DNA from: an uncultured delta proteobacterium
Lineage (GTDB): Bacteria; Desulfobacterota; Syntrophorhabdia; Syntrophorhabdales; WCHB1-27
Direction: 5' to 3'
Assembly: GCA_963810935.1 (NCBI GenBank)
Contig: CAWEPK010000010.1
Location: 297,208 to 361,207 of the forward strand
DNA: 64,000 nt
Notes under the pieces: generated by a model
What the model saw: the letters and a program-made list of their open reading frames with translations, nothing else
What the model was told of the DNA's origin: nothing
The model's database searches: none
Position numbers and translations under genes: made by a program
Shown: positions 1-64,000 of the stretch, one piece after another
Position numbering within the stretch: position 1 is the stretch's first letter
Layout: every line of letters begins with the position of its first letter

Positions 1-1
1 G

Positions 2-874
2 TCTTTCAACCTCCTGAGAGCCTCGATCCCCTCGACTATAGAAATGAAACTCAACATCAAGGCTAAAGCTGACACGGCCAAGGTGAATGAAGCGCAATTT
101 CAACAGGTGCTGATAAACCTGTGCACAAATGCAGAACACGCCATGAGAGAAACCGGCGGCACTCTCTCAATATCCCTCGAAGATGAAACCCTTCATCTTG
201 ACGGCTCGCATGACTCGGAACCTCATCGATATCTCAGGCTCGCGGTGAGTGATACGGGCGCGGGTATGGACGAGGCGGTGAGAAAAAGGATATTTGATCC
301 GTTCTTCACCACCAAGGGTCTCGGAGTGGGGACGGGTATGGGTCTGGCCGTTGTCCACGGCATAGTGCAGTCCCATAATGGTTTCATTTCAGTTCAGAGT
401 GAACCGGGGAAAGGTTCCACCTTCAGCATCTTGTTTCCCGAGGCCAGAGGTAAGATAGTTTCTGATGTCGAGCCTGAAGTTGCACCCATTGGCGGAGAAG
501 AACGAATCCTCTTTGTGGATGATGAAATCCCCGTGGTGGAAATGACGACCAGCATACTCAAACGCATGGGGTATGAGGTTATTTCATTCATCGACTCTCA
601 AGATGCGCTGGACGCATTTGCCAATGCCCCGGACGATTTTGACCTCGTGATAACCGACCAGACCATGCCGAGAATAACGGGTGTTGAACTGAGCGAGAGA
701 TTGAAAGCAATACGCCCGGATATCCCGGTCCTTCTCTGCACCGGCTACAGCCACGTAGTATCATCCGAGCAAGCGAAGGCTCAGGGGATAGACGGCTATG
801 TCATGAAACCGCTCGATAGGCGCGAACTGGCTGAGGCAATACGGAAGGCATTAGATCGGGGGGGCATTTGTTGA
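2..874 (+). CDS. Hybrid sensor histidine kinase/response regulator, C-terminal part (HATPase + receiver); 5'-truncated by the window edge
   Basis: Frame is open from position 2 (SFNLLRASIPSTIEMK...). It has N-box QVLINLCTNA, G1 DTGAGM, FDPFFTTK, GTGMGL and receiver motifs FVDDE, DQTMP and KP. Confidence 0.9.
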   Translation, partial: SFNLLRASIPSTIEMKLNIKAKADTAKVNEAQFQQVLINLCTNAEHAMRETGGTLSISLEDETLHLDGSHDSEPHRYLRLAVSDTGAGMDEAVRKRIFDPFFTTKGLGVGTGMGLAVVHGIVQSHNGFISVQSEPGKGSTFSILFPEARGKIVSDVEPEVAPIGGEERILFVDDEIPVVEMTTSILKRMGYEVISFIDSQDALDAFANAPDDFDLVITDQTMPRITGVELSERLKAIRPDIPVLLCTGYSHVVSSEQAKAQGIDGYVMKPLDRRELAEAIRKALDRGGIC

Positions 875-1230
875 CTTCTCCGCCTCTTGAGCCGCCCGCC
901 GATCAGTAACGCATGGGGCTGAGACCCTCTGCACCTGCACCCACCCATGACCCCCTCAAAGAAAACGAACGGTTATAGTCCAGCCCACCGTCGATGAAAT
1001 GGTTTGGCATCCGTGAGGCGATCCATTATCCTTTTATAGCCCACTTGACGTTTTCATCAAACCGCGCAGATAGGAGGGGATTCATAAAGGCAGCAAGGAA
1101 AAGCATTACCGAGCCAGACAGGAACAGAAGTGTCGCCTATCTCCGGGGAGCGACGGACAGAACATAGAGAAGAATAAGGCGGACATTCTTTATCTCGCCA
1201 ACGAGAAGAAAGTGAGCGGACCACCGGCCG

Positions 1231-1683
1231 TCAAGGGCTGAGGATTTTGTGCCAGAACGCCTTTTCCGTGTTGAAGCCGCGGCGGGCCTGGTCCAGAGGC
1301 ATCATATGGGCGTCTTGCATGCTCGTGCCTCCCGTCGCTATTTGCAGATTCCCCGCCGCATCGCATAGATAGTAAATCTGCTCGTTGGTCTCGAATATAA
1401 GGGTTGTCATCAGGACGCGTTTCCCCTGATCTATGACATCGATGCGATGCCGGACCGTACGGGCCCGGTCGGTAAAAGACCGGAACACGGAAGGGACCTG
1501 CTCATCTCCGGCGGCCTTTAAACCGAGCAATGCGGCAGTGAAATGGTCGATGCCGGCGCTCGTGCCTTTCTGCAGGACGGCCTGTATCTCCGGGTCGAGC
1601 TCGTTGCCGGAAGCGCTCACCGATAGAAGCGGCAGCCCCAGCATAAGCGCCGCCGATATACCGAGTAAAAGAGCTCTTTTCAT
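1231..1683 (-). CDS. Hypothetical exported protein
   Basis: Internal ATG (MKRALLLGISAALMLGL...) begins a signal-peptide-like stretch; no recognisable family. Confidence 0.55.
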   Translation of the reverse strand: MKRALLLGISAALMLGLPLLSVSASGNELDPEIQAVLQKGTSAGIDHFTAALLGLKAAGDEQVPSVFRSFTDRARTVRHRIDVIDQGKRVLMTTLIFETNEQIYYLCDAAGNLQIATGGTSMQDAHMMPLDQARRGFNTEKAFWHKILSP

Positions 1684-1718
1684 TGCTTTCGTGTCTCTCA
1701 TCGCTTTGGGGCCGCGGC

Positions 1719-2306
1719 CTACCAGTCCGGCATGGTCCGCGAGACAGGCGGGCCGTATTTGAAGGCAAAGTATCCCGTCCCCTCGGACTGCCACTGGGCC
1801 AAGTCGCTCTCATAGCGCCTTATATCGTATTCGAGGAGCGCCTGGAGGTAAGTAAGGTCGATGGGGCTTGTCGACGTCATGCGGCGCACAATGTCGGCAT
1901 TGCGTATCGGATAGTATGACTTGCCTACGGCCAGGTAGGCTTTGACTGCGTCCGCCGCCTCGGCATATCTGGCCTGCCGGTAAGATATGAGCGCCTTGTA
2001 CGCCAGGACGCGAAGATAGACGTTCGACCCTCCCTTAAATGCCCCGGCCTTTTCAACAAAAGCGGCGGCGTTCGTCAGGTCGTTCACATTATAGGCAGCG
2101 GTAGCGGCAAAAGCATACGCGGCTGCGCTCGGCTGGGCTTTGGCAGACCTCATGAATAGCTCCTGGGCGACCGCGAATTCCCCGTCGTCGAGCGCACGCT
2201 TGCCCTCGTGCATATCGCTTTTCGCGCGCAACGAGGGCTGAGAGCAGCCAAGGGCAACCACGGTAAGAAGGGCCAGAATCGCTACAGCACGGGTTGTTTT
2301 TGCCAT
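1719..2306 (-). CDS. TPR-like helical lipoprotein
   Basis: MAKTTRAVAILALLTVVALGC lipobox, Ala-rich helical repeats, GAGG RBS upstream. Confidence 0.65.
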   Translation of the reverse strand: MAKTTRAVAILALLTVVALGCSQPSLRAKSDMHEGKRALDDGEFAVAQELFMRSAKAQPSAAAYAFAATAAYNVNDLTNAAAFVEKAGAFKGGSNVYLRVLAYKALISYRQARYAEAADAVKAYLAVGKSYYPIRNADIVRRMTSTSPIDLTYLQALLEYDIRRYESDLAQWQSEGTGYFAFKYGPPVSRTMPDW

Positions 2307-2456
2307 CTTCCGCACCTCCTCGGCGCTAACAATGTATCATTTCCTGTATTATAACGGCGTATTGATCCGGGGACAAAAAGCAATCTAAGTACCCGCGCGC
2401 TTTTGTCAAGCAGCGGCAGGCCCGCAAAAGGCGTCAGCCGGAAAAACAGCCGGACC

Positions 2457-2789
2457 TTAATAAACGACCTCCGCGCCCGGGCAGTTCTCCTTCAGCCACT
2501 CAACGTAGTCGCGGCTGCACTGCGCCCGGCGTGCTTCGGGGACAGGAGGCATGCAGTTCACATACCTGGTTTTGGGACAGGTCTTCTTCTGTCTCTCCTG
2601 TGGATCGGTCTTCCCGGTTTCGGGGAGCACCCTGCCCTGCGGCATCACCGCCGTCGAGGGGCCCGAGGACCGCTCGGCCTGGCAAAGCAGGACGGCAGCC
2701 GGTCCGGCAGCATGCGCCGGTGCAGCAGGTCCGAGGCATGACAATCCGCCGACCAAAGTTAACAGAATGACGGGCCCGAGATACCTCAT
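2457..2789 (-). CDS. Small exported Cys-containing hypothetical protein
   Basis: Signal-like N-terminus; C-terminal CP..YVNCMP..C..YVEWLKENCP segment suggests disulfides. Confidence 0.5.
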   Translation of the reverse strand: MRYLGPVILLTLVGGLSCLGPAAPAHAAGPAAVLLCQAERSSGPSTAVMPQGRVLPETGKTDPQERQKKTCPKTRYVNCMPPVPEARRAQCSRDYVEWLKENCPGAEVVY

Positions 2790-2963
2790 GACAGATTTCT
2801 ATCATACCGGCGGGTTTTTGTCATCTTTTCCGTCGACCGGGGCTGCTTTTAGGGCCTTTAAAAATCGCCTTCATTTTCGACCTTCATTAATGGTAATATC
2901 ATCCCTGATACGGCGGGACGGAAACTACGCAAGCTAATGCCGGGCGAGCCGGGAGGTGCTGTC

Positions 2964-3494
2964 ATGGGGTCGTGGATGACGTGCGTTTGCGGTGGACTTA
3001 TTCACCTCAACATGTTCGCGGGCACGCATATCTGCCAGTTGATAGAAGATGCGGACTACGACATGGTCGAGGACCCTGTCGACAGGGAAAAGATAGAAGA
3101 TCTCTATTTTAAGAAAGGTGTAACCGTCTACAGGTGCCTCACGTGCGGCCGCCTGGCAATAGACTGGGAGGACAACGGCAACGTCACGTTCTACCTGCCC
3201 GAGCTGAAGCGGCCGGAAGCCGCACTTGTCGAATCGGAGAGGGGCGGGGCAGCGCCGGAACAACCGCAGGCCCGACCTACCGATGAGCGGCTAGCCGAAC
3301 TCGAAGCCCTGGCGGAGGCCGAGTATGACCGGATGTACGACTCAAGAAGCCCCACAGGCGCTTACTCATCCGCGAAAGAGGCGTTCTACGCGGCCATCAC
3401 CCTTGCAAGGCAACTGGGCCTCGAAGAGGACGCGAAGCGGCTGGAGAAACGCCTTCAGCACGTGAAGGATGTCTTCAGGCACCAGTTCTCATAG
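2964..3494 (+). CDS. Hypothetical protein with N-terminal Cys pairs (CxC...CxxC) and helical C-terminal domain
   Basis: GGAGG RBS before the ATG at 2964; CVCG and CLTC motifs; Pro/Gln linker then a helical domain. Confidence 0.6.
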   Translation: MGSWMTCVCGGLIHLNMFAGTHICQLIEDADYDMVEDPVDREKIEDLYFKKGVTVYRCLTCGRLAIDWEDNGNVTFYLPELKRPEAALVESERGGAAPEQPQARPTDERLAELEALAEAEYDRMYDSRSPTGAYSSAKEAFYAAITLARQLGLEEDAKRLEKRLQHVKDVFRHQFS

Positions 3495-3518
3495 AGATTC
3501 TCCTGCGGCTCTGTTTTT

Positions 3519-4133
3519 TCAGCCCTCGGCTACGTCACCTTTAGGATAGCTTTTCATGCGGGCGCTCATCGCCTTTCCCAGCCAGGCGATGGTCGTGCCC
3601 AGGTCCAACATGTTCCGCAGGCCCTCCTGGTCGCCGGCCACTTCGCCTTTCTCAAGGCCGAAACCGAGGTTCCAGTACGTCGACCCGGGGATGATGGCGC
3701 CTGACATGAGGAAAAGGTGGTTCATGGTGTCGAAGGCATGCGTGCCCCCGCCCCGCCGCACCGCCGCTACCGACGCCCCTATTTTTCCCCTGAGCAGGCC
3801 TCCGTTCGCAACGCTGACAAGGCCGACGCGGTCGATGAGCGCCTTCATCTCTGCCGTCACGTCCGTAAAATAGGTCGGGCTTCCCAGGATAATGGCGTCT
3901 GAGGCAAGTATCTTTTCGAGGCAATCGTTGAAGACGTCCGTTTTTACGCTGCACCGGCCGTCCTTCGTATTGAAACAGCGGTAGCAGGCCGTGCATCCCC
4001 TGATCTTCTTTCCGCCGAGATGGATAAGCTCCGTCTCCCATCCTGCCTTCGATAACGGCTCCAGCACCTTTTTGAGCAGTATCTCTGTATTCCCTCCCCT
4101 GCGGGGGCTTCCGTTTATTGCTACAGCCTTCAT
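3519..4133 (-). CDS. Iron-sulfur flavoprotein / NADPH-dependent FMN reductase family
   Basis: MKAVAINGSPRRGGNT, CTACYRC-X7-C cluster motif and LGSPTYF. True start is 4133 with a GGAGGAG RBS, not the 4874 start in the ORF track. Confidence 0.9.
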   Translation of the reverse strand: MKAVAINGSPRRGGNTEILLKKVLEPLSKAGWETELIHLGGKKIRGCTACYRCFNTKDGRCSVKTDVFNDCLEKILASDAIILGSPTYFTDVTAEMKALIDRVGLVSVANGGLLRGKIGASVAAVRRGGGTHAFDTMNHLFLMSGAIIPGSTYWNLGFGLEKGEVAGDQEGLRNMLDLGTTIAWLGKAMSARMKSYPKGDVAEG

Positions 4134-4376
4134 GGTCTCTCCTCCAGGATATAAATAGTCACGCATGGGCCGGACAGCGCCCGGCAACGGCGATAAAACA
4201 GCGCGCGTATATGGAGATTGTACCACTTTCGAGCTGCGACAGGCCAGGCGTTTTGCAATCGCGGCATCGACGGCAAAGAGATGGGTGTCGAAAAACATTT
4301 GACGTTTCGTGCAGCCTCGCGTATAACCGAAGAATGCCTGACGTTTGAGCGGGCCGTAGCCCGAAAGGAGCATACG

Positions 4377-4844
4377 ATGACAGGAAAAGCGATTCAGGAC
4401 TATTACCCTGAAGAATTTGCCCATTGCTTCGGGTGCGGGCCAAACAACAAAGACGGCTGGCAAATCAAGAGTTATTGGGAGGGCGAAGAAAGCGTCTGCC
4501 ATTTCGCGCCGAAGCCCTTCTATACCGGCGGCTCGCCGGGGAACGCCTACGGCGGCTTTATCGCATCGCTGATCGACTGTCACAGCGCAGCAACCGCCGC
4601 TGCCGCAAAATTGATTGAAGACGGTTTCAAGCTGGGCGACCGGCCCCTTTACCGCTTCGTAACCGCATCTCTGAAGGTGGACTATCTGAAGCCGACACCC
4701 ATGGGGACCGTCCTGGAGGTTAAAGGCAGGGTCAAAGAGATCAAAGGCCGCAAGGTCACGGTTGCAGCGACCCTCTCTGCGGAAGGCGCAGTCTGCGCCC
4801 GGGGCGAGGCACTCATGGTGCAGCTGCGCGAAGACAGCGTATAA
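4377..4844 (+). CDS. PaaI/hotdog-fold thioesterase
   Basis: CFGCGPNN, YGGFIASLIDCHS, VTASLKVDYLKPTP; AAGGAG RBS. Confidence 0.85.
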   Translation: MTGKAIQDYYPEEFAHCFGCGPNNKDGWQIKSYWEGEESVCHFAPKPFYTGGSPGNAYGGFIASLIDCHSAATAAAAKLIEDGFKLGDRPLYRFVTASLKVDYLKPTPMGTVLEVKGRVKEIKGRKVTVAATLSAEGAVCARGEALMVQLREDSV

Positions 4845-4873
4845 TAAGAGAGGTCCAAAGAGAGGAGGCATCA

Positions 4874-5410
4874 ATGAGAAAGGCGGTCGTACTATACTGG
4901 ACCCATACGGGAAACACCGAGAAGGTGGCGATGGGCATCGAGCGAGGCCTGAGGGGCGGCGGGTTCGACACGGTCATCAGGAAGGTGCAGGACGCCGAGG
5001 ACGTAGATTTTTATGATTATGACCTGGTCTGCTTCGGCGTCCCTTCCTATAGCTGGCATCCTCCCAAGGCTGCCGACGATTTCCTCAAGGCAAAGTTCGC
5101 CCGCTACAAGTCGGAGGGAAGAATAAAGCTGAATGCTCCCCCGGTAAAAGGAAAGAGCGCCCTTGTTTTCTGCACCTATTCCGGTCCGCACACGGGCATA
5201 AGAGAGGCCATGCCGGCAGGCAAGTATGTAGGTCAGTTCTTCGAGCACCTCGGTTTCGTCGTTGTGGATGAATGGTACGTCCTGGGCGAGTTCCACGGAT
5301 CGGAAGAGAACAGCACGCTCGGGAGGATGGGAGATACCAGGGGCCTTCCGACCGACCAGGACATCAACCGGATAGAAGACCAGGCCAGGGCGCTCGCCGG
5401 CAGGATATAG
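4874..5410 (+). CDS. Flavodoxin-domain protein
   Basis: YWTHTGNTEKVA FMN-binding loop, DLVCFGVPSY. Confidence 0.85.
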   Translation: MRKAVVLYWTHTGNTEKVAMGIERGLRGGGFDTVIRKVQDAEDVDFYDYDLVCFGVPSYSWHPPKAADDFLKAKFARYKSEGRIKLNAPPVKGKSALVFCTYSGPHTGIREAMPAGKYVGQFFEHLGFVVVDEWYVLGEFHGSEENSTLGRMGDTRGLPTDQDINRIEDQARALAGRI

Positions 5411-5470
5411 GGGCCGAGGCCGGCCCGTGCGCTCCTTCACTTTACCGCGCCGAGGATGCCGCGACGTGCT

Positions 5471-6157
5471 CTACGGTTTTCCCACCCAGGCGGAATAACC
5501 GCCCGACGTGTAGATGCACGCGAGGGGGTTATTGCCGAACACGCGGTCCTTCACCGCAAGCACAGTGCTCGGCGCCTCAGCATACTTGAAAAACAGGGAA
5601 TCGTGGCCGACGCATAGACCCAGGACGACGTTGAAGTCCGTGTGCGCGTTGTTCAGCAACATGGCCTGGAGGACCGGGTTGCACATCGGTTCCCGCTCGC
5701 CTATGAAGATCTTCTGATCGTCCCTCACGCCGATCGTTTCTTTCGGGACAGCCCCCGCCTTGCACGCAACAGAGGCCGTCTCGAAGCCATGGCTCTTTAA
5801 TATGCGGTCGACAACGGCCGCCTCATCCGCCAGGCCGATGCAGAAGGCCAAGCCGATCTTCGAATAACCCATCTTGTGCGCAAACTCGCAGATTTCGAGC
5901 ATCCTCGGCTTGACGGGGTGCATCACGTAAGGCTTCTTCTCTCTGCCCGCGTAGCACTCCCCCTCCTGGATAGTTGCCTGCCGGGCAAACTCCGCGATCT
6001 CTTCCTTGCGGTACTCCTCCTGCGCTTTGCGCACATCAGCCTTTCTGCCAAGTGTCGGGCACGCCTTGCCGCCTGTGCCTTTGGGGTCCCTGCACGCTCT
6101 CATGCCCTTTGGGACTTCGCAGACCGCGCACTCCGGTAGGGATTTCTTCGCCATCAT
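5471..6157 (-). CDS. DUF1847-family metal-binding protein
   Basis: GLAFCIGL, VACKAG, MCNPVLQA, GLCVGHDSLF and AVKDRV motifs. Confidence 0.85.
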   Translation of the reverse strand: MMAKKSLPECAVCEVPKGMRACRDPKGTGGKACPTLGRKADVRKAQEEYRKEEIAEFARQATIQEGECYAGREKKPYVMHPVKPRMLEICEFAHKMGYSKIGLAFCIGLADEAAVVDRILKSHGFETASVACKAGAVPKETIGVRDDQKIFIGEREPMCNPVLQAMLLNNAHTDFNVVLGLCVGHDSLFFKYAEAPSTVLAVKDRVFGNNPLACIYTSGGYSAWVGKP

Positions 6158-6394
6158 GGGCCTCCGTATTCGAGAATTGCCAAATTATATACCTCCGGCA
6201 TCCAATTTTCTGCCTCATCCGTTTGCGTTTCTTCACCCGCAGCAGCGCGCTTGCAGGTTTCTCACCTTAATGATCGCACGTGTTTTCGCCGGTTACAAGG
6301 GTCCCCTTCAGGTAGCTCGAATCCTGGACAAGGTTATCTTGACGGGGTTTGCGAGGTCAAGCTATTATTGTGACATCGTAAGAAGGGGACACAA

Positions 6395-6769
6395 ATGATA
6401 GAGCAATGGCTGGAAGAGATAAAACGGACCGCCGATCCGGCTGAGCTGGGGATGATCCTCGTGCACAACGGCATCGTGAGGGGCACGTCGAAGAAGGGCG
6501 AAGCGGTCACGAAGATGCGCCTGACCTACGATGCCCCGGGCCTGGAAAAACTGATCGGAGAATACAGGCGGAAGGAAGGCATAGTCGGAATCAAGGCCTG
6601 GATAAACAGCGGAGAACTCAGCGTGGGCGACGACATTATGCTCGTACTGGTCGCCGGGAGGTTCAGGACCGATGTGCTGCCTGTTTTCGAATCCCTTATC
6701 GGCAAAATAAAGGGCGAGATCGTCAGCGAGCGTGAGATAAAACCGGACCCTCAAGGACAGGACCTTTAG
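6395..6769 (+). CDS. MoaE-like molybdopterin synthase large-subunit family protein
   Basis: GMILVHNGIVRGTS, WINSGELSVGDDIMLVLVAG. Confidence 0.75.
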   Translation: MIEQWLEEIKRTADPAELGMILVHNGIVRGTSKKGEAVTKMRLTYDAPGLEKLIGEYRRKEGIVGIKAWINSGELSVGDDIMLVLVAGRFRTDVLPVFESLIGKIKGEIVSEREIKPDPQGQDL

Positions 6770-7361
6770 GCAGGGTCAGACGGTTGCCCGGAAAGCGATG
6801 CCACTATCAGGTAGTGATAGGGCCCGAGGTCCTGCGCCTGCCCGGTCTTGAAACCGAAGCGCTCCAGGACGGTTTTGGTTTCGTTTTCGGAAAGCCGTAT
6901 GCGAGCGGGCGGTCCCATCCCATCTTCGACCTTCTTGAACTCCACGACGGCAAACTTTCCGTCCGGTCTCAACACCCTGGCCGTTTCCCGCAATGCCACC
7001 TCGCCCGTGCCGTCGCGCAACAGGTCATGCAGCACCGTTGCCATGAGGCAGATATCGACAGAGTCGTCGGGCAGCGGTATGCCTTTGTTCGCATCCGCAA
7101 AGATAGTCTTGATATTTTCCAGGCCCAGGCTCGCGGCCCGCTCCCTGACCCTGGCAAGCCCCTCTTCCCAGGCATCCATGGCATAGACAGCCCGGCCGGA
7201 CCGATGGCCTCCGCCAGGGCAATGGTATAATCCCCTTTGCCGCAGCCAACGTCAAGCAGGGCAGTCGATTCTCCTACCCGCAACTCGTCGAAGAAACGGG
7301 CACGGTCGATCATCTCGAACGTGCCATGGCCTGCGCCCGGCGGTTTATGGTCCTCTGCCAT
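6766..7361 (-). CDS. Class I SAM-dependent methyltransferase, frameshifted near 7188
   Basis: N-half LLDVGCGKG joins C-half YAMDAW...LRETARVLRPDG if one base is restored (CTG-GTC-TAT). Confidence 0.8.
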
Positions 7362-7469
7362 CAATATATCCTCCTTTTATCTTATGCGGCCGGGCGGCAA
7401 AGGTCAACCGCTGCCGGCAACCTAAGGTGTCTTGCTCATCGACCCTCGGCCGGAGAGCTTGATATCCCC

Positions 7470-7499
7470 TTGACAATGTTATGAACATATGTTTATAAT
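7470..7499 (+). promoter_or_regulatory. sigma70 promoter with overlapping palindromic operator
   Basis: TTGACA (7470-7475), 18 nt, TATAAT (7494-7499). Near-perfect palindrome TATGAACATATGTTTATA at 7480-7497. Confidence 0.75.
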
Positions 7500-7505
7500 A
7501 TCGAC

Positions 7506-7808
7506 ATGCCGAGACCAAAGAAATATAGATGTGTAAGCTGTCGCCCGGATGCCACGTATTTCAAGCCCAGGGGTATACCGCTCACTCAGCTCGAGGAAGT
7601 CTGCCTGAATATGGATGAGGTGGAGGCCCTGAGGCTTTGCGACCTGGAGGGGCGCTATCACGAGGCGGCGGCTGCACAGATGAAGGTATCGAGGCCCACT
7701 TTCGGCCGGATCATCAAGGAAGCGAGGCGAAAAACAGCCGAAGCCCTTCTGGGGGGCAAGGCCCTTAAAATAGAAACGAACATCAACAATGAGGAGGATA
7801 CGCAATGA
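7506..7808 (+). CDS. DUF134-family HTH protein
   Basis: MPRPKKYR, YFKPRG, EVEALRLCDLEG, MKVSRPTF. Confidence 0.9.
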   Translation: MPRPKKYRCVSCRPDATYFKPRGIPLTQLEEVCLNMDEVEALRLCDLEGRYHEAAAAQMKVSRPTFGRIIKEARRKTAEALLGGKALKIETNINNEEDTQ

Positions 7809-8185
7809 AAGTATGTTTTCCGGTCGAGAAGAATGAAGGAATGAACAGCATGGTCTACGGCCATTTCGGCTCGGCCCCGGCGTTCGTCATGGTAGATACG
7901 GACGAGAAAGGCCTGACGGTCGTCGACAACAGGGACGTCAACCACGTGCACGGCGCGTGCAACCCCATCCAGGCAATTGGCGGCCAGGCGGTCGATGCGG
8001 TCGTTGTCGGCGGCATAGGCGCAGGCGCGATAAACGGGCTTAACGCGAAGGGCATCCAGGTTTATCGGGCCTCCGTGGGGACGGTCGGGCAGAACGTTGA
8101 GCTTTTCAAAGCGGGCAAGCTCCCCATGCTTACGCTCCAGCACGCGTGCGGCGGGCACAGCACCGGCGGCTGCGGCCACCACTAA
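7805..8185 (+). CDS. NifB/NifX-family FeMo-cofactor-binding-like protein
   Basis: VYGHFGSAPAF, VVGGIGAGA, C-terminal HACGGH...CGHH; ATGA overlap with DUF134. Confidence 0.9.
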   Translation: MKVCFPVEKNEGMNSMVYGHFGSAPAFVMVDTDEKGLTVVDNRDVNHVHGACNPIQAIGGQAVDAVVVGGIGAGAINGLNAKGIQVYRASVGTVGQNVELFKAGKLPMLTLQHACGGHSTGGCGHH

Positions 8186-8202
8186 GAGAACGAGGGGGGA
8201 CT

Positions 8203-8435
8203 ATGCCGATCTATGAATACGTCTGTAAGAAATGCGGAGAAGTAACGGAGCACCTGGTGCTGGGCAAGGCGAAGACCCTGCCTGCAAGGGATGCGGAAGT
8301 CAAGAGGTCGTAAAGCTCATGTCCGCGGCGAACGTCGGGGCCGCTTCCCCGTCGTTCTCGCCGCCCCAGGCAAGCGGCGGCTGCTGCGGCTCGCCAGGCT
8401 CCTGCGGGAACCCGGGAAGCTGCTGCTCCGGTTAG
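8203..8435 (+). CDS. FmdB-family zinc-ribbon protein, frameshifted near 8268
   Basis: MPIYEYVCKKCG joins (G)EDPACKGCGS..VVKLMS when one G is restored in AAG-G(G)C; Cys-rich tail. Confidence 0.8.
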
Positions 8436-8612
8436 GAAGGGGAACTGTCCCTCGGATAAGGTGCTGTAGTAAAGAGCGGGCGCAGGTAATATCGAACACT
8501 GTAAAAGATATTGCCGGCGCCCGTTTTATATTGCCGGGCAGACCCACTTCAGATCGCCCGGCTGCATCTCTTCCGTCACGCACTATTCTCGGGCCATTGA
8601 CATTAACGTTAT

Positions 8613-8629
8613 GTTAAGCTAAGATTAAC
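8613..8629. promoter_or_regulatory. Candidate enhancer (UAS) GTTAA-N7-TTAAC within a TTAAC-rich tract (8597-8635)
   Basis: GTTAAgctaagaTTAAC lies about 80-100 bp upstream of the sigma54 site; identical arms and spacing recur at 24964-24980. Confidence 0.55.
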
Positions 8630-8708
8630 CTTAACGGGGTGTCCCTGCAAAAAACTCTATTTCCAAGTATTTACACGTTCCATTCGGTCCATTTAGGGGC
8701 CAATATCA

Positions 8709-8724
8709 CGGCATATACCTTGCA
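8709..8724 (+). promoter_or_regulatory. sigma54 (RpoN) -24/-12 promoter of the dsr operon
   Basis: CGGCATATACCTTGCA = GG-N10-GC with TTGCA, matching the TGGCAC-N5-TTGCW consensus; about 120 bp upstream of dsrA. Confidence 0.7.
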
Positions 8725-8844
8725 TTCACATATCGGAGAGATTACAAACAGGATATATTAACGTCCGCTCAGATATATGGACCGCGCCCTCCAAAACCGG
8801 GGTGCCGGCCATGCAGCGGCTTTATGACTACCCAGGAGGACCCC

Positions 8845-10005
8845 ATGACTGACGACACCCCCCTGCTCGACGACCTCGAGAAGGGACCATGGCCGAGCTT
8901 TGTTAAGGAGATGAAGCGGGCTGCAAAGAAGAACCCCGCGGCAAAAGATCTCCTTAAGATCCAGGAGCGCTCCTATCATGACCGGGTAACCCACTGGAAG
9001 CATGGAGGCATAGTGGGGGTTACAGGCTACGGGGGAGGCGTAATAGGCAGGTACTGCGATGCGCCCGATGACTTCCCATTCGCCGCTGCCTTCCACACCA
9101 TGCGGATCAACCAGCCCGCAGGCTGGTTCTACACAACGGACGCCCTCCGGAAGATCTGCGACATATGGGAGAAGTACGGAAGCGGCATGACCAACTTCCA
9201 CGGCTCCACAGGGGACGTCATCCTCCTGGGCACCACCACGGAGAACCTCCAGCCCTGCTTCGACGAGCTTACCGAAGCAGGCTTCGACCTGGGCGGCTCC
9301 GGCTCCGCGCTTCGCACCCCCGCTGGCTGCATAGGCCAGGCCAGGTGCGAGTATGCCAATATCGACACCTTAGACCTTATCTACGACCTCACCATGACCT
9401 ACCAGGACGAGATACACCGCCCCCGCTGGCCCTATAAGTTCAAGATCAAGGCGTCCGGCTGCCCCAACGACTGCGTTGCCGCCATAGCAAGGGCGGACTT
9501 CACGATCATAGGCGCCTGGCACGACTCTCTCCGTATAGACCAGGAAGGGGTAAGGACCTATGTGAAGGATGGTCTGGACATAGACTCCCTCGTAGTCCGC
9601 AAGTGCCCCACCGAGGCCCTTGACTGGGACGGTACTACCTTAAAGCTCATCCCTGAGGACTGCGTCCGCTGCATGCACTGCATAAACACCATGCCGAAGG
9701 CCCTAAGGCCCGGCATAGTCAAAGGGGCAACCATCCTGATAGGCGGCAAGGCCCCTATCTTAAAAGGCGCCAACCTCTCCTGGGTGCTTGTCCCCTTCAT
9801 GGAGATAAAACCCCCCTATACGGAAGTAAAGGACCTCCTTGCCAAGATATGGGACTGGTGGGACGAGCACGGAAGGACGCGCGAGAGGGTAGCCGAGACC
9901 ATACAGAGGATCGGCCTGAAGGAGTTCCTAAAGGCGGTCGACCTTCCCCCCGTGCCCCAGATGGTCAATAAACCGAGAGCCAATCCCTATGTGTTCTTCA
10001 AATAA
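8845..10005 (+). CDS. dsrA: Dissimilatory sulfite reductase alpha subunit
   Basis: [27 protein letters not shown], siroheme-[4Fe-4S] ligands CIGQARC and CPNDC, ferredoxin CVRCMHC; AGGAGG RBS. Confidence 0.97.
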
Positions 10006-10015
10006 GGAGACAACC

Positions 10016-11081
10016 ATGAGAAAGACCGATATAGGACCCCCCGACTTCAAAACGATGCTCCCCGACGTGATCAAGGACAACTACGGCAAATGGAAGTACC
10101 ACGAGATCGTAAAGCCGGGCGTCCTCCGCCATGTCTCGGAATCAGGCCAAGAGGTCTACTCCATCCGTGCAGGCTCCCCCAGGCTCGTCTCTATAGACTT
10201 CATAAGGGACCTCTGCGATGTGGCCGATAAGCACTGCAACGGCCACCTCCGCTTTACAAGCCGCCACAACATAGAGTTCATGACCCCGGACAAGATCAAA
10301 GGTGGAGCCTATTATCGCAGACCTCACAAAACTGGGCCTCCCCATAGGCGGGACGGGCAAGTGCATCTCGAACATCGTCCACACCCAGGGGTGGATCCAC
10401 TGCCACAGCGCGGCAACCGACGCATCGGGCATAGTAAAAGCAGTCATGGACGCCTTCCACGACCAGTTCACCGAGATGAAGCTACCGAACCACCTTCGGA
10501 TATCCCTTGCCTGCTGCATCAACATGTGCGGTGCGGTCCACTGCTCCGACCTTGCCATAGTGGGCGTACATACGAAGCCCCCCCGGCCCGACCATGAGAG
10601 GGTGCTCGCCCAGTGCGAGATACCTACAACCATACAGTCCTGTCCCACAGGGGCGATCCGAAGGCACCCGGATGCTGACATAAAGAGCGTGGTTGTCCGC
10701 GAGGACCTCTGCATGTACTGCGCCAACTGCTTTACCGTCTGCCCGGCCATGCCGCTTGCCGACGGGGATACGGACGGTGTCGCCATTTACGCAGGGGGCA
10801 AGGTGCCCAATGCCAGAAAGCCCCCGATGTTCTCCCGCATGGTAGTCCCCTACCTGCCCAATAACCCTCCCAGGTGGCCCGAGGTAGTGGACGTCCTCAA
10901 GAGGATAGTCGATGTCTATGCATCATCCGCCAGGCCGACCGAGAGACTGGGCGAGTGGATCGAGAGGATAGGCTGGGAGGCCTTCTTCAAAAGGACCGAG
11001 ATACCCTTCACCGAGCAGCACATAGACGACTTCACCCATGCAGTGGAGACTTACAGGACTACCACGCAGTTTAAGTGGTAG
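10016..11081 (+). CDS. dsrB: Dissimilatory sulfite reductase beta subunit, frameshifted near 10299
   Basis: [55 protein letters not shown]. An extra A in ATC-AAA-GGT splits the gene. Confidence 0.95.
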
Positions 11082-11230
11082 GGGGAATGATGCACTTTCT
11101 TCCTTTTTATGAGGGGGTGGCTCCGGCGGCTTCGCCGCTGGAGGGGGCGACGATAGCCCCGGTAATTGCCGACTTTACCCATGTAGTCGAGACTTATAGG
11201 ACTACCACGCAGTTTAAGTGGTAGGGGGAA
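11027..11230 (+). repeat. Direct repeat of the dsrB 3' end (11027-11087 and 11170-11230; 61 bp, 4 mismatches)
   Basis: cgacttcacccatgcagtggagacttacaggactaccacgcagtttaagtggtagggggaa versus cgactttacccatgtagtcgagacttataggactaccacgcagtttaagtggtagggggaa. Confidence 0.95.
11110..11170. repeat. REP-like double-hairpin element, copy 1
   Basis: 54/61 identical to 18169-18229; stems CTCCGGCGGC-TTC-GCCGCTGGAG and GGGGC-N7-GCCCC. Confidence 0.8.
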
Positions 11231-11249
11231 ATGATCAGGAGGTTTAACA

Positions 11250-11566
11250 ATGCCTAAGACAAATTAGGTGGAAAAGAAATAGAGATCGATGAGGACGGCT
11301 TCATCCAGGAGCCGGAGAAATGGAACAAAGAGGTGGCGGAAGACTTGGCAGTAACCGAGCATGCCTCTCCCATGGGAGAGGAACACTGGAAGCTCGTCAA
11401 CTATCTGAGGGAATACTACCTCAAGTATGAGATCGCCCCTCCCGTCCGTATGCTGGTGAAGCAGACAGGCTTAGACCTCAAGAAAATATATACGCTGTTT
11501 CCCGGCGGACCGGCGAAAGGGGCGTGCAAAATAGCGGGCCTGCCCAAACCGACGGGCTGCGTGTAG
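11250..11566 (+). CDS. dsrC: DsrC sulfur carrier, frameshifted near 11262
   Basis: AGGAGG RBS and ATG at 11250. Restoring one A gives MPKTKLGGKEIEIDEDGFIQEPEKWN. C-terminal GPAKGACKIAGLPKPTGCV keeps both Cys (CX10C). Confidence 0.93.
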
Positions 11567-11579
11567 GGGGCAATACGGC

Positions 11580-12482
11580 GTGAGTATTTTTCTGGCCATA
11601 TTGACCTATTTCGGTTACGTCTTCGTAGTGACCATGTACACGGTCAAGGCCGTGAAGTACGTGAGGCGCCCGCGTCACCTGAGATGGGACCTCTACCCGG
11701 TCATGCACGAGGAGAGGTACCGTTACGGCGGCTCTTATTTCGAGGAGATCAATGGTGCGGCCGGGGCGCGCAAGAAACACCGGCTGCGCAGCATCTTTTT
11801 CCTTTTGAAAGAATATGTGACTATGGGGGAGTACTTCAAGCGGCGAATAAGCTACTGGCTGGCCCTCTACCCCTGGCACATAGGCTTTATCCTGATAATC
11901 GGCTTCCACATCTGCACGTTCTTCGCCGCTGTCGTCATGCTCCTCGGCGTGCCCGTATCGGCAGGATCACCGGTTGCTGCGGGGCGGGTATTTTACTACG
12001 TCGTCCTCTTTACAGGCGTCGTAAGTTTCGTGAGCGGCATCATCGGAAGCATAGGGATGGTAATCAACAGGCTGACTGCCGCCGACCTGAAGGATTACGC
12101 GACCCCTCAGAACTACTTCACCTATATCTTTTGTCTCGCCATTTTCGGGAGCGGGCTCTACGCCTGGTACTTCGACCCGACTCTCTCGGAGTACAGGGAT
12201 TTCTGGGTCGGACTGATCACGTTCAAGCCCATTATGGTCGCTCCCGCGGGAACGCTCCATATAGTCTTATTCGACCTCTTTCTGGTTTATCTCCCTTTTA
12301 CGCGCTCGATGCACTATATCACCCGCATATTCGCCTTCCTCTTCATAAGGTGGGATGACGAGCCCAACCTGCGGGGAAGCCGCCTCGAATCCCAATTGAT
12401 CCGCCAGATGGGACAAGGGGTGAGCTGGGCGGCGCCGCACGTACAGACGGGCGGGACATGGGTGGACCAGGTGAAGTCATGA
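11580..12482 (+). CDS. DsrM/NarI-like membrane b-type cytochrome (first copy)
   Basis: Multiple TM helices, LRWDLYPVMHE, His in YPWHIG..FH and LHIV..SMHY; paired with the downstream Fe-S protein. Confidence 0.8.
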   Translation: MSIFLAILTYFGYVFVVTMYTVKAVKYVRRPRHLRWDLYPVMHEERYRYGGSYFEEINGAAGARKKHRLRSIFFLLKEYVTMGEYFKRRISYWLALYPWHIGFILIIGFHICTFFAAVVMLLGVPVSAGSPVAAGRVFYYVVLFTGVVSFVSGIIGSIGMVINRLTAADLKDYATPQNYFTYIFCLAIFGSGLYAWYFDPTLSEYRDFWVGLITFKPIMVAPAGTLHIVLFDLFLVYLPFTRSMHYITRIFAFLFIRWDDEPNLRGSRLESQLIRQMGQGVSWAAPHVQTGGTWVDQVKS

Positions 12483-12498
12483 AGGTTGGAATAAGTCT

Positions 12499-14097
12499 AT
12501 GAAGAAGAGAATAACTGTCCGGGACATGTCGAGAGCGGACCGGCAGCTTGCCACGCTTGCGCCGTCCGGCTTTATGCCGCTGCCTCCCCCTTACGACGGT
12601 CCAAACGTGATAGGCGAGCTTTCAGACGAGCAGAAGGCTCGGTACGAGGCCTCCCTCGACGGCGTCATAGCTGTAGGGGTGCGGAAACCGCAAAGCCCCG
12701 CCGAAGAAGAGGCGTTCTGCCGCGGCTTCCTCTCGGGCCTCGCGAAGCTCATGACCAAAGAAAACAACTGGACGTTCCTCCAGCCCCTGATGCATTCGCT
12801 GGACTACTGCGTCAAGTGCCAGCTTTGCAGCGACTCATGTCCCGCGTATCTGGGTAGCGGCAAGCAGGAAATATACCGGCCGACCTTCCGGCCGGAGGTC
12901 CTCCGCCGCATCATCAACAAATATCTCAAGGAAGAGGGCGGTCTGCTCCGCAAGCTGACCGCGAGCGACATCGAACTGAACTTCACCCTTCTGGCAAGGC
13001 TTGAAGAGCTTGCCCACAGGTGCACGCTGTGCCGCCGCTGCGCGCAGGTCTGCCCGCTTGGCGTCGATAACGCGCTGATCTCGCGGGAGATCAGGAAGCT
13101 TTTCAGCCAGGAGATGGGCATCGCCGCGAAAGAGCTGCACGAGCAGGGCACCGTGCAGCAGTTGAAGGTGGGTTCGAGCACGGGCATTACGCCCAAGGCG
13201 CTGGCCAACATCATCGACTTCATGGAAGACGACATAGAGGAGAAGACGGGCAAACGCATAAAGATACCCGTAGACAAGGAAGGGGCCGACGCCCTTCTCG
13301 TGCACAACGCGGGGGAGTTTCTCGCCTGGCCGGAAAACCCGGAGGCGTTTGCGATCCTTTTCGACGCGATGGGCATCGACTATACCCTTTCCAGCGATCT
13401 GGTAGGCTACGATGCGGTCAATTACGGCATATGGTATGATGATGTGCAGGCAGCACGGGTGGCGGTGCGCCACGCGGAGGCTGCGAAGCGCCTGAAGGTG
13501 AATAAGATCTACGTCGGTGAATGCGGCCATTCGCACAAGGCGCTCCTCGTGATCGCCGACCGGATACTGACAGGCGACCTCAATATACCGAGGGAAAGCT
13601 TCCTGCCTCTCATGGAGCGGTTCGTCACGAGCGGAAAGGCAAAGTTCGACCCGTCGAGGAACGCTTTTCCCGTGACCCTCCACGACCCGTGCAACATGGT
13701 CCGCCTTATGGGTATCGTCGAGCCGCAGAGGAAGATACTCCGGGCGATTTGCCCGGATTTCAGGGAGATGACGCCCCACGGCGTAGAGAACTACTGCTGC
13801 GGAGGGGGCAGCGGCTTTGCGATCATGCAGTCGATGAACTTCCCAGACTGGCGCAACGCCATATCGGGAAGGATGAAGATGAAGCAGGTCATAGAGGCTT
13901 TTGCTGATAGACCCGATCCGGGCGTCAAAAAGTACGTCTGCGCCCCCTGCTCGAACTGCAAAGGCCTCTTGAGGGACCTGATCACTTATCACGGCGCGTA
14001 TGAAAAGAGCGGCATATTCTACGGGGGCCTGGTAGAGCTTGTTGTCAATGCGATGGCGGACCTGAAGAAGCCGTACATCGATTGGGAATGGCACTAA
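12499..14097 (+). CDS. DsrK/HdrD-like Fe-S oxidoreductase (first copy)
   Basis: Two CxxCxxCxxxCP motifs, GECGH, HDPCN, CCGGGSG and CSNC (CCG domain). Confidence 0.85.
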   Translation: MKKRITVRDMSRADRQLATLAPSGFMPLPPPYDGPNVIGELSDEQKARYEASLDGVIAVGVRKPQSPAEEEAFCRGFLSGLAKLMTKENNWTFLQPLMHSLDYCVKCQLCSDSCPAYLGSGKQEIYRPTFRPEVLRRIINKYLKEEGGLLRKLTASDIELNFTLLARLEELAHRCTLCRRCAQVCPLGVDNALISREIRKLFSQEMGIAAKELHEQGTVQQLKVGSSTGITPKALANIIDFMEDDIEEKTGKRIKIPVDKEGADALLVHNAGEFLAWPENPEAFAILFDAMGIDYTLSSDLVGYDAVNYGIWYDDVQAARVAVRHAEAAKRLKVNKIYVGECGHSHKALLVIADRILTGDLNIPRESFLPLMERFVTSGKAKFDPSRNAFPVTLHDPCNMVRLMGIVEPQRKILRAICPDFREMTPHGVENYCCGGGSGFAIMQSMNFPDWRNAISGRMKMKQVIEAFADRPDPGVKKYVCAPCSNCKGLLRDLITYHGAYEKSGIFYGGLVELVVNAMADLKKPYIDWEWH

Positions 14098-14110
14098 GGG
14101 AGGGAGTGCT

Positions 14111-14446
14111 ATGGCAGAGCAAAAGGTGTTCGTATTGGGCCGGGAAGGGATAAGCGGCGAAGACGAAACACTCGGGTTCGAGATATTAATGGCAATGGTC
14201 CGGAGCCTCTCCAGCCGCGAGGAGCTTCCGGCCGCGATCGTTTTCTGGAATACGGCGGTGCGGCTTCTGACCGACGCGTCGCCCGTGTTGGAGCAGCTCA
14301 AGGCACTGGAGGAGAAAGGCGTCGCCCTGGTCGCCGGCAAGCTTTGTCTCAGCGAACTGGAGATAACGAATCTTGCCGTAGGCAAGGCCGGAACTATGGA
14401 CGACATCCTCGACCTGTTCAATAAGTACGGGGTGGTGAGCTTGTGA
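14111..14446 (+). CDS. DsrE/YedF-like sulfurtransferase-fold protein
   Basis: GEDETLGFEILM, IVFWNTAVRLLT, SPVLEQLKALEEKGV, a single Cys in AGKLC, LAVGKAGTMDDI. Confidence 0.75.
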   Translation: MAEQKVFVLGREGISGEDETLGFEILMAMVRSLSSREELPAAIVFWNTAVRLLTDASPVLEQLKALEEKGVALVAGKLCLSELEITNLAVGKAGTMDDILDLFNKYGVVSL

Positions 14447-14477
14447 TAAGAGGATTTACAGGGGCTTCCGGGGAGCG

Positions 14478-15458
14478 ATGACCCTCCCCCTTCTCTCGGT
14501 CCTCGGCCTTGCGGCCCTCGGCTGGGCGGGCGCGCAGCTCCCCGGCCTTACCGCTGTCGCAGTCCCTTATGCGGCCCTTCTGCTTTTCGCAGCAGGCTTC
14601 GTCTACCGTCTCGCTGCCTGGGGGACCTCCCCCGTGCCTTTTCATATCCCCACAGTCTGCGGCCAGCAGCGGTCCCTGCCCTGGATAAAGTCATCAACGA
14701 TCGACAGCCCTTCCACCCGGACGGGCGTCTTCTTTCGTATGGCCCTCGAAGTCCTGTTGTTCCGTTCCCTATGGCAGAATGACAGGATGGAGATGAAAAG
14801 GCACGAGAAGCTGATCTACGGCTCCAACCGCTACCTCTGGCTCTTCGGCCTCATGTTTCATTGGTCGCTCCTTATAATTCTCTTCCGCCACATGCACTTT
14901 TTCATGGAATTCCCCGGCATCAGTCGGGTCGAGTCGATAGACGGCTTTTTCCGCATCGGCCTGCCTGCCCTCTATATGAGCAACGTCTTCATCGCTGCGG
15001 CACTTATCTTCCTTTTCGCAAGACGCCTTACCCCCAGACTCCGCATGATATCCCTGCCGCAGGATTACTTCTCCCTTTTCCTTCTCATGGCAGTAATCGC
15101 TTCCGGCACGCTCATGCGCTATTGTTTCAGGGCCGACGTCGAGCGCGTCAAGGAAGTGGTGACGGCCCTCGTCTCCCTAAAGCCGATAGCCCCGGCCGGG
15201 ATAGGCGCGTTCTTCTATATCCATCTTTTCCTGGTATCAATTCTCTTCGCCTGGTTTCCATTCAGCAAGCTTATGCACGCACCGGGCGTTTTTTTGAGCC
15301 CCACCCGGAACCTGAAGAATGACAGCCGCGCGAGAAGGCACGTCAACCCGTGGAACTACCCCGTAAAGGTGCACACTTACGCGGAGTATGAGGAAGAGTT
15401 CGGCAAGGCTATGGAGGAAGCAGGCCTGCCCGTGGATAAGGGGGGCACGCATGGCTGA
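14478..15458 (+). CDS. dsrM: DsrM membrane cytochrome b
   Basis: SPVPFHIPTVCGQQRSLPWI, LEVLLFRSL, FHWSLLIILFRH, FPFSKLMHAPGVFLSPTRN. Confidence 0.93.
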   Translation: MTLPLLSVLGLAALGWAGAQLPGLTAVAVPYAALLLFAAGFVYRLAAWGTSPVPFHIPTVCGQQRSLPWIKSSTIDSPSTRTGVFFRMALEVLLFRSLWQNDRMEMKRHEKLIYGSNRYLWLFGLMFHWSLLIILFRHMHFFMEFPGISRVESIDGFFRIGLPALYMSNVFIAAALIFLFARRLTPRLRMISLPQDYFSLFLLMAVIASGTLMRYCFRADVERVKEVVTALVSLKPIAPAGIGAFFYIHLFLVSILFAWFPFSKLMHAPGVFLSPTRNLKNDSRARRHVNPWNYPVKVHTYAEYEEEFGKAMEEAGLPVDKGGTHG

Positions 15459-17030
15459 GCCGAAACAGGAAGAGATGCTTCAAGGCATCGACTACAAGGC
15501 ATCCGGCTGGATGGCCCCATCCGCCCCTTTCCGCAAAGGGACATACTCCTACGGCGCGCCGGTCAAGCACCAGAAGTACCTGGAGCTGCCCAACATAAGG
15601 GAGTGGCAGCCGACGGATGCGGACTGGAAGCTCCCGGAAAACTGGAAAGAGATCGTCCTCTCCGGCATGAAGAAGCTCCTTGCCCGCCACCGCTCGTTCA
15701 GGCTTTACCTGGACATCTGCGTCCGCTGCGGCGCCTGCGCGGACAAGTGCCATTACTACATCGGCTCCGGCGACCCTAAGAACATGCCCGTCATCCGCGC
15801 GGAGCTTTTACGCTCCGTTTACCGCCGCTACTTCACGACCGGGGGCCGCCTTTTCGGCCGCCTGGCAGGCGGGCGAGAGCTTACCGAGGACGTGATCAAG
15901 GAATGGTTCTACTATTTCTACCAGTGCTCGGAGTGCCGCCGCTGCTCCGTCTTCTGTCCCTACGGCATCGATACCTGCGAGATCACGATGATGGGCAGGG
16001 AGTGCTCAACCTGGTGGGCATCAACATCCAGTGGGTGGTGGAGCCTGCCTCCAACTGTTTCAGGACGGGCAACCACTTAGGGATTCCTCCCCATGCAATG
16101 AAGGAGACCCTCGAATTTGCCGTAGACGAGCTGGAAGGCATAACAGGCATCAAGGTGGACCTCCCCATAAATAAAAAGGGCGCGGAAATCCTTTTTGTAG
16201 CCCCTTCGGCGGACTTCTTCGCAAGCCCCCACTGGTATACGCTTTTGGGCTACCTGGCCCTCTTCCATGAGATAGGCCTCGACTACACGTGGAGCACCTA
16301 TGCGTCCGAAGGGGGCAACTTCGGCCTCTTCCATTCTTCCGAGCTTGAAAAGCGCCTCAACGCAAAGATTTACGCGGAGGCTAAAAGATTGGGAGTCAAG
16401 TGGATACTCGGCGGAGAATGCGGACACATGTGGCGCGTCATCCACCAGTACATGGATACCATGAACGGCCCGGCCGACTTCCTTGAAGAACCGGTATCTC
16501 CCATAACCGGTACGAGGTTCGCGAACGCCCGCTCCACGAAGATGGTCCACATATCGGAGTTTTCCGCAGACCTCATAAAGAACGGCAAGATCACCCTCAA
16601 CCCGTCCCGGAACGACAAGTACAGCATCACGTACCACGATTCGTGCAACCCGGCCCGCGCGATGGGGCTTTTTGAGGAGCCCCGCTTTATCCTGAATAAC
16701 GTCGCAAACTACTTCTACGAGATGCCGGAGAACACAATAAGGGAAAAAACTTTCTGCTGCGGCGGCGGTGCGGGTCTTGGGGCCGACGAGAACATGGAAA
16801 TGAGGCTCAGGGGAGGACTCCCGAGGGCAAACGCGGTCAAATACGTACATGAGCGCCACGGCGTAAACATGCTCGCCTGCATGTGCGCCATCGATAAAGC
16901 TTCGCTCCCTCCCCTCATGGAATACTGGGTGCCGGGGGTCGAGGTATGCGGCGTCCATGAACTGCTCGGGAATGCCCTCGTGATGAAGGGGGAGACGCGG
17001 ACGACCGATTTGCGGGGCGAGCCGCTATGA
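15451..17030 (+). CDS. dsrK: DsrK Fe-S subunit, frameshifted near 16002
   Basis: CVRCGACADKCHY, DPKNMPV, CSECRRCSVFCPYGID, GECGHMWR, YHDSCN, CCGGGAG; one G is missing in GAG-(G)TG-CTC. Confidence 0.93.
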
Positions 17031-17404
17031 GACCGGCCGCCGTCATCATCGCCATCTTTTTGGTTCTCCTCGCCCTGCCCTTCGTCTATAATACGATAAG
17101 CAGGGGAGCGCCCCCTGTCCTCGTCCCGCCGCCCGGGGGCGAGAAACAGTGCGTCGAGCCGGTGGAGTACATGCGCAAGCACCACGTCGAGATTCTGAAA
17201 GATTGGCGGGATGAGCGCGTGCGCGACGGGAAGGTTGCATACGTCTCCTCGACAGGTAGGTCCTATACGATAAGCCTCACCGGGACGTGCCTTGGCTGCC
17301 ATTCCAACAAGGCGGAATTCTGCGACCGCTGCCACAACTACCTGCGGGTAGAGCCTAACTGCTTCGACTGCCATGTCGTGCCGAAGGCAAAGGGGGCCGG
17401 ATGA
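17027..17404 (+). CDS. dsrJ: DsrJ triheme cytochrome c
   Basis: N-terminal anchor, [17 protein letters not shown], three CxxCH (CLGCH, CDRCH, CFDCH). Confidence 0.93.
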
Positions 17405-18105
17405 ATAGAAGAGACTTCCTCCGCACCCTCGCAATTATGGGTTTTGCCATCGTCGCTCCCGCCGATATACTCAAGGCTGCGCAGCCGGGCAGACGATGGG
17501 CGATGACGATCGACCTGTCCGCGTGCTCCGACGGGTGCACTGATTGCATCTCGGCCTGCCACACGATCCACAATGTACCCGATATCGCCGACCCCAAACG
17601 GAAGATACGGTGGATATGGACGTCGCCGTTCGAGGACCTTTTCCCGGAGGCCCCGGCCTATAAAATGCGCGGTCCCGTCCTCGCACTCTGCAATCACTGT
17701 GAGGAGCCGCCCTGCGTGCCCGTCTGCCCGGTCAAGGCCACATTCAAGAGGGCAGACGGCATAGTCATGATGGATTACCACAGGTGCATAGGCTGCCGGT
17801 ACTGTGTTGCCGCCTGCCCTTACGGGGCGCGCAGCTTCAACTGGGAGGACCCGAGGCCGTATATCCGCAAGGTCGATCCCGGATACCCCACCCGGACAAG
17901 GGGTGTGGTGGAAAAGTGCAATTTCTGTGAAGAACGGCTGGTAAAGGGGCTTATGCCCGCCTGCGTGGAAGCGTGCAGTAAGGGGCTTGCCTTCGGCGAC
18001 CTGAACGACAGCGGGTCTGCCGTAAGACGCCTTCTTTCATCGAGGCACGCGATGCGGCGGAAGGCCTACCTGGGCACGAAACCAGACGTGTTTTACCTGA
18101 TATGA
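17401..18105 (+). CDS. dsrO: DsrO periplasmic Fe-S protein
   Basis: Tat signal [45 protein letters not shown]. Confidence 0.92.
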
Positions 18106-18118
18106 GGGCAATAAATGA

Positions 18119-18279
18119 CCCTGCTGCTTGCAGCAGGGTATCCAGGACAACGAGCTAAGGCGAGTCTTTGAGGGGGAGGCTCCACCGGCTTTGCCGGTGG
18201 AGGGGGCGACGCTAGCCCCAGTAATTGCCACGGAGCGAAGCGAAAAGAGGTCTCCCTGCAGCAAGCTGCAGGGAATCCA
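18119..18279. repeat. Composite intergenic palindrome array containing REP-like copy 2 (18169-18229)
   Basis: CCCTGCTGC-TT-GCAGCAGGG-TATCCA (18119) and CCCTGCAGC-AA-GCTGCAGGG-AATCCA (18254) flank the 61-bp element. Confidence 0.8.
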
Positions 18280-18300
18280 CCAGTTGAGGAGCGGCAGGCG

Positions 18301-19453
18301 ATGATTGAAAAAGGGCTGAAAGGCGGCGGCGCTTATTGGGTGTGGCTCTCCTTTCTTTGCCGCACTCACAGTTGCGGGCTTCATCGCCTGGCTTCAGCAG
18401 TGGGCATACGGCCTCGCCGTCACCGGCATGGGCCGGACGGTCTCCTGGGGGCTTTATATAGCCAACTTTACCTTCTTCGTCGGCGTAGCGGCATCTGCGG
18501 TGACCGTCGTCCTCCCTTACTACCTCCACAACGTAAAAGAGTTCAGGCGCATAGTCATCCTGGGCGAGTTCCTGGCCGTCTCGTCGGTCGTCATGTCGCT
18601 CCTTTTCATTATCGCGGACCTAGGCCGTCCGGACCGCGCATTCAATATGATCGTCCACCCGACGCCCACGTCCCTGCTCTTTTGGGACATGATCGTCCTC
18701 AATGGATACCTCATCCTGAACCTCGTGATCGGCTGGTCCACCCTGGACGCGGAAGCCAAAGGAGAGAAGCCGCTGGCATGGGTCCGCTTTTTTATCATTT
18801 TGTCGATCCCGTGGGCGGTCAGCATCCATACGGTGACTGCCTTTATTTACCAGGGGCTCGTTGCCCGCCCGCTCTGGCACAGCGCTTTGTGGGCGCCGCG
18901 ATTCCTCGCCTCGGCCTTCGCCTCCGGCCCTTCCCTGCTTATCCTTCTGGCCCTCTTCCTCAAAAAAGTGAGCCGCTTCGACGCAGGGTCGGATGCAATC
19001 CGCAAGGCGACGACGATAGCCACGTATGCACTCCTCGTCAATATATTCCTGCTGCTGGTCGAGCTGTTTACGACGATTTACGCTGCCGTGCCCGAGGACA
19101 CGGAATCGCTGAAGTACCTTTTCTTCGGCATCGACGGGCACAATGCCCTCGTCCCCTGGATGTGGGCTTCGATGGCGCTCATGGGCCTATCTGCATGCGC
19201 CCTTCTCTTCGAGAGGCTGCGGAACAACGAGGCTGTTCTCGTCTTTATCTGCCTCGCCATATTTATAGGCGTCTGGATCGATAAGGGCCTGGGGCTGGTA
19301 GTGCCGGGCTTCATCCCCTCCCCCCTGGGAGAAATCATCGAATACGGCCCCACGTTCCCTGAATGCCTCATCACGGCAGGGGTGTGGGCATTAGGAGCGC
19401 TGATCGTGACGGTGATGTACCGTGTAGTCGTGAGCGTCAGAGAAAGTGCTTAG
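18301..19453 (+). CDS. dsrP: DsrP (NrfD-family) membrane subunit, frameshifted near 18357
   Basis: MIEKGLKGG..YWVWL joins GLAVTGMGRTVSWGLYIANFTFFVGVAASAV, WAVSIHTVTAF, APRFLASAF if one extra T is removed. Confidence 0.92.
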
Positions 19454-19489
19454 TTTTCTTTTTGCTTTTAGAACAGGGAGGTAGTGGTT

Positions 19490-20290
19490 ATGAACATTTC
19501 GAGAAGGGACCTTTTGGGAAGCATGGGAGGGCTCGTCCTGGGCCTCGGCCTGGGAGGGCTAGGCACGGGCATCACAAACGGCATAGCAGCCGAGGCGCAG
19601 CCGCAGGCCGCCGAGCTGCCGTGGCCCTATAAGAAGCTCGACCCCGACTCTGCTGCGGAGAGGGCCTACGAGGGATACTACAAGGGCGCCTGCTGCTTCG
19701 GCGGCTTCGACGGCATCGTGGGTGAGCTGCGCAAGGAGGTGGGCGCGCCGTACACGACCTTTCCTTCGTCCTTGATGGCCTTCGGCGAAGGCGGCGTGGC
19801 CGGCATGTCAACCCTCTGCGGGGCGCTGAACGGGGCGGCCATGGCCATATTCCTGACCGCGGGCGGCATGGACAAGGAGAAGAAGGACAGGGCCTTCAAG
19901 CTCATAAGAGAGCTGTACACGTGGTACGAGCAGGAGCCCCTGCCCGACTACAAGCCGAAGAACCCGAAGTTCCAGATCGTCGCTTCAGTCTCCCGCTCGC
20001 CTCTGTGTCACGTCTCGGTCACGAACTGGTGCAAGGTGTCGAAGTTCAAGTCCTTCTCTAAGGAGCGCGCGGAGCGTTGCGCCTGGATATCGGCTTCCGT
20101 CGCCCACCGTGCGGTCCTGCTGCTCAATGATAACCTGGCAGGCTCGTTCAAGACCGCCCACGGCTTGACCGCCCAGACGCAGACTTGCCGTAGCTGCCAT
20201 GACCAGGGAGGAATGCTGGAAAACTCGCGGGGAATGATGGATTGCGGAGGATGCCACTTTACTCCCAAAACGAAGCATCCTAAGATATAG
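19490..20290 (+). CDS. Split-Soret cytochrome c-like / C-GCAxxG-C-C family protein with Tat signal
   Basis: SRRDLL Tat motif, LPWPYKKLDP, GACCFG, TLCGALNG, SPLCHVSVTNWC, ERC, plus C-terminal CRSCH and CGGCH. Confidence 0.8.
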   Translation: MNISRRDLLGSMGGLVLGLGLGGLGTGITNGIAAEAQPQAAELPWPYKKLDPDSAAERAYEGYYKGACCFGGFDGIVGELRKEVGAPYTTFPSSLMAFGEGGVAGMSTLCGALNGAAMAIFLTAGGMDKEKKDRAFKLIRELYTWYEQEPLPDYKPKNPKFQIVASVSRSPLCHVSVTNWCKVSKFKSFSKERAERCAWISASVAHRAVLLLNDNLAGSFKTAHGLTAQTQTCRSCHDQGGMLENSRGMMDCGGCHFTPKTKHPKI

Positions 20291-20352
20291 TAACCCTTTG
20301 AAGCGGGGCGAGTCGTCAGGCACGCCCCAATCCTGTTCGTAGGAGAGGTGTT

Positions 20353-21765
20353 ATGGCGGATAATAAGAAACCCGTAGCGCAGCAGGGAGCAAAGCCAGGC
20401 GCCGGCGAGGCGCAGCCTCCTTCCATGGGATGGAAGGAGCTTTACTTAAAGGAAGACTGGTGGGCGATCTACCTTGGGCTCGGCATTGTGGTGGTTGCGC
20501 TCATCGCTTTCCTGAGCGGCAGTACTGTCGTTAAGGCGCTGTCCGTCAACCCGGGCGGTCTGAAATGGTCGTCCCTCGACCAGCTCGGAACCCATTTCAG
20601 CAATAACATCCAACTTTACGTCCTGCAATTGATCTGCTGGCTCATCATCCTTGGAATACCGGCGAGAATAATGGGCATAAAGGGGTCCAGCTTTGTCCCG
20701 TCCTTCATAATCCTCTATATACTCTCGGTCATCATGTTCGCCATCGGCGGATGGGTGGACGCTGGCAAATACAACATGGAGCCGCCCCTCCTCGCGCTGA
20801 TTCTCGGCCTTCTGATAGCCAATATTGTACCCCTTCCACAGTGGATCAATGCGGGCTTCCGGGTCGAGTATTACGTGAAGACAGGCATCGTCCTTTTGGG
20901 AGCGACGTTCCCTCTCACGCTCGTCTTCTCCGCCGGGCCGGTGGCCCTCTTTCAGGCGACGGTCATTTCTCTTATCACCTGCCTGGTGATATACTTCGCC
21001 GCCACTAAGCTGCTGGGCCTTGATAAAAAACTTGGCGCGCTCCTCGGCGTCGGCGGCGCGGTCTGCGGTGTCTCCGCATCCATCGCAATCGCGGCGTCGG
21101 TAAGGGCAAAGAAGGAACACCTATACATGACGGTGACCCTCGTCGTTATCTGGGCGCTCGTCATGGTTTTCTTCATCCCCTTTATGTCCAAGGTCTTCAA
21201 CCTTAACGCCGGACAGGCGGGCGCATGGGTGGGGACCTCGGAGTTCGCCGACGCGGCAGGCTTCGCGGCAGCATCCGCTTATGGCCGGATGTCGGGCAAT
21301 GAGAACGCAGCCCTCCAGGCGTTTACCCTTATGAAAGTTATCGGCAGGGACATCTGGATAGGTATCTGGTCCTTTATCTTCGCCCTGATAGCCTGCCTCA
21401 AGTGGGAGAAAGAAGAATGCGGCGTAAGGCCGAGCGCAATGGAGATATGGTGGAGGTTCCCCAAGTTTGTCATCGGTTTCTTCGTTGCCTCCTTAATAAT
21501 GACGGCGGTGACTGCCGGGTACGCGGCACCCGTGTTCAATAAGGTCGTCAAACCTGGGTTGATCGGACCTATCGCGTCACTGAGAGGCTGGACCTTCATA
21601 TTCTGCTTTATGAGCATAGGACTGACGACCAGGTTCAGGGAGCTGAAGGGAGCCGGTGTGAAGCCCTTCGGTGCGTTCACCCTAGGCGTGATCATCAACG
21701 TGGTGCTAGGCTTCCTTCTCTCGGTATACGTTTTCGGCGATTATTGGACGAAGCTCGTTAAGTGA
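20353..21765 (+). CDS. YeiH / putative sulfate exporter (PSE) family membrane protein
   Basis: KEDWWAI, EYYVKTGIVLLGA, GGAVCGVSASIA, AGAWVGTSE, MKVIGRDIWIG, FPKFVIGF. Confidence 0.85.
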   Translation: MADNKKPVAQQGAKPGAGEAQPPSMGWKELYLKEDWWAIYLGLGIVVVALIAFLSGSTVVKALSVNPGGLKWSSLDQLGTHFSNNIQLYVLQLICWLIILGIPARIMGIKGSSFVPSFIILYILSVIMFAIGGWVDAGKYNMEPPLLALILGLLIANIVPLPQWINAGFRVEYYVKTGIVLLGATFPLTLVFSAGPVALFQATVISLITCLVIYFAATKLLGLDKKLGALLGVGGAVCGVSASIAIAASVRAKKEHLYMTVTLVVIWALVMVFFIPFMSKVFNLNAGQAGAWVGTSEFADAAGFAAASAYGRMSGNENAALQAFTLMKVIGRDIWIGIWSFIFALIACLKWEKEECGVRPSAMEIWWRFPKFVIGFFVASLIMTAVTAGYAAPVFNKVVKPGLIGPIASLRGWTFIFCFMSIGLTTRFRELKGAGVKPFGAFTLGVIINVVLGFLLSVYVFGDYWTKLVK

Positions 21766-22022
21766 GAACTATAAGGCAGCGGATTGATAATCCGACACCG
21801 GCCGGCGAGAAGTGCGACCCGGCCGGCCGGTGCGCGGGCTGCGCGCACTTCGAGGCGGACCCGGCCATGGTTGAGTCCGCGTTGCCGGGGATGACGGTTC
21901 TCGCATCGGCCTACTCGTCGGTAAGCGCCGGTGTGGGGCTGTGTATGCTCCACGACCTCGTTGTCTCCCCGTGGAAGGGGTGCGGGGACTTCGAGGAGCG
22001 GGGCGGCGGCAGTCCGGCATAG
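21762..22022 (+). CDS. Small Cys-rich hypothetical protein
   Basis: GTGA overlap with the exporter stop; CAGCAHF...GLCMLHD...GCGDF. Confidence 0.65.
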   Translation: MRTIRQRIDNPTPAGEKCDPAGRCAGCAHFEADPAMVESALPGMTVLASAYSSVSAGVGLCMLHDLVVSPWKGCGDFEERGGGSPA

Positions 22023-22047
22023 CGTACAACGTGGAAGGAGGGGTCTC

Positions 22048-23094
22048 GTGGAAGACGAGATAAGCAGGAGAGATTTTCTCAAGACGACCGTCGGCGCTGG
22101 GGCGGTATTGATGGCAGGAGGTGTCATGGGAGGGGCAAAGACGGCTTACGGCGCAGTAAAAATGGCGGAGCTCGACAAGCTGAACATCACGATCATAACC
22201 GACAACTATTACGACGCCCTCAGGCCCGACGCGCCAATAACGAAGAGGTTCCGCACGCAGCCCGGCAAGTGGATGCACGCAGAGCACGGCCTCTCGTATT
22301 TTATCGAGACGGCGGGCGGCGGCAAGACCGGCGTTTTCATGTTCGACTACGGCCTCGATGCGCAGGGCGTGAAAAGGAACATGGACGTGCTCGGCCTCGA
22401 TGCAGGCAGGGCGGAAGGCTTCGGCCTGTCGCACGGCCATTTCGACCACTGGGGCGGCTTCACTCAGATGCTCGCCTTGAATAAAGACAGGATAAAGAAG
22501 GGGGCGCCGCTCTACCTGGGCGAGGGCGCGTTCGACCAAAGATATTCGTTGGTGCCGGGCACCAGCCAGAGACTCGATATCGGCCGCTTGAGCAAGGCCG
22601 ACATAGAGGCAACGGGCCTGGTTCGGGTCGTTGAGGTCAAAGCCCCCACGGAGGTTATGCCGGGCGGTTATTTTTCGGGCCACGTCGAGCAGGTGACCGA
22701 GTACGAGAAAGTGCCGCCTGTCCTTCTTGTCGAGCAGAACGGCGCAATCGGCGTCGATTCCTTCCCCGGCGAGCAGGCAATGGCGTTCAACGTCAAAGGA
22801 AAGGGCCTGGTAATCGTTTCGAGCTGCGCCCACAGGGGCATCGTGAATACGGTGAAGCACATCCGGAAGATGTCGGGGGTCGAGAAGGTCCACGCGGTAG
22901 TCGGCGGCTTCCACCTGGTAAACGCTAAGCCGGAAGTCATAGAAAGGACCGTAGCCGACATGAAGGCTATAAACCCGGCGTATCTCGTCCCGGCCCATTG
23001 CACGGGCTTCGAGGCGACGATTGCCTTTGCGAAGGCCATGCCCGACAGCTTCATACTCAACACGGCGGGCACGAAATATACGTTTTCGGCATAA
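22048..23094 (+). CDS. Tat-exported metallo-beta-lactamase-fold hydrolase
   Basis: GTG start with GGAGG RBS, SRRDFLK Tat motif, AEHGLS, SHGHFDHWGG, SCAHRG, GGFHL, PAHCTG. Confidence 0.85.
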   Translation: MEDEISRRDFLKTTVGAGAVLMAGGVMGGAKTAYGAVKMAELDKLNITIITDNYYDALRPDAPITKRFRTQPGKWMHAEHGLSYFIETAGGGKTGVFMFDYGLDAQGVKRNMDVLGLDAGRAEGFGLSHGHFDHWGGFTQMLALNKDRIKKGAPLYLGEGAFDQRYSLVPGTSQRLDIGRLSKADIEATGLVRVVEVKAPTEVMPGGYFSGHVEQVTEYEKVPPVLLVEQNGAIGVDSFPGEQAMAFNVKGKGLVIVSSCAHRGIVNTVKHIRKMSGVEKVHAVVGGFHLVNAKPEVIERTVADMKAINPAYLVPAHCTGFEATIAFAKAMPDSFILNTAGTKYTFSA

Positions 23095-23210
23095 TCGTTT
23101 TTGCGTTCCCGAAGGGGTGCGGATTGCATGCCCTTTCCGGGCAATCGTTATAGTGTTTATGTAAGCAATCGCGGTTCGGCCGGCTGTCCTGCATGGACGA
23201 AAACGTTTGC

Positions 23211-23248
23211 TTGACAAACAATGCGCATATAGTTAGTATACTAATTAT
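23211..23248 (+). promoter_or_regulatory. sigma70 promoter with MarR-type operator 1
   Basis: TTGACA (23211), 17 nt, TAGTAT (23234), overlapped by the palindrome TTAGTATACTAA. Confidence 0.7.
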
Positions 23249-23260
23249 TAGGAGATTGGC

Positions 23261-23692
23261 ATGTCACGTCTCGATCCATATGAAAGCCTGGGTTTCCACT
23301 GCGGCCTGACGTTCAAGGCGTTCATCTCATCCGTAGAGCGCGGCCTGAAAGGCACAGGCGTGAGCCCGGCCCAGTTCCTTGCGCTTGCGCACCTGATGGC
23401 CCTCGGCCCGCTGTCGCAGACAGAGCTAGTCGAGCGTCTTTCCATAACAAAGGCAACGGGTGTGCGTCTCGTCGATCGCATGGAGCGCGACGGCTGGGTA
23501 GTGCGGCAACCGGACCCGGCTGACGGGCGCATAAAGCGTGTGGTTGCTACACAGAAGGCGGTAGAAGTCTGGGGCGAGGTATCCAAGACGGGCCGCGAGG
23601 TACTGGAGAGGGCTTACCGGGGCGTCCATCCCGCCGAGATAGAGACGGTCAAGCGTGTGCTGGGACGGGTTCGGAAGAACCTGGGCGCGTGA
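23261..23692 (+). CDS. MarR-family transcriptional regulator
   Basis: SPAQFLAL, LSQTELVERLSITKATGVRLVDRMERDGWV, DPADGR. Confidence 0.92.
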   Translation: MSRLDPYESLGFHCGLTFKAFISSVERGLKGTGVSPAQFLALAHLMALGPLSQTELVERLSITKATGVRLVDRMERDGWVVRQPDPADGRIKRVVATQKAVEVWGEVSKTGREVLERAYRGVHPAEIETVKRVLGRVRKNLGA

Positions 23693-23708
23693 TTTTTTTA
23701 TCACGATA

Positions 23709-23722
23709 GTTAGTATACTAAC
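23709..23722. promoter_or_regulatory. MarR-type operator 2
   Basis: Perfect palindrome GTTAGTATACTAAC between marR and chrA; same core as at 23233-23244. Confidence 0.7.
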
Positions 23723-23743
23723 GGCATATCGGGGAGGCGACTC

Positions 23744-24919
23744 ATGGAAGATCAACCATCTCCGGGCAGCCTGTTCGTGAGGTTTTTGAAATTGGGCTGC
23801 ACGGCTTACGGCGGGCCGGCCATGATCGGGCAGATCAGGCAAACGGCCGTCTCAGCGCACGGCTGGCTGAAAGATGAGGAATTTTTACGCGGGCTCGCGT
23901 TCGTGCAGGCGATACCCGGGGGCACCGTCCCCCAGATGGTGGCTTACGTTGGGTATCGTGTGGGCGGTTTTGCCGGCGCCTTAGCTGCCGCCCTGGGGTA
24001 CCTTATCCCTCCTTTCGCGGCGCTGGTGGTCCTCTCAACTGTATACTTCAGGGCCGGATCGCTCTGGCTGAGAGAGCCTCTCTTCAAGGGCCTTTCGGCA
24101 ATCGCGGTCGCCATCGTGCTCAATGCGTGCCTGACCCTCGGAAAGCCTATACTCCGTGACTGGCAGGCCGTCCTCATCGCCGTTCTCTCTTTGGTCGGAT
24201 TCTTTCTCAGGCTGAACGTCCTGGCGATCCTTGCGTTCGCCGCCCTCGCCGCTCTTTTTCTCTATAGAAAGGGTGAGGATACCGGAAGCCCGCGCAGCGG
24301 CGGGGATGCGCCGCAACTGCGCAAAAAAGATTATTGTCTTCTCGGACTCCTTGCAGCATCGATCTCCGGTCTTTTCGCGGCCGCCTATCTCATAGACCCG
24401 CCGCTTGCCCGCCTGAGCCTCCGGCTCGTCAAGATCGGCGCCCTGATGTTCGGCGGCGGCTACACCGTTATTCCCCTTATCCAGTACGAGGTTGTCGACG
24501 AGTTTCACTGGATCGCCACAAAGGAGTTCCTTGACGGTATCGCCCTCGGCCAGTTGACCCCAGGTCCCATGATGATCACCGCCTTCATCGGCAACCATCA
24601 TTCCGGGCTGCTCGGCGCAACATTGGCTACAGTGGCGCTCATGTCCCCGTCCTTTTTCATGCTGATGCTTTTCCTGCCGTACCACGACCGGCTGAAGGGG
24701 ATAAAGGCAGTGGCGAAGCTGGAACGCGGCATACTCGCCTCTTTCGTCGGCATGCTCGGGCTCGTCCTCTACGGTTTCGAAAGGACGGCTTTCACCGACG
24801 TTTTCACCGTTCTGCTCGCTGCGGGCGCTTTTTTCGCTCTCGTGAAGAAGGTCGGCCTCCCGTGGATCGTGCTGGTTGGGGGCGGCCTGTCCCTCCTTAT
24901 CTTCGGGCATACCGTATAA
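23744..24919 (+). CDS. chrA: Chromate ion transporter (CHR/ChrA family, long form)
   Basis: FLKLGCTAYGGPA, QAIPGG, KIGALMFGGGY, GQLTPGP; two homologous halves. Confidence 0.88.
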   Translation: MEDQPSPGSLFVRFLKLGCTAYGGPAMIGQIRQTAVSAHGWLKDEEFLRGLAFVQAIPGGTVPQMVAYVGYRVGGFAGALAAALGYLIPPFAALVVLSTVYFRAGSLWLREPLFKGLSAIAVAIVLNACLTLGKPILRDWQAVLIAVLSLVGFFLRLNVLAILAFAALAALFLYRKGEDTGSPRSGGDAPQLRKKDYCLLGLLAASISGLFAAAYLIDPPLARLSLRLVKIGALMFGGGYTVIPLIQYEVVDEFHWIATKEFLDGIALGQLTPGPMMITAFIGNHHSGLLGATLATVALMSPSFFMLMLFLPYHDRLKGIKAVAKLERGILASFVGMLGLVLYGFERTAFTDVFTVLLAAGAFFALVKKVGLPWIVLVGGGLSLLIFGHTV

Positions 24920-24961
24920 CACCGCATTTGGAGCGCCTTCTCTGCCGCCACGGCTATCTTG

Positions 24962-24982
24962 ACGTTAATTCGTTATTAACGT
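24962..24982. promoter_or_regulatory. Palindromic site ACGTTAAT-N5-ATTAACGT upstream of the sigma54 activator
   Basis: Perfect 8-bp arms; contains GTTAA-N7-TTAAC as at 8613-8629. Confidence 0.6.
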
Positions 24983-25024
24983 AAGTTATTAACACCAGTT
25001 CAGCGTTAACAAAACGGAGGGGCG

Positions 25025-26395
25025 ATGAAGGCCGATATTCCCGAATATTGGAAGACCGTCGTCGATACGATGATGGACGGAGTGATCGTCGTCGACGGGG
25101 AGGGCACGATAGTATCGATAAACAAGGCCCTGGAAAGGATAACGGGATATTCGGCAGCCGAGCTCGTAGGCCAGGATTGCCTGATACTCGATTGCGATAC
25201 GTGCTTTTCCGAGAACCGGAAAGGAAAACGGGAGAGGCAGTGCCCCCTTCTGTGGAACGGGTCGGTCGTAAGGCATCGCTGCAGCATCAGGCGGAAAGAC
25301 GGTTCGCTTCTTTACACGCTGAAAAACGGGGCCTTGCTGAGGGACGCCGGCGGGGACGTAGTCGGAGGGGTCGAGACGCTCACCGACATCACGGACCTCG
25401 TGGCGAAGGAGCAGACAATAAAAGAGTGAAGGTACCTCCTGTCGCCGGGCGACGGGTTTGCGGGGATAATCGGCCAAAGCTCCGTAATGCTCGATGTCTT
25501 CGAGCTGATACGCAACGCGGCCGCTTCCGATGCGCCCATAATCATTTACGGGGAGAGCGGGACCGGAAAAGAGCTGGTGGCAAACGCCGTTCACGCATCA
25601 GGCGGCAGGAATAGCGGGCCCTTCATCAAGGTGAGTTGCGCAGCGCTCAACCAATCATTGCTTGAGAGCGAGTTATTCGGCCACGTGAAGGGCGCTTTCA
25701 CCGGCGCCGACAGGGACCGAAAAGGAAGGTTCGAATCGGCCAATAAGGGCGACCTCTTTCTGGACGAGATCGGCGATATCCCGCTTTCCACGCAGGTCAA
25801 GCTCCTGAGGGTGCTCCAGGAGAAAGAGATCGAGCGGGTCGGAGACCAGAAACCGATAGCCATCGACGCGCGTGTGATAGCCGCCACGCATCGCGACATA
25901 GAGCGCATGTGCCGGGACGGCGCCTTCCGGGACGACCTCTACTACCGGCTTAGCGTTATACCCATCCGCGTGCCGCCTTTGCGCGAGCGCCGGGACGATA
26001 TACCCCTTCTGGTCGATCACTTCATCAAGACGATAAGGCTGAGAAGCGAAAAAGACGTCTACGGGGTGAGCGAGGAGGCGATGGAGCGGCTGATGGCCTA
26101 CGCATGGCCGGGCAACGTGCGGGAGCTGATAAACGTGCTGGAATATGCCTTTGTGGTCTGCCGGGACACCGCCATATCGACGCAGCACCTTCCCGCACTG
26201 GCCGGAAAGGAAGCCAATCGCCGCGACACGGCCGTTACGGAAGACGGCCGGAGGGAACAGCTCATTAAAGCGATGGAAGAGGCGGGAGGCAACAGGCAGA
26301 AGGCTGCGGACATCCTCGGGATAAGCCGCGTCACCCTCTGGAAGCTCCTCAAAAAATACGGCGTCAAACCGGAGATGAAATTTACCACCCCCTGA
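25025..26395 (+). CDS. sigma54-dependent activator (PAS-AAA+-Fis HTH), interrupted by an in-frame TGA at 25427
   Basis: The PAS ORF and the AAA ORF are in the same frame (offset 462). GESGTGKE, GAFTGA, FLDEIG, WPGNVREL, GNRQKAADILGISRVTLW. Confidence 0.9.
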
Positions 26396-26466
26396 CGTCT
26401 GGACGCCCCGGTAGGCATGGACCGATTGGCGTGTCTGTCCTTTTCGCCGGCCTGCGCTTCTTTGCG

Positions 26467-27893
26467 CTACTTCACCTTTACCCTTATCTTCGCTATGATT
26501 TTCTTTTTCAGGTCCGCCGCAACAAGGGTGATGCGCTCGTTAGGCGGGACCGTCGCGATGATCTCAGCGAAGCTGTCCAGTCCGGAAATCATCTGGCCGT
26601 TGACGTCGACGATTATGTCCCCCACCTCCATCCCTGCCTTCGCAAGCGGACCTTGCGGATCGATTTTAGCAACGACGACCCCCTGTTGCGGCCTGACTCC
26701 ACTTGCCCCGCCTCCTGAGGCGTCATCGGCCTGAATTCAGCTCCCAATCGCTCGCGGGCCGACACCTCCATGATCTTATCGGCTTCAGCCATACTCGCGA
26801 CTCTGGCAGTCAGCTCCTGTTTCTTGCCCTCCCTGAGCACCGTGATTTTGACGTCGGTGCCTACCGGGGTCATGGCGACTGCGTTCTGGAGGGCGACGGG
26901 GTCCGCGATTTCTTTGCCCTGGTAGGCCGTTATCAGGTCGCCTTTCCGGATGCCGGCCCTGTCCGCAGGGCTGTCCTTCGTTATTTCTACGACGAAGGCG
27001 CCTTTGACCCCCGCAAGTCCCAGTGATTTGGCTTTTTCGGGCGTCAGGCGACCGATTGTCACTCCCAGCCACGCCCGCTCGACCTTACCATATGCGATGA
27101 GGGTCTTCCCTATGTGAAGGGCAATATTGCTGGGAACGGCGAAACCCAGGCCCTCGGAGCCGCCCGATTCGCTCGCTATCGCAGTATTGACCCCGATAAC
27201 CTCACCCTTGAGGTTGAGGAGCGGACCGCCGCTGTTGCCCGGGTTCAGGGCCGCATCCGTCTGGATGAAATCCTGGTAGCTCATCGGGTCGAGGAGGCCG
27301 GTCCTGTGCTGGGCGCTTATGATGCCTTGCGTGACCGTCTCGTTGAGTCCTCTCGGCTGGCCTATCGCCACTACCCACTGGCCGACCGCCAGCTTGTCGG
27401 AATCTCCGAAAACAACGGGGGTAAGGGGTTCTTTCGTTTCGATGCGGATGACGGCCAGGTCCGTTTTCTCGTCGCTTCCCACCAGCTTCGCCTCATAAGT
27501 GCTTCCGTCGTAAAGCCGTACTTCGATCTTTGTCGCTCCGCTCGCGACGTGGCTGTTCGTAAGGATGTGGCCGGCCGTATCCATTATTATGCCGGAGCCT
27601 ATCCCGCGCAACTCCCCTCGGTGTCTCCCCGGCGTCCTCGGCCCGAACCGGCGGGCGGACGGCTCCTTTTCGGACGGGATCAATTGGCTCTTCATCTCGG
27701 CACGCTCCGTCACCTCTATGTGGACGACCCCCGGGATGTTCTTTTTGGCTACGTCCTCTATGGCCGTAGTGACATCGACCGATGCGGCGCCTGCCGTCGT
27801 GCAATAAAGGCCGCCGGGGGCAATGCACGAGAAGAGAAGAAGGAAAAACAAAGCCGCTCGAAGAGCGATGGCTGAAAGAGACAGTCCCGACAT
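26467..27893 (-). CDS. HtrA/DegP-family serine endoprotease with PDZ domains, frameshifted near 26707
   Basis: TNSHV, DLAV, GNSGGPL triad. The second PDZ (GVVVAKIDPQGPLA..GDII) is restored by adding one G; stop at 26467. Confidence 0.88.
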
Positions 27894-28128
27894 GATATCC
27901 TCCCTTTGCTTTCGATTACCGGTTATCAGCTTATGTTCGCAGGACCCGAACTGTCGTTCATTTTTGCACGTACCCTTTCCCGAAATATATACATGAGCGA
28001 GGCGAGCTTCAATCATTGGGGCTTAGCGCCCCCTCCACGGCAAAGCTCGACCCTCCCCTCCTTACGTCGGGCACCTCCTGGTGACCCTTTCCTTATTATT
28101 TCGGGCAGGTGCCCCGGCTTACGGCCGC

Positions 28129-29160
28129 TTAAGGCAATAATGGAAGGGAAACTTTGAAGGTCGCTCCCCTTTCGGAAGGCTGCAAGACCGCCACTTCCCC
28201 GCCGTGGGCCTCGACGATCTTGACGACGATAGCGAGACCCAGCCCTGTGCCGTGCCGCTTGGTTGTAAAGAACGGGGCGAAGATCTGTTTCGTCTGCTCC
28301 GGCGGTATCCCGGCCCCCCGGTCCGTCACTTCGAAGAACACCTTGTCTCCCCTGGCAGCGGTGCGTACCAGCACAGGCTCGCCCTCCGGCGACGCGTCGA
28401 TGGCATTGCTCACAAGGTTGAGGAAAACGCGCTCCATCCCTGCACAATCTAAGGCAGCAGGCGGCAGGGCCGGGGCAAGCTCCAGCCGGACTTCAACCCG
28501 CTTCGCCTTTGCCTTGTGTCCCAGCATCTCTACGCTTTCCCGCACTAGGCGGTTCATGTCTTCTTTAGTCGATCTGATCTCCGGGGGCCTCGAAAAATCG
28601 AGCATCTCCTTGACCATCTCCTCAAGCCTTCGCGTGCCCTGAATGATGAATTCCAGCTTCTTCAGGCTGTCATCGTCGATCCCCGGTTTCTCCTGCAGGA
28701 GGCGCGCAAAGCCGCCCATCGCCGTGAGGGGGTTGGCTATATCGTGCGCTATGCCGGACAGCGCCCTACCCATGGCCGCAAGGCTCTCAGCTTCGTGCAG
28801 TTCCTTCTCTCTGGCCGTCTCCCGGTCGGACATATAGCCTAGGATCGCCCCGACCGCGTTGTACACCACTATTTCGATCACCCTGTTGAAGTCGACTGGG
28901 GACATATGATGGCCCCAGGCCAGGACGATAAAAGGAATGTAAAGGGCGGTAACGCCCAGGGAGGTTTGCAGGGCTCCCTTGAGTCCGAACCAGAGGCCGG
29001 CAAGTATCAGGGGCAGGAAGTATATCTCGCGGAAAAGGGTGCTGTAATAGACGTACTCGGGATAATCCTGATATTGAAAGAAGGTGTAATAACAGGAAAA
29101 CGTGATGACCGCGACCAGCGCTAATATGAGGATGACCCGTCTTCTTACGCCGTTTTCCAT
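28129..29160 (-). CDS. Membrane-bound sensor histidine kinase
   Basis: N-terminal TM helices, IAHDIANPL, NLVSNA, DRGAGI, FFTTK, GTGLGL. Confidence 0.9.
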   Translation of the reverse strand: MENGVRRRVILILALVAVITFSCYYTFFQYQDYPEYVYYSTLFREIYFLPLILAGLWFGLKGALQTSLGVTALYIPFIVLAWGHHMSPVDFNRVIEIVVYNAVGAILGYMSDRETAREKELHEAESLAAMGRALSGIAHDIANPLTAMGGFARLLQEKPGIDDDSLKKLEFIIQGTRRLEEMVKEMLDFSRPPEIRSTKEDMNRLVRESVEMLGHKAKAKRVEVRLELAPALPPAALDCAGMERVFLNLVSNAIDASPEGEPVLVRTAARGDKVFFEVTDRGAGIPPEQTKQIFAPFFTTKRHGTGLGLAIVVKIVEAHGGEVAVLQPSERGATFKVSLPLLP

Positions 29161-29284
29161 GCTGTCTCACGATCTTTGGGGCCCGACGCGACTAAGATAA
29201 CATGCTGCCCGGCCGTATAGCTGTCAATTGCAACAGGAGTACCTAGATTATGTCCGTGAATCTCATCTCCATGGAAAAGGCGCC

Positions 29285-31206
29285 ATGAACGGCAGGTTGG
29301 GCCCTGGAGCACAGGGGCGGGGTCACGGCAGTCAACCGGTTTCCAATTTTCCGTGGAGGGGCATTCTCTGGCTCCTTATCCTCCTGTTCCTTCTCGGGCC
29401 CTGGTTGTCGCGGGCGTTCATGGGCCAGGGCGTCGAGATAGGCTACAGCACATTCCGCAGGCCCATCTCCAGGCAGGCAATGTAGCTAAGGTCACGATAC
29501 GGGGAGACAGGATTTCCGGGGAGCTACGGCAGTCCGCCGAAAAACAGGTCCCGCAGGGCAAACCGATAGCCTACACGAAGTTCATCACGTATGTCCCGTC
29601 CTTCGGCGACAACAGCCTTTTGCCCATGCTCGAAAGCAAGAAGGTGGAGATCAATACGGAGCCTACCGAAGACGCGGCCTTTTGGAGGGAAGTGCTCGCG
29701 GGAATGCTGCCTTTCCTCATCATTGTCGGTTTGGCCGTCTTCTATTTCAGGCGCAAGGGGTTGGGCGGGACACAGGGCATTTTCTCCTTCGGCGGGAGCC
29801 GGGCCCGCCTCTATGAAAAGGGGAAGGAAAGGACGACTTTCAGCGATGTGGCAGGCTCGCTCGGGGCCAAGGTCGAGCTCCAGGAGATAATAGAGTTCCT
29901 TAAGGACCCGGAGAAGATCCAGCGCCTGGGAGGGAAGGCGCCGAAGGGTGTCCTCCTAGTCGGTCCGCCCGGCACCGGCAAGACGCTGCTCGCCAGGGCC
30001 GTGGCCGGTGAAGCCGACGTGCCGTTCTTCAGCATAACCGGATCCGATTTTATGAAGGTGTTCGTGGGCGTCGGCGCTTCCCGTGTACGCAGCATGTTCG
30101 AGGACGCAAAGAAGATAGCGCCCGATATCATATTCATCGACGAGCTCGACTCTATCGGCAGAAAGCGGGGGGCGGGCATCGGCGGCGGCCAAGACGAGAG
30201 GGAGCAGACCCTCAACCAGCTCCTTTCGGCGATGGACGGCTTCAGCCCCAACGAGCACGTAGTCGTAATGGCGGCCACCAACCGCCCCGACGTCCTCGAC
30301 TCAGCCCTTCTGCGGCCGGGCCGGTTCGACAGGCGCATCACCGTGGACCTCCCCAGCCTGAAGGACCGCCTTTCCATCCTCAAAATCCACGCGAGGAACA
30401 AGCCCCTGTCGCCCGATCTCGACCTCGAGGAGGTCGCCCGCGGTACGCCGGGTTTTTCCGGGGCAGACCTCGAAAACCTCCTCAACGAGGCGGCCATCCT
30501 TGCCGCCCGCCGCAGCAAGGACAGGATAGAGCAGAAGGACATCGACGAGGCGATGGACAAGGTGCTGATGGGCCTCGAGCGTGAGAATATCGCTATAACC
30601 AACGAGGAGCGCGGCCTTCTGGCGTACCACGAAGGGGGCCACGCGGTTGTCGCTGCGGTATTGCCGGGCGCGGACCCCATCCATAAGGTCACCATCGTGC
30701 CCAGGGGGCAGGCTATGGGCGTGACCCGGCAGCTTCCGGAGACGGAAAAGTATATTTACGAGAAGAAGTATATGCTCGACCGCCTGACGGTCATGATGGG
30801 CGGACGGGCCGCCGAAGAGGTGGCGCGGGGGACTGCGACGAGCGGGGCCGCGCAAGACCTGAAGCAGGCGACGCTGCTTGCACGAAAGATGGTGCTCGAA
30901 TGGGGGATGAGCCCGAGACTCGGCCAGATGGCCGTCGGGGAGCCCGGCGAAGACGTTTTTTTGGGCTACGAGCTGGGCCAGCGGCGCGAGTACAGCGAAG
31001 AGACCGCGCGCGTCGCCGACGAGGAGATCAAGAGGATACTCAAGGAATCATTTGACCGCGCAGTAGAGACGCTGAAAGAACACCGTGACGGCCTGGACCG
31101 GGTCGCAAAGGACCTTATGGCGAAAGAAGAGCTTACGGGAAAAGAAGTCCTCGATCTGGTCGGGATGCACAAAGACGCGCGATACGGCGGACAAAAGGGG
31201 GCGTGA
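29285..31206 (+). CDS. ftsH: ATP-dependent zinc metalloprotease FtsH (probably a paralog), frameshifted near 29460
   Basis: Two TM segments, GPPGTGKT, IIFIDELD, TNRPDVLDSALLRPGRFDR, HEGGH. The N-terminal TM lies in another frame. Confidence 0.9.
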
Positions 31207-31294
31207 CAGGCCGGTCTCTCATTATGGCCGGCCCGGCGGAAGAGGCGCCTTTAAGGGCCTTTTTCAGAATTGCAGCTTCGCGGAAAGATTGGGC

Positions 31295-31705
31295 TTATTT
31301 GAGCTTGCCTATCGCGCTCCGGGCGCGCGCAAAGGCATCATCAAGCTCTTTGACCGATTTAACCGCCCCGCTTTCGACGTTATCTGCCAGTTTTTTCAAT
31401 TCCTGTCCCGCGTCCAGGAGCCCTTCTTTGACGTCTGCAGACGCGGCTTCCGATTCGAGCCGGACGAACGCTGCCGCCTTGCGGATCTCGTCACCTGCCT
31501 TTTTCACGTCTTTCTTCACAAAGCTCTCGCGGGCCTTCTGGAGGTGGCCTGCGGCCTCTTCCTTGAGCGATACGAGCGACTGCCTGTCCACGCACACCTT
31601 GTCGCCGCCGGGAGCAGCCTGCGACTGGGCGTGAATCGAGACCGGGAACACCAGGACAAGAGAAACGAAAGATGCCAATCCAATGCCTAAGCACTTAAGA
31701 ACCAT
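31295..31705 (-). CDS. Exported helical hypothetical protein
   Basis: GGAGG RBS, signal peptide ending SIHA-QS, Lys/Ala/Glu-rich helices. Confidence 0.65.
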   Translation of the reverse strand: MVLKCLGIGLASFVSLVLVFPVSIHAQSQAAPGGDKVCVDRQSLVSLKEEAAGHLQKARESFVKKDVKKAGDEIRKAAAFVRLESEAASADVKEGLLDAGQELKKLADNVESGAVKSVKELDDAFARARSAIGKLK

Positions 31706-31787
31706 GACTGCCTCCATGTTGAAAGCAATGCAAACCTCACGGCAATCAGGACACATGCAATCTACGACGGCATGCTCAGAAGGCGTG

Positions 31788-32457
31788 CTATCCGCCTTCA
31801 CCCGGCCCCATTGCCTCACCGCCCATATCGTGACCCGCCGTCATTCCCTGCCCCATCCGGCCCATGCCGCCCCCGTAACGCGACATGACCATAACGTCCA
31901 GCCGCTGCATCTGCTCCGGCGTCAGGATGCTTCGGGCATCGATCATCGCTTGGGCCCTTCTCAACGTGAGGCGGTCCCGGATCGATATCATCTCCTTCTC
32001 CTTGGCCATGAGCGCCGCCGGATCGGCCTTGGGGTCGGTATATAGTCTGTGCATCTCAAGCCATTTCTCGGCCAGATCGAACTTCAGGTTGCGGGTGTCG
32101 CTGTAATAAAGGTTCCAGATATCGCGCATCCTGGCTGTCTGTTCTTTTGTGAGACCGAGATAGGAGGCCATCTGCTGCCGGCGGGCATAGCCCGGCATAG
32201 GGCCTCCTGGGCCCCGGCCGAAGCGGTCCGGCCCATATTCCTCCCCGGAGAAGACGGACGGGGGCGGGCCAAGGGGCGGGGACTGCGCGCCGCCAGGGGG
32301 CGATGCGGGACTGCCGCGTATTGGCGCCGATCACGAGCTGAATGCCATCGCCGGCGCTCGTATCGATTGCGCCGGCCTGCACCGGGTTAAGGAACACGCA
32401 AAGAACAGCCGCAAACGCAAAGAGTGGAAGGGCTTTCCCATCGGCCTTCAATGTCAT
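31788..32457 (-). CDS. Spy/CpxP/ZraP-like periplasmic protein, frameshifted near 32300-32330
   Basis: The signal-peptide ORF joins a Pro/Gly linker, LGLTKEQ...ILTPEQ (LTxxQ motifs) and a Met/Gly-rich tail. Confidence 0.75.
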
Positions 32458-32641
32458 TCGACACCTCCGTCACACATTCTTACCGAAGAAACATAAGTCG
32501 GGGGACCTGGCAAGGCAACAACCGTGGGCGGAAGGGGCCCCGAAGGGATGAAAAAAGGAACAAAACAAGTTATGATATAAGGGCTTAACGGCACCGCGCA
32601 TCTATGGCCCGGTGCGTGAACCGGCTGATTTTAGGAGTACA

Positions 32642-33259
32642 ATGTCAACAATCAGTATAATGAAAGAATACGGAAAATCGGTGTTTATCGCCCTCTTGCT
32701 GGCCCTTTTTGTGAGGAGCTTCGTAGTCGAGGCGTTCAGCGTGCCTTCCGCCTCGATGACGCCCACCTTGCTGGCAGGCGATTACCTGCTGGTCAACAGA
32801 CTTTCTTATGTAGTGAAGGCGCCTTTCACCGACCTCGTTCTTTTGAACCTGGGGGACCCGAAGCCCGGCGACACGGTCGTCTTCCGCTACCCGATGGACC
32901 ACACCAAGGACTTTGTCAAAAGGGTGGTGGCAATAGGGGGCGATACCGTTGAGATCAGAGACAAGGTCCTCTACGTAAACGGGAAGAGGGTGAATGTGGC
33001 CGCCGTACAGTTCACGAGCCGCCAGGACCTTCCCGCTTATCTGTCTCCACGGGACAACCTCCGCCCGGTAACCGTACCCGCCGGCTCCTGCTTCGTCATG
33101 GGGGACAACAGGGACGATAGCCTGGACAGCAGATACTGGGGGTTCGTGAAAAAAGACGACCTGATCGGAAAGGTCGAGATCCTTTACTTTTCTTATGACC
33201 TTGGCGCCGACCCGCTTCACGCCGTCAGGTGGCAGAGGATCGGGCGCCTCATAAAATAA
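32642..33259 (+). CDS. lepB: Signal peptidase I
   Basis: VPSASMTPTL (Ser), DFVKRVV (Lys), MGDNRDDSLDSRYWG. Confidence 0.93.
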   Translation: MSTISIMKEYGKSVFIALLLALFVRSFVVEAFSVPSASMTPTLLAGDYLLVNRLSYVVKAPFTDLVLLNLGDPKPGDTVVFRYPMDHTKDFVKRVVAIGGDTVEIRDKVLYVNGKRVNVAAVQFTSRQDLPAYLSPRDNLRPVTVPAGSCFVMGDNRDDSLDSRYWGFVKKDDLIGKVEILYFSYDLGADPLHAVRWQRIGRLIK

Positions 33260-33295
33260 CGGCAGGCCGGGGACGGCTCCTGCCGGTCCGTCTCT

Positions 33296-33586
33296 TTACC
33301 GGGACCGCTTCGCCTTTCCGCCGGCCGTCTTTTTGCCGGCGCCCGACAGGCAGTCCGCACATATCCATCCGTCGCCGACTTCTTCAGCGCCGGCTATCGG
33401 CTTGACCCTGACGCAGTTCAGGCACCTTATCTCCTGGACCCCTGCCGCCATCAACTGCACCTTTCTGGGCAAAGGCTCTTTTCTCAATACCAGCGTCCTG
33501 TCCTGATACTCAAGCTCGGCCTCCGGCGTTTCTTCGATCTCGTATTCCTCTTCCTGGCGTCCGGCTGCATTCATTTTTCTGCTCAT
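33296..33586 (-). CDS. Hypothetical protein with C-terminal zinc finger (CxxC..CxxC)
   Basis: GGAG RBS; CLNC and WICADC. Confidence 0.55.
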   Translation of the reverse strand: MSRKMNAAGRQEEEYEIEETPEAELEYQDRTLVLRKEPLPRKVQLMAAGVQEIRCLNCVRVKPIAGAEEVGDGWICADCLSGAGKKTAGGKAKRSR

Positions 33587-33777
33587 AATGTCACCTGCTC
33601 CTCCCGGCCGGCCGGGGTTGCGCCTGACCTGCCCGGGATCATTGTACTCCATATCGTATGGGGTACTTTCTGTATTTCTTATCGAGTACAATATAGTACG
33701 CCGAGATTAAAACCGCATTAGGCGCGGATTAAAATCTATCTTTCGCCCGTTAATTTTTGCAAAATTCACTCCTCCCG

Positions 33778-34912
33778 TCAATCCAACGACTTCTGGAACC
33801 TGAAAACGCTGACGCCGAGCATGATGACGCCGAGCAGCGCCATACCCGCCATATCCTGCCAGAGGACGCTTAACCCGGCGCCCTTGAGATAGACGGAGCG
33901 CAGGACCTCCTGAAAGTAGCGCAAGGGGTCGAGGTAGGTCAGCCATTGCAACGCCTCCGGCATGTTGCTTATCGGCGTGCCGAAACCCGAAAAGATGATC
34001 GAGGGGATAAAAAAGAAAAAGGCGGTCGTCATCGCCTGCTGCTGCGTCCTCGACACCGTGGAGATGAAAAGACCGATGCCGAGCACGCTCAAAAGGAACA
34101 GGACCGTGCCGAGGCCCAACACGCCTATGCTGCCGCGCAGGGGGACGCCGAACCAAAGGCTTCCGAAGACCGATACGAGGATTGCGTCGAAAAGCCCGAT
34201 GGCGAAGAAAGGAACTGTCTTGCCCAGTATAAATTCGATACGGCGGATGGGGGTGACCATGATCTGCTCGAGCGTGCCTATCTCGCGCTCCCTCACCACC
34301 GCAAAGGCGGTCAGGTTTATGACGATCACCATGATCAGGTTGCCGATGACGCCGGGTATGAAGAACCAGCGGTCCGATATGTCCGTATTGTACCAGGGCC
34401 TGCGGTCGAGCATGATGCGAGGCAGGCCTGCCGCGACTGCCGGCTGCAAGCGCCTCAAACGGTCCGTCTGGTAGTCCCGGCCGAAGACGGCGGCCACCTG
34501 GTTTACGTAGCCCAGGCCGATCAGGGCCGTGTTGGAATTGCTGCTGTCAACGATCACCTGTATGTGCGCCGCATTACCCTTCTCCAGGTCCCTCGTGAAT
34601 CCGTCGTTGATCTGCATCGCTATGGTAATGTCCCCGGCGTCGATCAGGCCGGGGATCTCCCTGCGGTCGGCCGGCAGGGTACGTACCTTGAAAGTATTGG
34701 CTTGCCTTGAAGCGGGAGATGAGGTCGCGGGTGGCCTGGGTGTTATCGTAATCGAGTATCGCGGTCGGAACATGCTTTATCTCAAGGGTGGCGGCATAGC
34801 CGAAGATCAGCATCTGTATGATCGGTGGGCCGAAAAGCAGAAAGCGCGTCCGCCTGTCCCGGAAAACCTGGATGAATTCCTTTATGAGCATATGGCGCAG
34901 ACGACCGAGCAT
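33778..34912 (-). CDS. ABC-2 permease (YbhR-like), frameshifted near 34692
   Basis: MLGRLRHMLIKEFIQVFRD joins ..VVREREIGTLEQIMVTP..DPLRYF if one extra T is removed. Confidence 0.88.
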
Positions 34913-34919
34913 ATTCCCT

Positions 34920-36053
34920 CTATCCCAGCTTTTTCTTGAAGACGCGTGTGGCGGCGAAAACGAGAAGGCACGCGAGGACCGCCAGCGCAATAAGGTCGTT
35001 CCGCATCACCGTCACTGCCGAGCCCTTGAGAAAGACGTTCCGTATGACGGACATATAGTACCGGGCGGGCATCAGGTAGGTAATCCCCTGGACAACGGCG
35101 GGAAGCTGGTCGAGGGGGAAGAGGAACCCCGAGAGGAGGAACGCGGGAAGGAACGTTACCAGAAGCGACGCCTGGCTTGCCGCGAGCTGCGACTTCGCCA
35201 CGACCGAAATGAAATACCCCAGGGAAAGGACGACTATCAGGAAAAGGGCGGAGCTCATTAAGAAGACGGCCCAGCTCCCCCGGAAGGGCACGCCGAACCA
35301 TAAGATGCCGAAGACCGTGCACAGGCAGGTGTCGAGCATCCCTACGGCAAAATAGGGCGTAAGCTTGCCGAGCATCAATTCGAGGGCGGTCACAGGCGTA
35401 GAGATAAGCTGCTCCATCGTGCCCCTCTCCCATTCCCTGGCGATGGTGAGGGCCGTAAGGAACGTTCCGATAACGGCCATCACGATGACTACGACGCCCG
35501 GCACAATGTTGGCTGCGCTTTCGAGGTTCTCGTTGAACCATGTCCTCGCGTCTACGGTGAGCGGCGCCTGGACCCATGTTTGCCCGTGGCGCAAGGCCCA
35601 GTTCATCTGCACCTGCTGCGAATAGGCCTGGACTACCGCCTCGCTGTACGCGATTGCCAGGTTCGCGGTGTTGCTGTCCGTCGCGTCGATCAGCGCCTGT
35701 ATGCTTACAGGCCGGCCTTCGCTCAGCCGCTGGGAGAAGTCGTGCGGGATGACGACTGCGAGCTTGCACTTCCCTTCATCGAGGGCGCGCACAATCGCAG
35801 GGTAGTTATCGACTGTGCGGACTACCTGGAAATACTCCGATGCCTGGAAGCGCTTCAACAGGTCCTGGCTCGCCTGGCTGCCCTCCCGGTCGAAGCAGTA
35901 TACGGGCAGGTGCTTCAGGTCCACGCTGACGCCATACCCGAAAACGAGCATCATGACGATAGGCATGGCGACGACTATGCCGATGCTCCTCGCGTCGCGG
36001 GCTATCTGGAGCACTTCCTTCCATGCGACAGCCTTCAGCCGGTGCAGTTTCAT
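34920..36053 (-). CDS. ABC-2 permease (YbhS-like)
   Basis: KEVLQIARD, TIAREWERGTMEQLISTP, PAFLLSG. Confidence 0.9.
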   Translation of the reverse strand: MKLHRLKAVAWKEVLQIARDARSIGIVVAMPIVMMLVFGYGVSVDLKHLPVYCFDREGSQASQDLLKRFQASEYFQVVRTVDNYPAIVRALDEGKCKLAVVIPHDFSQRLSEGRPVSIQALIDATDSNTANLAIAYSEAVVQAYSQQVQMNWALRHGQTWVQAPLTVDARTWFNENLESAANIVPGVVVIVMAVIGTFLTALTIAREWERGTMEQLISTPVTALELMLGKLTPYFAVGMLDTCLCTVFGILWFGVPFRGSWAVFLMSSALFLIVVLSLGYFISVVAKSQLAASQASLLVTFLPAFLLSGFLFPLDQLPAVVQGITYLMPARYYMSVIRNVFLKGSAVTVMRNDLIALAVLACLLVFAATRVFKKKLG

Positions 36054-37012
36054 TGCCTGGTCGCTCCACGGCCGTGCTCGTCCCTGCGGCTCGTAAGGGA
36101 GACGAAGACGTCTTCGAGGGTGGGGGCGATTTGCCCGATCCTGCGGACGGCCACGCCCTTTTCGGAAAGATACCCCTTGAGGACGGGCGCGGATTCTGCG
36201 GCCGCGGCTACGACGACGTGGATCGAGTCGCCGAAGATGGCGGAGTCAAGCACCACTGGGTGCACCTGCAAAAACTCCAGCGCTTGCACTACCCGGTCGC
36301 ATTCGAGGTTTAGCAGCTCGCCTTTCATTTTTTCCCGCTTCAGCTCCGACGGCGAGCCTGCCGCGACGATCCGCCCGGCGTCGATGAGGACCAGGCGCCG
36401 GCAATACTCCGCCTCGTCCATGTAATGGGTCGTCACGAAGACCGTCGCCCCGTCCGATGCCATGCGCTGGATCAGCTCCCAGAATTGCCGCCTGGAGATG
36501 GGGTCCACGCCGGACGTCGGCTCGTCGAGGAAGACTATCCGCGGGTGGTGAAGCACTGCGCAACCGAGCGCGAGGCGCTGTTTCCATCCGGTCGCGAGCG
36601 TCCCCGTGATGGTCGATTCGCGGCCTTTCAGCCCCGCCATCCCGAGCACCCATTCGATCCGCTCGGGCAGCATAGAGGCGGGCACGCTGTACATGCCGGC
36701 GAAAAAACGGATGTTCTCTATCACTTTCAGGTCGTTGTACAGCGAAAAACGCTGGGACATATACCCTATCTGCTGGCGGACGGCCTCGGGCCTGCGGCTG
36801 ACGTCGATGCCTGCGACGGCCGCAGAGCCGGAAGTCGGGCGCAGCAACCCGCACAGGATGCGTATCGTCGTGGATTTGCCGGCGCCGTTGGGCCCGAGAA
36901 AACCAAATATCTCACCAGGGCTTGCCTCCAGGCTCACGTGGTTTACTGCGGTGAACGACCCGAACCTCTTCACCAGGTCGCGCACGACTACCGAGGGAGC
37001 TTCGCTAGGCAT
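36050..37012 (-). CDS. ABC transporter ATP-binding protein
   Basis: GPNGAGKST, FLDEPTSGVDP, TTHYMDEAE. Confidence 0.93.
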   Translation of the reverse strand: MPSEAPSVVVRDLVKRFGSFTAVNHVSLEASPGEIFGFLGPNGAGKSTTIRILCGLLRPTSGSAAVAGIDVSRRPEAVRQQIGYMSQRFSLYNDLKVIENIRFFAGMYSVPASMLPERIEWVLGMAGLKGRESTITGTLATGWKQRLALGCAVLHHPRIVFLDEPTSGVDPISRRQFWELIQRMASDGATVFVTTHYMDEAEYCRRLVLIDAGRIVAAGSPSELKREKMKGELLNLECDRVVQALEFLQVHPVVLDSAIFGDSIHVVVAAAAESAPVLKGYLSEKGVAVRRIGQIAPTLEDVFVSLTSRRDEHGRGATRQ

Positions 37013-37952
37013 GACCAGCCCCCGCGATTGCCTGGACGAAAAGGTCTTCTATCGTGGCTGTCGTTTGCTCAATGCGGTCAAAGGGCGCGTTGAGGGACGC
37101 CAACCGCGCCTGCAATTCGGGGACGCGCTTTGAGGCGTCGTCTACCAGGAGCCGCAGCCTGTCCCCCACAAGCAGGATGCTCGACACACCAACCGCGCCT
37201 GTGAGGGCGTCGTCCAGCCGCCTCGGCTCCGGGGAGATCACCGAGACGACCTCGCCTGCGACCTTTTTCCTCAGCCCTTCGGGCGTATCGACGTACAGGA
37301 GCCGCCCCTGGTGGAGCAAGGCCACGCGATGGCAGCGCTCCGCTTCGTCGAGGTACGACGTCGAGATGAGGATCGCGATCTTCTCGTCGAGCAATGCATA
37401 GAGGATAGCCCAGAAATCGCGGCGGGAGACCGGGTCTACACCGTTCGTCGGCTCGTCGAGGAGGATCACCCTGGGCGTATGTATCAGCGCGCAGACCAGT
37501 CCCAGCTTCTGCTTCATGCCTCCGGAAAGCTGCCCGGCAAGGCGCTTGCCGAAAGGGGCCATCCCTGCGGCTGCGAGCAGCCTGGATGCGCGGCGCTCCA
37601 TATCCGCCCGGCCCAGGCCGAAGAGGCCCGCGTAAAAGCGGATGTTCTCTTCCACAGTCAGGTCTTCGTAGAGGCCGAACCGCTGCGACATGTAGCTTAC
37701 CTGGTGCTTGACGCCTTCGGGATCGCGGGTGACGTCAAAGCCGGCGATATCCGCAGATCCGGAAGTCGGGGTAAGCACACCGGCAAGCATCCGGATCGTC
37801 GTAGTCTTGCCCGCACCGTCAGGCCCTACGAGGCCGAATATCTCCCCGTGGCCGACGTCGAAGCTTAAGGTATCTACTGCGGTAACGCCGGGGAATTCCA
37901 TTGTCAGCCCGGCTGCTGCTATGGCGCGGCCGTTGCCTTGCTCCGTGCTCAA
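37005..37952 (-). CDS. ABC transporter ATP-binding protein
   Basis: GPDGAGKTT, LSGGMKQK, LLDEPTNGVDP. Confidence 0.93.
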   Translation of the reverse strand: MSTEQGNGRAIAAAGLTMEFPGVTAVDTLSFDVGHGEIFGLVGPDGAGKTTTIRMLAGVLTPTSGSADIAGFDVTRDPEGVKHQVSYMSQRFGLYEDLTVEENIRFYAGLFGLGRADMERRASRLLAAAGMAPFGKRLAGQLSGGMKQKLGLVCALIHTPRVILLDEPTNGVDPVSRRDFWAILYALLDEKIAILISTSYLDEAERCHRVALLHQGRLLYVDTPEGLRKKVAGEVVSVISPEPRRLDDALTGAVGVSSILLVGDRLRLLVDDASKRVPELQARLASLNAPFDRIEQTTATIEDLFVQAIAGAGHA

Positions 37953-38956
37953 CGGCCCGCCCCTTCGATTACTGCGTCGGCGGGCATGCCCGGCTTCAGC
38001 TCATGGTCGGGGTTTTCCAGGTCTATCTTAATCCGGTAGACGAGGGTAACACGCTCTTTGTGGGTCTCCACGCTTTTCGGCGTGAACTCCGCGACGGACG
38101 AGATGAACGATACGCGCCCTCTGTATTTCTTTCCCGGGAACGTGTCCGTCGTTACCGTCGCGGCCTGTCCCCAGCGCACGCGCCCAAGGTCCGTCTCGTT
38201 GATATAACCGCGCAGCCAGAGATGGTCGATGTCGGCAATCGTCACTACCGGGGAGCCGGGCAGCATGACTTCCCCCAACTCGGCCTGCCGAACGGTGACC
38301 ACGCCTGTCTTCGGCGCATAGAGCGACGTGTAGGAGAGCCGGATGCGCGACAGGTCGAGGCTCTGTCTGGCCGTCTGCACGTTCGCCCGGTTTATCGCAA
38401 TCTGCTCCTTACGCGTACCCTCCTGAAGCTCGTTGTAGGATTGGGCGGTGCGCTCGTAGGCGGTCCGCGCCCGCTTCAGGTTCGTTTCCGCCGTATCCCT
38501 CGTCTCCGCTGAGACAAGGGCATTTTTCGCGTATAGCGCTTGGTTGCGCCGGAACTCGACTTCTTTCAGCTCCAGGTCCGCTTTGGCATCGAGCACGGAT
38601 TGCTCGGCGGCTTTGATCTCCTGCCCGCGCGTCCCGGCAAGGGCGAGGTTCAGCTCGGCTATCCTGGAGTTGAGCAAGGCCTCGTCTATCTTTACCTGCT
38701 GCTCGTAATCGCCTCTGTCGAGCCGCGCGACAAGGTCTCCCGCACGTACATACCGGCCTTCCTGCACTGGCAAGTCCTCCAGGCGGCCCTGCACCTTGAA
38801 ACCCACGAGGCTTTCGTGGGCCTCGATGTTGCCGGAGACGGTCAATGCATTGCCCTGCGGCTTGCGCGCTGCGAGGAGAACGAGCAGAACGATGAGGCAA
38901 GCCGCGATTGCGGCGATTATGACTATCGTAACGATCTTTTTTCGCGTGGCCGGCAT
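37949..38956 (-). CDS. HlyD-family membrane fusion protein (YbhG-like)
   Basis: N-terminal TM, VSGNIEA, coiled coil, AEFTPKSVET, LKPGMPAD. Confidence 0.9.
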   Translation of the reverse strand: MPATRKKIVTIVIIAAIAACLIVLLVLLAARKPQGNALTVSGNIEAHESLVGFKVQGRLEDLPVQEGRYVRAGDLVARLDRGDYEQQVKIDEALLNSRIAELNLALAGTRGQEIKAAEQSVLDAKADLELKEVEFRRNQALYAKNALVSAETRDTAETNLKRARTAYERTAQSYNELQEGTRKEQIAINRANVQTARQSLDLSRIRLSYTSLYAPKTGVVTVRQAELGEVMLPGSPVVTIADIDHLWLRGYINETDLGRVRWGQAATVTTDTFPGKKYRGRVSFISSVAEFTPKSVETHKERVTLVYRIKIDLENPDHELKPGMPADAVIEGAGR

Positions 38957-39009
38957 TAGCCTCCCTCCAGTCAGCCGAGCTTTCGAAAACCCCGGCTGCC
39001 TCCTGACGA

Positions 39010-40668
39010 CTACCAGTCAGGGAGCCGAACGGGCGATTTCGCTTCCCATGCGGGTTTCGCGTAAGCCGCCGGATCGAGCAGCTTCCCCCAATCGGTCCGT
39101 TTGGCCATCTCTTCTTTCACGTCGGGAGGGAAAAGCTCCCTGCCTTCCCTAATCTCCCATCCGCCCCCAAGCCCCCTGTAGACCGCCACCAGGTTGGACG
39201 ACAGGTTGCCCAGGGTGACGGCCAGGCTGTCCTGCTCGTTCAGAAGGGCCTGCTGCGCCAGCAATACAGCAGTGAAGTCCCGTATGCCTTCCCGGTATTG
39301 CTCCACCACCATGTCGAGGGCGGACTTTGCGGCTTCGGTCCCGGCACGCAGGTGCGCGGCCCTTTCCTGCGCCTTCAGGAAGGCAACCAGGGCGTCCTCC
39401 ACTTCCCTTTGGGCTTTGAGGACGGTGTTGCGGTACGTGATCAAAAGCTCCTCGAACCGCGCGTCCTGCGCCCTGACGTTATTTCTGATCCGGCCGTAGT
39501 TGAAGATGCTCCACTGGACCGAAGGGCCGAATTGATAATTTCGGCTCTTCCAGGCGAACATGTCGCCCAGGCTGAAGTTGTTCACGTCACTCGAAAGGAA
39601 ACCGAACATTCCCGACAGCGAAAAAGCGGGGTAAAGGTCCGCCTTTGCCACGCCTATCTGGGCGCTCTGCGCAGCCGCCTGGTATTCGGCGCTCCTGACG
39701 TCGGGCCTTCTGCGAAGCAGGTCATTCGGGATCCCGACAACTATCTCCGGCGGCGAGACGGGTATCTCCGAAGGGGCTTTCAGCTCCTGTGCGAGGTCGC
39801 CCGGCGGCAGGCCCAGAAGGACGCAAAGCCCGTTCTCGGCCTGGCGGAGTTGCGTCTCAAGGGTGGGTATCGACGCGAGGGTATCGCTCAGCGCGGTCTT
39901 TGCCTGCTCAGTATCGAGCCGTGACGCCCTGCCGTGCATGAGGCGCTCCTGTGCCACCAACAGGCTCTCCCTCTGGACCTCCACGTTTTTACGGGCGATG
40001 GCAAGCCTCTTCTCGATGGTCCTTATCATAATGTAGGAGTTTGTCACGTCGGCGGTCAGGCTCACGAGGGCGCTGTCGTAATCGGCAACCGATGCTGCGA
40101 GGCTTGCATCCGCAGACTCGATATTACGCCGGAACCTGCCCCAGAAGTCGATTTCCCAGCTTGCGTTCAGACCTACCTGATCCTGCCAGTAATTAAAAAG
40201 ACTGCTCGAAAGACTGTGCGGGATTACAGGGGATTGAAGGAGGGCACCCAGCGGGTAGCGGTCGCTCAGGCGGATGTCCTGTACCGCACCTGTTGCCTGC
40301 TGCGTCTGGGGATAGAGCCTGCCGACGGCGATGCCGAGAATGGCGCGGGCCTCCAGGACCCGGACCCCGGCGACCCGGAGAGACAGGTTGTCGCGGTATG
40401 CGCGGTCGATCAAGCCGTCCAGAAAAGGGTCGTTGAATGCCTTCCACCATTCCTTATACCGGGCAGGCCCGGTCTTGACGCGCGGATCGCCTGCGTCGAT
40501 CCAGTTCCGGGACACAGGGGCCTCAGGCTTCACGAAGTCCGGCCCGACCGCGCACCCGGAAACAAGAAACGCAGAGAGAAGCAGGGCAGCGACCGGCGCA
40601 AGCCGGACCCTCGCCTTCCTTACCGCGTCACAAGCCTTCCCGTCTTCAATGAGCCTGTTTCTTTCCAC
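39010..40668 (-). CDS. Outer-membrane efflux lipoprotein (NodT/TolC family)
   Basis: LVSGCAVGPDF lipobox, WEIDFWG, LLRRRPDV, YRGLGGGW; exact start uncertain. Confidence 0.9.
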   Translation of the reverse strand: MERNRLIEDGKACDAVRKARVRLAPVAALLLSAFLVSGCAVGPDFVKPEAPVSRNWIDAGDPRVKTGPARYKEWWKAFNDPFLDGLIDRAYRDNLSLRVAGVRVLEARAILGIAVGRLYPQTQQATGAVQDIRLSDRYPLGALLQSPVIPHSLSSSLFNYWQDQVGLNASWEIDFWGRFRRNIESADASLAASVADYDSALVSLTADVTNSYIMIRTIEKRLAIARKNVEVQRESLLVAQERLMHGRASRLDTEQAKTALSDTLASIPTLETQLRQAENGLCVLLGLPPGDLAQELKAPSEIPVSPPEIVVGIPNDLLRRRPDVRSAEYQAAAQSAQIGVAKADLYPAFSLSGMFGFLSSDVNNFSLGDMFAWKSRNYQFGPSVQWSIFNYGRIRNNVRAQDARFEELLITYRNTVLKAQREVEDALVAFLKAQERAAHLRAGTEAAKSALDMVVEQYREGIRDFTAVLLAQQALLNEQDSLAVTLGNLSSNLVAVYRGLGGGWEIREGRELFPPDVKEEMAKRTDWGKLLDPAAYAKPAWEAKSPVRLPDW

Positions 40669-41332
40669 TCATCGTCACCGTCTTCGGCAGCTTAACGCTT
40701 GCCCTTCCCTTGTCGGTCATCACGCCCCCGAGCACTATGCCCGTGACTGTGAGAAACGCTTCCCGGGGCGTAAGCCCAAGCTCCTCCAATTTCTGCGGGT
40801 TCATTATGCCCTGCACGGTCGCCGACAGTATCTCGATAATGAGGTCCGCCGGGATCTCCTTTGAAACCAGCCCGGCCTTCCGCCCTTCGTCCAGCACCTT
40901 GCCGAAATAGCGGCGCACCATCTCGTGTCGCCTGGTCTGCACGAGCCTGAACATGTCGGGTTGTTCACGTTGTATATCCCGTAGGAACGCAGGCTGGATT
41001 TCCTCCGTGTGCCGTCGAAGACAAATATAAAGTGCTTGCAGCGTAGCCGGGAAATCGGAAAAACCGGCCGCGGTAATCCGCCCTAAATCGGCGTCGACCT
41101 CACGCAGTTTTTCGAGCAGGACCGTTTCGAGCAATGCGACCTTGCCGGAGAAATGGCGGTAAAGCGTTTTTTTGCTGATGCCGAGCTCCGCGGCGAGATC
41201 GTCCATCGTTACCCCGCGAAATCCATGGGTGAGAAAATGGCGCCTCGCCTCCCCGACGATGCGGTCCCGAACAGACTCGGGCGGACGCGTAGGCCGGCTT
41301 TTTTCGCGTGATCCTGACATGTAGGCGCTCAT
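40646..41332 (-). CDS. TetR/AcrR-family regulator
   Basis: GFRGVTMDDLAAELGISKKTLYRHF. Confidence 0.92.
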   Translation of the reverse strand: MSAYMSGSREKSRPTRPPESVRDRIVGEARRHFLTHGFRGVTMDDLAAELGISKKTLYRHFSGKVALLETVLLEKLREVDADLGRITAAGFSDFPATLQALYICLRRHTEEIQPAFLRDIQREQPDMFRLVQTRRHEMVRRYFGKVLDEGRKAGLVSKEIPADLIIEILSATVQGIMNPQKLEELGLTPREAFLTVTGIVLGGVMTDKGRASVKLPKTVTMSGKKQAH

Positions 41333-41337
41333 ATACC

Positions 41338-41375
41338 CTGGAAACGATTTTAGTACTATCAGTTTCCGGAGTCAA
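41338..41375 (-). promoter_or_regulatory. Promoter/operator of the TetR-efflux operon
   Basis: Minus-strand TTGACT-N17-TAAAAT, overlapped by imperfect inverted GGAAAC...GTTTCC arms. Confidence 0.55.
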
Positions 41376-41384
41376 GGAAAAAGG

Positions 41385-41449
41385 ATGATGTGTAAAAGTT
41401 AACCTCTTCCCGGACACTTTCCGGGAAGAGGTTAACTTTTACACATCAT
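41385..41449. repeat. Perfect 30-bp inverted repeat with 5-nt loop
   Basis: ATGATGTGTAAAAGTTAACCTCTTCCCGGA-cactt-TCCGGGAAGAGGTTAACTTTTACACATCAT. Confidence 0.95.
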
Positions 41450-41452
41450 GCC

Positions 41453-41974
41453 TCAATTTGTCTGGCGGGAATATGGGGCACAGGTTTGTTCTTCTTTGAT
41501 GACTTGAGGCGGCTCGCCGGTTGCTGGTTTCATGGTTGTCACAACACTTAGCTTACCGCTATTTAAATCGAAAATATTGTGTGTCGAGATTGAACCTTCT
41601 TTAGATTCGCTCATTACGTTGCTCCATGAGATCTTATTGCCGTCAAGCTCAATTGCTGCCGTATAATTTGCTATCTGATTTATCCCAAGAAGCCCGAAAT
41701 CTTTGCCTTTGTTATTAAGTATTCGGAATGACACCGTTTTCTTAACAAAATCGAATGTATATATATTGCGCGGGGTGAGTGTATCCATTGCCGAGACCAG
41801 ATCGGCATCATTGCCCGCTATTGCCGGACCAAGAAGGTTCGCCAATTCAGATTTACACTCGTAGACTGGCGAGTCGTTCGCATAAGAAGGTGCGCATTGA
41901 GACATCAGAGCAAACCATAGCAAAGGCATAACTATTACAAGATAACGGTAGCAACGACTGTATAACGCATGCAT
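41453..41974 (-). CDS. AT-rich hypothetical exported protein
   Basis: AGAGGAGG RBS, hydrophobic N-terminus, no known motifs. Confidence 0.6.
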   Translation of the reverse strand: MHALYSRCYRYLVIVMPLLWFALMSQCAPSYANDSPVYECKSELANLLGPAIAGNDADLVSAMDTLTPRNIYTFDFVKKTVSFRILNNKGKDFGLLGINQIANYTAAIELDGNKISWSNVMSESKEGSISTHNIFDLNSGKLSVVTTMKPATGEPPQVIKEEQTCAPYSRQTN

Positions 41975-42262
41975 GGTGTATCCTCCTCTTACTCAAGGCC
42001 ATGCGATCCTATTATCCGGTGGGTCGCGTGACAGCTTTTGCGCTCCTGAGTTTCCTCCTTTATGGGAGGACCCCAATTTGTTGTGCTCCTATTCGACCAT
42101 GGCCGTTTTCATGTTGTCAAACAAAAAGCGCGCGGGTAAAACTATCACGTCCGGCGGATTGTGGGCCTTGAACCGTTCGAGGATAATGGTTGCAGCTTGA
42201 ACCATGCGGGAACTATCATTATGATAGGGCTTCGGGAATCAATCAAGAAGGAGGACTCAGTC

Positions 42263-42457
42263 ATGCAGGTGAAAGTGTTCTCGAGTAAAGGTGATGCCCC
42301 AGTACTGGAAACTGAGATTAATGCGTGGCTTAAGAAGAATGAAAACGTTCAGGTAAGCCACGTAAAACAAAGCTACGCTTCTGACGGTCAGGGCGTTTTC
42401 TACATACTTATGTCGGTCTGGTATACAGTAACTTTACCTGAATCGTCTCCTATCTGA
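42263..42457 (+). CDS. Small hypothetical protein
   Basis: AAGGAGG RBS; MQVKVF..LETEINAWL..VKQS..SVWY. Confidence 0.55.
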   Translation: MQVKVFSSKGDAPVLETEINAWLKKNENVQVSHVKQSYASDGQGVFYILMSVWYTVTLPESSPI

Positions 42458-42566
42458 TCGCGCCATCATAGGTACAGTCATTCCGACCGAGAAAAAGGGC
42501 GTGGCGAGGGTCTGACGGCTCTGCGGAACCTGTCTGAGGTTAGATTCTCTTCTTTGCCCTGAGCAT

Positions 42567-42803
42567 CTAAAGACGGCTGAGTCTTCCCCCGATGAATTGA
42601 CCCACAAAAAACGACCCTGCAAACAACGGGAATGTTACAGGCTGCCAGCCAACACCGGGCAGCAAGCGTAGGGCTATGATTAAGGGCACCGGAAGGTGGA
42701 CGGCGAGGAACCATTGGCCGGACAGTCTCCGCGTGCGTGACCGCCAGTAACCGAAGGGGAGGTTAAGCAGGATAACAACTCCTGCGAGGAGAGCAAGATT
42801 CAT
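42567..42803 (-). CDS. Small hypothetical membrane protein
   Basis: LNLPFGYWR, WFLAVHLPVPLIIALR, FFVGQFIGG. Confidence 0.6.
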   Translation of the reverse strand: MNLALLAGVVILLNLPFGYWRSRTRRLSGQWFLAVHLPVPLIIALRLLPGVGWQPVTFPLFAGSFFVGQFIGGRLSRL

Positions 42804-42986
42804 GAAGAGGTATTGTAAGTATACTACATCGGCATGCATAAATCAGAGGTCGTTTTCTGCGAATAGGTGAACTTATGCCCATGCGCATCATACCGATCCG
42901 ATATGAGGGGCGTGGCAAGGTGCTGGGCGGCTGTGGAGAGTCCCTTTGCGGGGCTTCTAACTATGTTCTTCTCTTCTGAAACTGGC

Positions 42987-43475
42987 TTACGCCTTCCTTA
43001 AATACGAGATCAGCCCAATGCAGTCCTTCGCTCCAAGGCGACCGATTGCCATTGTTGCATAGACGGCGTTTGCTATCTTACCATTCGGATCGATAACAAA
43101 ACCGCTCGGCTGGAGGTATCCCTTCTCGCCTTCGTAAAACACGCCGGTCTTCGATGATATCTCCTTCGCATTAAGCCCGTATGCCAGAGGGAAGGAAATC
43201 TTGAGTTCGTCTGCCATCTTGCGTGTGTCTCCAAGGCTGTCTACAGACCCGGCTAACAGTCCTATATCCATCTTCCGAAGCTCGTCGGCGGCGTTCGTGA
43301 AGTCAACTAACTGTTGACGGCAGATCGGTCACCAGTAACCGCGATAAACGAGCAGAATGCGCCAGCGTCCACCCATGTCTTCAGGAAACACTATCCTTTC
43401 CCCGTCGATCACATTGAACTCAAGGCTGGGAAACTTGTCCTCCGTATCCAACAGCCTTACTGCTTCCCGCGCCAT
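42987..43475 (-). CDS. Selenocysteine-containing peroxiredoxin-like (AhpC/TSA, thioredoxin-fold) protein, 162 aa
   Basis: AGGAGG RBS and ATG at 43475. Reads MAREAVRLLDTEDKFP...LLVYRGYW-UGA(43331-43329)-PICRQQL in frame into the 94-aa ORF; selA is in the window. Confidence 0.85.
43302..43318 (-). promoter_or_regulatory. Candidate bacterial SECIS hairpin
   Basis: GUCAAC-AGUUA-GUUGAC stem-loop beginning at nt +11 after the UGA. Confidence 0.7.
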
Positions 43476-43612
43476 ACCGCACCTCCTGACATCATTTGGC
43501 CTTCCAATCTCTGTTCTAATTTAAGCCCCCGGATGTCTGTTGTCTAAAAGAGTCTCCTCGTGCTCGGTTATTTGAGGAAGGGTTAACGGAAACAAAATGC
43601 TGTCTTATCTAC

Positions 43613-44113
43613 TTACCTCTCCCACTCATAGAACTCGGTCGCCTTGGATTCAAGTTCTCTCCTTGCCGTCATCTTCTTCACGTCTAGAACGATTGCCCTT
43701 GCTTCAAGGAAAGATGATTCGGATGGCTCAAAGTTATCCTTGCCGTAGTACTTCATGAATTTGATGAATACGTCCCGAAACTCCTTCGGGTCTTCAATGT
43801 ACCTTGCCGTGCCGTATGCGATGACGCTCTCCCATTTGCCGTGACAATTCTGCCTGTCTTTGAAATCTTCCGGAGACCCGTAGTACTTCATGATCGTATA
43901 GACAACGGATGGGTTCCTTTTTATGTAATCAGCCTTCTTTCCGCCGAGGCCGCAGTGAAAGTAGAACTTCCCGTTCTCGTAGGCGTGATTCAGCGGTATG
44001 GCATAGGGTTCGCTTTCGTGACTGAAGGAGAGGATGCCGTGGTATGTCCCTTTGATGATAGCTTCGCACTCTGCATTGTTTCGTTCCGGAGGTCTGATCC
44101 TGAACTTCGCCAT
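43613..44113 (-). CDS. Pyridoxamine 5'-phosphate oxidase-like (NimA-family) flavin-binding protein
   Basis: EPYAIPLNHAY, FYFHCGLGGKK, WESVIAYG. Confidence 0.85.
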   Translation of the reverse strand: MAKFRIRPPERNNAECEAIIKGTYHGILSFSHESEPYAIPLNHAYENGKFYFHCGLGGKKADYIKRNPSVVYTIMKYYGSPEDFKDRQNCHGKWESVIAYGTARYIEDPKEFRDVFIKFMKYYGKDNFEPSESSFLEARAIVLDVKKMTARRELESKATEFYEWER

Positions 44114-44210
44114 AGGTTCTCCTCGTCTAACGGTGTCCTTAGGTTCCTTCCAGTCCTTGCCTTCCTCATGTGAAGGAAAAGACTGGAGAGAAGTCTACCA
44201 CGACGGCGGT

Positions 44211-44241
44211 AAATAGTGCGAAAAGGGCTTTCGCACTATTT
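44211..44241. terminator. Stem-loop terminator downstream of tmRNA
   Basis: AAATAGTGCGAAA-agggc-TTTCGCACTATTT. Confidence 0.7.
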
Positions 44242-44275
44242 TGACCTCTGTAACCTATTAAACTTACAAAGTAAA

Positions 44276-44626
44276 TGGTGGAGGCGGCGGGAATCGAACC
44301 CGCGTCCAGAGAACAAGAACCTAAGGAGCCTACATGCTTAGTCGGTGTTTTAAATCTCGGAATCGAGGACACCCACCGACCGGTTTCCTCTCTTCCCAGC
44401 CTGTAAAGTTTCGCCTTTCTTCACAGGTATCGCGAAAGGCTATCCCACTTGCATTACACCCGGTTGGACTAAGAAGCGGGAGGAAAGTCCAGCGAATGTG
44501 GCCGGTCTAAGCGGCCAGTGCGTAGTCTGTTTCTGCGTTTGTGTTTAGTTTCCACCTGATAACGGGCAGATAGAACCCCGGCATGCCTCCTTGACCCTTC
44601 TTTCCCTGTCGAGACCATTCGCCCCC
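44276..44626 (-). ncRNA. ssrA: tmRNA, tag peptide (A)AETDYALAA
   Basis: 5' GGGGGCGAATGGTCTCGAC; 3' GGTTCGATTCCCGCCGCCTCCACCA; tag frame GCAGAAACAGACTACGCACTGGCCGCTTAG at 44536-44507; adjacent to smpB. Confidence 0.96.
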
Positions 44627-44628
44627 AT

Positions 44629-45075
44629 TTATCTGAGACGTCCTTCACGGTCGTTGATGCGCTTCTCGTCTTTAGCCTTTATGTCATGGCGCTTATCGAT
44701 GTTGGTCTTTCCTTTCGCCAGGCCTATCTCAAGCTTCACCTTGTTCCTGTCGTTGAAATACATCGAAAGCGGGATGAGCGTATAGCCCCTTTCCTTGACC
44801 TTGCCATAAAGGCGTCTCAACTCGTAGCGGTGCATCAGCAGCTTCCTGTCGCGCTTCGGCTCGTGGTTATATATATTGCCGCACGAATACGGGCTGATAT
44901 GCGCGTTCACCAGGAAAAGCTCCCCGCCCTTCACCCGCGCGAAGGCATCGTTCAGGTTCGCCTTGCCTTCCCTTAGGGCCTTCACCTCGGTCCCTGTCAG
45001 GGCAACGCCCGCCTCGAACTTATCCTCCACGCTGAAGTTATGGTAAGCCTTTCTGTTAGTGCTGATTGTCTTCAC
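44629..45075 (-). CDS. smpB: SsrA-binding protein
   Basis: NRKAYHNF, EAGVALTGTEVKALR, RKLLMHR, GLAKGK; start is GTG 45075 or ATG 45081. Confidence 0.96.
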   Translation of the reverse strand: MKTISTNRKAYHNFSVEDKFEAGVALTGTEVKALREGKANLNDAFARVKGGELFLVNAHISPYSCGNIYNHEPKRDRKLLMHRYELRRLYGKVKERGYTLIPLSMYFNDRNKVKLEIGLAKGKTNIDKRHDIKAKDEKRINDREGRLR

Positions 45076-45148
45076 GACCATATTATAACACATCGGGGGA
45101 CTAAATGAGGGGTTGCGGCACGAAAGGCCGGGGACACAGGAAACCCTT

Positions 45149-47350
45149 TCACGCCCGGAAAACGGGGATCTCGATGACCATCCGGGTCCCTCTGGGATGG
45201 TTGTCCTGCGCGTTGATCCTGCCCCCCAGCTCCATGATGATCGAGTTGACGATGGCTAACCCTAAGCCCATGCCGTCATGGTTTTTTGTGAAATATGGGT
45301 CGAAAACGCGTGATTTGTCCTCGTCTTTTATGCCCGGACCCGTATCGGACAGCTCTATGCGCACGATGCTTTTGGCCTTGTCGTACCGGGTGCCTGCGCT
45401 GATCGTCCCGGCGTCCGTGCCTATCGCCTTTATCGAGTTCGTCACCAGGTTGATGAGCGCCCTCTTCATCTTGTCCCTGTCCATCCTGACGGGCGGCACC
45501 CAGTCTCCCTCGAAAAGGAACTCTATGGCCGGAAAAAGGCTCCGGTAGATGGACAGCGTCTCCTCGACCACCGCGTTCAGGTCTTCCATCACGAGGCTCG
45601 ACGTATTGGCCGCCGTAAGCTTCGTGAGCTCGTTGACCATGGCGGTTATGTCGTTCGACGAGCTGAGGATGACCGACGTGGTCTCGTCGAGCACCTCCCT
45701 CTCCTTGCCCTGCGCGCTGGGCAGCACGCGCCGCCTGAGCCTCTCGGCAGAGAGCTTTATGGGCGTGAGGGGGTTCTTTATCTCGTGGGTAAGCCTCTTT
45801 GCTATCTCCCGCCACGTAGCCAGCTTTTCCGCGCGCACGATATGGGTGATATCGTCGAACGTGACGATGTAGCCTTCCGCCTTGCCCGCCTCGTTGCGCA
45901 GCGTAGTCAGAGAGGCGCGCAGGTGGAGGTTGTCGTTATGGACGGAAAGCCTCATCTCCGTGGAAAGCGCCTCGCCTTCCTGCCGTATGCCCCGGAGGAA
46001 CGCCTTCACGATCTGCCTGAACTCCCTGCCCGCAAAGCGCCTTATGTGGCTGTAAAGCCAGTCGTCTTCCCCGACCCTCAGGATGTTCTTGGCCGCCCGG
46101 TTCATGAGGAGCATGCGGCCTCTTACGTCCGTCGTTATGATGCCCGTTGCCACGTTGTCGAGGATGACCTCCATGTATTTCGTCTTTTCCTCGATCTCGT
46201 CCTTAGCGATCTTCAGCTCCCTGGCCATCCTGTTGAAAGCGGAGACGAGCGTTCCTATCTCGTCCTTGCCCCTTTCCTCTTCCAGGTTGATGTCGAACCT
46301 TCCGCCCGCTATTATAGCGGCCCCTTCCTTCATCCTCTCCAGCGGGACCGTTATCTCCGTGGCCATCTTGATGCCTATCCAGATGGAGAGAAAGATGGAT
46401 AATATAGTGATGAGGAAAAGGGGGATCACGAAGCTGTATTTGAGGATCTTCTTGAAGGGCCTCGCATCCTTGAATTCTCTGAAAGTGGACGATATCTGCC
46501 TGACGCTCTGCTGGCCCCGCACCCCTATCTTCTCACCGAGAAACAGCAGCGCTCTCGGCCGGCCCGAATCGTCCGGTATGGCAGTGAGGAAAAGGAGCAG
46601 CTCGCCGTCCCCCAGAGGGACTATCTGTCTCGAATCCTGGCTCTTCCTTAGCGCCTTCGACTTCTCGATAAGGAGCTTGCTCATCCGCTCGTCGAGGCCG
46701 CTGTAGCTGCTGATCGGCTGACCTGAAAGGTCGAGCAGCGCGAGGTAGCCCAAGAAATTAGCTTTTCCCTCCCTCCCGATGAACGATTTGAGCGCCCGGC
46801 TGTCGTCGAGCAAGTCCTTCTCTCTTATCTCACGGGCGAGCACCTTCCCCATGCGCTCGTACCTGCCGAACAGGTCTTCATAATAGAACTGCGAGAGGTC
46901 GCGGGCGGTTTCCAGGGTGTTTTCCACTTTCTGGCTGAACCACTTGTCCATGCTCGTATAGAAAAAACCGGTAGTCAGGATGAAGAGCATGAAGGATGAG
47001 ATCATGGAAGTGGAGAAGACCGTCAAGGTGAGCTTTGTCTTCAGCCCGGAGCCCCAGATGCCCCTTTTCTTTTCGATGTATGTCTTGAGCAGTATGCGGC
47101 TCGCTATGAAGATGAGCAGCATGATCAAAAGGAAGTTCAGGTTGAGGATAGCGATAAGGAGCTTGTTGTCGAGGACGGGCATGAACTTCTGGAAGAATGG
47201 CAGGTTGGTTTCCAGGTAGACGAGGATAAGGCAGGCCGCTATGCACGCCAGGCCGTATGCGATGTTCGCGCGGTGCTTCCACGCGAACCTCTTCTCGCCG
47301 GTCGGTTCCGTCGTTTTTCCCTGTCCGCCGGGCTTTTCCGCCTCTGTCAT
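45149..47350 (-). CDS. NtrY-like HAMP/PAS sensor histidine kinase
   Basis: GLKTKL..F, HAMP DEIGTLVSAFNRM, PAS, WREIAKRLTHEIKNPLTPI. Confidence 0.9.
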   Translation of the reverse strand: MTEAEKPGGQGKTTEPTGEKRFAWKHRANIAYGLACIAACLILVYLETNLPFFQKFMPVLDNKLLIAILNLNFLLIMLLIFIASRILLKTYIEKKRGIWGSGLKTKLTLTVFSTSMISSFMLFILTTGFFYTSMDKWFSQKVENTLETARDLSQFYYEDLFGRYERMGKVLAREIREKDLLDDSRALKSFIGREGKANFLGYLALLDLSGQPISSYSGLDERMSKLLIEKSKALRKSQDSRQIVPLGDGELLLFLTAIPDDSGRPRALLFLGEKIGVRGQQSVRQISSTFREFKDARPFKKILKYSFVIPLFLITILSIFLSIWIGIKMATEITVPLERMKEGAAIIAGGRFDINLEEERGKDEIGTLVSAFNRMARELKIAKDEIEEKTKYMEVILDNVATGIITTDVRGRMLLMNRAAKNILRVGEDDWLYSHIRRFAGREFRQIVKAFLRGIRQEGEALSTEMRLSVHNDNLHLRASLTTLRNEAGKAEGYIVTFDDITHIVRAEKLATWREIAKRLTHEIKNPLTPIKLSAERLRRRVLPSAQGKEREVLDETTSVILSSSNDITAMVNELTKLTAANTSSLVMEDLNAVVEETLSIYRSLFPAIEFLFEGDWVPPVRMDRDKMKRALINLVTNSIKAIGTDAGTISAGTRYDKAKSIVRIELSDTGPGIKDEDKSRVFDPYFTKNHDGMGLGLAIVNSIIMELGGRINAQDNHPRGTRMVIEIPVFRA

Positions 47351-48066
47351 GCTCCCGTCTCCTTCACCATGGCAAAGTTTACCATCCTGCCCGGCCGCCC
47401 GTCACGCCGCGCCGAGAAAAAGAGGTCCGCCCTGCAAGACGTACAGATGTCCACGTCGTCGATGCGGCCGACGCCGACGCTTGCCAGGGTCTCGCGGTTC
47501 GCCTGCCTCAAGTCGAGGGATGTCGCGCCTTCCCTCTCCCCGAAGATGCTGTCGCCGAACCCCGCCTCATGAAAGGCGGCGGCTACGTCGCTTCCGATAT
47601 TATAGCAGCATCGGCCGATGCCGGGCCCTATAATAGCGCCGAGCTGCCCGGCAGCGTGCCCCCGGCCGGCAAGCGCCCCCACTGCCCTGCTGACGATGCG
47701 CGCCGCTGTCCCGCGCCAGCCCGCGTGTACGATGGCGCAGGCCGAGCCGTCTTGTGCATAGAGGATTACCGGCAGGCAGTCGGCCGTCTTTATGACCCCT
47801 ATGACCCCCGGCTCGAAAAGGACAAGGCCGTCTCCCACGGCCGGCCTCATTCCCGCTTCTATTACATGGACGTCCGCGCCGTGCACCTGGTTGAGGACGA
47901 CCATCTCTTTTGCGCCAAGGGCGGCAATGAATGCGTCCCTCCGGGCGGCGTCGGCCAGTATGGCCTCCGACGGGCGCGTCATGAAACCCGCCGCAATCCC
48001 CGCCTCATCCAGGGCGGCGAAACCGAAGTAAGGGAAACCGGTTATCTCTCGAAGCTCATACTGCAT
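47347..48066 (-). CDS. pgeF: YfiH/PgeF-family polyphenol oxidase-like protein
   Basis: NQVHG, TADCLPV, HAGWRG, GPGIGRCCY, CTSC..FFSARR. Confidence 0.9.
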   Translation of the reverse strand: MQYELREITGFPYFGFAALDEAGIAAGFMTRPSEAILADAARRDAFIAALGAKEMVVLNQVHGADVHVIEAGMRPAVGDGLVLFEPGVIGVIKTADCLPVILYAQDGSACAIVHAGWRGTAARIVSRAVGALAGRGHAAGQLGAIIGPGIGRCCYNIGSDVAAAFHEAGFGDSIFGEREGATSLDLRQANRETLASVGVGRIDDVDICTSCRADLFFSARRDGRPGRMVNFAMVKETGA

Positions 48067-48952
48067 GTTCCCTCACGAACGTCTCCACGTCGGGCGCCAC
48101 CGGCGCCTCCACCGTTACGCGGCTGCCGCTTGCCGGGTGGTCGAAGCTTATGCGGTAGGCGTGGAGCAGCGGCCTGTCAGCCAGGCTTTTCGCCCGCTTC
48201 CCGTAAAGCTCGTCGCCTACTATCGGATGTCCCAGGCGCGTCATGTGGACGCGTATCTGGTGCGTCCTGCCTGTCTTCGGATAGACCTCGACATAAGTGA
48301 AGCCTTTCAGCCTTTCAAGCACTTTGTATCGCGAAAAGGAGTACCTTCCGCCCTTCGTCACGAGATCCATCCGCTTCCTGTCCGTCGGGTGCCTGCCGAT
48401 CTGCCCTTCCACTACCCCTTCATGGGCGCTCACGGCCCCTTCGACAACCGCCCGGTAGGTCTTTTCCACTATCCTGTCGTGGAACTGACGGGAAAGCGCC
48501 TCCTGCGTCCGGGCGTCCTTCGCCACGATTATGACGCCCGTCGTGCCCCTGTCGAGCCTGTGGACGATGCCCGGCCTTTCATCGCCGCTGCCTACGTCTT
48601 TGAGGTAGCTGAGTATGGCATTGACGAGCGTCCCCCTTGCGTGGCCCAGGGAGGGGTGGACGACCATATCTTTCGGCTTGTCGATCACGAGAAGGTAATC
48701 GTCTTCGTAAAGGATGCTGACGGGGATGTCTTCGGCAACGAGCAGGACAGGCCCTTCCGCGACTATCTCGCCTTCGATCTCTACGTCCCGGCGTACCTTG
48801 AAGGACGATTTGGGTACCTTGTCCCCCACCCTTACGTGACCTTCTTCGATGAGCCTTTTGACCTTCGACCTCGGCAGGGAAAGCCTCTCCGAGAGATAAA
48901 CGTCGATCCTTACATTGTCAGCGTCCGCCCGGAGGCGGAACTTATCTTCCAT
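48056..48952 (-). CDS. rluD: RluA/RluD-family 23S rRNA pseudouridine synthase
   Basis: S4 domain, RPGIVHRLDRGTTG, TGRTHQIRVH, PIVGD. Confidence 0.9.
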   Translation of the reverse strand: MEDKFRLRADADNVRIDVYLSERLSLPRSKVKRLIEEGHVRVGDKVPKSSFKVRRDVEIEGEIVAEGPVLLVAEDIPVSILYEDDYLLVIDKPKDMVVHPSLGHARGTLVNAILSYLKDVGSGDERPGIVHRLDRGTTGVIIVAKDARTQEALSRQFHDRIVEKTYRAVVEGAVSAHEGVVEGQIGRHPTDRKRMDLVTKGGRYSFSRYKVLERLKGFTYVEVYPKTGRTHQIRVHMTRLGHPIVGDELYGKRAKSLADRPLLHAYRISFDHPASGSRVTVEAPVAPDVETFVREHAV

Positions 48953-50330
48953 CCCGAAGTGCTTCCGAGACGGCGACCGGCAGGTAGGCTTCATCCTCTT
49001 CCTGCACCGTACGCGCGTCGATGAGAAAACGTCCTTTCTCTATCCGTCCGATAACGGGGACTTCGAGCTTCCTCATGGCCCGCTCGAACTTCTCGACGGA
49101 AAAGCGTGCGGGCAGAAGCGACAGGCCGAAGGACAGAATGGAGACATCGGGGAGGCTGCCGCCGCCCACTTCAGAAGAGAGTTTCACCACTTCAACGGCT
49201 ACACCCGGCACCGCCTTTTTGATGCCCCGGGCGATACGAACCGCCCTCCGCTTAACAACGGCGACGTCCTCGTGGAGCATGCGCAAGACAGGTATCTCCC
49301 GCCCGGCCTTCTCCTTGTCGAGGTGCAAGAGTAGCGTCGCCTCAAGGGCGGCGAGCGTGAACTTGTCGGGCCGCAGTGCCCGCGTCAGCGGATTCCTTTT
49401 CATGGCCGCTATGTACTCGTCCTTGCCGGTGAGGATACCCGCCTGGGGGCCGCCGAGGAGCTTGTCGCCCGAGAACGAGACGACGTCCGCTTTTCGGGCC
49501 TCCTCCGATACCAGCGGCTCGCCGTGCCCGGTGAAAGTGCCGGAGTCGGAGAGGAGTCCACTGCCTGCGTCGTAATAGAAAGGGATATGACGGCTAGCCG
49601 CGACTCCGGCAAGCTCGGCGCTCGTCGCCTCGTGGACAAACCCCCTGATCCTGTAGTTGCTCGTGTGGGCCTTCATGATGAGCGCCGTCTTCTCGCCTAT
49701 GGCCTGCTCGTAGTCCTCCACGAAGGTCCTGTTCGTGGTGCCCACCTCCCGCAGGACGCACCCGCTTCTTTCCATGACCTCCGGTATCCTGAAGGCGCCC
49801 CCTATCTCGATCAGCTCGCCTCTGCTTATGATTACCTCACCGCCGAGCGCAAACGTATTGAGGGCAAGAAGGACCGCAGCCGCGTTGTTATTGACTATCA
49901 GCGCAGATTCCGCGCCCGTCAGCCTGGCGAGCAGCGAAACGCAGTGGGTGTAGCGGTCGCCCCGCTTGCCTTCGGCTAGGTCATATTCCAGGTTGGAGTA
50001 GCCGGAGGCTACTTCCACCAGCCGTGCAACCGCGTCTGCTGCGAGGGGCGAGCGGCCGAGGTTCGTATGTATTATCACGCCCGTACCGTTTATTACTTTT
50101 TTGAGCGCCGGCTTAATCGACAGGGCGGTCCGCTTCTCCGCATCCTGTATGAGCGCCTCCGCCGTCGGTATATCCTTGACGCTTCCTGCGATGACCGCCG
50201 CCCGCAGCTCTTCGAGCACCTCGCGCAGCCGGTCCTTTGCCAGTTGCGCGGGGTAGGCGGACAGCGCCTGCCATGCCGCGTGCTTCAGCAGGTCGTCCAC
50301 TTTGGGTATCTTGCGCAGCAGGTCCTTCAT
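48942..50330 (-). CDS. selA: L-seryl-tRNA(Sec) selenium transferase
   Basis: INGTGVIIHTNLGRS, VNNNAAAV, SRGELIEIGG, EVGTTNRT, FSGDKLLGGPQAG. Confidence 0.96.
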   Translation of the reverse strand: MKDLLRKIPKVDDLLKHAAWQALSAYPAQLAKDRLREVLEELRAAVIAGSVKDIPTAEALIQDAEKRTALSIKPALKKVINGTGVIIHTNLGRSPLAADAVARLVEVASGYSNLEYDLAEGKRGDRYTHCVSLLARLTGAESALIVNNNAAAVLLALNTFALGGEVIISRGELIEIGGAFRIPEVMERSGCVLREVGTTNRTFVEDYEQAIGEKTALIMKAHTSNYRIRGFVHEATSAELAGVAASRHIPFYYDAGSGLLSDSGTFTGHGEPLVSEEARKADVVSFSGDKLLGGPQAGILTGKDEYIAAMKRNPLTRALRPDKFTLAALEATLLLHLDKEKAGREIPVLRMLHEDVAVVKRRAVRIARGIKKAVPGVAVEVVKLSSEVGGGSLPDVSILSFGLSLLPARFSVEKFERAMRKLEVPVIGRIEKGRFLIDARTVQEEDEAYLPVAVSEALRDGR

Positions 50331-52027
50331 CGTCCGGCGATCGTCTTTAGAATTTTGAAGAGGTTCATCCGCAATATACCGGTCGGCCATTCAAGCTCCT
50401 TTTTTTCGCCGATTGTGCTGATGTTCTTCTCCATGTCGATGCGCAGCTCCGCCATTCTTTTTTCCCTGTCGGGACCATCCATCTCCATGACCCGGTCGAT
50501 CTCCCTGACCGCATCGAGCGAAAAGCCTATCTTCTTTTCGACTTGCCTGTATGTCTCCGCCGGGATGAGACCGTGCGCCATTTTCACGTTGTTCAGGGCA
50601 AGGGCCGCGCGATACGTACTGTCCACTATTTCGTCCCGGTTCATCCACTGCGTCTCGTAATTGAGAAAATACTTCCAGCCGGGGTTTTTCATCGCCTGTC
50701 TGTGCGACTCGACGTCCCTGAAGAAGAGCTTGTAGCCGTGCTCTTCGGGGGACTCGAAAACCATGCTTCCCGGATCGACGAAGGGGGCCAGAGGCGAGAT
50801 GAACGGAGTGGTCACCTTTGACTTTCCGAGGCCCTTCAGAAGATCGTCGCAGTAATCAACCGTTTTCATTACCGACCCGTAGTCCTGGTAAGGCAACCCG
50901 ATCATAAAAAACAGGTCGATCCGCCTGCACCCATATTGTATCAGAGTCTCGATCAGGGCCTCCATACTTTTGTTCGAATAGGGGCGGCCGAAGGCGTGCC
51001 GCACCTTCTCGTCGTGCGACTCCGGGGAGAGCTCTACGTTAAAGTTTCTTACTGCCTCGGCGATCATCCTGACGTGGGAGGTGTCCGGCGGGGTGAAGAA
51101 CTCGAAGACAAAGTCGTTGCTCACGCGCTCCTTCCTGAGCAGTGATAACAACCTCTCTCCATACTCCGGCCCGTTCTGGAAAAGGTCGCCTATAAGGAAG
51201 ATAGGGCCCCTGAGGTGGGCCGCCACCTCCTTTATCTCGCCGACGAGAAGCTCGGGCGATTTAAAAGCGGCCCTCTCCCTGCACCCCATGTTCCTGAAGG
51301 CAAAGCGGGAGCCGCCGCACGTCTTGCAGTTGTACGTGCAGCCTCTGCAAGTAAAAATCGCGGTTATGGGGTAGCGCGGCCAGTTGACGAATGGGACATA
51401 GCCTGCGAAGTCCCTGTACCGCATGACCTTCCTGATGATGTGTCCGTAGTCCGTGCGGCTGTAATCGAGATCGTCCGGCACGAACGTCAGCGGGTTGACT
51501 GTAACAGTCCCTTTGTCGCGGAAGGATACGTTCGGGACGTCGTAGGGAAGCTCGCCTTTTTTAATGGCCTCCATCAGCAGACGCAGCGGCTCCTCCGTCG
51601 AATCGCCCCTCACAACGTAATCGACCGTCGGGTAGCGCTCCAGCAGCTCCTTATGGAAATAAGTGGAGGAGAGCCCGCCGAAGATCACGGGCGTTCCCGG
51701 ATGGTGCTTCTTCACGATCTCGGATAAGGCTATCGCGCCCTGTATGTGGGGCATCCAATGGAGGTCAATGCCGAAGGCCCGTGCAGCGATGCGCTTGATC
51801 TCGGCTTCCGGGTCATAGCTCTTACTCTTCAGCATCTTGTATGCAACGTTGACGATCCTGACGGACAAGCCGAACCTATCCAGGTACTCCGAGAGGCTGG
51901 CAAAGCCGATGGGGTACATCTCGAAGATCGGCGTGGAAGGGATGACGTCGCTTATAGGCCCGTGGAGTACCGATTCCTTGCGGAAATCGTAGACGCTCGG
52001 CGGATGGAGAAGAACAAGGTCAATCAT
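50327..52027 (-). CDS. Cobalamin-binding radical SAM protein (TIGR04190-like)
   Basis: DLVLLHPPSVYDFR, FEMYPIGF, DLHWMPH, RGCTYNCKTCGG. Confidence 0.85.
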   Translation of the reverse strand: MIDLVLLHPPSVYDFRKESVLHGPISDVIPSTPIFEMYPIGFASLSEYLDRFGLSVRIVNVAYKMLKSKSYDPEAEIKRIAARAFGIDLHWMPHIQGAIALSEIVKKHHPGTPVIFGGLSSTYFHKELLERYPTVDYVVRGDSTEEPLRLLMEAIKKGELPYDVPNVSFRDKGTVTVNPLTFVPDDLDYSRTDYGHIIRKVMRYRDFAGYVPFVNWPRYPITAIFTCRGCTYNCKTCGGSRFAFRNMGCRERAAFKSPELLVGEIKEVAAHLRGPIFLIGDLFQNGPEYGERLLSLLRKERVSNDFVFEFFTPPDTSHVRMIAEAVRNFNVELSPESHDEKVRHAFGRPYSNKSMEALIETLIQYGCRRIDLFFMIGLPYQDYGSVMKTVDYCDDLLKGLGKSKVTTPFISPLAPFVDPGSMVFESPEEHGYKLFFRDVESHRQAMKNPGWKYFLNYETQWMNRDEIVDSTYRAALALNNVKMAHGLIPAETYRQVEKKIGFSLDAVREIDRVMEMDGPDREKRMAELRIDMEKNISTIGEKKELEWPTGILRMNLFKILKTIAGR

Positions 52028-52119
52028 CGTATTTTGTAACATATCGTGCATAGCGAATCAATCGGGGCCGCGACCGGCAGCGGCTTGCAAATACAGCGCC
52101 GGTTGAATATCATATACTG

Positions 52120-52911
52120 ATGAGCGACTTACTTGAATTCGCAGTCGACCTCGCCTTCGAGGCGGGCAGGATACAAAAAGAACGCTACCGGCAGCGCCAC
52201 TCGATCTTCCACAAGGGGGAGATCGATATAGTCACGGACGTCGACCTTGCATGCCAGGAACGTCTCATCTCCCTGATTGCACAGCGCTTCCCCAAGGACC
52301 GCGTCATAAGCGAGGAGAAGGAGAACGTTTACGAAGGGGAAGGCAACAGGTGGATCATCGACCCCATCGACGGGACTACCAACTACGCGCACGGTTACCC
52401 GTTCTTTTGCGTGTCGGTAGCTTACGAGACGGCGGGCAGGGTCACCTGCGGCGTAGTTTACAACCCCATATTCGACGAGCTTTTCTTCGCCGAGGAGGGA
52501 AAGGGGTCGTACCTGAACGGCATGAAGCTGGAAGTATCGGAGACCGGCGATCTGAAGAAGTCCCTTCTGGTCACGGGCTTCCCTTACGATATAACCACGA
52601 GCAGCATGAATAACGTCGACAATTTCGTCTCCTTTCTCCATCGCGCCCAGGCAGTGCGGCGGGATGGGTCAGCCGCCCTCAACCTCGCGTATGTGGCCGC
52701 AGGCCGTTTCGAGAGTTTCTGGGAGCTGAAGCTGAACCCGTGGGACGTAGCCGCAGGGGTGCTCATCGTAAAGGAAGCGGGCGGAGTCGTCACCGATTTC
52801 GGCGGCAGCCCGTTCAGCATATACGGCGGACAGATAGTCGCCTCGAACGGCGTAGTCCACGAGGAGATGCTGCGCGTCCTTAAAGGGGACGGCAAGAAGA
52901 GGCAGGCTTGA
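52120..52911 (+). CDS. suhB: Inositol monophosphatase family protein
   Basis: SEE, WIIDPIDGTTNY, RRDGSAAL, PWDVAAG. Confidence 0.92.
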   Translation: MSDLLEFAVDLAFEAGRIQKERYRQRHSIFHKGEIDIVTDVDLACQERLISLIAQRFPKDRVISEEKENVYEGEGNRWIIDPIDGTTNYAHGYPFFCVSVAYETAGRVTCGVVYNPIFDELFFAEEGKGSYLNGMKLEVSETGDLKKSLLVTGFPYDITTSSMNNVDNFVSFLHRAQAVRRDGSAALNLAYVAAGRFESFWELKLNPWDVAAGVLIVKEAGGVVTDFGGSPFSIYGGQIVASNGVVHEEMLRVLKGDGKKRQA

Positions 52912-53810
52912 AAAAAGGCCAGGACATAAAGGACAGGCTTGGCGAATGCCGGATAGATCTCGAGGACGCGAGGGGCCTTGCATCCGCAAGGGAACAGATG
53001 CTCATCGACAATGTAAAGGAGCTTAACGAGGTCTACAGCGCCTTAAGCGACAAAATGCGAGAGGTCCGGGAAAGGGACGAGCGGATCAGGGCGCTCGACG
53101 AAGTGCTTACGCGGGCCAACCGCCTCTCCGCCCTGGGCGAGCTTGCGGCTTCCATTGCCCATGAGATAAAGAACCCGTTGATCGCCATCCAGGGCTTTGC
53201 CCGAAAGGTAGAGGATTCAGACAACCCCGATAACATAAAGAGATATGGCGGCTATATCGAGCACGAGTCGCAGAGGCTCTCAGCCGTGCTCGCACGCCTC
53301 CTCGATTTTTCGCGCATGTCGACGCCTGTCAGGGAGAAACTGGACGTGAATGTCGTCCTGGACGACACGATCCTGTTCATGGAGCACCACCTGACCCGCT
53401 TCAGGAACATCGCCCTGACCGTGGAAAAAACCGAAAGCCTGCCTGCCGTTTACGCGGACAAGATACATATACAGCAGGCGATGGTGAATATCATGATGAA
53501 CGCTGCCCAGGCCATGCCGGAGGGAGGGCCCATAGTCGTGCGCACCGGGATGAGGCCGCCTGATCACGTCTGGGTATCGGTGACCGATGCCGGCGCGGGG
53601 ATTGCACCAGAGCACATAGAGAAGATCTTCGATCCCTTTTTTACGACAAAAGAGAAGGGGCAGGGAACGGGTCTGGGCCTATCCCTGACCAAGAAGCTGG
53701 TCGAGGCAAACAGCGGCGCCATCGAGGTGGAGAGCGTGCCCGGCCGGGGCAGCACCTTCCGTATACTGCTCGCAGTAAGCGCGTCCACGACCGAGCAACA
53801 GGCGCGATAG
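52908..53810 (+). CDS. Cytoplasmic histidine kinase
   Basis: IAHEIKNPL, NIMMNA, DAGAGI, GTGLGL; no TM segment. Confidence 0.88.
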   Translation: MKKGQDIKDRLGECRIDLEDARGLASAREQMLIDNVKELNEVYSALSDKMREVRERDERIRALDEVLTRANRLSALGELAASIAHEIKNPLIAIQGFARKVEDSDNPDNIKRYGGYIEHESQRLSAVLARLLDFSRMSTPVREKLDVNVVLDDTILFMEHHLTRFRNIALTVEKTESLPAVYADKIHIQQAMVNIMMNAAQAMPEGGPIVVRTGMRPPDHVWVSVTDAGAGIAPEHIEKIFDPFFTTKEKGQGTGLGLSLTKKLVEANSGAIEVESVPGRGSTFRILLAVSASTTEQQAR

Positions 53811-53885
53811 GCGCTAAGACCTTCCATCCCCGCCTTGTTTATGGTATCCTGAATCTATATTTTCGGTTCAAGAAAGGTGTATTAG

Positions 53886-54410
53886 ATGAAGTTCAGCATT
53901 ATCCGGTCCGAGCTTGGTGCTATTATCCTATTTGCCCGGAACGGCCGCCTTTCCGGCGTTGACCTCTTCGCCGGGGGCCTGAGCGAGGCCCGCGCCTGGG
54001 TAGCCGCTGCCTTGCCCGGCGCCAAAGAGGACGGCGCCCATTTCGAGCCTGTCGCCGACCTTTTGGCCGGCTATCTCGACGGCGCGCGCGTGGACTTCAG
54101 GGTTCAGGTGGACCTCGAAGGGCTTCAGCCTTTCACAAGACGCGTGCTCGAAGAAACCAGAAAAATACCTTACGGCAAGGTGGCGAGCTACCGGTCGATT
54201 GCCGTGCGTCTCGGCGCGCCCCAGGCCGCAAGGGCCGTGGGCCAGGCGCTGGGGCGAAACCCTGTCCCCCTCGTCATACCGTGCCATCGCGTTATCAGGA
54301 GCGACGGCTCTCTCGGCGGCTTCGGTATGGGCCTCGATGTAAAGACGAAGCTGCTTTCCATAGAAGGCGTGGACGCGCAAGATCTGCGGAAATCGACTAT
54401 CTTCTCCTGA
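53886..54410 (+). CDS. ogt: Methylated-DNA-protein-cysteine methyltransferase
   Basis: IPYG, ARAVGQA, IPCHRV. Confidence 0.92.
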   Translation: MKFSIIRSELGAIILFARNGRLSGVDLFAGGLSEARAWVAAALPGAKEDGAHFEPVADLLAGYLDGARVDFRVQVDLEGLQPFTRRVLEETRKIPYGKVASYRSIAVRLGAPQAARAVGQALGRNPVPLVIPCHRVIRSDGSLGGFGMGLDVKTKLLSIEGVDAQDLRKSTIFS

Positions 54411-54431
54411 TCCCGCCCGGGAAGGTTGACT

Positions 54432-54926
54432 ATGAGACAATGGTTCGTAGTGAACACCAAGCCGAAAAACGAGAACCGCGCGTCCCATAATCTATCGAAC
54501 GCCGGTTACGACGTGCTCAACCCCAGGCTCAAGGTGCGCAAATACCGGGACGGCAAGTTCGTAGAGCTCGTCGAGGCGATGTTCCCGAATTATATATTCA
54601 CAAAATTTCACGCCATAGACGACTACCACATGGTTAAGTACGCAAGGGGCGTCAACAAGATCGTTACCTTCGGGGGGAAAATGGTCCCCCTCCAGGAAGA
54701 ATTCATCGAGTTCATCCGGGGCAGGCTCGTGGACGGCGTAGCACACATCGAGAAGAAGCGGTTCAAAAAGGGGGAGAAGGTTTTTATCAAGGACGGTCCT
54801 TTCAAGGGGCTGGGCGGTATCTTCGAGCGCGACCTTGAAGGTGAAGAGAGGGCGATGATCCTCCTTGAAGGCATAAATTTCTACGCAAAGATGGTGATCG
54901 ACTCGGACCTGATCGCAGCACCTTAA
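54432..54926 (+). CDS. NusG paralog, RfaH-like antiterminator
   Basis: WFVVNTKPKNE, AMFPNYIF, KOW motif GEKVFIKDGPFKG. Confidence 0.85.
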   Translation: MRQWFVVNTKPKNENRASHNLSNAGYDVLNPRLKVRKYRDGKFVELVEAMFPNYIFTKFHAIDDYHMVKYARGVNKIVTFGGKMVPLQEEFIEFIRGRLVDGVAHIEKKRFKKGEKVFIKDGPFKGLGGIFERDLEGEERAMILLEGINFYAKMVIDSDLIAAP

Positions 54927-54940
54927 TATCGACGCACAAT

Positions 54941-55492
54941 CTATTGCTTGTATTTACCCGTGATCGTCGCCGTCGCGAGGACCTTGCCTTCCAGGGCCTT
55001 GTTGAAGGCTGAAAGCGTCGCGTCCGCGGGTAGCTTGAGCTTTTCCGAGCTGAGGGCGTAGACGGTGAAAACATACGGGTGCTCGCCCGTGCCTTTCGGC
55101 GGCTGCGGTCCGCCATAGCCTGTTTGCCCGAAAGAATTCTTCATCTCTACGGACTCGGGCGGCATCTTTTTCCCCGACGCCCCTTCGGCCAAAGAAACTG
55201 TGCCCGCCGGTATATCGATCACCATCCAATGGACCCAACTGTGGGCCACGGGGTGCAGGTCGACAACGGAAAGGGCGAACGATCTGGTGCCGGGCGGCGC
55301 GTTTTTCCATGAAAGAGGGACCGAGACGTTCTTACCGCCCGCGGCCGGCATAGCGTACTGCGCAGGCATCCTGCCGCCGTCCGAAAAAGCGCTCGATGAA
55401 ATTTCCATTGCTCTCCCTCCTTCCACGCTTACCGCATTAAAAGCCGTAAGGACAACCCATACAAGAAGCCACATCCGCGCCGCAGTCTTCAC
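54941..55492 (-). CDS. YbhB/YbcL (PEBP) family protein
   Basis: GKNVSVPLSW, WVHW, GYGGPQPP, HPYVFTVYAL; start is GTG 55492 (with signal) or ATG near 55408. Confidence 0.88.
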   Translation of the reverse strand: MKTAARMWLLVWVVLTAFNAVSVEGGRAMEISSSAFSDGGRMPAQYAMPAAGGKNVSVPLSWKNAPPGTRSFALSVVDLHPVAHSWVHWMVIDIPAGTVSLAEGASGKKMPPESVEMKNSFGQTGYGGPQPPKGTGEHPYVFTVYALSSEKLKLPADATLSAFNKALEGKVLATATITGKYKQ

Positions 55493-55598
55493 GCGTCCCC
55501 CAGCGTCCGCCGTCCCATATGATAATAATGTAAGCAAGCGGCCCGGTCCGTCAACCGCACGGTTTTTACGGGCATCGGCAGGCGGTATTTTGAAGGAA

Positions 55599-57380
55599 CT
55601 AGACTTTCCTGCCCCGGCGCCTTTTCTGCTGCCTGCGCTTTCGTCCACCCGTGCAGATTGCGGCAAGGCAAACGGAAAGGATAAGAAAGGCCGCATACGG
55701 ATGCGTGACGCAGCCGACAATGGGCGTCAGGACAAACCGCGCGGCGGCCCGGAGCGCCGGGCGGGCGGCTATGAGGCGCGCCGTAGACGGCGAAAAGCGG
55801 TAATAAAGGGCGACAAACACCCTGCCCGGCCCATTGGTAAGCAGGTAGTCGTCCCTGAAAGCCCTTAAAGCCGCGACGTGCGGGTCGAGATAGGAACCAT
55901 AGGCTGCCGTCGCTATGAAGCACCAGTGCTCGTGCTTCTGCTCCGTCTGAAAAGTCCACGTGTAGGCGGCTGCTATGTTCTGGCCGGCGGTGCTTTGCAC
56001 CCCCGTGCCGATAGTGACAGTGTAGTTCGTATAGAAATCCAGGTTCTTGTTCGGGATGAAGGTAGCCGTGAACGTCGTGGGATCATAGTTCACTGCGCCA
56101 GCCACGGGAGGATTGAAAGTGAAGGTCGAAGCCGTGAGAGTGGACGGGTCCATGTCGAGGCTGAAGGTGGCGGAGATCCTGGAATCGACCTCCACGTTCG
56201 TTGATCCGTTCGGCGGCACGGTGAAGATAACCGTCGGGCGGACGCTGAAGCCGCTCGACGCAATCTCCTTCGGCGCGTATTGGGTGCTGCTCCCCCCGTC
56301 GCCCAACTGGCCGCTTGAATCATCACCCCAGGCCCATAGCGAGCCGTCGGTCGCAATGGCAACGGCAAAATCGGCGCCTGCCGCCACCGCCGCCCAGGTC
56401 TCGCTCCCCGAAACCTGCGTAGGGACGTTGCTGCTAATGGTCCCGCCGTTGCCGAGCTGGCCGCTTGAGTTGTCGCCCCATCCCCACATGGTGCCGTCCT
56501 GGGCGATGGCAAGTACGAAGTCCGACCCGGCCGCAACTGCGGTCCAGGCGCCCGGCCCTCCCAGCACCTGCACGGGAACATTGCTCGTGGACGTCGTGAT
56601 CGTGTTGTTGCCTAATTGCCCGATGTTGTTGTTCCCCCAGGCCCAGAGGGTGCCGTCCGACCTGCGGGCAACGGCGAAGTCCGATCCGGCCGTGACCTGG
56701 GTCCAGACATTGCCGGAGGCTATCTGGGCGGGCGCATTAGTACTGGTATTGTTGCCGTTTCCTATCTGGCCTGCGCTGTTCGCACCCCACGTCCAGAGGG
56801 TATTGTTAGACTGCAGCGCTACTGCGAAGGCGGTCCCCGTAGCGACTGATGCCCAGTTCGATGTGCCTATCGCTATCTGTGCGGGGGTGTTGGTGCTCGT
56901 ATTGTTGCTGTTTCCGAGCTGGCCGCTTAGGTTGTCTCCCCACGTATAGAGGGTGCCCGCCGAGTTGATGGCCACGGCAAAATCCAACCCTGCGGCGATA
57001 GTCGTCCAGGTCGTGCCTGCCGCTATCTGGCCGGGCGTGTTGGTGCTGTTATTGTTACCGTTTCCGAGTTGGCCGTTCGCATTGCCTCCCCATGTCCAGA
57101 GCGAGCCGTCGGTCGCTATGGCGGCCATGAAATTCGACCCTGCGGCGACCATGTTCCAGGTGGAGGTGCCGACCTGGATGGGCGTATTCTCACCTGTGTT
57201 CGAGCCGTTGCCGAGCTGGCCGCTCCCGTCGGCCCCCCACGTCCACAGGGTACTATCGGTCTTTATAGCCGCCGAGAAGTTCGATCCGGCGGTAATCGTC
57301 TCCGCCCCCGCTTCAGACACGCAAGCCAGGACGAGCAGCATACAGATCAAGGCGGATATGATTCCCGATCTTATAGACAC
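55599..57380 (-). CDS. Secreted RCC1-repeat beta-propeller + Ig-like domain + CFI-box-CTERM protein
   Basis: Signal peptide, seven LWxWG..GQLG repeats, SATFS..MDP..YTVTI..WTFQT Ig-like domain, [31 protein letters not shown] and basic tail. Confidence 0.88.
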
Positions 57381-57455
57381 GGCAACTCCCGCTTGAGTAG
57401 GAACGGTCCCTCGTATATTGTATCGTGTTTCGGGTCCGGATGGTTACAAATCGTT

Positions 57456-58421
57456 TCAGGGGGCCGGCATTTTTGATCGCTTCGCACCCTGAGGGGCGCC
57501 TCGTGTACCGCCTTGCGGTCTTATTCGTCCCTGCCCGTCCCCGACGCCTGCCAGGTTCTCCATGAGCTGGATGACGGCCGAATAATCCTCTTCATGTCCC
57601 TTTGCCATTCGGGCTGCGCACATCTGCCGGGCGACCGCGGTCGCGGGCATCGATACGGCGCGTTCGGCCGCCTCCTCGAGGACAAGACCGAAGTCCTTGT
57701 ACATCAAGCGCAAGGCGAAGGTGACCGGATACTCTTCCCGCAGAGCGTTCGCCAGCTTGGAGCGGTGGCCGGGCGCCACTACGGCCGTCTGCCCCAGCAC
57801 GTCGAGGAGCCTCTCCCTGGGCAGGCCCGCTTTTTGCCCGAGCGCGACCGCCTCGGCTATCGCCTGAAGGCCGACGCCTAATAGCGTGTTGACGACCAGC
57901 TTCATGGCCGCGCCTGCCCCGCTCGGGCCCATGTAAAAGACATTCGAGGCCAGCACATCGAGGATCGGCTTAACATGCTCGCAGGCGGCCGGGTCGCCGC
58001 CCGCGAAAACGACCAGGCTTCCCTGCTCGGCCTGGGGCGTGCTGCCGGAAACTGCCGCGTCGATCATAGAGACGCCGCGCCCGCGCCCTTTTTCGGCAAG
58101 CTCGCGCGAGACCATGGGCGATACGGTGCTCAGGTTCACGAAATAAGACCCGCGGCTATGGCCGGCAAACGCTCCGTCGGGACCGAAGACGACCCCCCGC
58201 AAAACGGAGTCGTCCGGGACCGAGCAGAGTACCACGTCGGAGGCGCCGGCGGCGTCTTTTGGGGTGCGGGCCGCCCTAGACCCCTCCCGTTCGAAGGGGC
58301 GCATTTTCTCCGCAGACACATCGTAAACCGCAAGGACATAGCCCGCCGCCATGATGCGCCGCGCCATTCGGCTACCCATATTTCCCAGCCCGATGAACCC
58401 GATCCTCTCTTTATCCGCCAC
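57456..58421 (-). CDS. NAD(P)-dependent beta-hydroxyacid dehydrogenase
   Basis: GFIGLGNMG, DAAVSG, GAAMKLVVN, KDFGL. Confidence 0.9.
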   Translation of the reverse strand: MADKERIGFIGLGNMGSRMARRIMAAGYVLAVYDVSAEKMRPFEREGSRAARTPKDAAGASDVVLCSVPDDSVLRGVVFGPDGAFAGHSRGSYFVNLSTVSPMVSRELAEKGRGRGVSMIDAAVSGSTPQAEQGSLVVFAGGDPAACEHVKPILDVLASNVFYMGPSGAGAAMKLVVNTLLGVGLQAIAEAVALGQKAGLPRERLLDVLGQTAVVAPGHRSKLANALREEYPVTFALRLMYKDFGLVLEEAAERAVSMPATAVARQMCAARMAKGHEEDYSAVIQLMENLAGVGDGQGRIRPQGGTRGAPQGAKRSKMPAP

Positions 58422-58593
58422 GCCGCCACCTCCGAATTATGTGCTGAATTTTGCGAAGCACCGGTTGGAGCTAAATTAGTTTCTCCCCTTAACCCTGTCA
58501 ACACAGGCGCCTCTTCCCCAAGGAACAAAGCGAACAGTTGACGCGGGACGCCCAAAGTGTTACATTAAGGCCAATCTAGACTAGGAGGCGCTG

Positions 58594-58866
58594 TTGAGAA
58601 AAAATAAATCCGCTATAAAAAGGGCGGCCCAGTCGGAAAAAAGGCGTTTGCGGAACTCGCACGTCAAATCCACTATGAAGACGCAAATCAAGAAGGCGCT
58701 GGCCACGGTTAACGAAAAGGACAAGGCGAACGTCGAGGCCGCCACCAAGGCTGCGATTTCCTATCTCGACAAGGCATCCTCCAAGGGCGTCATCCATAAG
58801 AACCAGGCTTCCCGAAGGATATCGAGACTGGCCAAAAAAGCCCACAAGGTCATGACCGAGGTTTAG
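58594..58866 (+). CDS. rpsT: 30S ribosomal protein S20
   Basis: [41 protein letters not shown] start with AGGAGG RBS. Confidence 0.96.
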
Positions 58867-58891
58867 GCGGCGTCACATAGAATTTGAAGCG

Positions 58892-58919
58892 AGGACGGCC
58901 CTGGCAGGCCGTCCTTTTT
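58892..58919 (+). terminator. Rho-independent terminator after rpsT
   Basis: AGGACGGCC-ctggca-GGCCGTCCT followed by a T-run. Confidence 0.8.
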
Positions 58920-58926
58920 GTTCCGC

Positions 58927-59382
58927 CTATTTGGCGCATTCACCCGTCGAGCCGGGCTTGCACTTTTTCCCATCGACCCACAGGGCATCCGACAGATCGG
59001 CCGAGGAGAAATCGGCGCCGTCGAGGATTGCCTTATAGAACCGCGCTTCCTTCAGGTTGGCGCCGGTCAGCTTTGCATTTTTCAGGTTCGCCAGATTGAG
59101 CTTCGCCCCCGTGAGGTCCGCATCCGTTAGGTTTGCCCCCGTCAGGTTGGCTTGGCCGAGCTGCACGCCCGCCAGGTCCGCTTTGGATAGGTTTGCCTTT
59201 TGCAGGTCTGCATAAGCGAGGTTTACGCCTGTCAGGTCTGCCCCGCTAAGGTCGCAGCCTGCACAGTTATATATGGCCTTCACCCTTTCGAGGTCGGCCG
59301 GCTTGAACGCCGCACCGACACCGGGCAGCGCCGTGAAAACCGCAAGGCCGCAAATAAGCACAATGATAGGCTTGGTCTTCAA
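58927..59382 (-). CDS. Exported pentapeptide-repeat protein
   Basis: TTG start overlapping the upstream stop, signal peptide, CAGCDLSGADL, A(D/N)Lxx repeats, WVDGKKC. Confidence 0.85.
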   Translation of the reverse strand: MKTKPIIVLICGLAVFTALPGVGAAFKPADLERVKAIYNCAGCDLSGADLTGVNLAYADLQKANLSKADLAGVQLGQANLTGANLTDADLTGAKLNLANLKNAKLTGANLKEARFYKAILDGADFSSADLSDALWVDGKKCKPGSTGECAK

Positions 59383-61004
59383 GGTCCCTCCCTGAAGGTA
59401 CGCGATACCGCGCTTGCGGCAAGGCGGGAAAAACGCTTGCGCAGGTCCTCTTTCGCGGTCCCGCTTCGTATGAAATCCCAAGGGAAAAGCTCGTCTTCCC
59501 TCCGCTGCCTCGTTACGTAAAAATTGAGATTGACCGGGCTTTCCCGCATCACGCGGGCGAGCGGCACACCCTCCGACAGGCGCTCGACTATGTCCCCCAC
59601 CCGCCTGTCGCCCCTTGCGAAAACGCCCTGGAGAAAGCTGTATTTGACCGATTCGTGCGTAAAATGCGTGTTCGCCACCTTGCCAAGCCCCTTCTTCAGC
59701 ACCGCCACCTTTTCCTTGAGTGCCTTCATCTCCTCCATCGGGAGCCATTGAAAGGGGGTTGCGGCCTTGGGCACGAAAGGGCTCGCGTGGACCGTGACCG
59801 ATCCTATCCTGCCTTTTTTGGCCGCCCTTTTGACGAGGAGGTGGAGGATATGATTCACGAGGTCGACGATCGCGTCTATGTCCTGTCTGTCCTCGCCCGG
59901 CAGACCTATCATGAAGTAGAACTTGAAGTGGAAAGACTTTATCTCTGCCATCGCCTCGATCCGGTCGGCTATCTCCCGGTCCGTCATAGGCTTGCCTATG
60001 CGCCTCCGCAAACTTTCGGAGCCGGCCTCGATGCCGAAGGTGAGCGTTTTGATCGTCCCTTTCAACGCCTCTATGACGGGCAGCGGAACCTCGTCGAGCC
60101 GCAGCGACGGGAGGTGGACCCTGTAGCCCGCACCTGACAGCCTCTCCACGATCTCGCCCAGTTGCGGGTGGAAGGAGACGCCGCCGCCTATGATGCCTAC
60201 GTCTTTAACGTCGCCCCCGATCTCGTCAAGGCTGTCGGAGATAAACGGGTAGATGTTGCCGCAGAGGCAGAAGGCGCAGGCCGAAGGGCACCCCCTGGCC
60301 CCCTCGACGAGCAGCATGTCGGAAAATTCGGTGTCGCTGCTGACTATGGCGGATGCGGCAAGGCGTTTCCCCCGGTACCGCTCTGTGGCGACGTGAAAAT
60401 CTGGCGGGTTGAACACCCCCACGGTGCCGTCTTCCCGGTAGGCGACATCGAGGCGCGAGGGATTGTAGACCCAGGGGAAAGCGGAAAGCTCTTCTATGGC
60501 CCCGCTCCTTCCCTTGCCGCGAACCTGCAAATACCGCTCGATGAAATCGGGTACGCAGGACTCCACGTCCCCCAGGATGAACAAATCAAAGAAACGCGAA
60601 AGCACCTCCGGGTTAGCCATCGCGCAGATGCCGCCGCCGACAACGATCGGTGCGTGCTCACCCCGCTTTGCCGCAGCGACGGGGATGGCGCTTTCCCTCA
60701 GCATGGCGACCACGTTCGGGTAGTCCATTTCGAATGAAAGGGTGAAGAAGACGATCTCGAACGCCCCGAGGGGACGCCCGCTTTCGATCGAGAGCGCACG
60801 TCCCGGTCCATCTAGAAAGACCCTCTCGCAGACCATGTCGGGCCTCTCGTTGATAGTACGGTAGAGTATGTGGACAGCCAGATTCGACATGCCCACGTAA
60901 TATGTATTGGGAAAGACCACGCAGACAGGCGTTCTGTTCGCCCACTTCTTGAGGACGACCCCCCGCTCGCGCGCGCCGGAACGTATCGGTTTCATCTCCG
61001 GCAA
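59379..61004 (-). CDS. Radical SAM protein (B12-binding-like N-terminus)
   Basis: FPNTYYVGMSNL, RGCPSACAFC, YFMIGLPGE, PFVPKAATPFQW. Confidence 0.85.
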   Translation of the reverse strand: MPEMKPIRSGARERGVVLKKWANRTPVCVVFPNTYYVGMSNLAVHILYRTINERPDMVCERVFLDGPGRALSIESGRPLGAFEIVFFTLSFEMDYPNVVAMLRESAIPVAAAKRGEHAPIVVGGGICAMANPEVLSRFFDLFILGDVESCVPDFIERYLQVRGKGRSGAIEELSAFPWVYNPSRLDVAYREDGTVGVFNPPDFHVATERYRGKRLAASAIVSSDTEFSDMLLVEGARGCPSACAFCLCGNIYPFISDSLDEIGGDVKDVGIIGGGVSFHPQLGEIVERLSGAGYRVHLPSLRLDEVPLPVIEALKGTIKTLTFGIEAGSESLRRRIGKPMTDREIADRIEAMAEIKSFHFKFYFMIGLPGEDRQDIDAIVDLVNHILHLLVKRAAKKGRIGSVTVHASPFVPKAATPFQWLPMEEMKALKEKVAVLKKGLGKVANTHFTHESVKYSFLQGVFARGDRRVGDIVERLSEGVPLARVMRESPVNLNFYVTRQRREDELFPWDFIRSGTAKEDLRKRFSRLAASAVSRTFREGP

Positions 61005-61071
61005 CCTTTATACCCTTCCGCGGACCGCGCGTAAAGACCGGCACGGCCCGGCGCTACTGGGGACAAAGAGA

Positions 61072-62214
61072 TCAATCGGCCTGCTTCCTCAGGAATGTCG
61101 GGATGTCATACCGCTCGTCGTCGATATCGGCGCTCGACGGCCTGGGACGTACGTCCCTGGCCTCCATCTTCGGCGTCCTCCTCAAGTAAGTCGGCATCGG
61201 CTGCTCGTCGAAAAGCTTCTCCGTCCGCCTCTCCGGCCTCTCTTCGCTGAGCGACACCTTTTCCTCGAAGCCCGTCGCGATAACGGTGATCCTTACGGAT
61301 TCGTCCATCGATTCGTCGAAGACGAGGCCCCAGATGACGTGCGCTTCCTCGTGCGCCTGCTCCTGAATGAGCATCGACGCCTCGTTGACCTCGTGCAGCG
61401 TCATGTTCGAGCTGCCCGTGACGTTGATGAGGACGCCCCTTGCGCCATGGATCGATATGTCTTCGAGGAGCGGGCTCGATATGGCCTTCTGCGCCGCTTC
61501 AATGGCCCTCTTGTCTCCGGAGGCCGCACCGACGCCCATGATGGCCAGCCCTTTCTCCCGCATCACGGTCTGGACGTCCTTGAAGTCCACGTTAACGTAC
61601 CCGTCCGATATGATAAGGTCCGATATGCTCCTTACGGCATGCAGGAGCACCTCGTCCGCTTTGAGGAAGGCGTCCTTTATCGTCATGTGTTTGCCGCCGA
61701 CCGACAGAAGCCTCTGGTTCGGGATCGTTATCAGCGTATCGACCTGGTTTTTAAGCTTGAGGAGCCCGTCGTCCGCCTGGAAGTTACGCATCTTTCCTTC
61801 GAAAGCGAAAGGCTTCGTCACGACCGCCACCGTCAGGCAGCCCAGCTCCTTAGATACCTCGGCGATGACCGGCGAAGCACCCGTGCCCGTCCCGCCGCCC
61901 AGGCCGCACGTGATGAAGACCATATCGGCCCCTCTCAGGTGCTCGGCTATCTGCTCGGCGTCTTCCAGGGCCGCCTGCCTCCCGACTTCCGGGTTCGCCC
62001 CTGCACCCAGCCCCCTCGTCAGCTTCGTGCCTATCTGAATCTTGACCGGAGCTTTATTTGCATTGAGGGATTGGACGTCGGTATTCACGGCCACGAACTC
62101 CACACCCTGGAGTCCCCCTTCGACCATGTTATTGATGGCATTGCACCCGCCACCCCCGATGCCCACGACTTTCAGCTTTGCGGAAAACCCGTTGCTCTCA
62201 TCCATGTAGAACAT
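61072..62214 (-). CDS. ftsZ: Cell division protein FtsZ
   Basis: VGIGGGGCNA, GLGGGTGTG, NVDFKDV, C-terminal DIPTFLRKQAD. Confidence 0.98.
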   Translation of the reverse strand: MFYMDESNGFSAKLKVVGIGGGGCNAINNMVEGGLQGVEFVAVNTDVQSLNANKAPVKIQIGTKLTRGLGAGANPEVGRQAALEDAEQIAEHLRGADMVFITCGLGGGTGTGASPVIAEVSKELGCLTVAVVTKPFAFEGKMRNFQADDGLLKLKNQVDTLITIPNQRLLSVGGKHMTIKDAFLKADEVLLHAVRSISDLIISDGYVNVDFKDVQTVMREKGLAIMGVGAASGDKRAIEAAQKAISSPLLEDISIHGARGVLINVTGSSNMTLHEVNEASMLIQEQAHEEAHVIWGLVFDESMDESVRITVIATGFEEKVSLSEERPERRTEKLFDEQPMPTYLRRTPKMEARDVRPRPSSADIDDERYDIPTFLRKQAD

Positions 62215-62225
62215 GTCGCCCTCCC

Positions 62226-63458
62226 TCAGAAGATTTCGTCGATGATCCGCTTTATCTTGCCAAACCCTTTCTCTCTCAACTTCTTGAACAGCTCTCGCCT
62301 CTCGTAAGTCTTGCCCTTGCCCCCGACCAGACCGTAAAGGATGAGGCCCACGCCCGTCGCGTATATGGGGTTGTTCACTACGTCAACCAGGCCGCCGACG
62401 CCTATCGGCAGGCCCTTCCTCACCGGCAGGCTGAACACGCCCTCCGCGAGGTCTACTATGCCCTCGAGGTTCGCGCACCCTCCTGTCAGCACTACGCCCG
62501 ACGCAAGGAGCTTCTCATACCCCGACTTCTTTATCTCCTCGTGTATGAGCGTAAGTATTTCCTCGGCCCTCGGCTCGATGATATCCGCCAGGGTCTTGCG
62601 CATGAGCGTCCTCGGTTTCCTCCCTCCGACGCTCGGCACCTCTATCGTCTCGTTCGCGCCTATCATCTTGGAAAGGGCGCAGCCGTATCTTTTTTTTATT
62701 TTCTCCGCTTCTTCAACCGGCGTGCGCAGCCCTATCGCGATGTCGTTGGTAATATGGCTGCCCCCGAAAGGCAGGATGGCCGTATGCCTGATCGCTCCGT
62801 TGGCATAGACCGCGATATCGCTGGTCCCTCCGCCTATATCGACGACTGCGACGCCTATCTCCGTCTCTTCAGGGGTAAGCGTCGCCTCAGCGGAGGCAAG
62901 CTGCCCGAGGATCAGGTCCTCCACGGAAAGGCCCGCGAGCATGCAACACTTGACGATATTCTGGGTGGAGGTGACGGAGCCGGTAACGATATGCACCTTG
63001 ACTTCGAGGCGCACGCCGCTCATCCCCAGCGGGTCCCTTATGCCGTCCTGGTCGTCAACGATGTATTCCTGCGGAATGACGTGGATAAGGTCCCTGTCCG
63101 CAGGTATGGGCACCGCCTTGGCCGCGTCTATGGCGCGGGTGATGTCGTCCTTGCGCACCTCTTTGTCCTTCACCGCGACTACGCCGTTGGAATTGAAGCT
63201 CTTGATATGCGCCCCGGCGACCCCGGCGAGACAGCCCGCTATCTTGATGCCTGCCATAAGCTCCGCTTCCTCAATGGCCTTCTTCATAGAGCTTACGGTG
63301 CTGTCGATATTGACCACCACGCCCTTGCGCAGGCCCGTTGAGGGATGGGAGCCTATCCCGGCGATATTGACCTTATTATCTACGATCTTGGCCACCACCA
63401 CGCAAATCTTGGTGCTGCCGACATCGAGGCTGACGAGAAATGTTCCGTCCTCTGTCAT
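62226..63458 (-). CDS. ftsA: Cell division protein FtsA
   Basis: LDVGSTKI, DIGGGTSD, VVLTGG. Confidence 0.97.
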   Translation of the reverse strand: MTEDGTFLVSLDVGSTKICVVVAKIVDNKVNIAGIGSHPSTGLRKGVVVNIDSTVSSMKKAIEEAELMAGIKIAGCLAGVAGAHIKSFNSNGVVAVKDKEVRKDDITRAIDAAKAVPIPADRDLIHVIPQEYIVDDQDGIRDPLGMSGVRLEVKVHIVTGSVTSTQNIVKCCMLAGLSVEDLILGQLASAEATLTPEETEIGVAVVDIGGGTSDIAVYANGAIRHTAILPFGGSHITNDIAIGLRTPVEEAEKIKKRYGCALSKMIGANETIEVPSVGGRKPRTLMRKTLADIIEPRAEEILTLIHEEIKKSGYEKLLASGVVLTGGCANLEGIVDLAEGVFSLPVRKGLPIGVGGLVDVVNNPIYATGVGLILYGLVGGKGKTYERRELFKKLREKGFGKIKRIIDEIF

Positions 63459-63459
63459 G

Positions 63460-64000
63460 TCACCCCTTCCTCTCTCTTATGATGGCGCCATTGTCGAAAC
63501 GGGCATCTATGCACTTTATGAGCAGCCCTCTCTTCTTGGCATCCTGAAGCACCGCCATGGCCCGCTTCAGACGGCCGGGCCTCTCTTCCTTGCCGAGTAT
63601 GATCTCGACCCCGTCCGTCAGGCTGTACAGGGTCACGTCTCCCTCGTTGTATACGACTTCCGAGAGGTCGTCTTTCTTTATGATGCCCTGCCTGGCCCAA
63701 CCTGTGACCTGCCTGAATATCCCCCTCGCGTCGGCTTCGTCTCTGGCATTGACGACGAAGAGGTCTTGCGTGCTTCCCTTTCGAAGCCCCCTGAACGGCA
63801 CTCCCTCTTCATCGAGCATCTCTATTTCCCCGCCGGGCCCCACCCAGAGCGCCGAAGCCACCTTCTCCTTGACCTCGATCAGGATTGAAAAGGGGAAAAT
63901 CCTTTTCACCCTGACGTCCCTGATGAACGGATGGGACGTGATCGCTTCCTTCACCTTTCCCATGTCCGTCCGGAAAATACTGTCGTTCAGGAAGGGGTGA
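63460..64000 (-). CDS. ftsQ: Cell division protein FtsQ/DivIB, C-terminal part (truncated by the window edge)
   Basis: HPFIRDVRVKRIFPFSILIEVKE POTRA end, IDARF; directly upstream of ftsA. Confidence 0.85.
   Translation of the reverse strand, partial: HPFLNDSIFRTDMGKVKEAITSHPFIRDVRVKRIFPFSILIEVKEKVASALWVGPGGEIEMLDEEGVPFRGLRKGSTQDLFVVNARDEADARGIFRQVTGWARQGIIKKDDLSEVVYNEGDVTLYSLTDGVEIILGKEERPGRLKRAMAVLQDAKKRGLLIKCIDARFDNGAIIRERKG

What the first reader, a model, noticed from the sequence alone, without database searches (positions are those of the whole stretch)
8845..23094. Unusual self-contained dsr super-operon: dsrABC + MK-like + DsrE-like + MKJOP + periplasmic/export module
Seen: 15 co-oriented, mostly tightly spaced genes combining the catalytic core, two membrane electron-transfer modules, a sulfurtransferase-fold protein, two extra Tat-exported proteins and a putative sulfate exporter. 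dsrD, dsrT, dsrN, dsrL, dsrEFH, sat, aprAB and qmo are not in the window. Established: canonical sulfate reducers have dsrABD and a single MKJOP; oxidisers have dsrABEFHCMKLJOP. This order matches neither. Inference: an inducible pathway for an externally supplied sulfur compound (sulfite, thiosulfate/polythionate or organosulfur), possibly with sulfate excretion as in disproportionation. This is the best candidate for an undescribed system here.
Basis: partly seen in the sequence, partly recalled or inferred. Interest (0 to 1): 0.85.

Follow-up and report, generated by a model that had tools for sequence, protein, structure and literature searches.

The report
Sigma-54-switched sulfite respiration operon
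These 15 genes are a rearranged version of the sulfite-reduction cluster that many related bacteria carry; here it sits behind a conserved sigma-54-type promoter that a nearby cysteine-rich regulator likely switches on, so the cell probably respires sulfite, not sulfate, and only under the right redox conditions.

Summary
The 15 genes are real, but the operon is neither self-contained nor a new pathway. dsrAB-D-N-C-MK stood together in 18 of 18 loci examined from other genera of the order (probably Syntrophorhabdales), 13 with MKJOP behind. MK plus MKJOP is in print (PMC10504309), and so are sat-less Syntrophorhabdales (PMC10591310, Table S1). This genus has scattered the cluster. dsrT follows a second, 98.75% identical dsrAB. 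dsrD-N-C lie at a third place that the assembly misses. Copies within a genome are homogenised; the scan noted this before on other DNA (e1-9815209). sat and aprA are not found here, and 36 of 43 dsrA genomes of the order lack aprA, so sulfite-level respiration is likely; two congeners do have sat-apr-qmo. New here: a conserved sigma-54 promoter with a TTAAC block precedes the operon, and the same block precedes a five-cysteine PAS activator 1.9 kb downstream. This suggests OrpR-like redox control; the scan saw a similar link in an acidobacterium. The tail (split-Soret cytochrome, YeiH, small partner) is optional: 3 of 96 genomes. Disproportionation is unsupported. Four genes carry frameshifts, probably read errors.

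The parts
8602..8636 (+). TTAAC/GTTAA repeat block, predicted binding site (UAS) of the PAS sigma-54 activator
   Evidence: Conserved in G000, G012, G013; the same block precedes the activator gene in 8 of 8 loci holding its orthologue. Binding not tested.
8709..8724 (+). Sigma-54-type -24/-12 promoter (GG 8710-8711, GC 8722-8723)
   Evidence: Present before dsrA in G000, G012 and G013 at this flank; absent before the other 3 dsrA copies of the genus; 1 hit in 18 other loci; background 0.018 per 400 bp.
8845..10005 (+). dsrA, bacterial reductive type
   Evidence: TIGR02064 561 bits, cut-off 393; best PDB hit A. fulgidus 3MM5; siroheme cysteine motif present.
10016..11081 (+). dsrB, one extra base near 10296
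   Evidence: TIGR02066 in two pieces; the C8 copy is in frame at this site.
11022..11230 (+). 66-nt repeat of the dsrB 3' end (11022-11087, 11165-11230) around a hairpin repeat element
   Evidence: 91% identical; element has about 40 matches in the genome.
11250..11566 (+). dsrC with both C-terminal cysteines; one base missing near 11266
   Evidence: PF04358, TIGR03342; tail CKIAGLPKPTGCV.
11580..12482 (+). dsrM1, cytochrome b of the minimal DsrMK module, four haem histidines kept
   Evidence: PF02665; H100, H110, H227, H245 align with the DsrM histidines.
12499..14097 (+). dsrK1, minimal-type DsrK; GECGH motif and CCG motif ending in cysteine
   Evidence: NF045796 344 bits, under cut-off 400; groups with Bacillota/Actinomycetota MK-only proteins, apart from MKJOP-type K.
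14111..14446 (+). DsrE-fold protein like the YedF C-terminal domain, one invariant cysteine (C79); not DsrE of dsrEFH
   Evidence: PF02635 and TIGR03527 under cut-off; alignment of 7; TIGR03012 0 of 22 genomes.
14478..19453 (+). dsrMKJOP (M 14478-15458, K 15451-17030, J 17027-17404, O 17401-18105, P 18301-19453); frameshifts in K near 16003 and P near 18361; hairpin repeat between O and P
   Evidence: NF038037, NF045796, NF038038, NF045797, NF045798 over cut-off; K has GECGH and the Asp-type CCG motif; J has three CxxCH.
19490..20290 (+). Tat-exported split-Soret cytochrome c-like dihaem protein
   Evidence: PDB 1H21, E 1e-40; NF047622 220 bits, under cut-off 400; two CxxCH.
20353..21765 (+). 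YeiH/PSE-family membrane transporter, candidate sulfite carrier
   Evidence: PF03601; TIGR00698 under cut-off; about 11 hydrophobic stretches.
21762..22022 (+). Small four-cysteine protein that travels with this YeiH clade
   Evidence: Found behind YeiH in 65 of 80 metagenome loci; CxxC...C...C conserved in 15 of 15 aligned rows; no Pfam family.
22048..23094 (+). Tat-exported metallo-beta-lactamase-fold hydrolase (Tm1679-like)
   Evidence: PF10518; PDB 2P4Z, 3H3E; widespread, no dsr-specific link seen.
24964..25012 (+). Second TTAAC block directly before the activator gene (predicted autoregulation site)
25025..26395 (+). PAS-AAA+-HTH sigma-54 activator, five conserved cysteines in the PAS domain; in-frame TGA near 25427
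   Evidence: PF13426, PF00158, PF02954; follows the operon in G013 and L134; C52, C57, C60, C73, C86 in 7 of 7 aligned orthologues; L134 is open at the stop.

Best explanation
The 15 genes encode the terminal, reductive Dsr machinery, which likely lets this bacterium respire sulfite without activating sulfate, and the operon is predicted to be switched on from its sigma-54 promoter by the cysteine-PAS activator downstream, probably at low redox potential. Steps: DsrAB reduces sulfite onto DsrC as a trisulfide (known chemistry; motifs shown here). Two quinol-linked reductases regenerate DsrC and release sulfide: a minimal DsrMK with a Cys-type cluster and a full DsrMKJOP with an Asp-type cluster (known for A. 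fulgidus DsrMKJOP; inferred for K1). The helpers DsrD, DsrN and DsrT come from other places in the genome (dsrT shown; dsrD-N shown in congeners and in read contigs). A second, homogenised dsrAB copy adds dosage (copy shown, purpose inferred). YeiH with its small partner likely moves sulfite across the membrane, direction unknown; the split-Soret protein is likely a periplasmic electron carrier; both are optional add-ons (inferred).
For: Family hits and catalytic motifs. No dsrEFH; the only DsrL-shaped protein seen lies in what reads as a 2-oxoacid oxidoreductase operon. sat and aprA not found in G000, 93.5% complete. In the order, 36 of 43 dsrA genomes lack aprA and 35 lack sat; among good genomes 27 of 30 lack both. 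The five Syntrophorhabdales rows in PMC10591310 Table S1 show dsrABCD, MKJO(P), T and no sat/apr/qmo. Promoter and block conserved across three congeners whose dsrAB differ by 5-14%. The block precedes the activator in 8 of 8 loci, and with a sigma-54 motif precedes dsrC'-MK in G015 and MK in G011. An RpoN box is present. OrpR shows that a cysteine-PAS activator can sense redox (PMC8359166, passages). YeiH gives sulfite resistance in Salmonella (10.1101/2025.07.27.662810, passages) and follows dsrB in 6 Coriobacteriia loci.
Against: Two of three congeners (G011, G013) have sat-apr-qmo, and the G000 assembly misses at least one 155-kb stretch, so sat/apr could be missing by accident. No sure source of sulfite was found: no glycyl-radical lyase, no Xsc over cut-off, no YeeE, and PhsA-like enzymes score 170-308 against a cut-off of 694. 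The activator has an in-frame stop and four operon genes have frameshifts; none was checked against reads. In G003 and G006 the activator's divergent promoter drives metV-metF-like genes, not dsr, so it is not a dedicated sulfur regulator. Its cysteine spacing differs from OrpR's C52/C61/C65. The motif was defined from these same sites, so its shuffle control (8 against 0-1) is lenient, and 2 of the 8 hits are unrelated. No expression data.
Confidence: 0.6

Rival explanations
1. The organism is a complete sulfate reducer. Its sat-aprBA-qmoABC-dsrABD locus is missing from the assembly, and this operon is the terminal module of ordinary sulfate respiration.
For: G013 has exactly this locus beside the same operon; G011 has sat, apr and qmo. 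None of the 154.6-kb G012 contig that holds dsrD-N-C, lptD and other core genes matches G000 at over 85%, while other G012 stretches match at 90-95%.
Against: The nearest genome G012 (66% complete) also shows no sat or aprA, and sat-less is the rule in the order (27 of 30 good dsrA genomes). No part of the G013 locus other than dsrAB matches G000.
Confidence: 0.2
2. The operon serves sulfite detoxification or sulfur supply in a mainly syntrophic organism: DsrAB, YeiH and the MK modules remove sulfite or make sulfide, with little energy gain.
For: YeiH is a sulfite-stress gene elsewhere. No clear sulfite-yielding pathway was found. Syntrophorhabdus is described as a syntroph (PMC5946492, passages).
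Against: A full DsrMKJOP, a second DsrMK and a duplicated dsrAB are a large outlay for detoxification; DsrMKJOP is a quinol:DsrC-trisulfide reductase (PMC10861901, passages).
Confidence: 0.1
3. One reading: disproportionation of thiosulfate, sulfite or sulfur, with sulfate leaving through YeiH.
For: Reductive DsrAB/C/D sets occur in disproportionators, and Desulfurella is reported to disproportionate sulfur without sat/apr (PMC8794893, passages). A Tat-type PhsA-like molybdoenzyme lies on C1.
Against: No sat or apr found to make sulfate; no YeeE. The 'sulfate exporter' label is doubted in favour of sulfite (PMC11582611, passages). The tail follows dsrP in only 3 of 96 genomes.
Confidence: 0.06
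4. The operon is decaying: the frameshifts in dsrB, C, K, P and the stop in the activator are real.
For: Five breaks in about 17 kb.
Against: Single-base indels are common across the assembly: 146 in 48.5 kb against G012 (either side), and 4 of 14 unrelated ORFs are split. The C8 dsrB is in frame. G013 shows breaks at other places.
Confidence: 0.04

Closest known systems
Basal DsrMK plus DsrMKJOP in Deltaproteobacteria, and DsrABDNCTMKJOP clusters (Neukirchen et al. 2023, PMC10504309; section 7 read whole, other passages, supplement rows)
   Same: Bacterial reductive DsrAB, a minimal DsrMK related to clostridial ones and a separate DsrMKJOP in one genome.
   Different: Here both modules stand in one operon, with a DsrE-like gene between them; D, N and T have moved away; dsrAB is duplicated; a tail and a sigma-54 promoter are added.
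sat-less Syntrophorhabdales in Diao et al. 2023 (PMC10591310; passages and 5 rows of Table S1)
   Same: dsrABCD, dsrT, MKJO(P) without sat, apr, qmo, dsrEFH or dsrL.
   Different: The table gives presence only; I saw no gene order, copy number or regulation there, and none of the five rows has sat/apr, which 8 of 96 genomes show here.
A. fulgidus DsrMKJOP (AF0502) and DsrMK-type K proteins (Barbosa et al. 2024, PMC10861901; passages)
   Same: GECGH motif in both K proteins; Asp-type CCG motif in the MKJOP K, Cys-type in the MK-only K.
   Different: Activity of the minimal module is not shown here or, in the passages seen, there.
OrpR (DVU2106) of Desulfovibrio vulgaris (PMC8359166; passages)
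   Same: PAS-AAA+-HTH sigma-54 activator with conserved PAS cysteines, first at position 52; sites next to its own gene.
   Different: Cysteines at 52/57/60/73/86, not 52/61/65. OrpR controls only the orp operons; D. vulgaris dsrAB is constitutive (PMC8794893, passage).
YeiH/SuyZ, PSE family TC 2.A.98 (PMC11582611; 10.1101/2025.07.27.662810; passages)
   Same: PF03601 membrane protein tied to sulfur metabolism.
   Different: Scores far under the TIGR00698 cut-off, has a small cysteine partner gene, and sits in a sulfite-consuming operon, so import is as possible as export.
Split-Soret cytochrome c of D. desulfuricans ATCC 27774 (PDB 1H21; PMC5701242, PMC4215793; passages)
   Same: Tat signal, C-GCAxxG-C-C domain, two C-terminal CxxCH.
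   Different: Not dsr-linked in the passages seen; mutants of D. alaskensis homologues had no fitness defect.

Membership tests
Bacterial reductive Dsr pathway | DsrAB with siroheme-[4Fe-4S] motif, reductive type | tested here: met
   60-71% identical to DsrA of Bacillota loci such as Desulfosporosinus. No DsrAB tree with oxidative references was built.
Bacterial reductive Dsr pathway | DsrC with two C-terminal cysteines | tested here: met
   gene has a one-base gap near its start.
Bacterial reductive Dsr pathway | dsrD present | tested here: inconclusive
   Not in the assembly; present in G011, G012, G013; contigs of runs that hold the window cover the G012 dsrD at 96-97.5%. The lineage's DsrD escapes Pfam PF08679; its profile finds PDB 1UCR at E 0.0095, rank 6.
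Bacterial reductive Dsr pathway | No dsrEFH, no dsrL | tested here: met
   TIGR03012 0 of 22 genomes. dsrL was checked only indirectly: 10 GltD-like ORFs, the one with a C-terminal ferredoxin lies in what reads as a 2-oxoacid oxidoreductase operon.
Canonical dissimilatory sulfate reduction | sat, aprBA, qmoABC | tested here: not met
   Not found in G000; assembly 93.5% complete with a known gap, so absence is not proven.
DsrMKJOP | Five genes in order; dihaem DsrM, trihaem DsrJ, GECGH and CCG motif in DsrK | tested here: met
DsrMKJOP | Quinol:DsrC-trisulfide reductase activity | not testable with these tools
   Shown for A. fulgidus only.
Minimal (basal) DsrMK | MK without JOP; K groups apart from MKJOP-type K | tested here: met
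   Two clades, SH-aLRT 100, quick tree of 56 rows from 37 picked loci plus the window; no archaeal rows included.
OrpR family | PAS-AAA+-HTH architecture | tested here: met
OrpR family | PAS cysteines C52, C61, C65 | tested here: not met
   C52, C57, C60, C73, C86 against the positions given in PMC8359166; OrpR itself was not aligned.
OrpR family | [4Fe-4S] cluster and redox response | not testable with these tools
   Needs protein and spectroscopy.
YeiH/PSE transporters | PF03601 membrane protein | tested here: met
   141 bits, cut-off 24.5; TIGR00698 73 bits, cut-off 233.
Sulfur disproportionation through reversed Apr/Sat | Route from sulfite to sulfate | tested here: not met
   other sulfite oxidases were not searched.

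The most novel reading that the evidence does not exclude
A lineage of supposed syntrophs has put its whole sulfite-respiring chain, with two different DsrC reductases and a sulfite gate (YeiH plus a new four-cysteine partner), under a new iron-sulfur redox-sensing sigma-54 activator. It switches between syntrophy and sulfite respiration by redox state, and stands for an order in which most dsrAB carriers cannot activate sulfate.
Probability: 0.4. Interest if true: 0.72.

Novelty: new variant of a known kind. Interest (0 to 1): 0.5.

Why it matters
dsrAB surveys count these bacteria as sulfate reducers with one gene copy. Here 36 of 43 dsrA genomes of the order lack aprA, and this genus has two or three near-identical copies, which can also drop out of fragmented assemblies (G011 has sat and apr but no assembled dsrA). 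The operon offers direct tests of three open points: why a cell keeps both DsrMK and DsrMKJOP, how sulfite crosses the membrane in sulfite respirers, and whether dsr genes can be redox-regulated through sigma-54, where D. vulgaris expresses dsrAB constitutively.

Tried and rejected
1. Pfam PF08679 as a test for dsrD: it misses this lineage's DsrD, so relatives' DsrD were used as queries. 2. Misassembly as the cause of two dsrAB copies: rejected, because G013 has three copies with matching flanks and the G000 copies differ at 28 sites. G012 joins this operon's upstream flank to dsrT; recombination or misjoin cannot be told apart. 3. Reads for sat/apr (G013 locus at 80% likeness, 4 runs of one study, contigs only). 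dsrAB was tiled by contigs bearing G000 letters (29 of 29 listed sites match the C8 copy). Their depth was about 10-11.5, against about 4-8 for the dsrD-N-C pieces. The loose ends shown at the dsrB end were the hairpin spacer and dsrT; qmoC and its neighbours had next to no cover, and apr and sat only scattered short pieces. Depth is no copy number, the tables were cut and the reference is about 14-20% distant, so this is not counted as evidence. 4. No RNA holder listed. 5. A sigma-70 promoter at 8597-8625 (10 sites found against 6.8 expected) and a LysR reading of the TTAAC block: set aside once the sigma-54 motif and the activator link appeared, but not excluded. 6. The first sigma-54 pattern was one base short and found nothing; corrected. 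7. Sigma-54 motifs before YeiH elsewhere: 4 of 56 against 7 of 56 inside the gene, no signal. 8. Sulfite sources: glycyl-radical enzymes 0, Xsc under cut-off, YeeE 0; 6 of the 12 molybdopterin-family loci were scanned, none over a PhsA, TtrA or DmsA cut-off. 9. No solved DsrK structure by sequence. 10. The small ORF has no named family. 11. Literature searches gave no paper on this gene order, on homogenised dsrAB copies, or on sigma-54 control of dsrAB. Passages of PMC5946492, PMC13106459 and 10.64898/2026.08.10.744021 held nothing on dsr in this order. No fold or complex prediction was run.
Full report
1. Observation. The 15 genes between 8845 and 23094 are as described: dsrA, dsrB, dsrC, a DsrM-like and a DsrK-like gene (M1, K1), a DsrE-fold gene, dsrMKJOP, a Tat-exported split-Soret cytochrome c-like protein (PDB 1H21), a YeiH transporter, an 86-codon ORF and a Tat-exported MBL-fold hydrolase. 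Gaps are short except two that hold a genome-wide hairpin repeat. dsrB, dsrC, dsrK and dsrP each have a one-base indel. Such indels are common in this assembly (146 in 48.5 kb against G012, either side; 4 of 14 unrelated ORFs split), and the second dsrB copy is in frame, so read errors are likely. They were not checked against reads.

2. Where it comes from. The nearest named relative is titled a Syntrophorhabdales bacterium (L010, K1 81% identical), so I take the order to be Syntrophorhabdales (inference). dsrA was found in 43 of 96 genomes of the order. I looked at 18 dsrAB loci from 18 of the 40 dsrA genomes outside this genus. All 18 read dsrA-B-D-N-(YHS)-C-M1-K1. 13 of 18 continue to MKJOP in the same cluster, and 6 of 18 have the DsrE-like gene after K1. 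The MK-plus-MKJOP design is therefore the usual one in the order. It is also in print: Neukirchen et al. describe deltaproteobacterial lineages with a basal DsrMK and an additional DsrMKJOP (PMC10504309, section 7 read whole). A quick tree splits K1 and K2 into two clades, K1 with MK-only proteins of Bacillota and Actinomycetota. Both keep GECGH; K1 ends its CCG motif in cysteine, K2 in aspartate, as in the A. fulgidus paralogues (PMC10861901, passages).

3. The operon is not self-contained. G000 has a second dsrAB on contig C8, followed by an IS200-like transposase gene (label from my reading of the sequence) and dsrT. The congener G013 has three copies: one heading this same operon, one before dsrT, one behind sat-apr-qmo and before dsrD. 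Copies within a genome are 98.75% (G000) and 99.8-99.9% (G013) identical, while copies at the same place in the two genomes are 86.4-86.7% identical, and the tree groups them by genome. That is the pattern of gene conversion. I found it before opening the scan's notes; the scan had recorded it on other DNA of this genome (e1-9815209). A further locus, dsrD-dsrN-dsrC without dsrAB, exists in G011, G012 and G013. G000 lacks it, but no part of the 154.6-kb G012 contig that bears it matches G000, although it holds lptD and other core genes and other G012 stretches match at 90-95%. In four soil runs of one study that hold 49-77% of the window's words, contigs about 94-97.5% like G012 cover dsrD, dsrN and dsrC; these runs may include the source and are not independent. 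So dsrD and dsrN are most likely lost to an assembly gap.

4. Sulfate or sulfite. sat, aprA and qmoC are not found in G000. Across the order sat is in 9 and aprA in 8 of 96 genomes; 36 of the 43 dsrA genomes lack aprA, and 27 of 30 good-quality ones lack both. Kin are not independent, so these are counts, not a test. Diao et al. list five Syntrophorhabdales, all without sat, apr and qmo (PMC10591310, Table S1 rows). Against this, two of three congeners have sat-apr-qmo and the assembly has gaps, so I leave 0.2 for a full sulfate reducer. dsrEFH is absent from 22 of 22 family genomes. I found no sure sulfite source; a Tat-type PhsA-like molybdoenzyme on C1 is the best candidate and scores far under the cut-off.

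5. Regulation, the new part. Aligning the upstream DNA of G000, G012 and G013 shows two conserved islands: a TTAAC/GTTAA block at 8602-8636 and CGGCATATACCTTGCA at 8709-8724, a sigma-54 -24/-12 motif. The motif is absent before the other three dsrA copies of the genus and occurs before 1 of 18 other dsrA genes; background is 0.018 per 400 bp. A PAS-AAA+-HTH activator lies at 25025-26395 and follows the operon in G013 and L134 too. Its PAS domain has five cysteines in 7 of 7 aligned orthologues. The TTAAC block stands directly before the activator gene in 8 of 8 loci that hold it. In G015 and G011 the block lies between the activator and a divergent sigma-54 promoter for dsrC'-M1K1 or M1K1; in G003 and G006 the divergent promoter drives metV-metF-like genes. 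Block plus promoter occurred 8 times in 3.2 Mb of loci against 0-1 in ten shuffles; the pattern was drawn from these sites and 2 of the 8 are unrelated. The core of the block has 6 matches in G000, two of them these sites. An RpoN box is present. The model is OrpR, whose PAS cysteines hold a redox-sensing [4Fe-4S] cluster (PMC8359166, passages), but the spacing differs, so this works like OrpR at best. In the window the activator has an in-frame TGA where L134 is open. The scan noted an OrpR-like gene beside dsrAB in an acidobacterium (e1-4976855; not checked by me).

6. The tail. This YeiH clade is in 6 and the cytochrome in 13 of 96 genomes; both follow dsrP only in G000, G013 and G009, and in the metagenome locus L134. 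Among the best 80 of 154 metagenome relatives of YeiH, 65 have the small ORF behind it and 1 shows dsr genes; many loci are short. YeiH homologues of 44-53% identity lie in 8 of the 80 K1 loci, and follow dsrB directly in 6 Coriobacteriia loci. YeiH gives sulfite resistance in Salmonella (10.1101/2025.07.27.662810, passages) and is read as a sulfite exporter in Hyphomicrobium (PMC11582611, passages). So YeiH and its partner are a mobile pair, recruited to dsr clusters more than once, and likely a sulfite carrier. The MBL follows in G013 and L134 and is otherwise widespread.

7. Mechanism. Shown: genes, motifs, copies, conserved promoter elements. Known from other organisms: DsrAB/DsrC chemistry, DsrMKJOP activity, DsrD as a non-essential activator with constitutive dsrAB in D. 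vulgaris (PMC8794893, passages). Inferred: sulfite as the acceptor, activity of M1K1, activator binding and redox sensing, transport by YeiH, one transcript.

8. Verdict. A new variant of a known system. The core order and the sat-less state are published; the scattered, homogenised copies were already noted by the scan. The sigma-54 circuit on this operon and the YeiH partner gene I did not find in ten literature searches. Interest 0.5, down from 0.85.

Noticed in passing
G002, G003, G004, G006, G011, G013, G015, G070 (for example L087, L090, L228): Eight genomes of an order known for syntrophy carry sat and aprA, seven with dsrAB on the same contig: candidate full sulfate reducers. None of the five rows in PMC10591310 Table S1 shows this.
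   Followed up: partly
L095:391-1566 (G018); gaps of like size in L096, L098, L103: A type III sulfide:quinone reductase-like gene stands between dsrK1 and dsrT in this sat-less genus, and an AprA-like flavoprotein of about 570 aa follows dsrP.
   Followed up: partly
window 11097-11170 and 18110-18290; G000 C8 661630-662400; L089:14500-14860: A hairpin repeat with about 40 matches in the genome; behind dsrB it comes with a doubled gene end, twice over in G013, and an IS200-like element sits in it on C8. Noted before by the scan (e1-8504521).
   Followed up: partly
L085:14400-18470 (G012): In G012 the DUF134-NifB flank of this operon runs through dsrAB into dsrT, which suggests recombination between dsrAB copies, or a misjoin.
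   Followed up: no
L017, L051, L101 (dsrM1): These DsrM1 proteins lack the second haem histidine that the window's M1 keeps; M1 types of about 30% and 70% identity alternate within the family, G013 included.
   Followed up: no
L236, L239, L247 (G079, G007, G080): dsrC with K1 (and M1 in two of the three) in genomes where no dsrA was found.
   Followed up: no
L226:200-3586 (G000 C3): A molybdopterin oxidoreductase fused to a NifS-type cysteine desulfurase, 1129 aa.
   Followed up: no
L221:1318-4819 (G000 C1): Tat-exported PhsA-like molybdoenzyme, iron-sulfur subunit and TorD chaperone with no membrane anchor gene seen; a possible source of sulfite.
   Followed up: partly
L241:8433-10090, L245:5560-7304: The same activator faces a sigma-54 promoter for metV-metF-like genes in G003 and G006.
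   Followed up: partly
L122:19020-20000, L111:1-8087 (G012): Nitrogenase component and NifB-like genes near dsrD-N-C, in the stretch that G000 lacks.
   Followed up: no
L124:3616-9898 (G013): Cytochrome c oxidase subunit I and a cytochrome b/c gene upstream of the dsrAB-dsrT copy.
   Followed up: no
window 7506-8437 and 63430-63998: DUF134, NifB/NifX-like and a frameshifted small cysteine-rich gene precede the promoter; the window's last 569 nt are identical to the start of contig C5.
   Followed up: no
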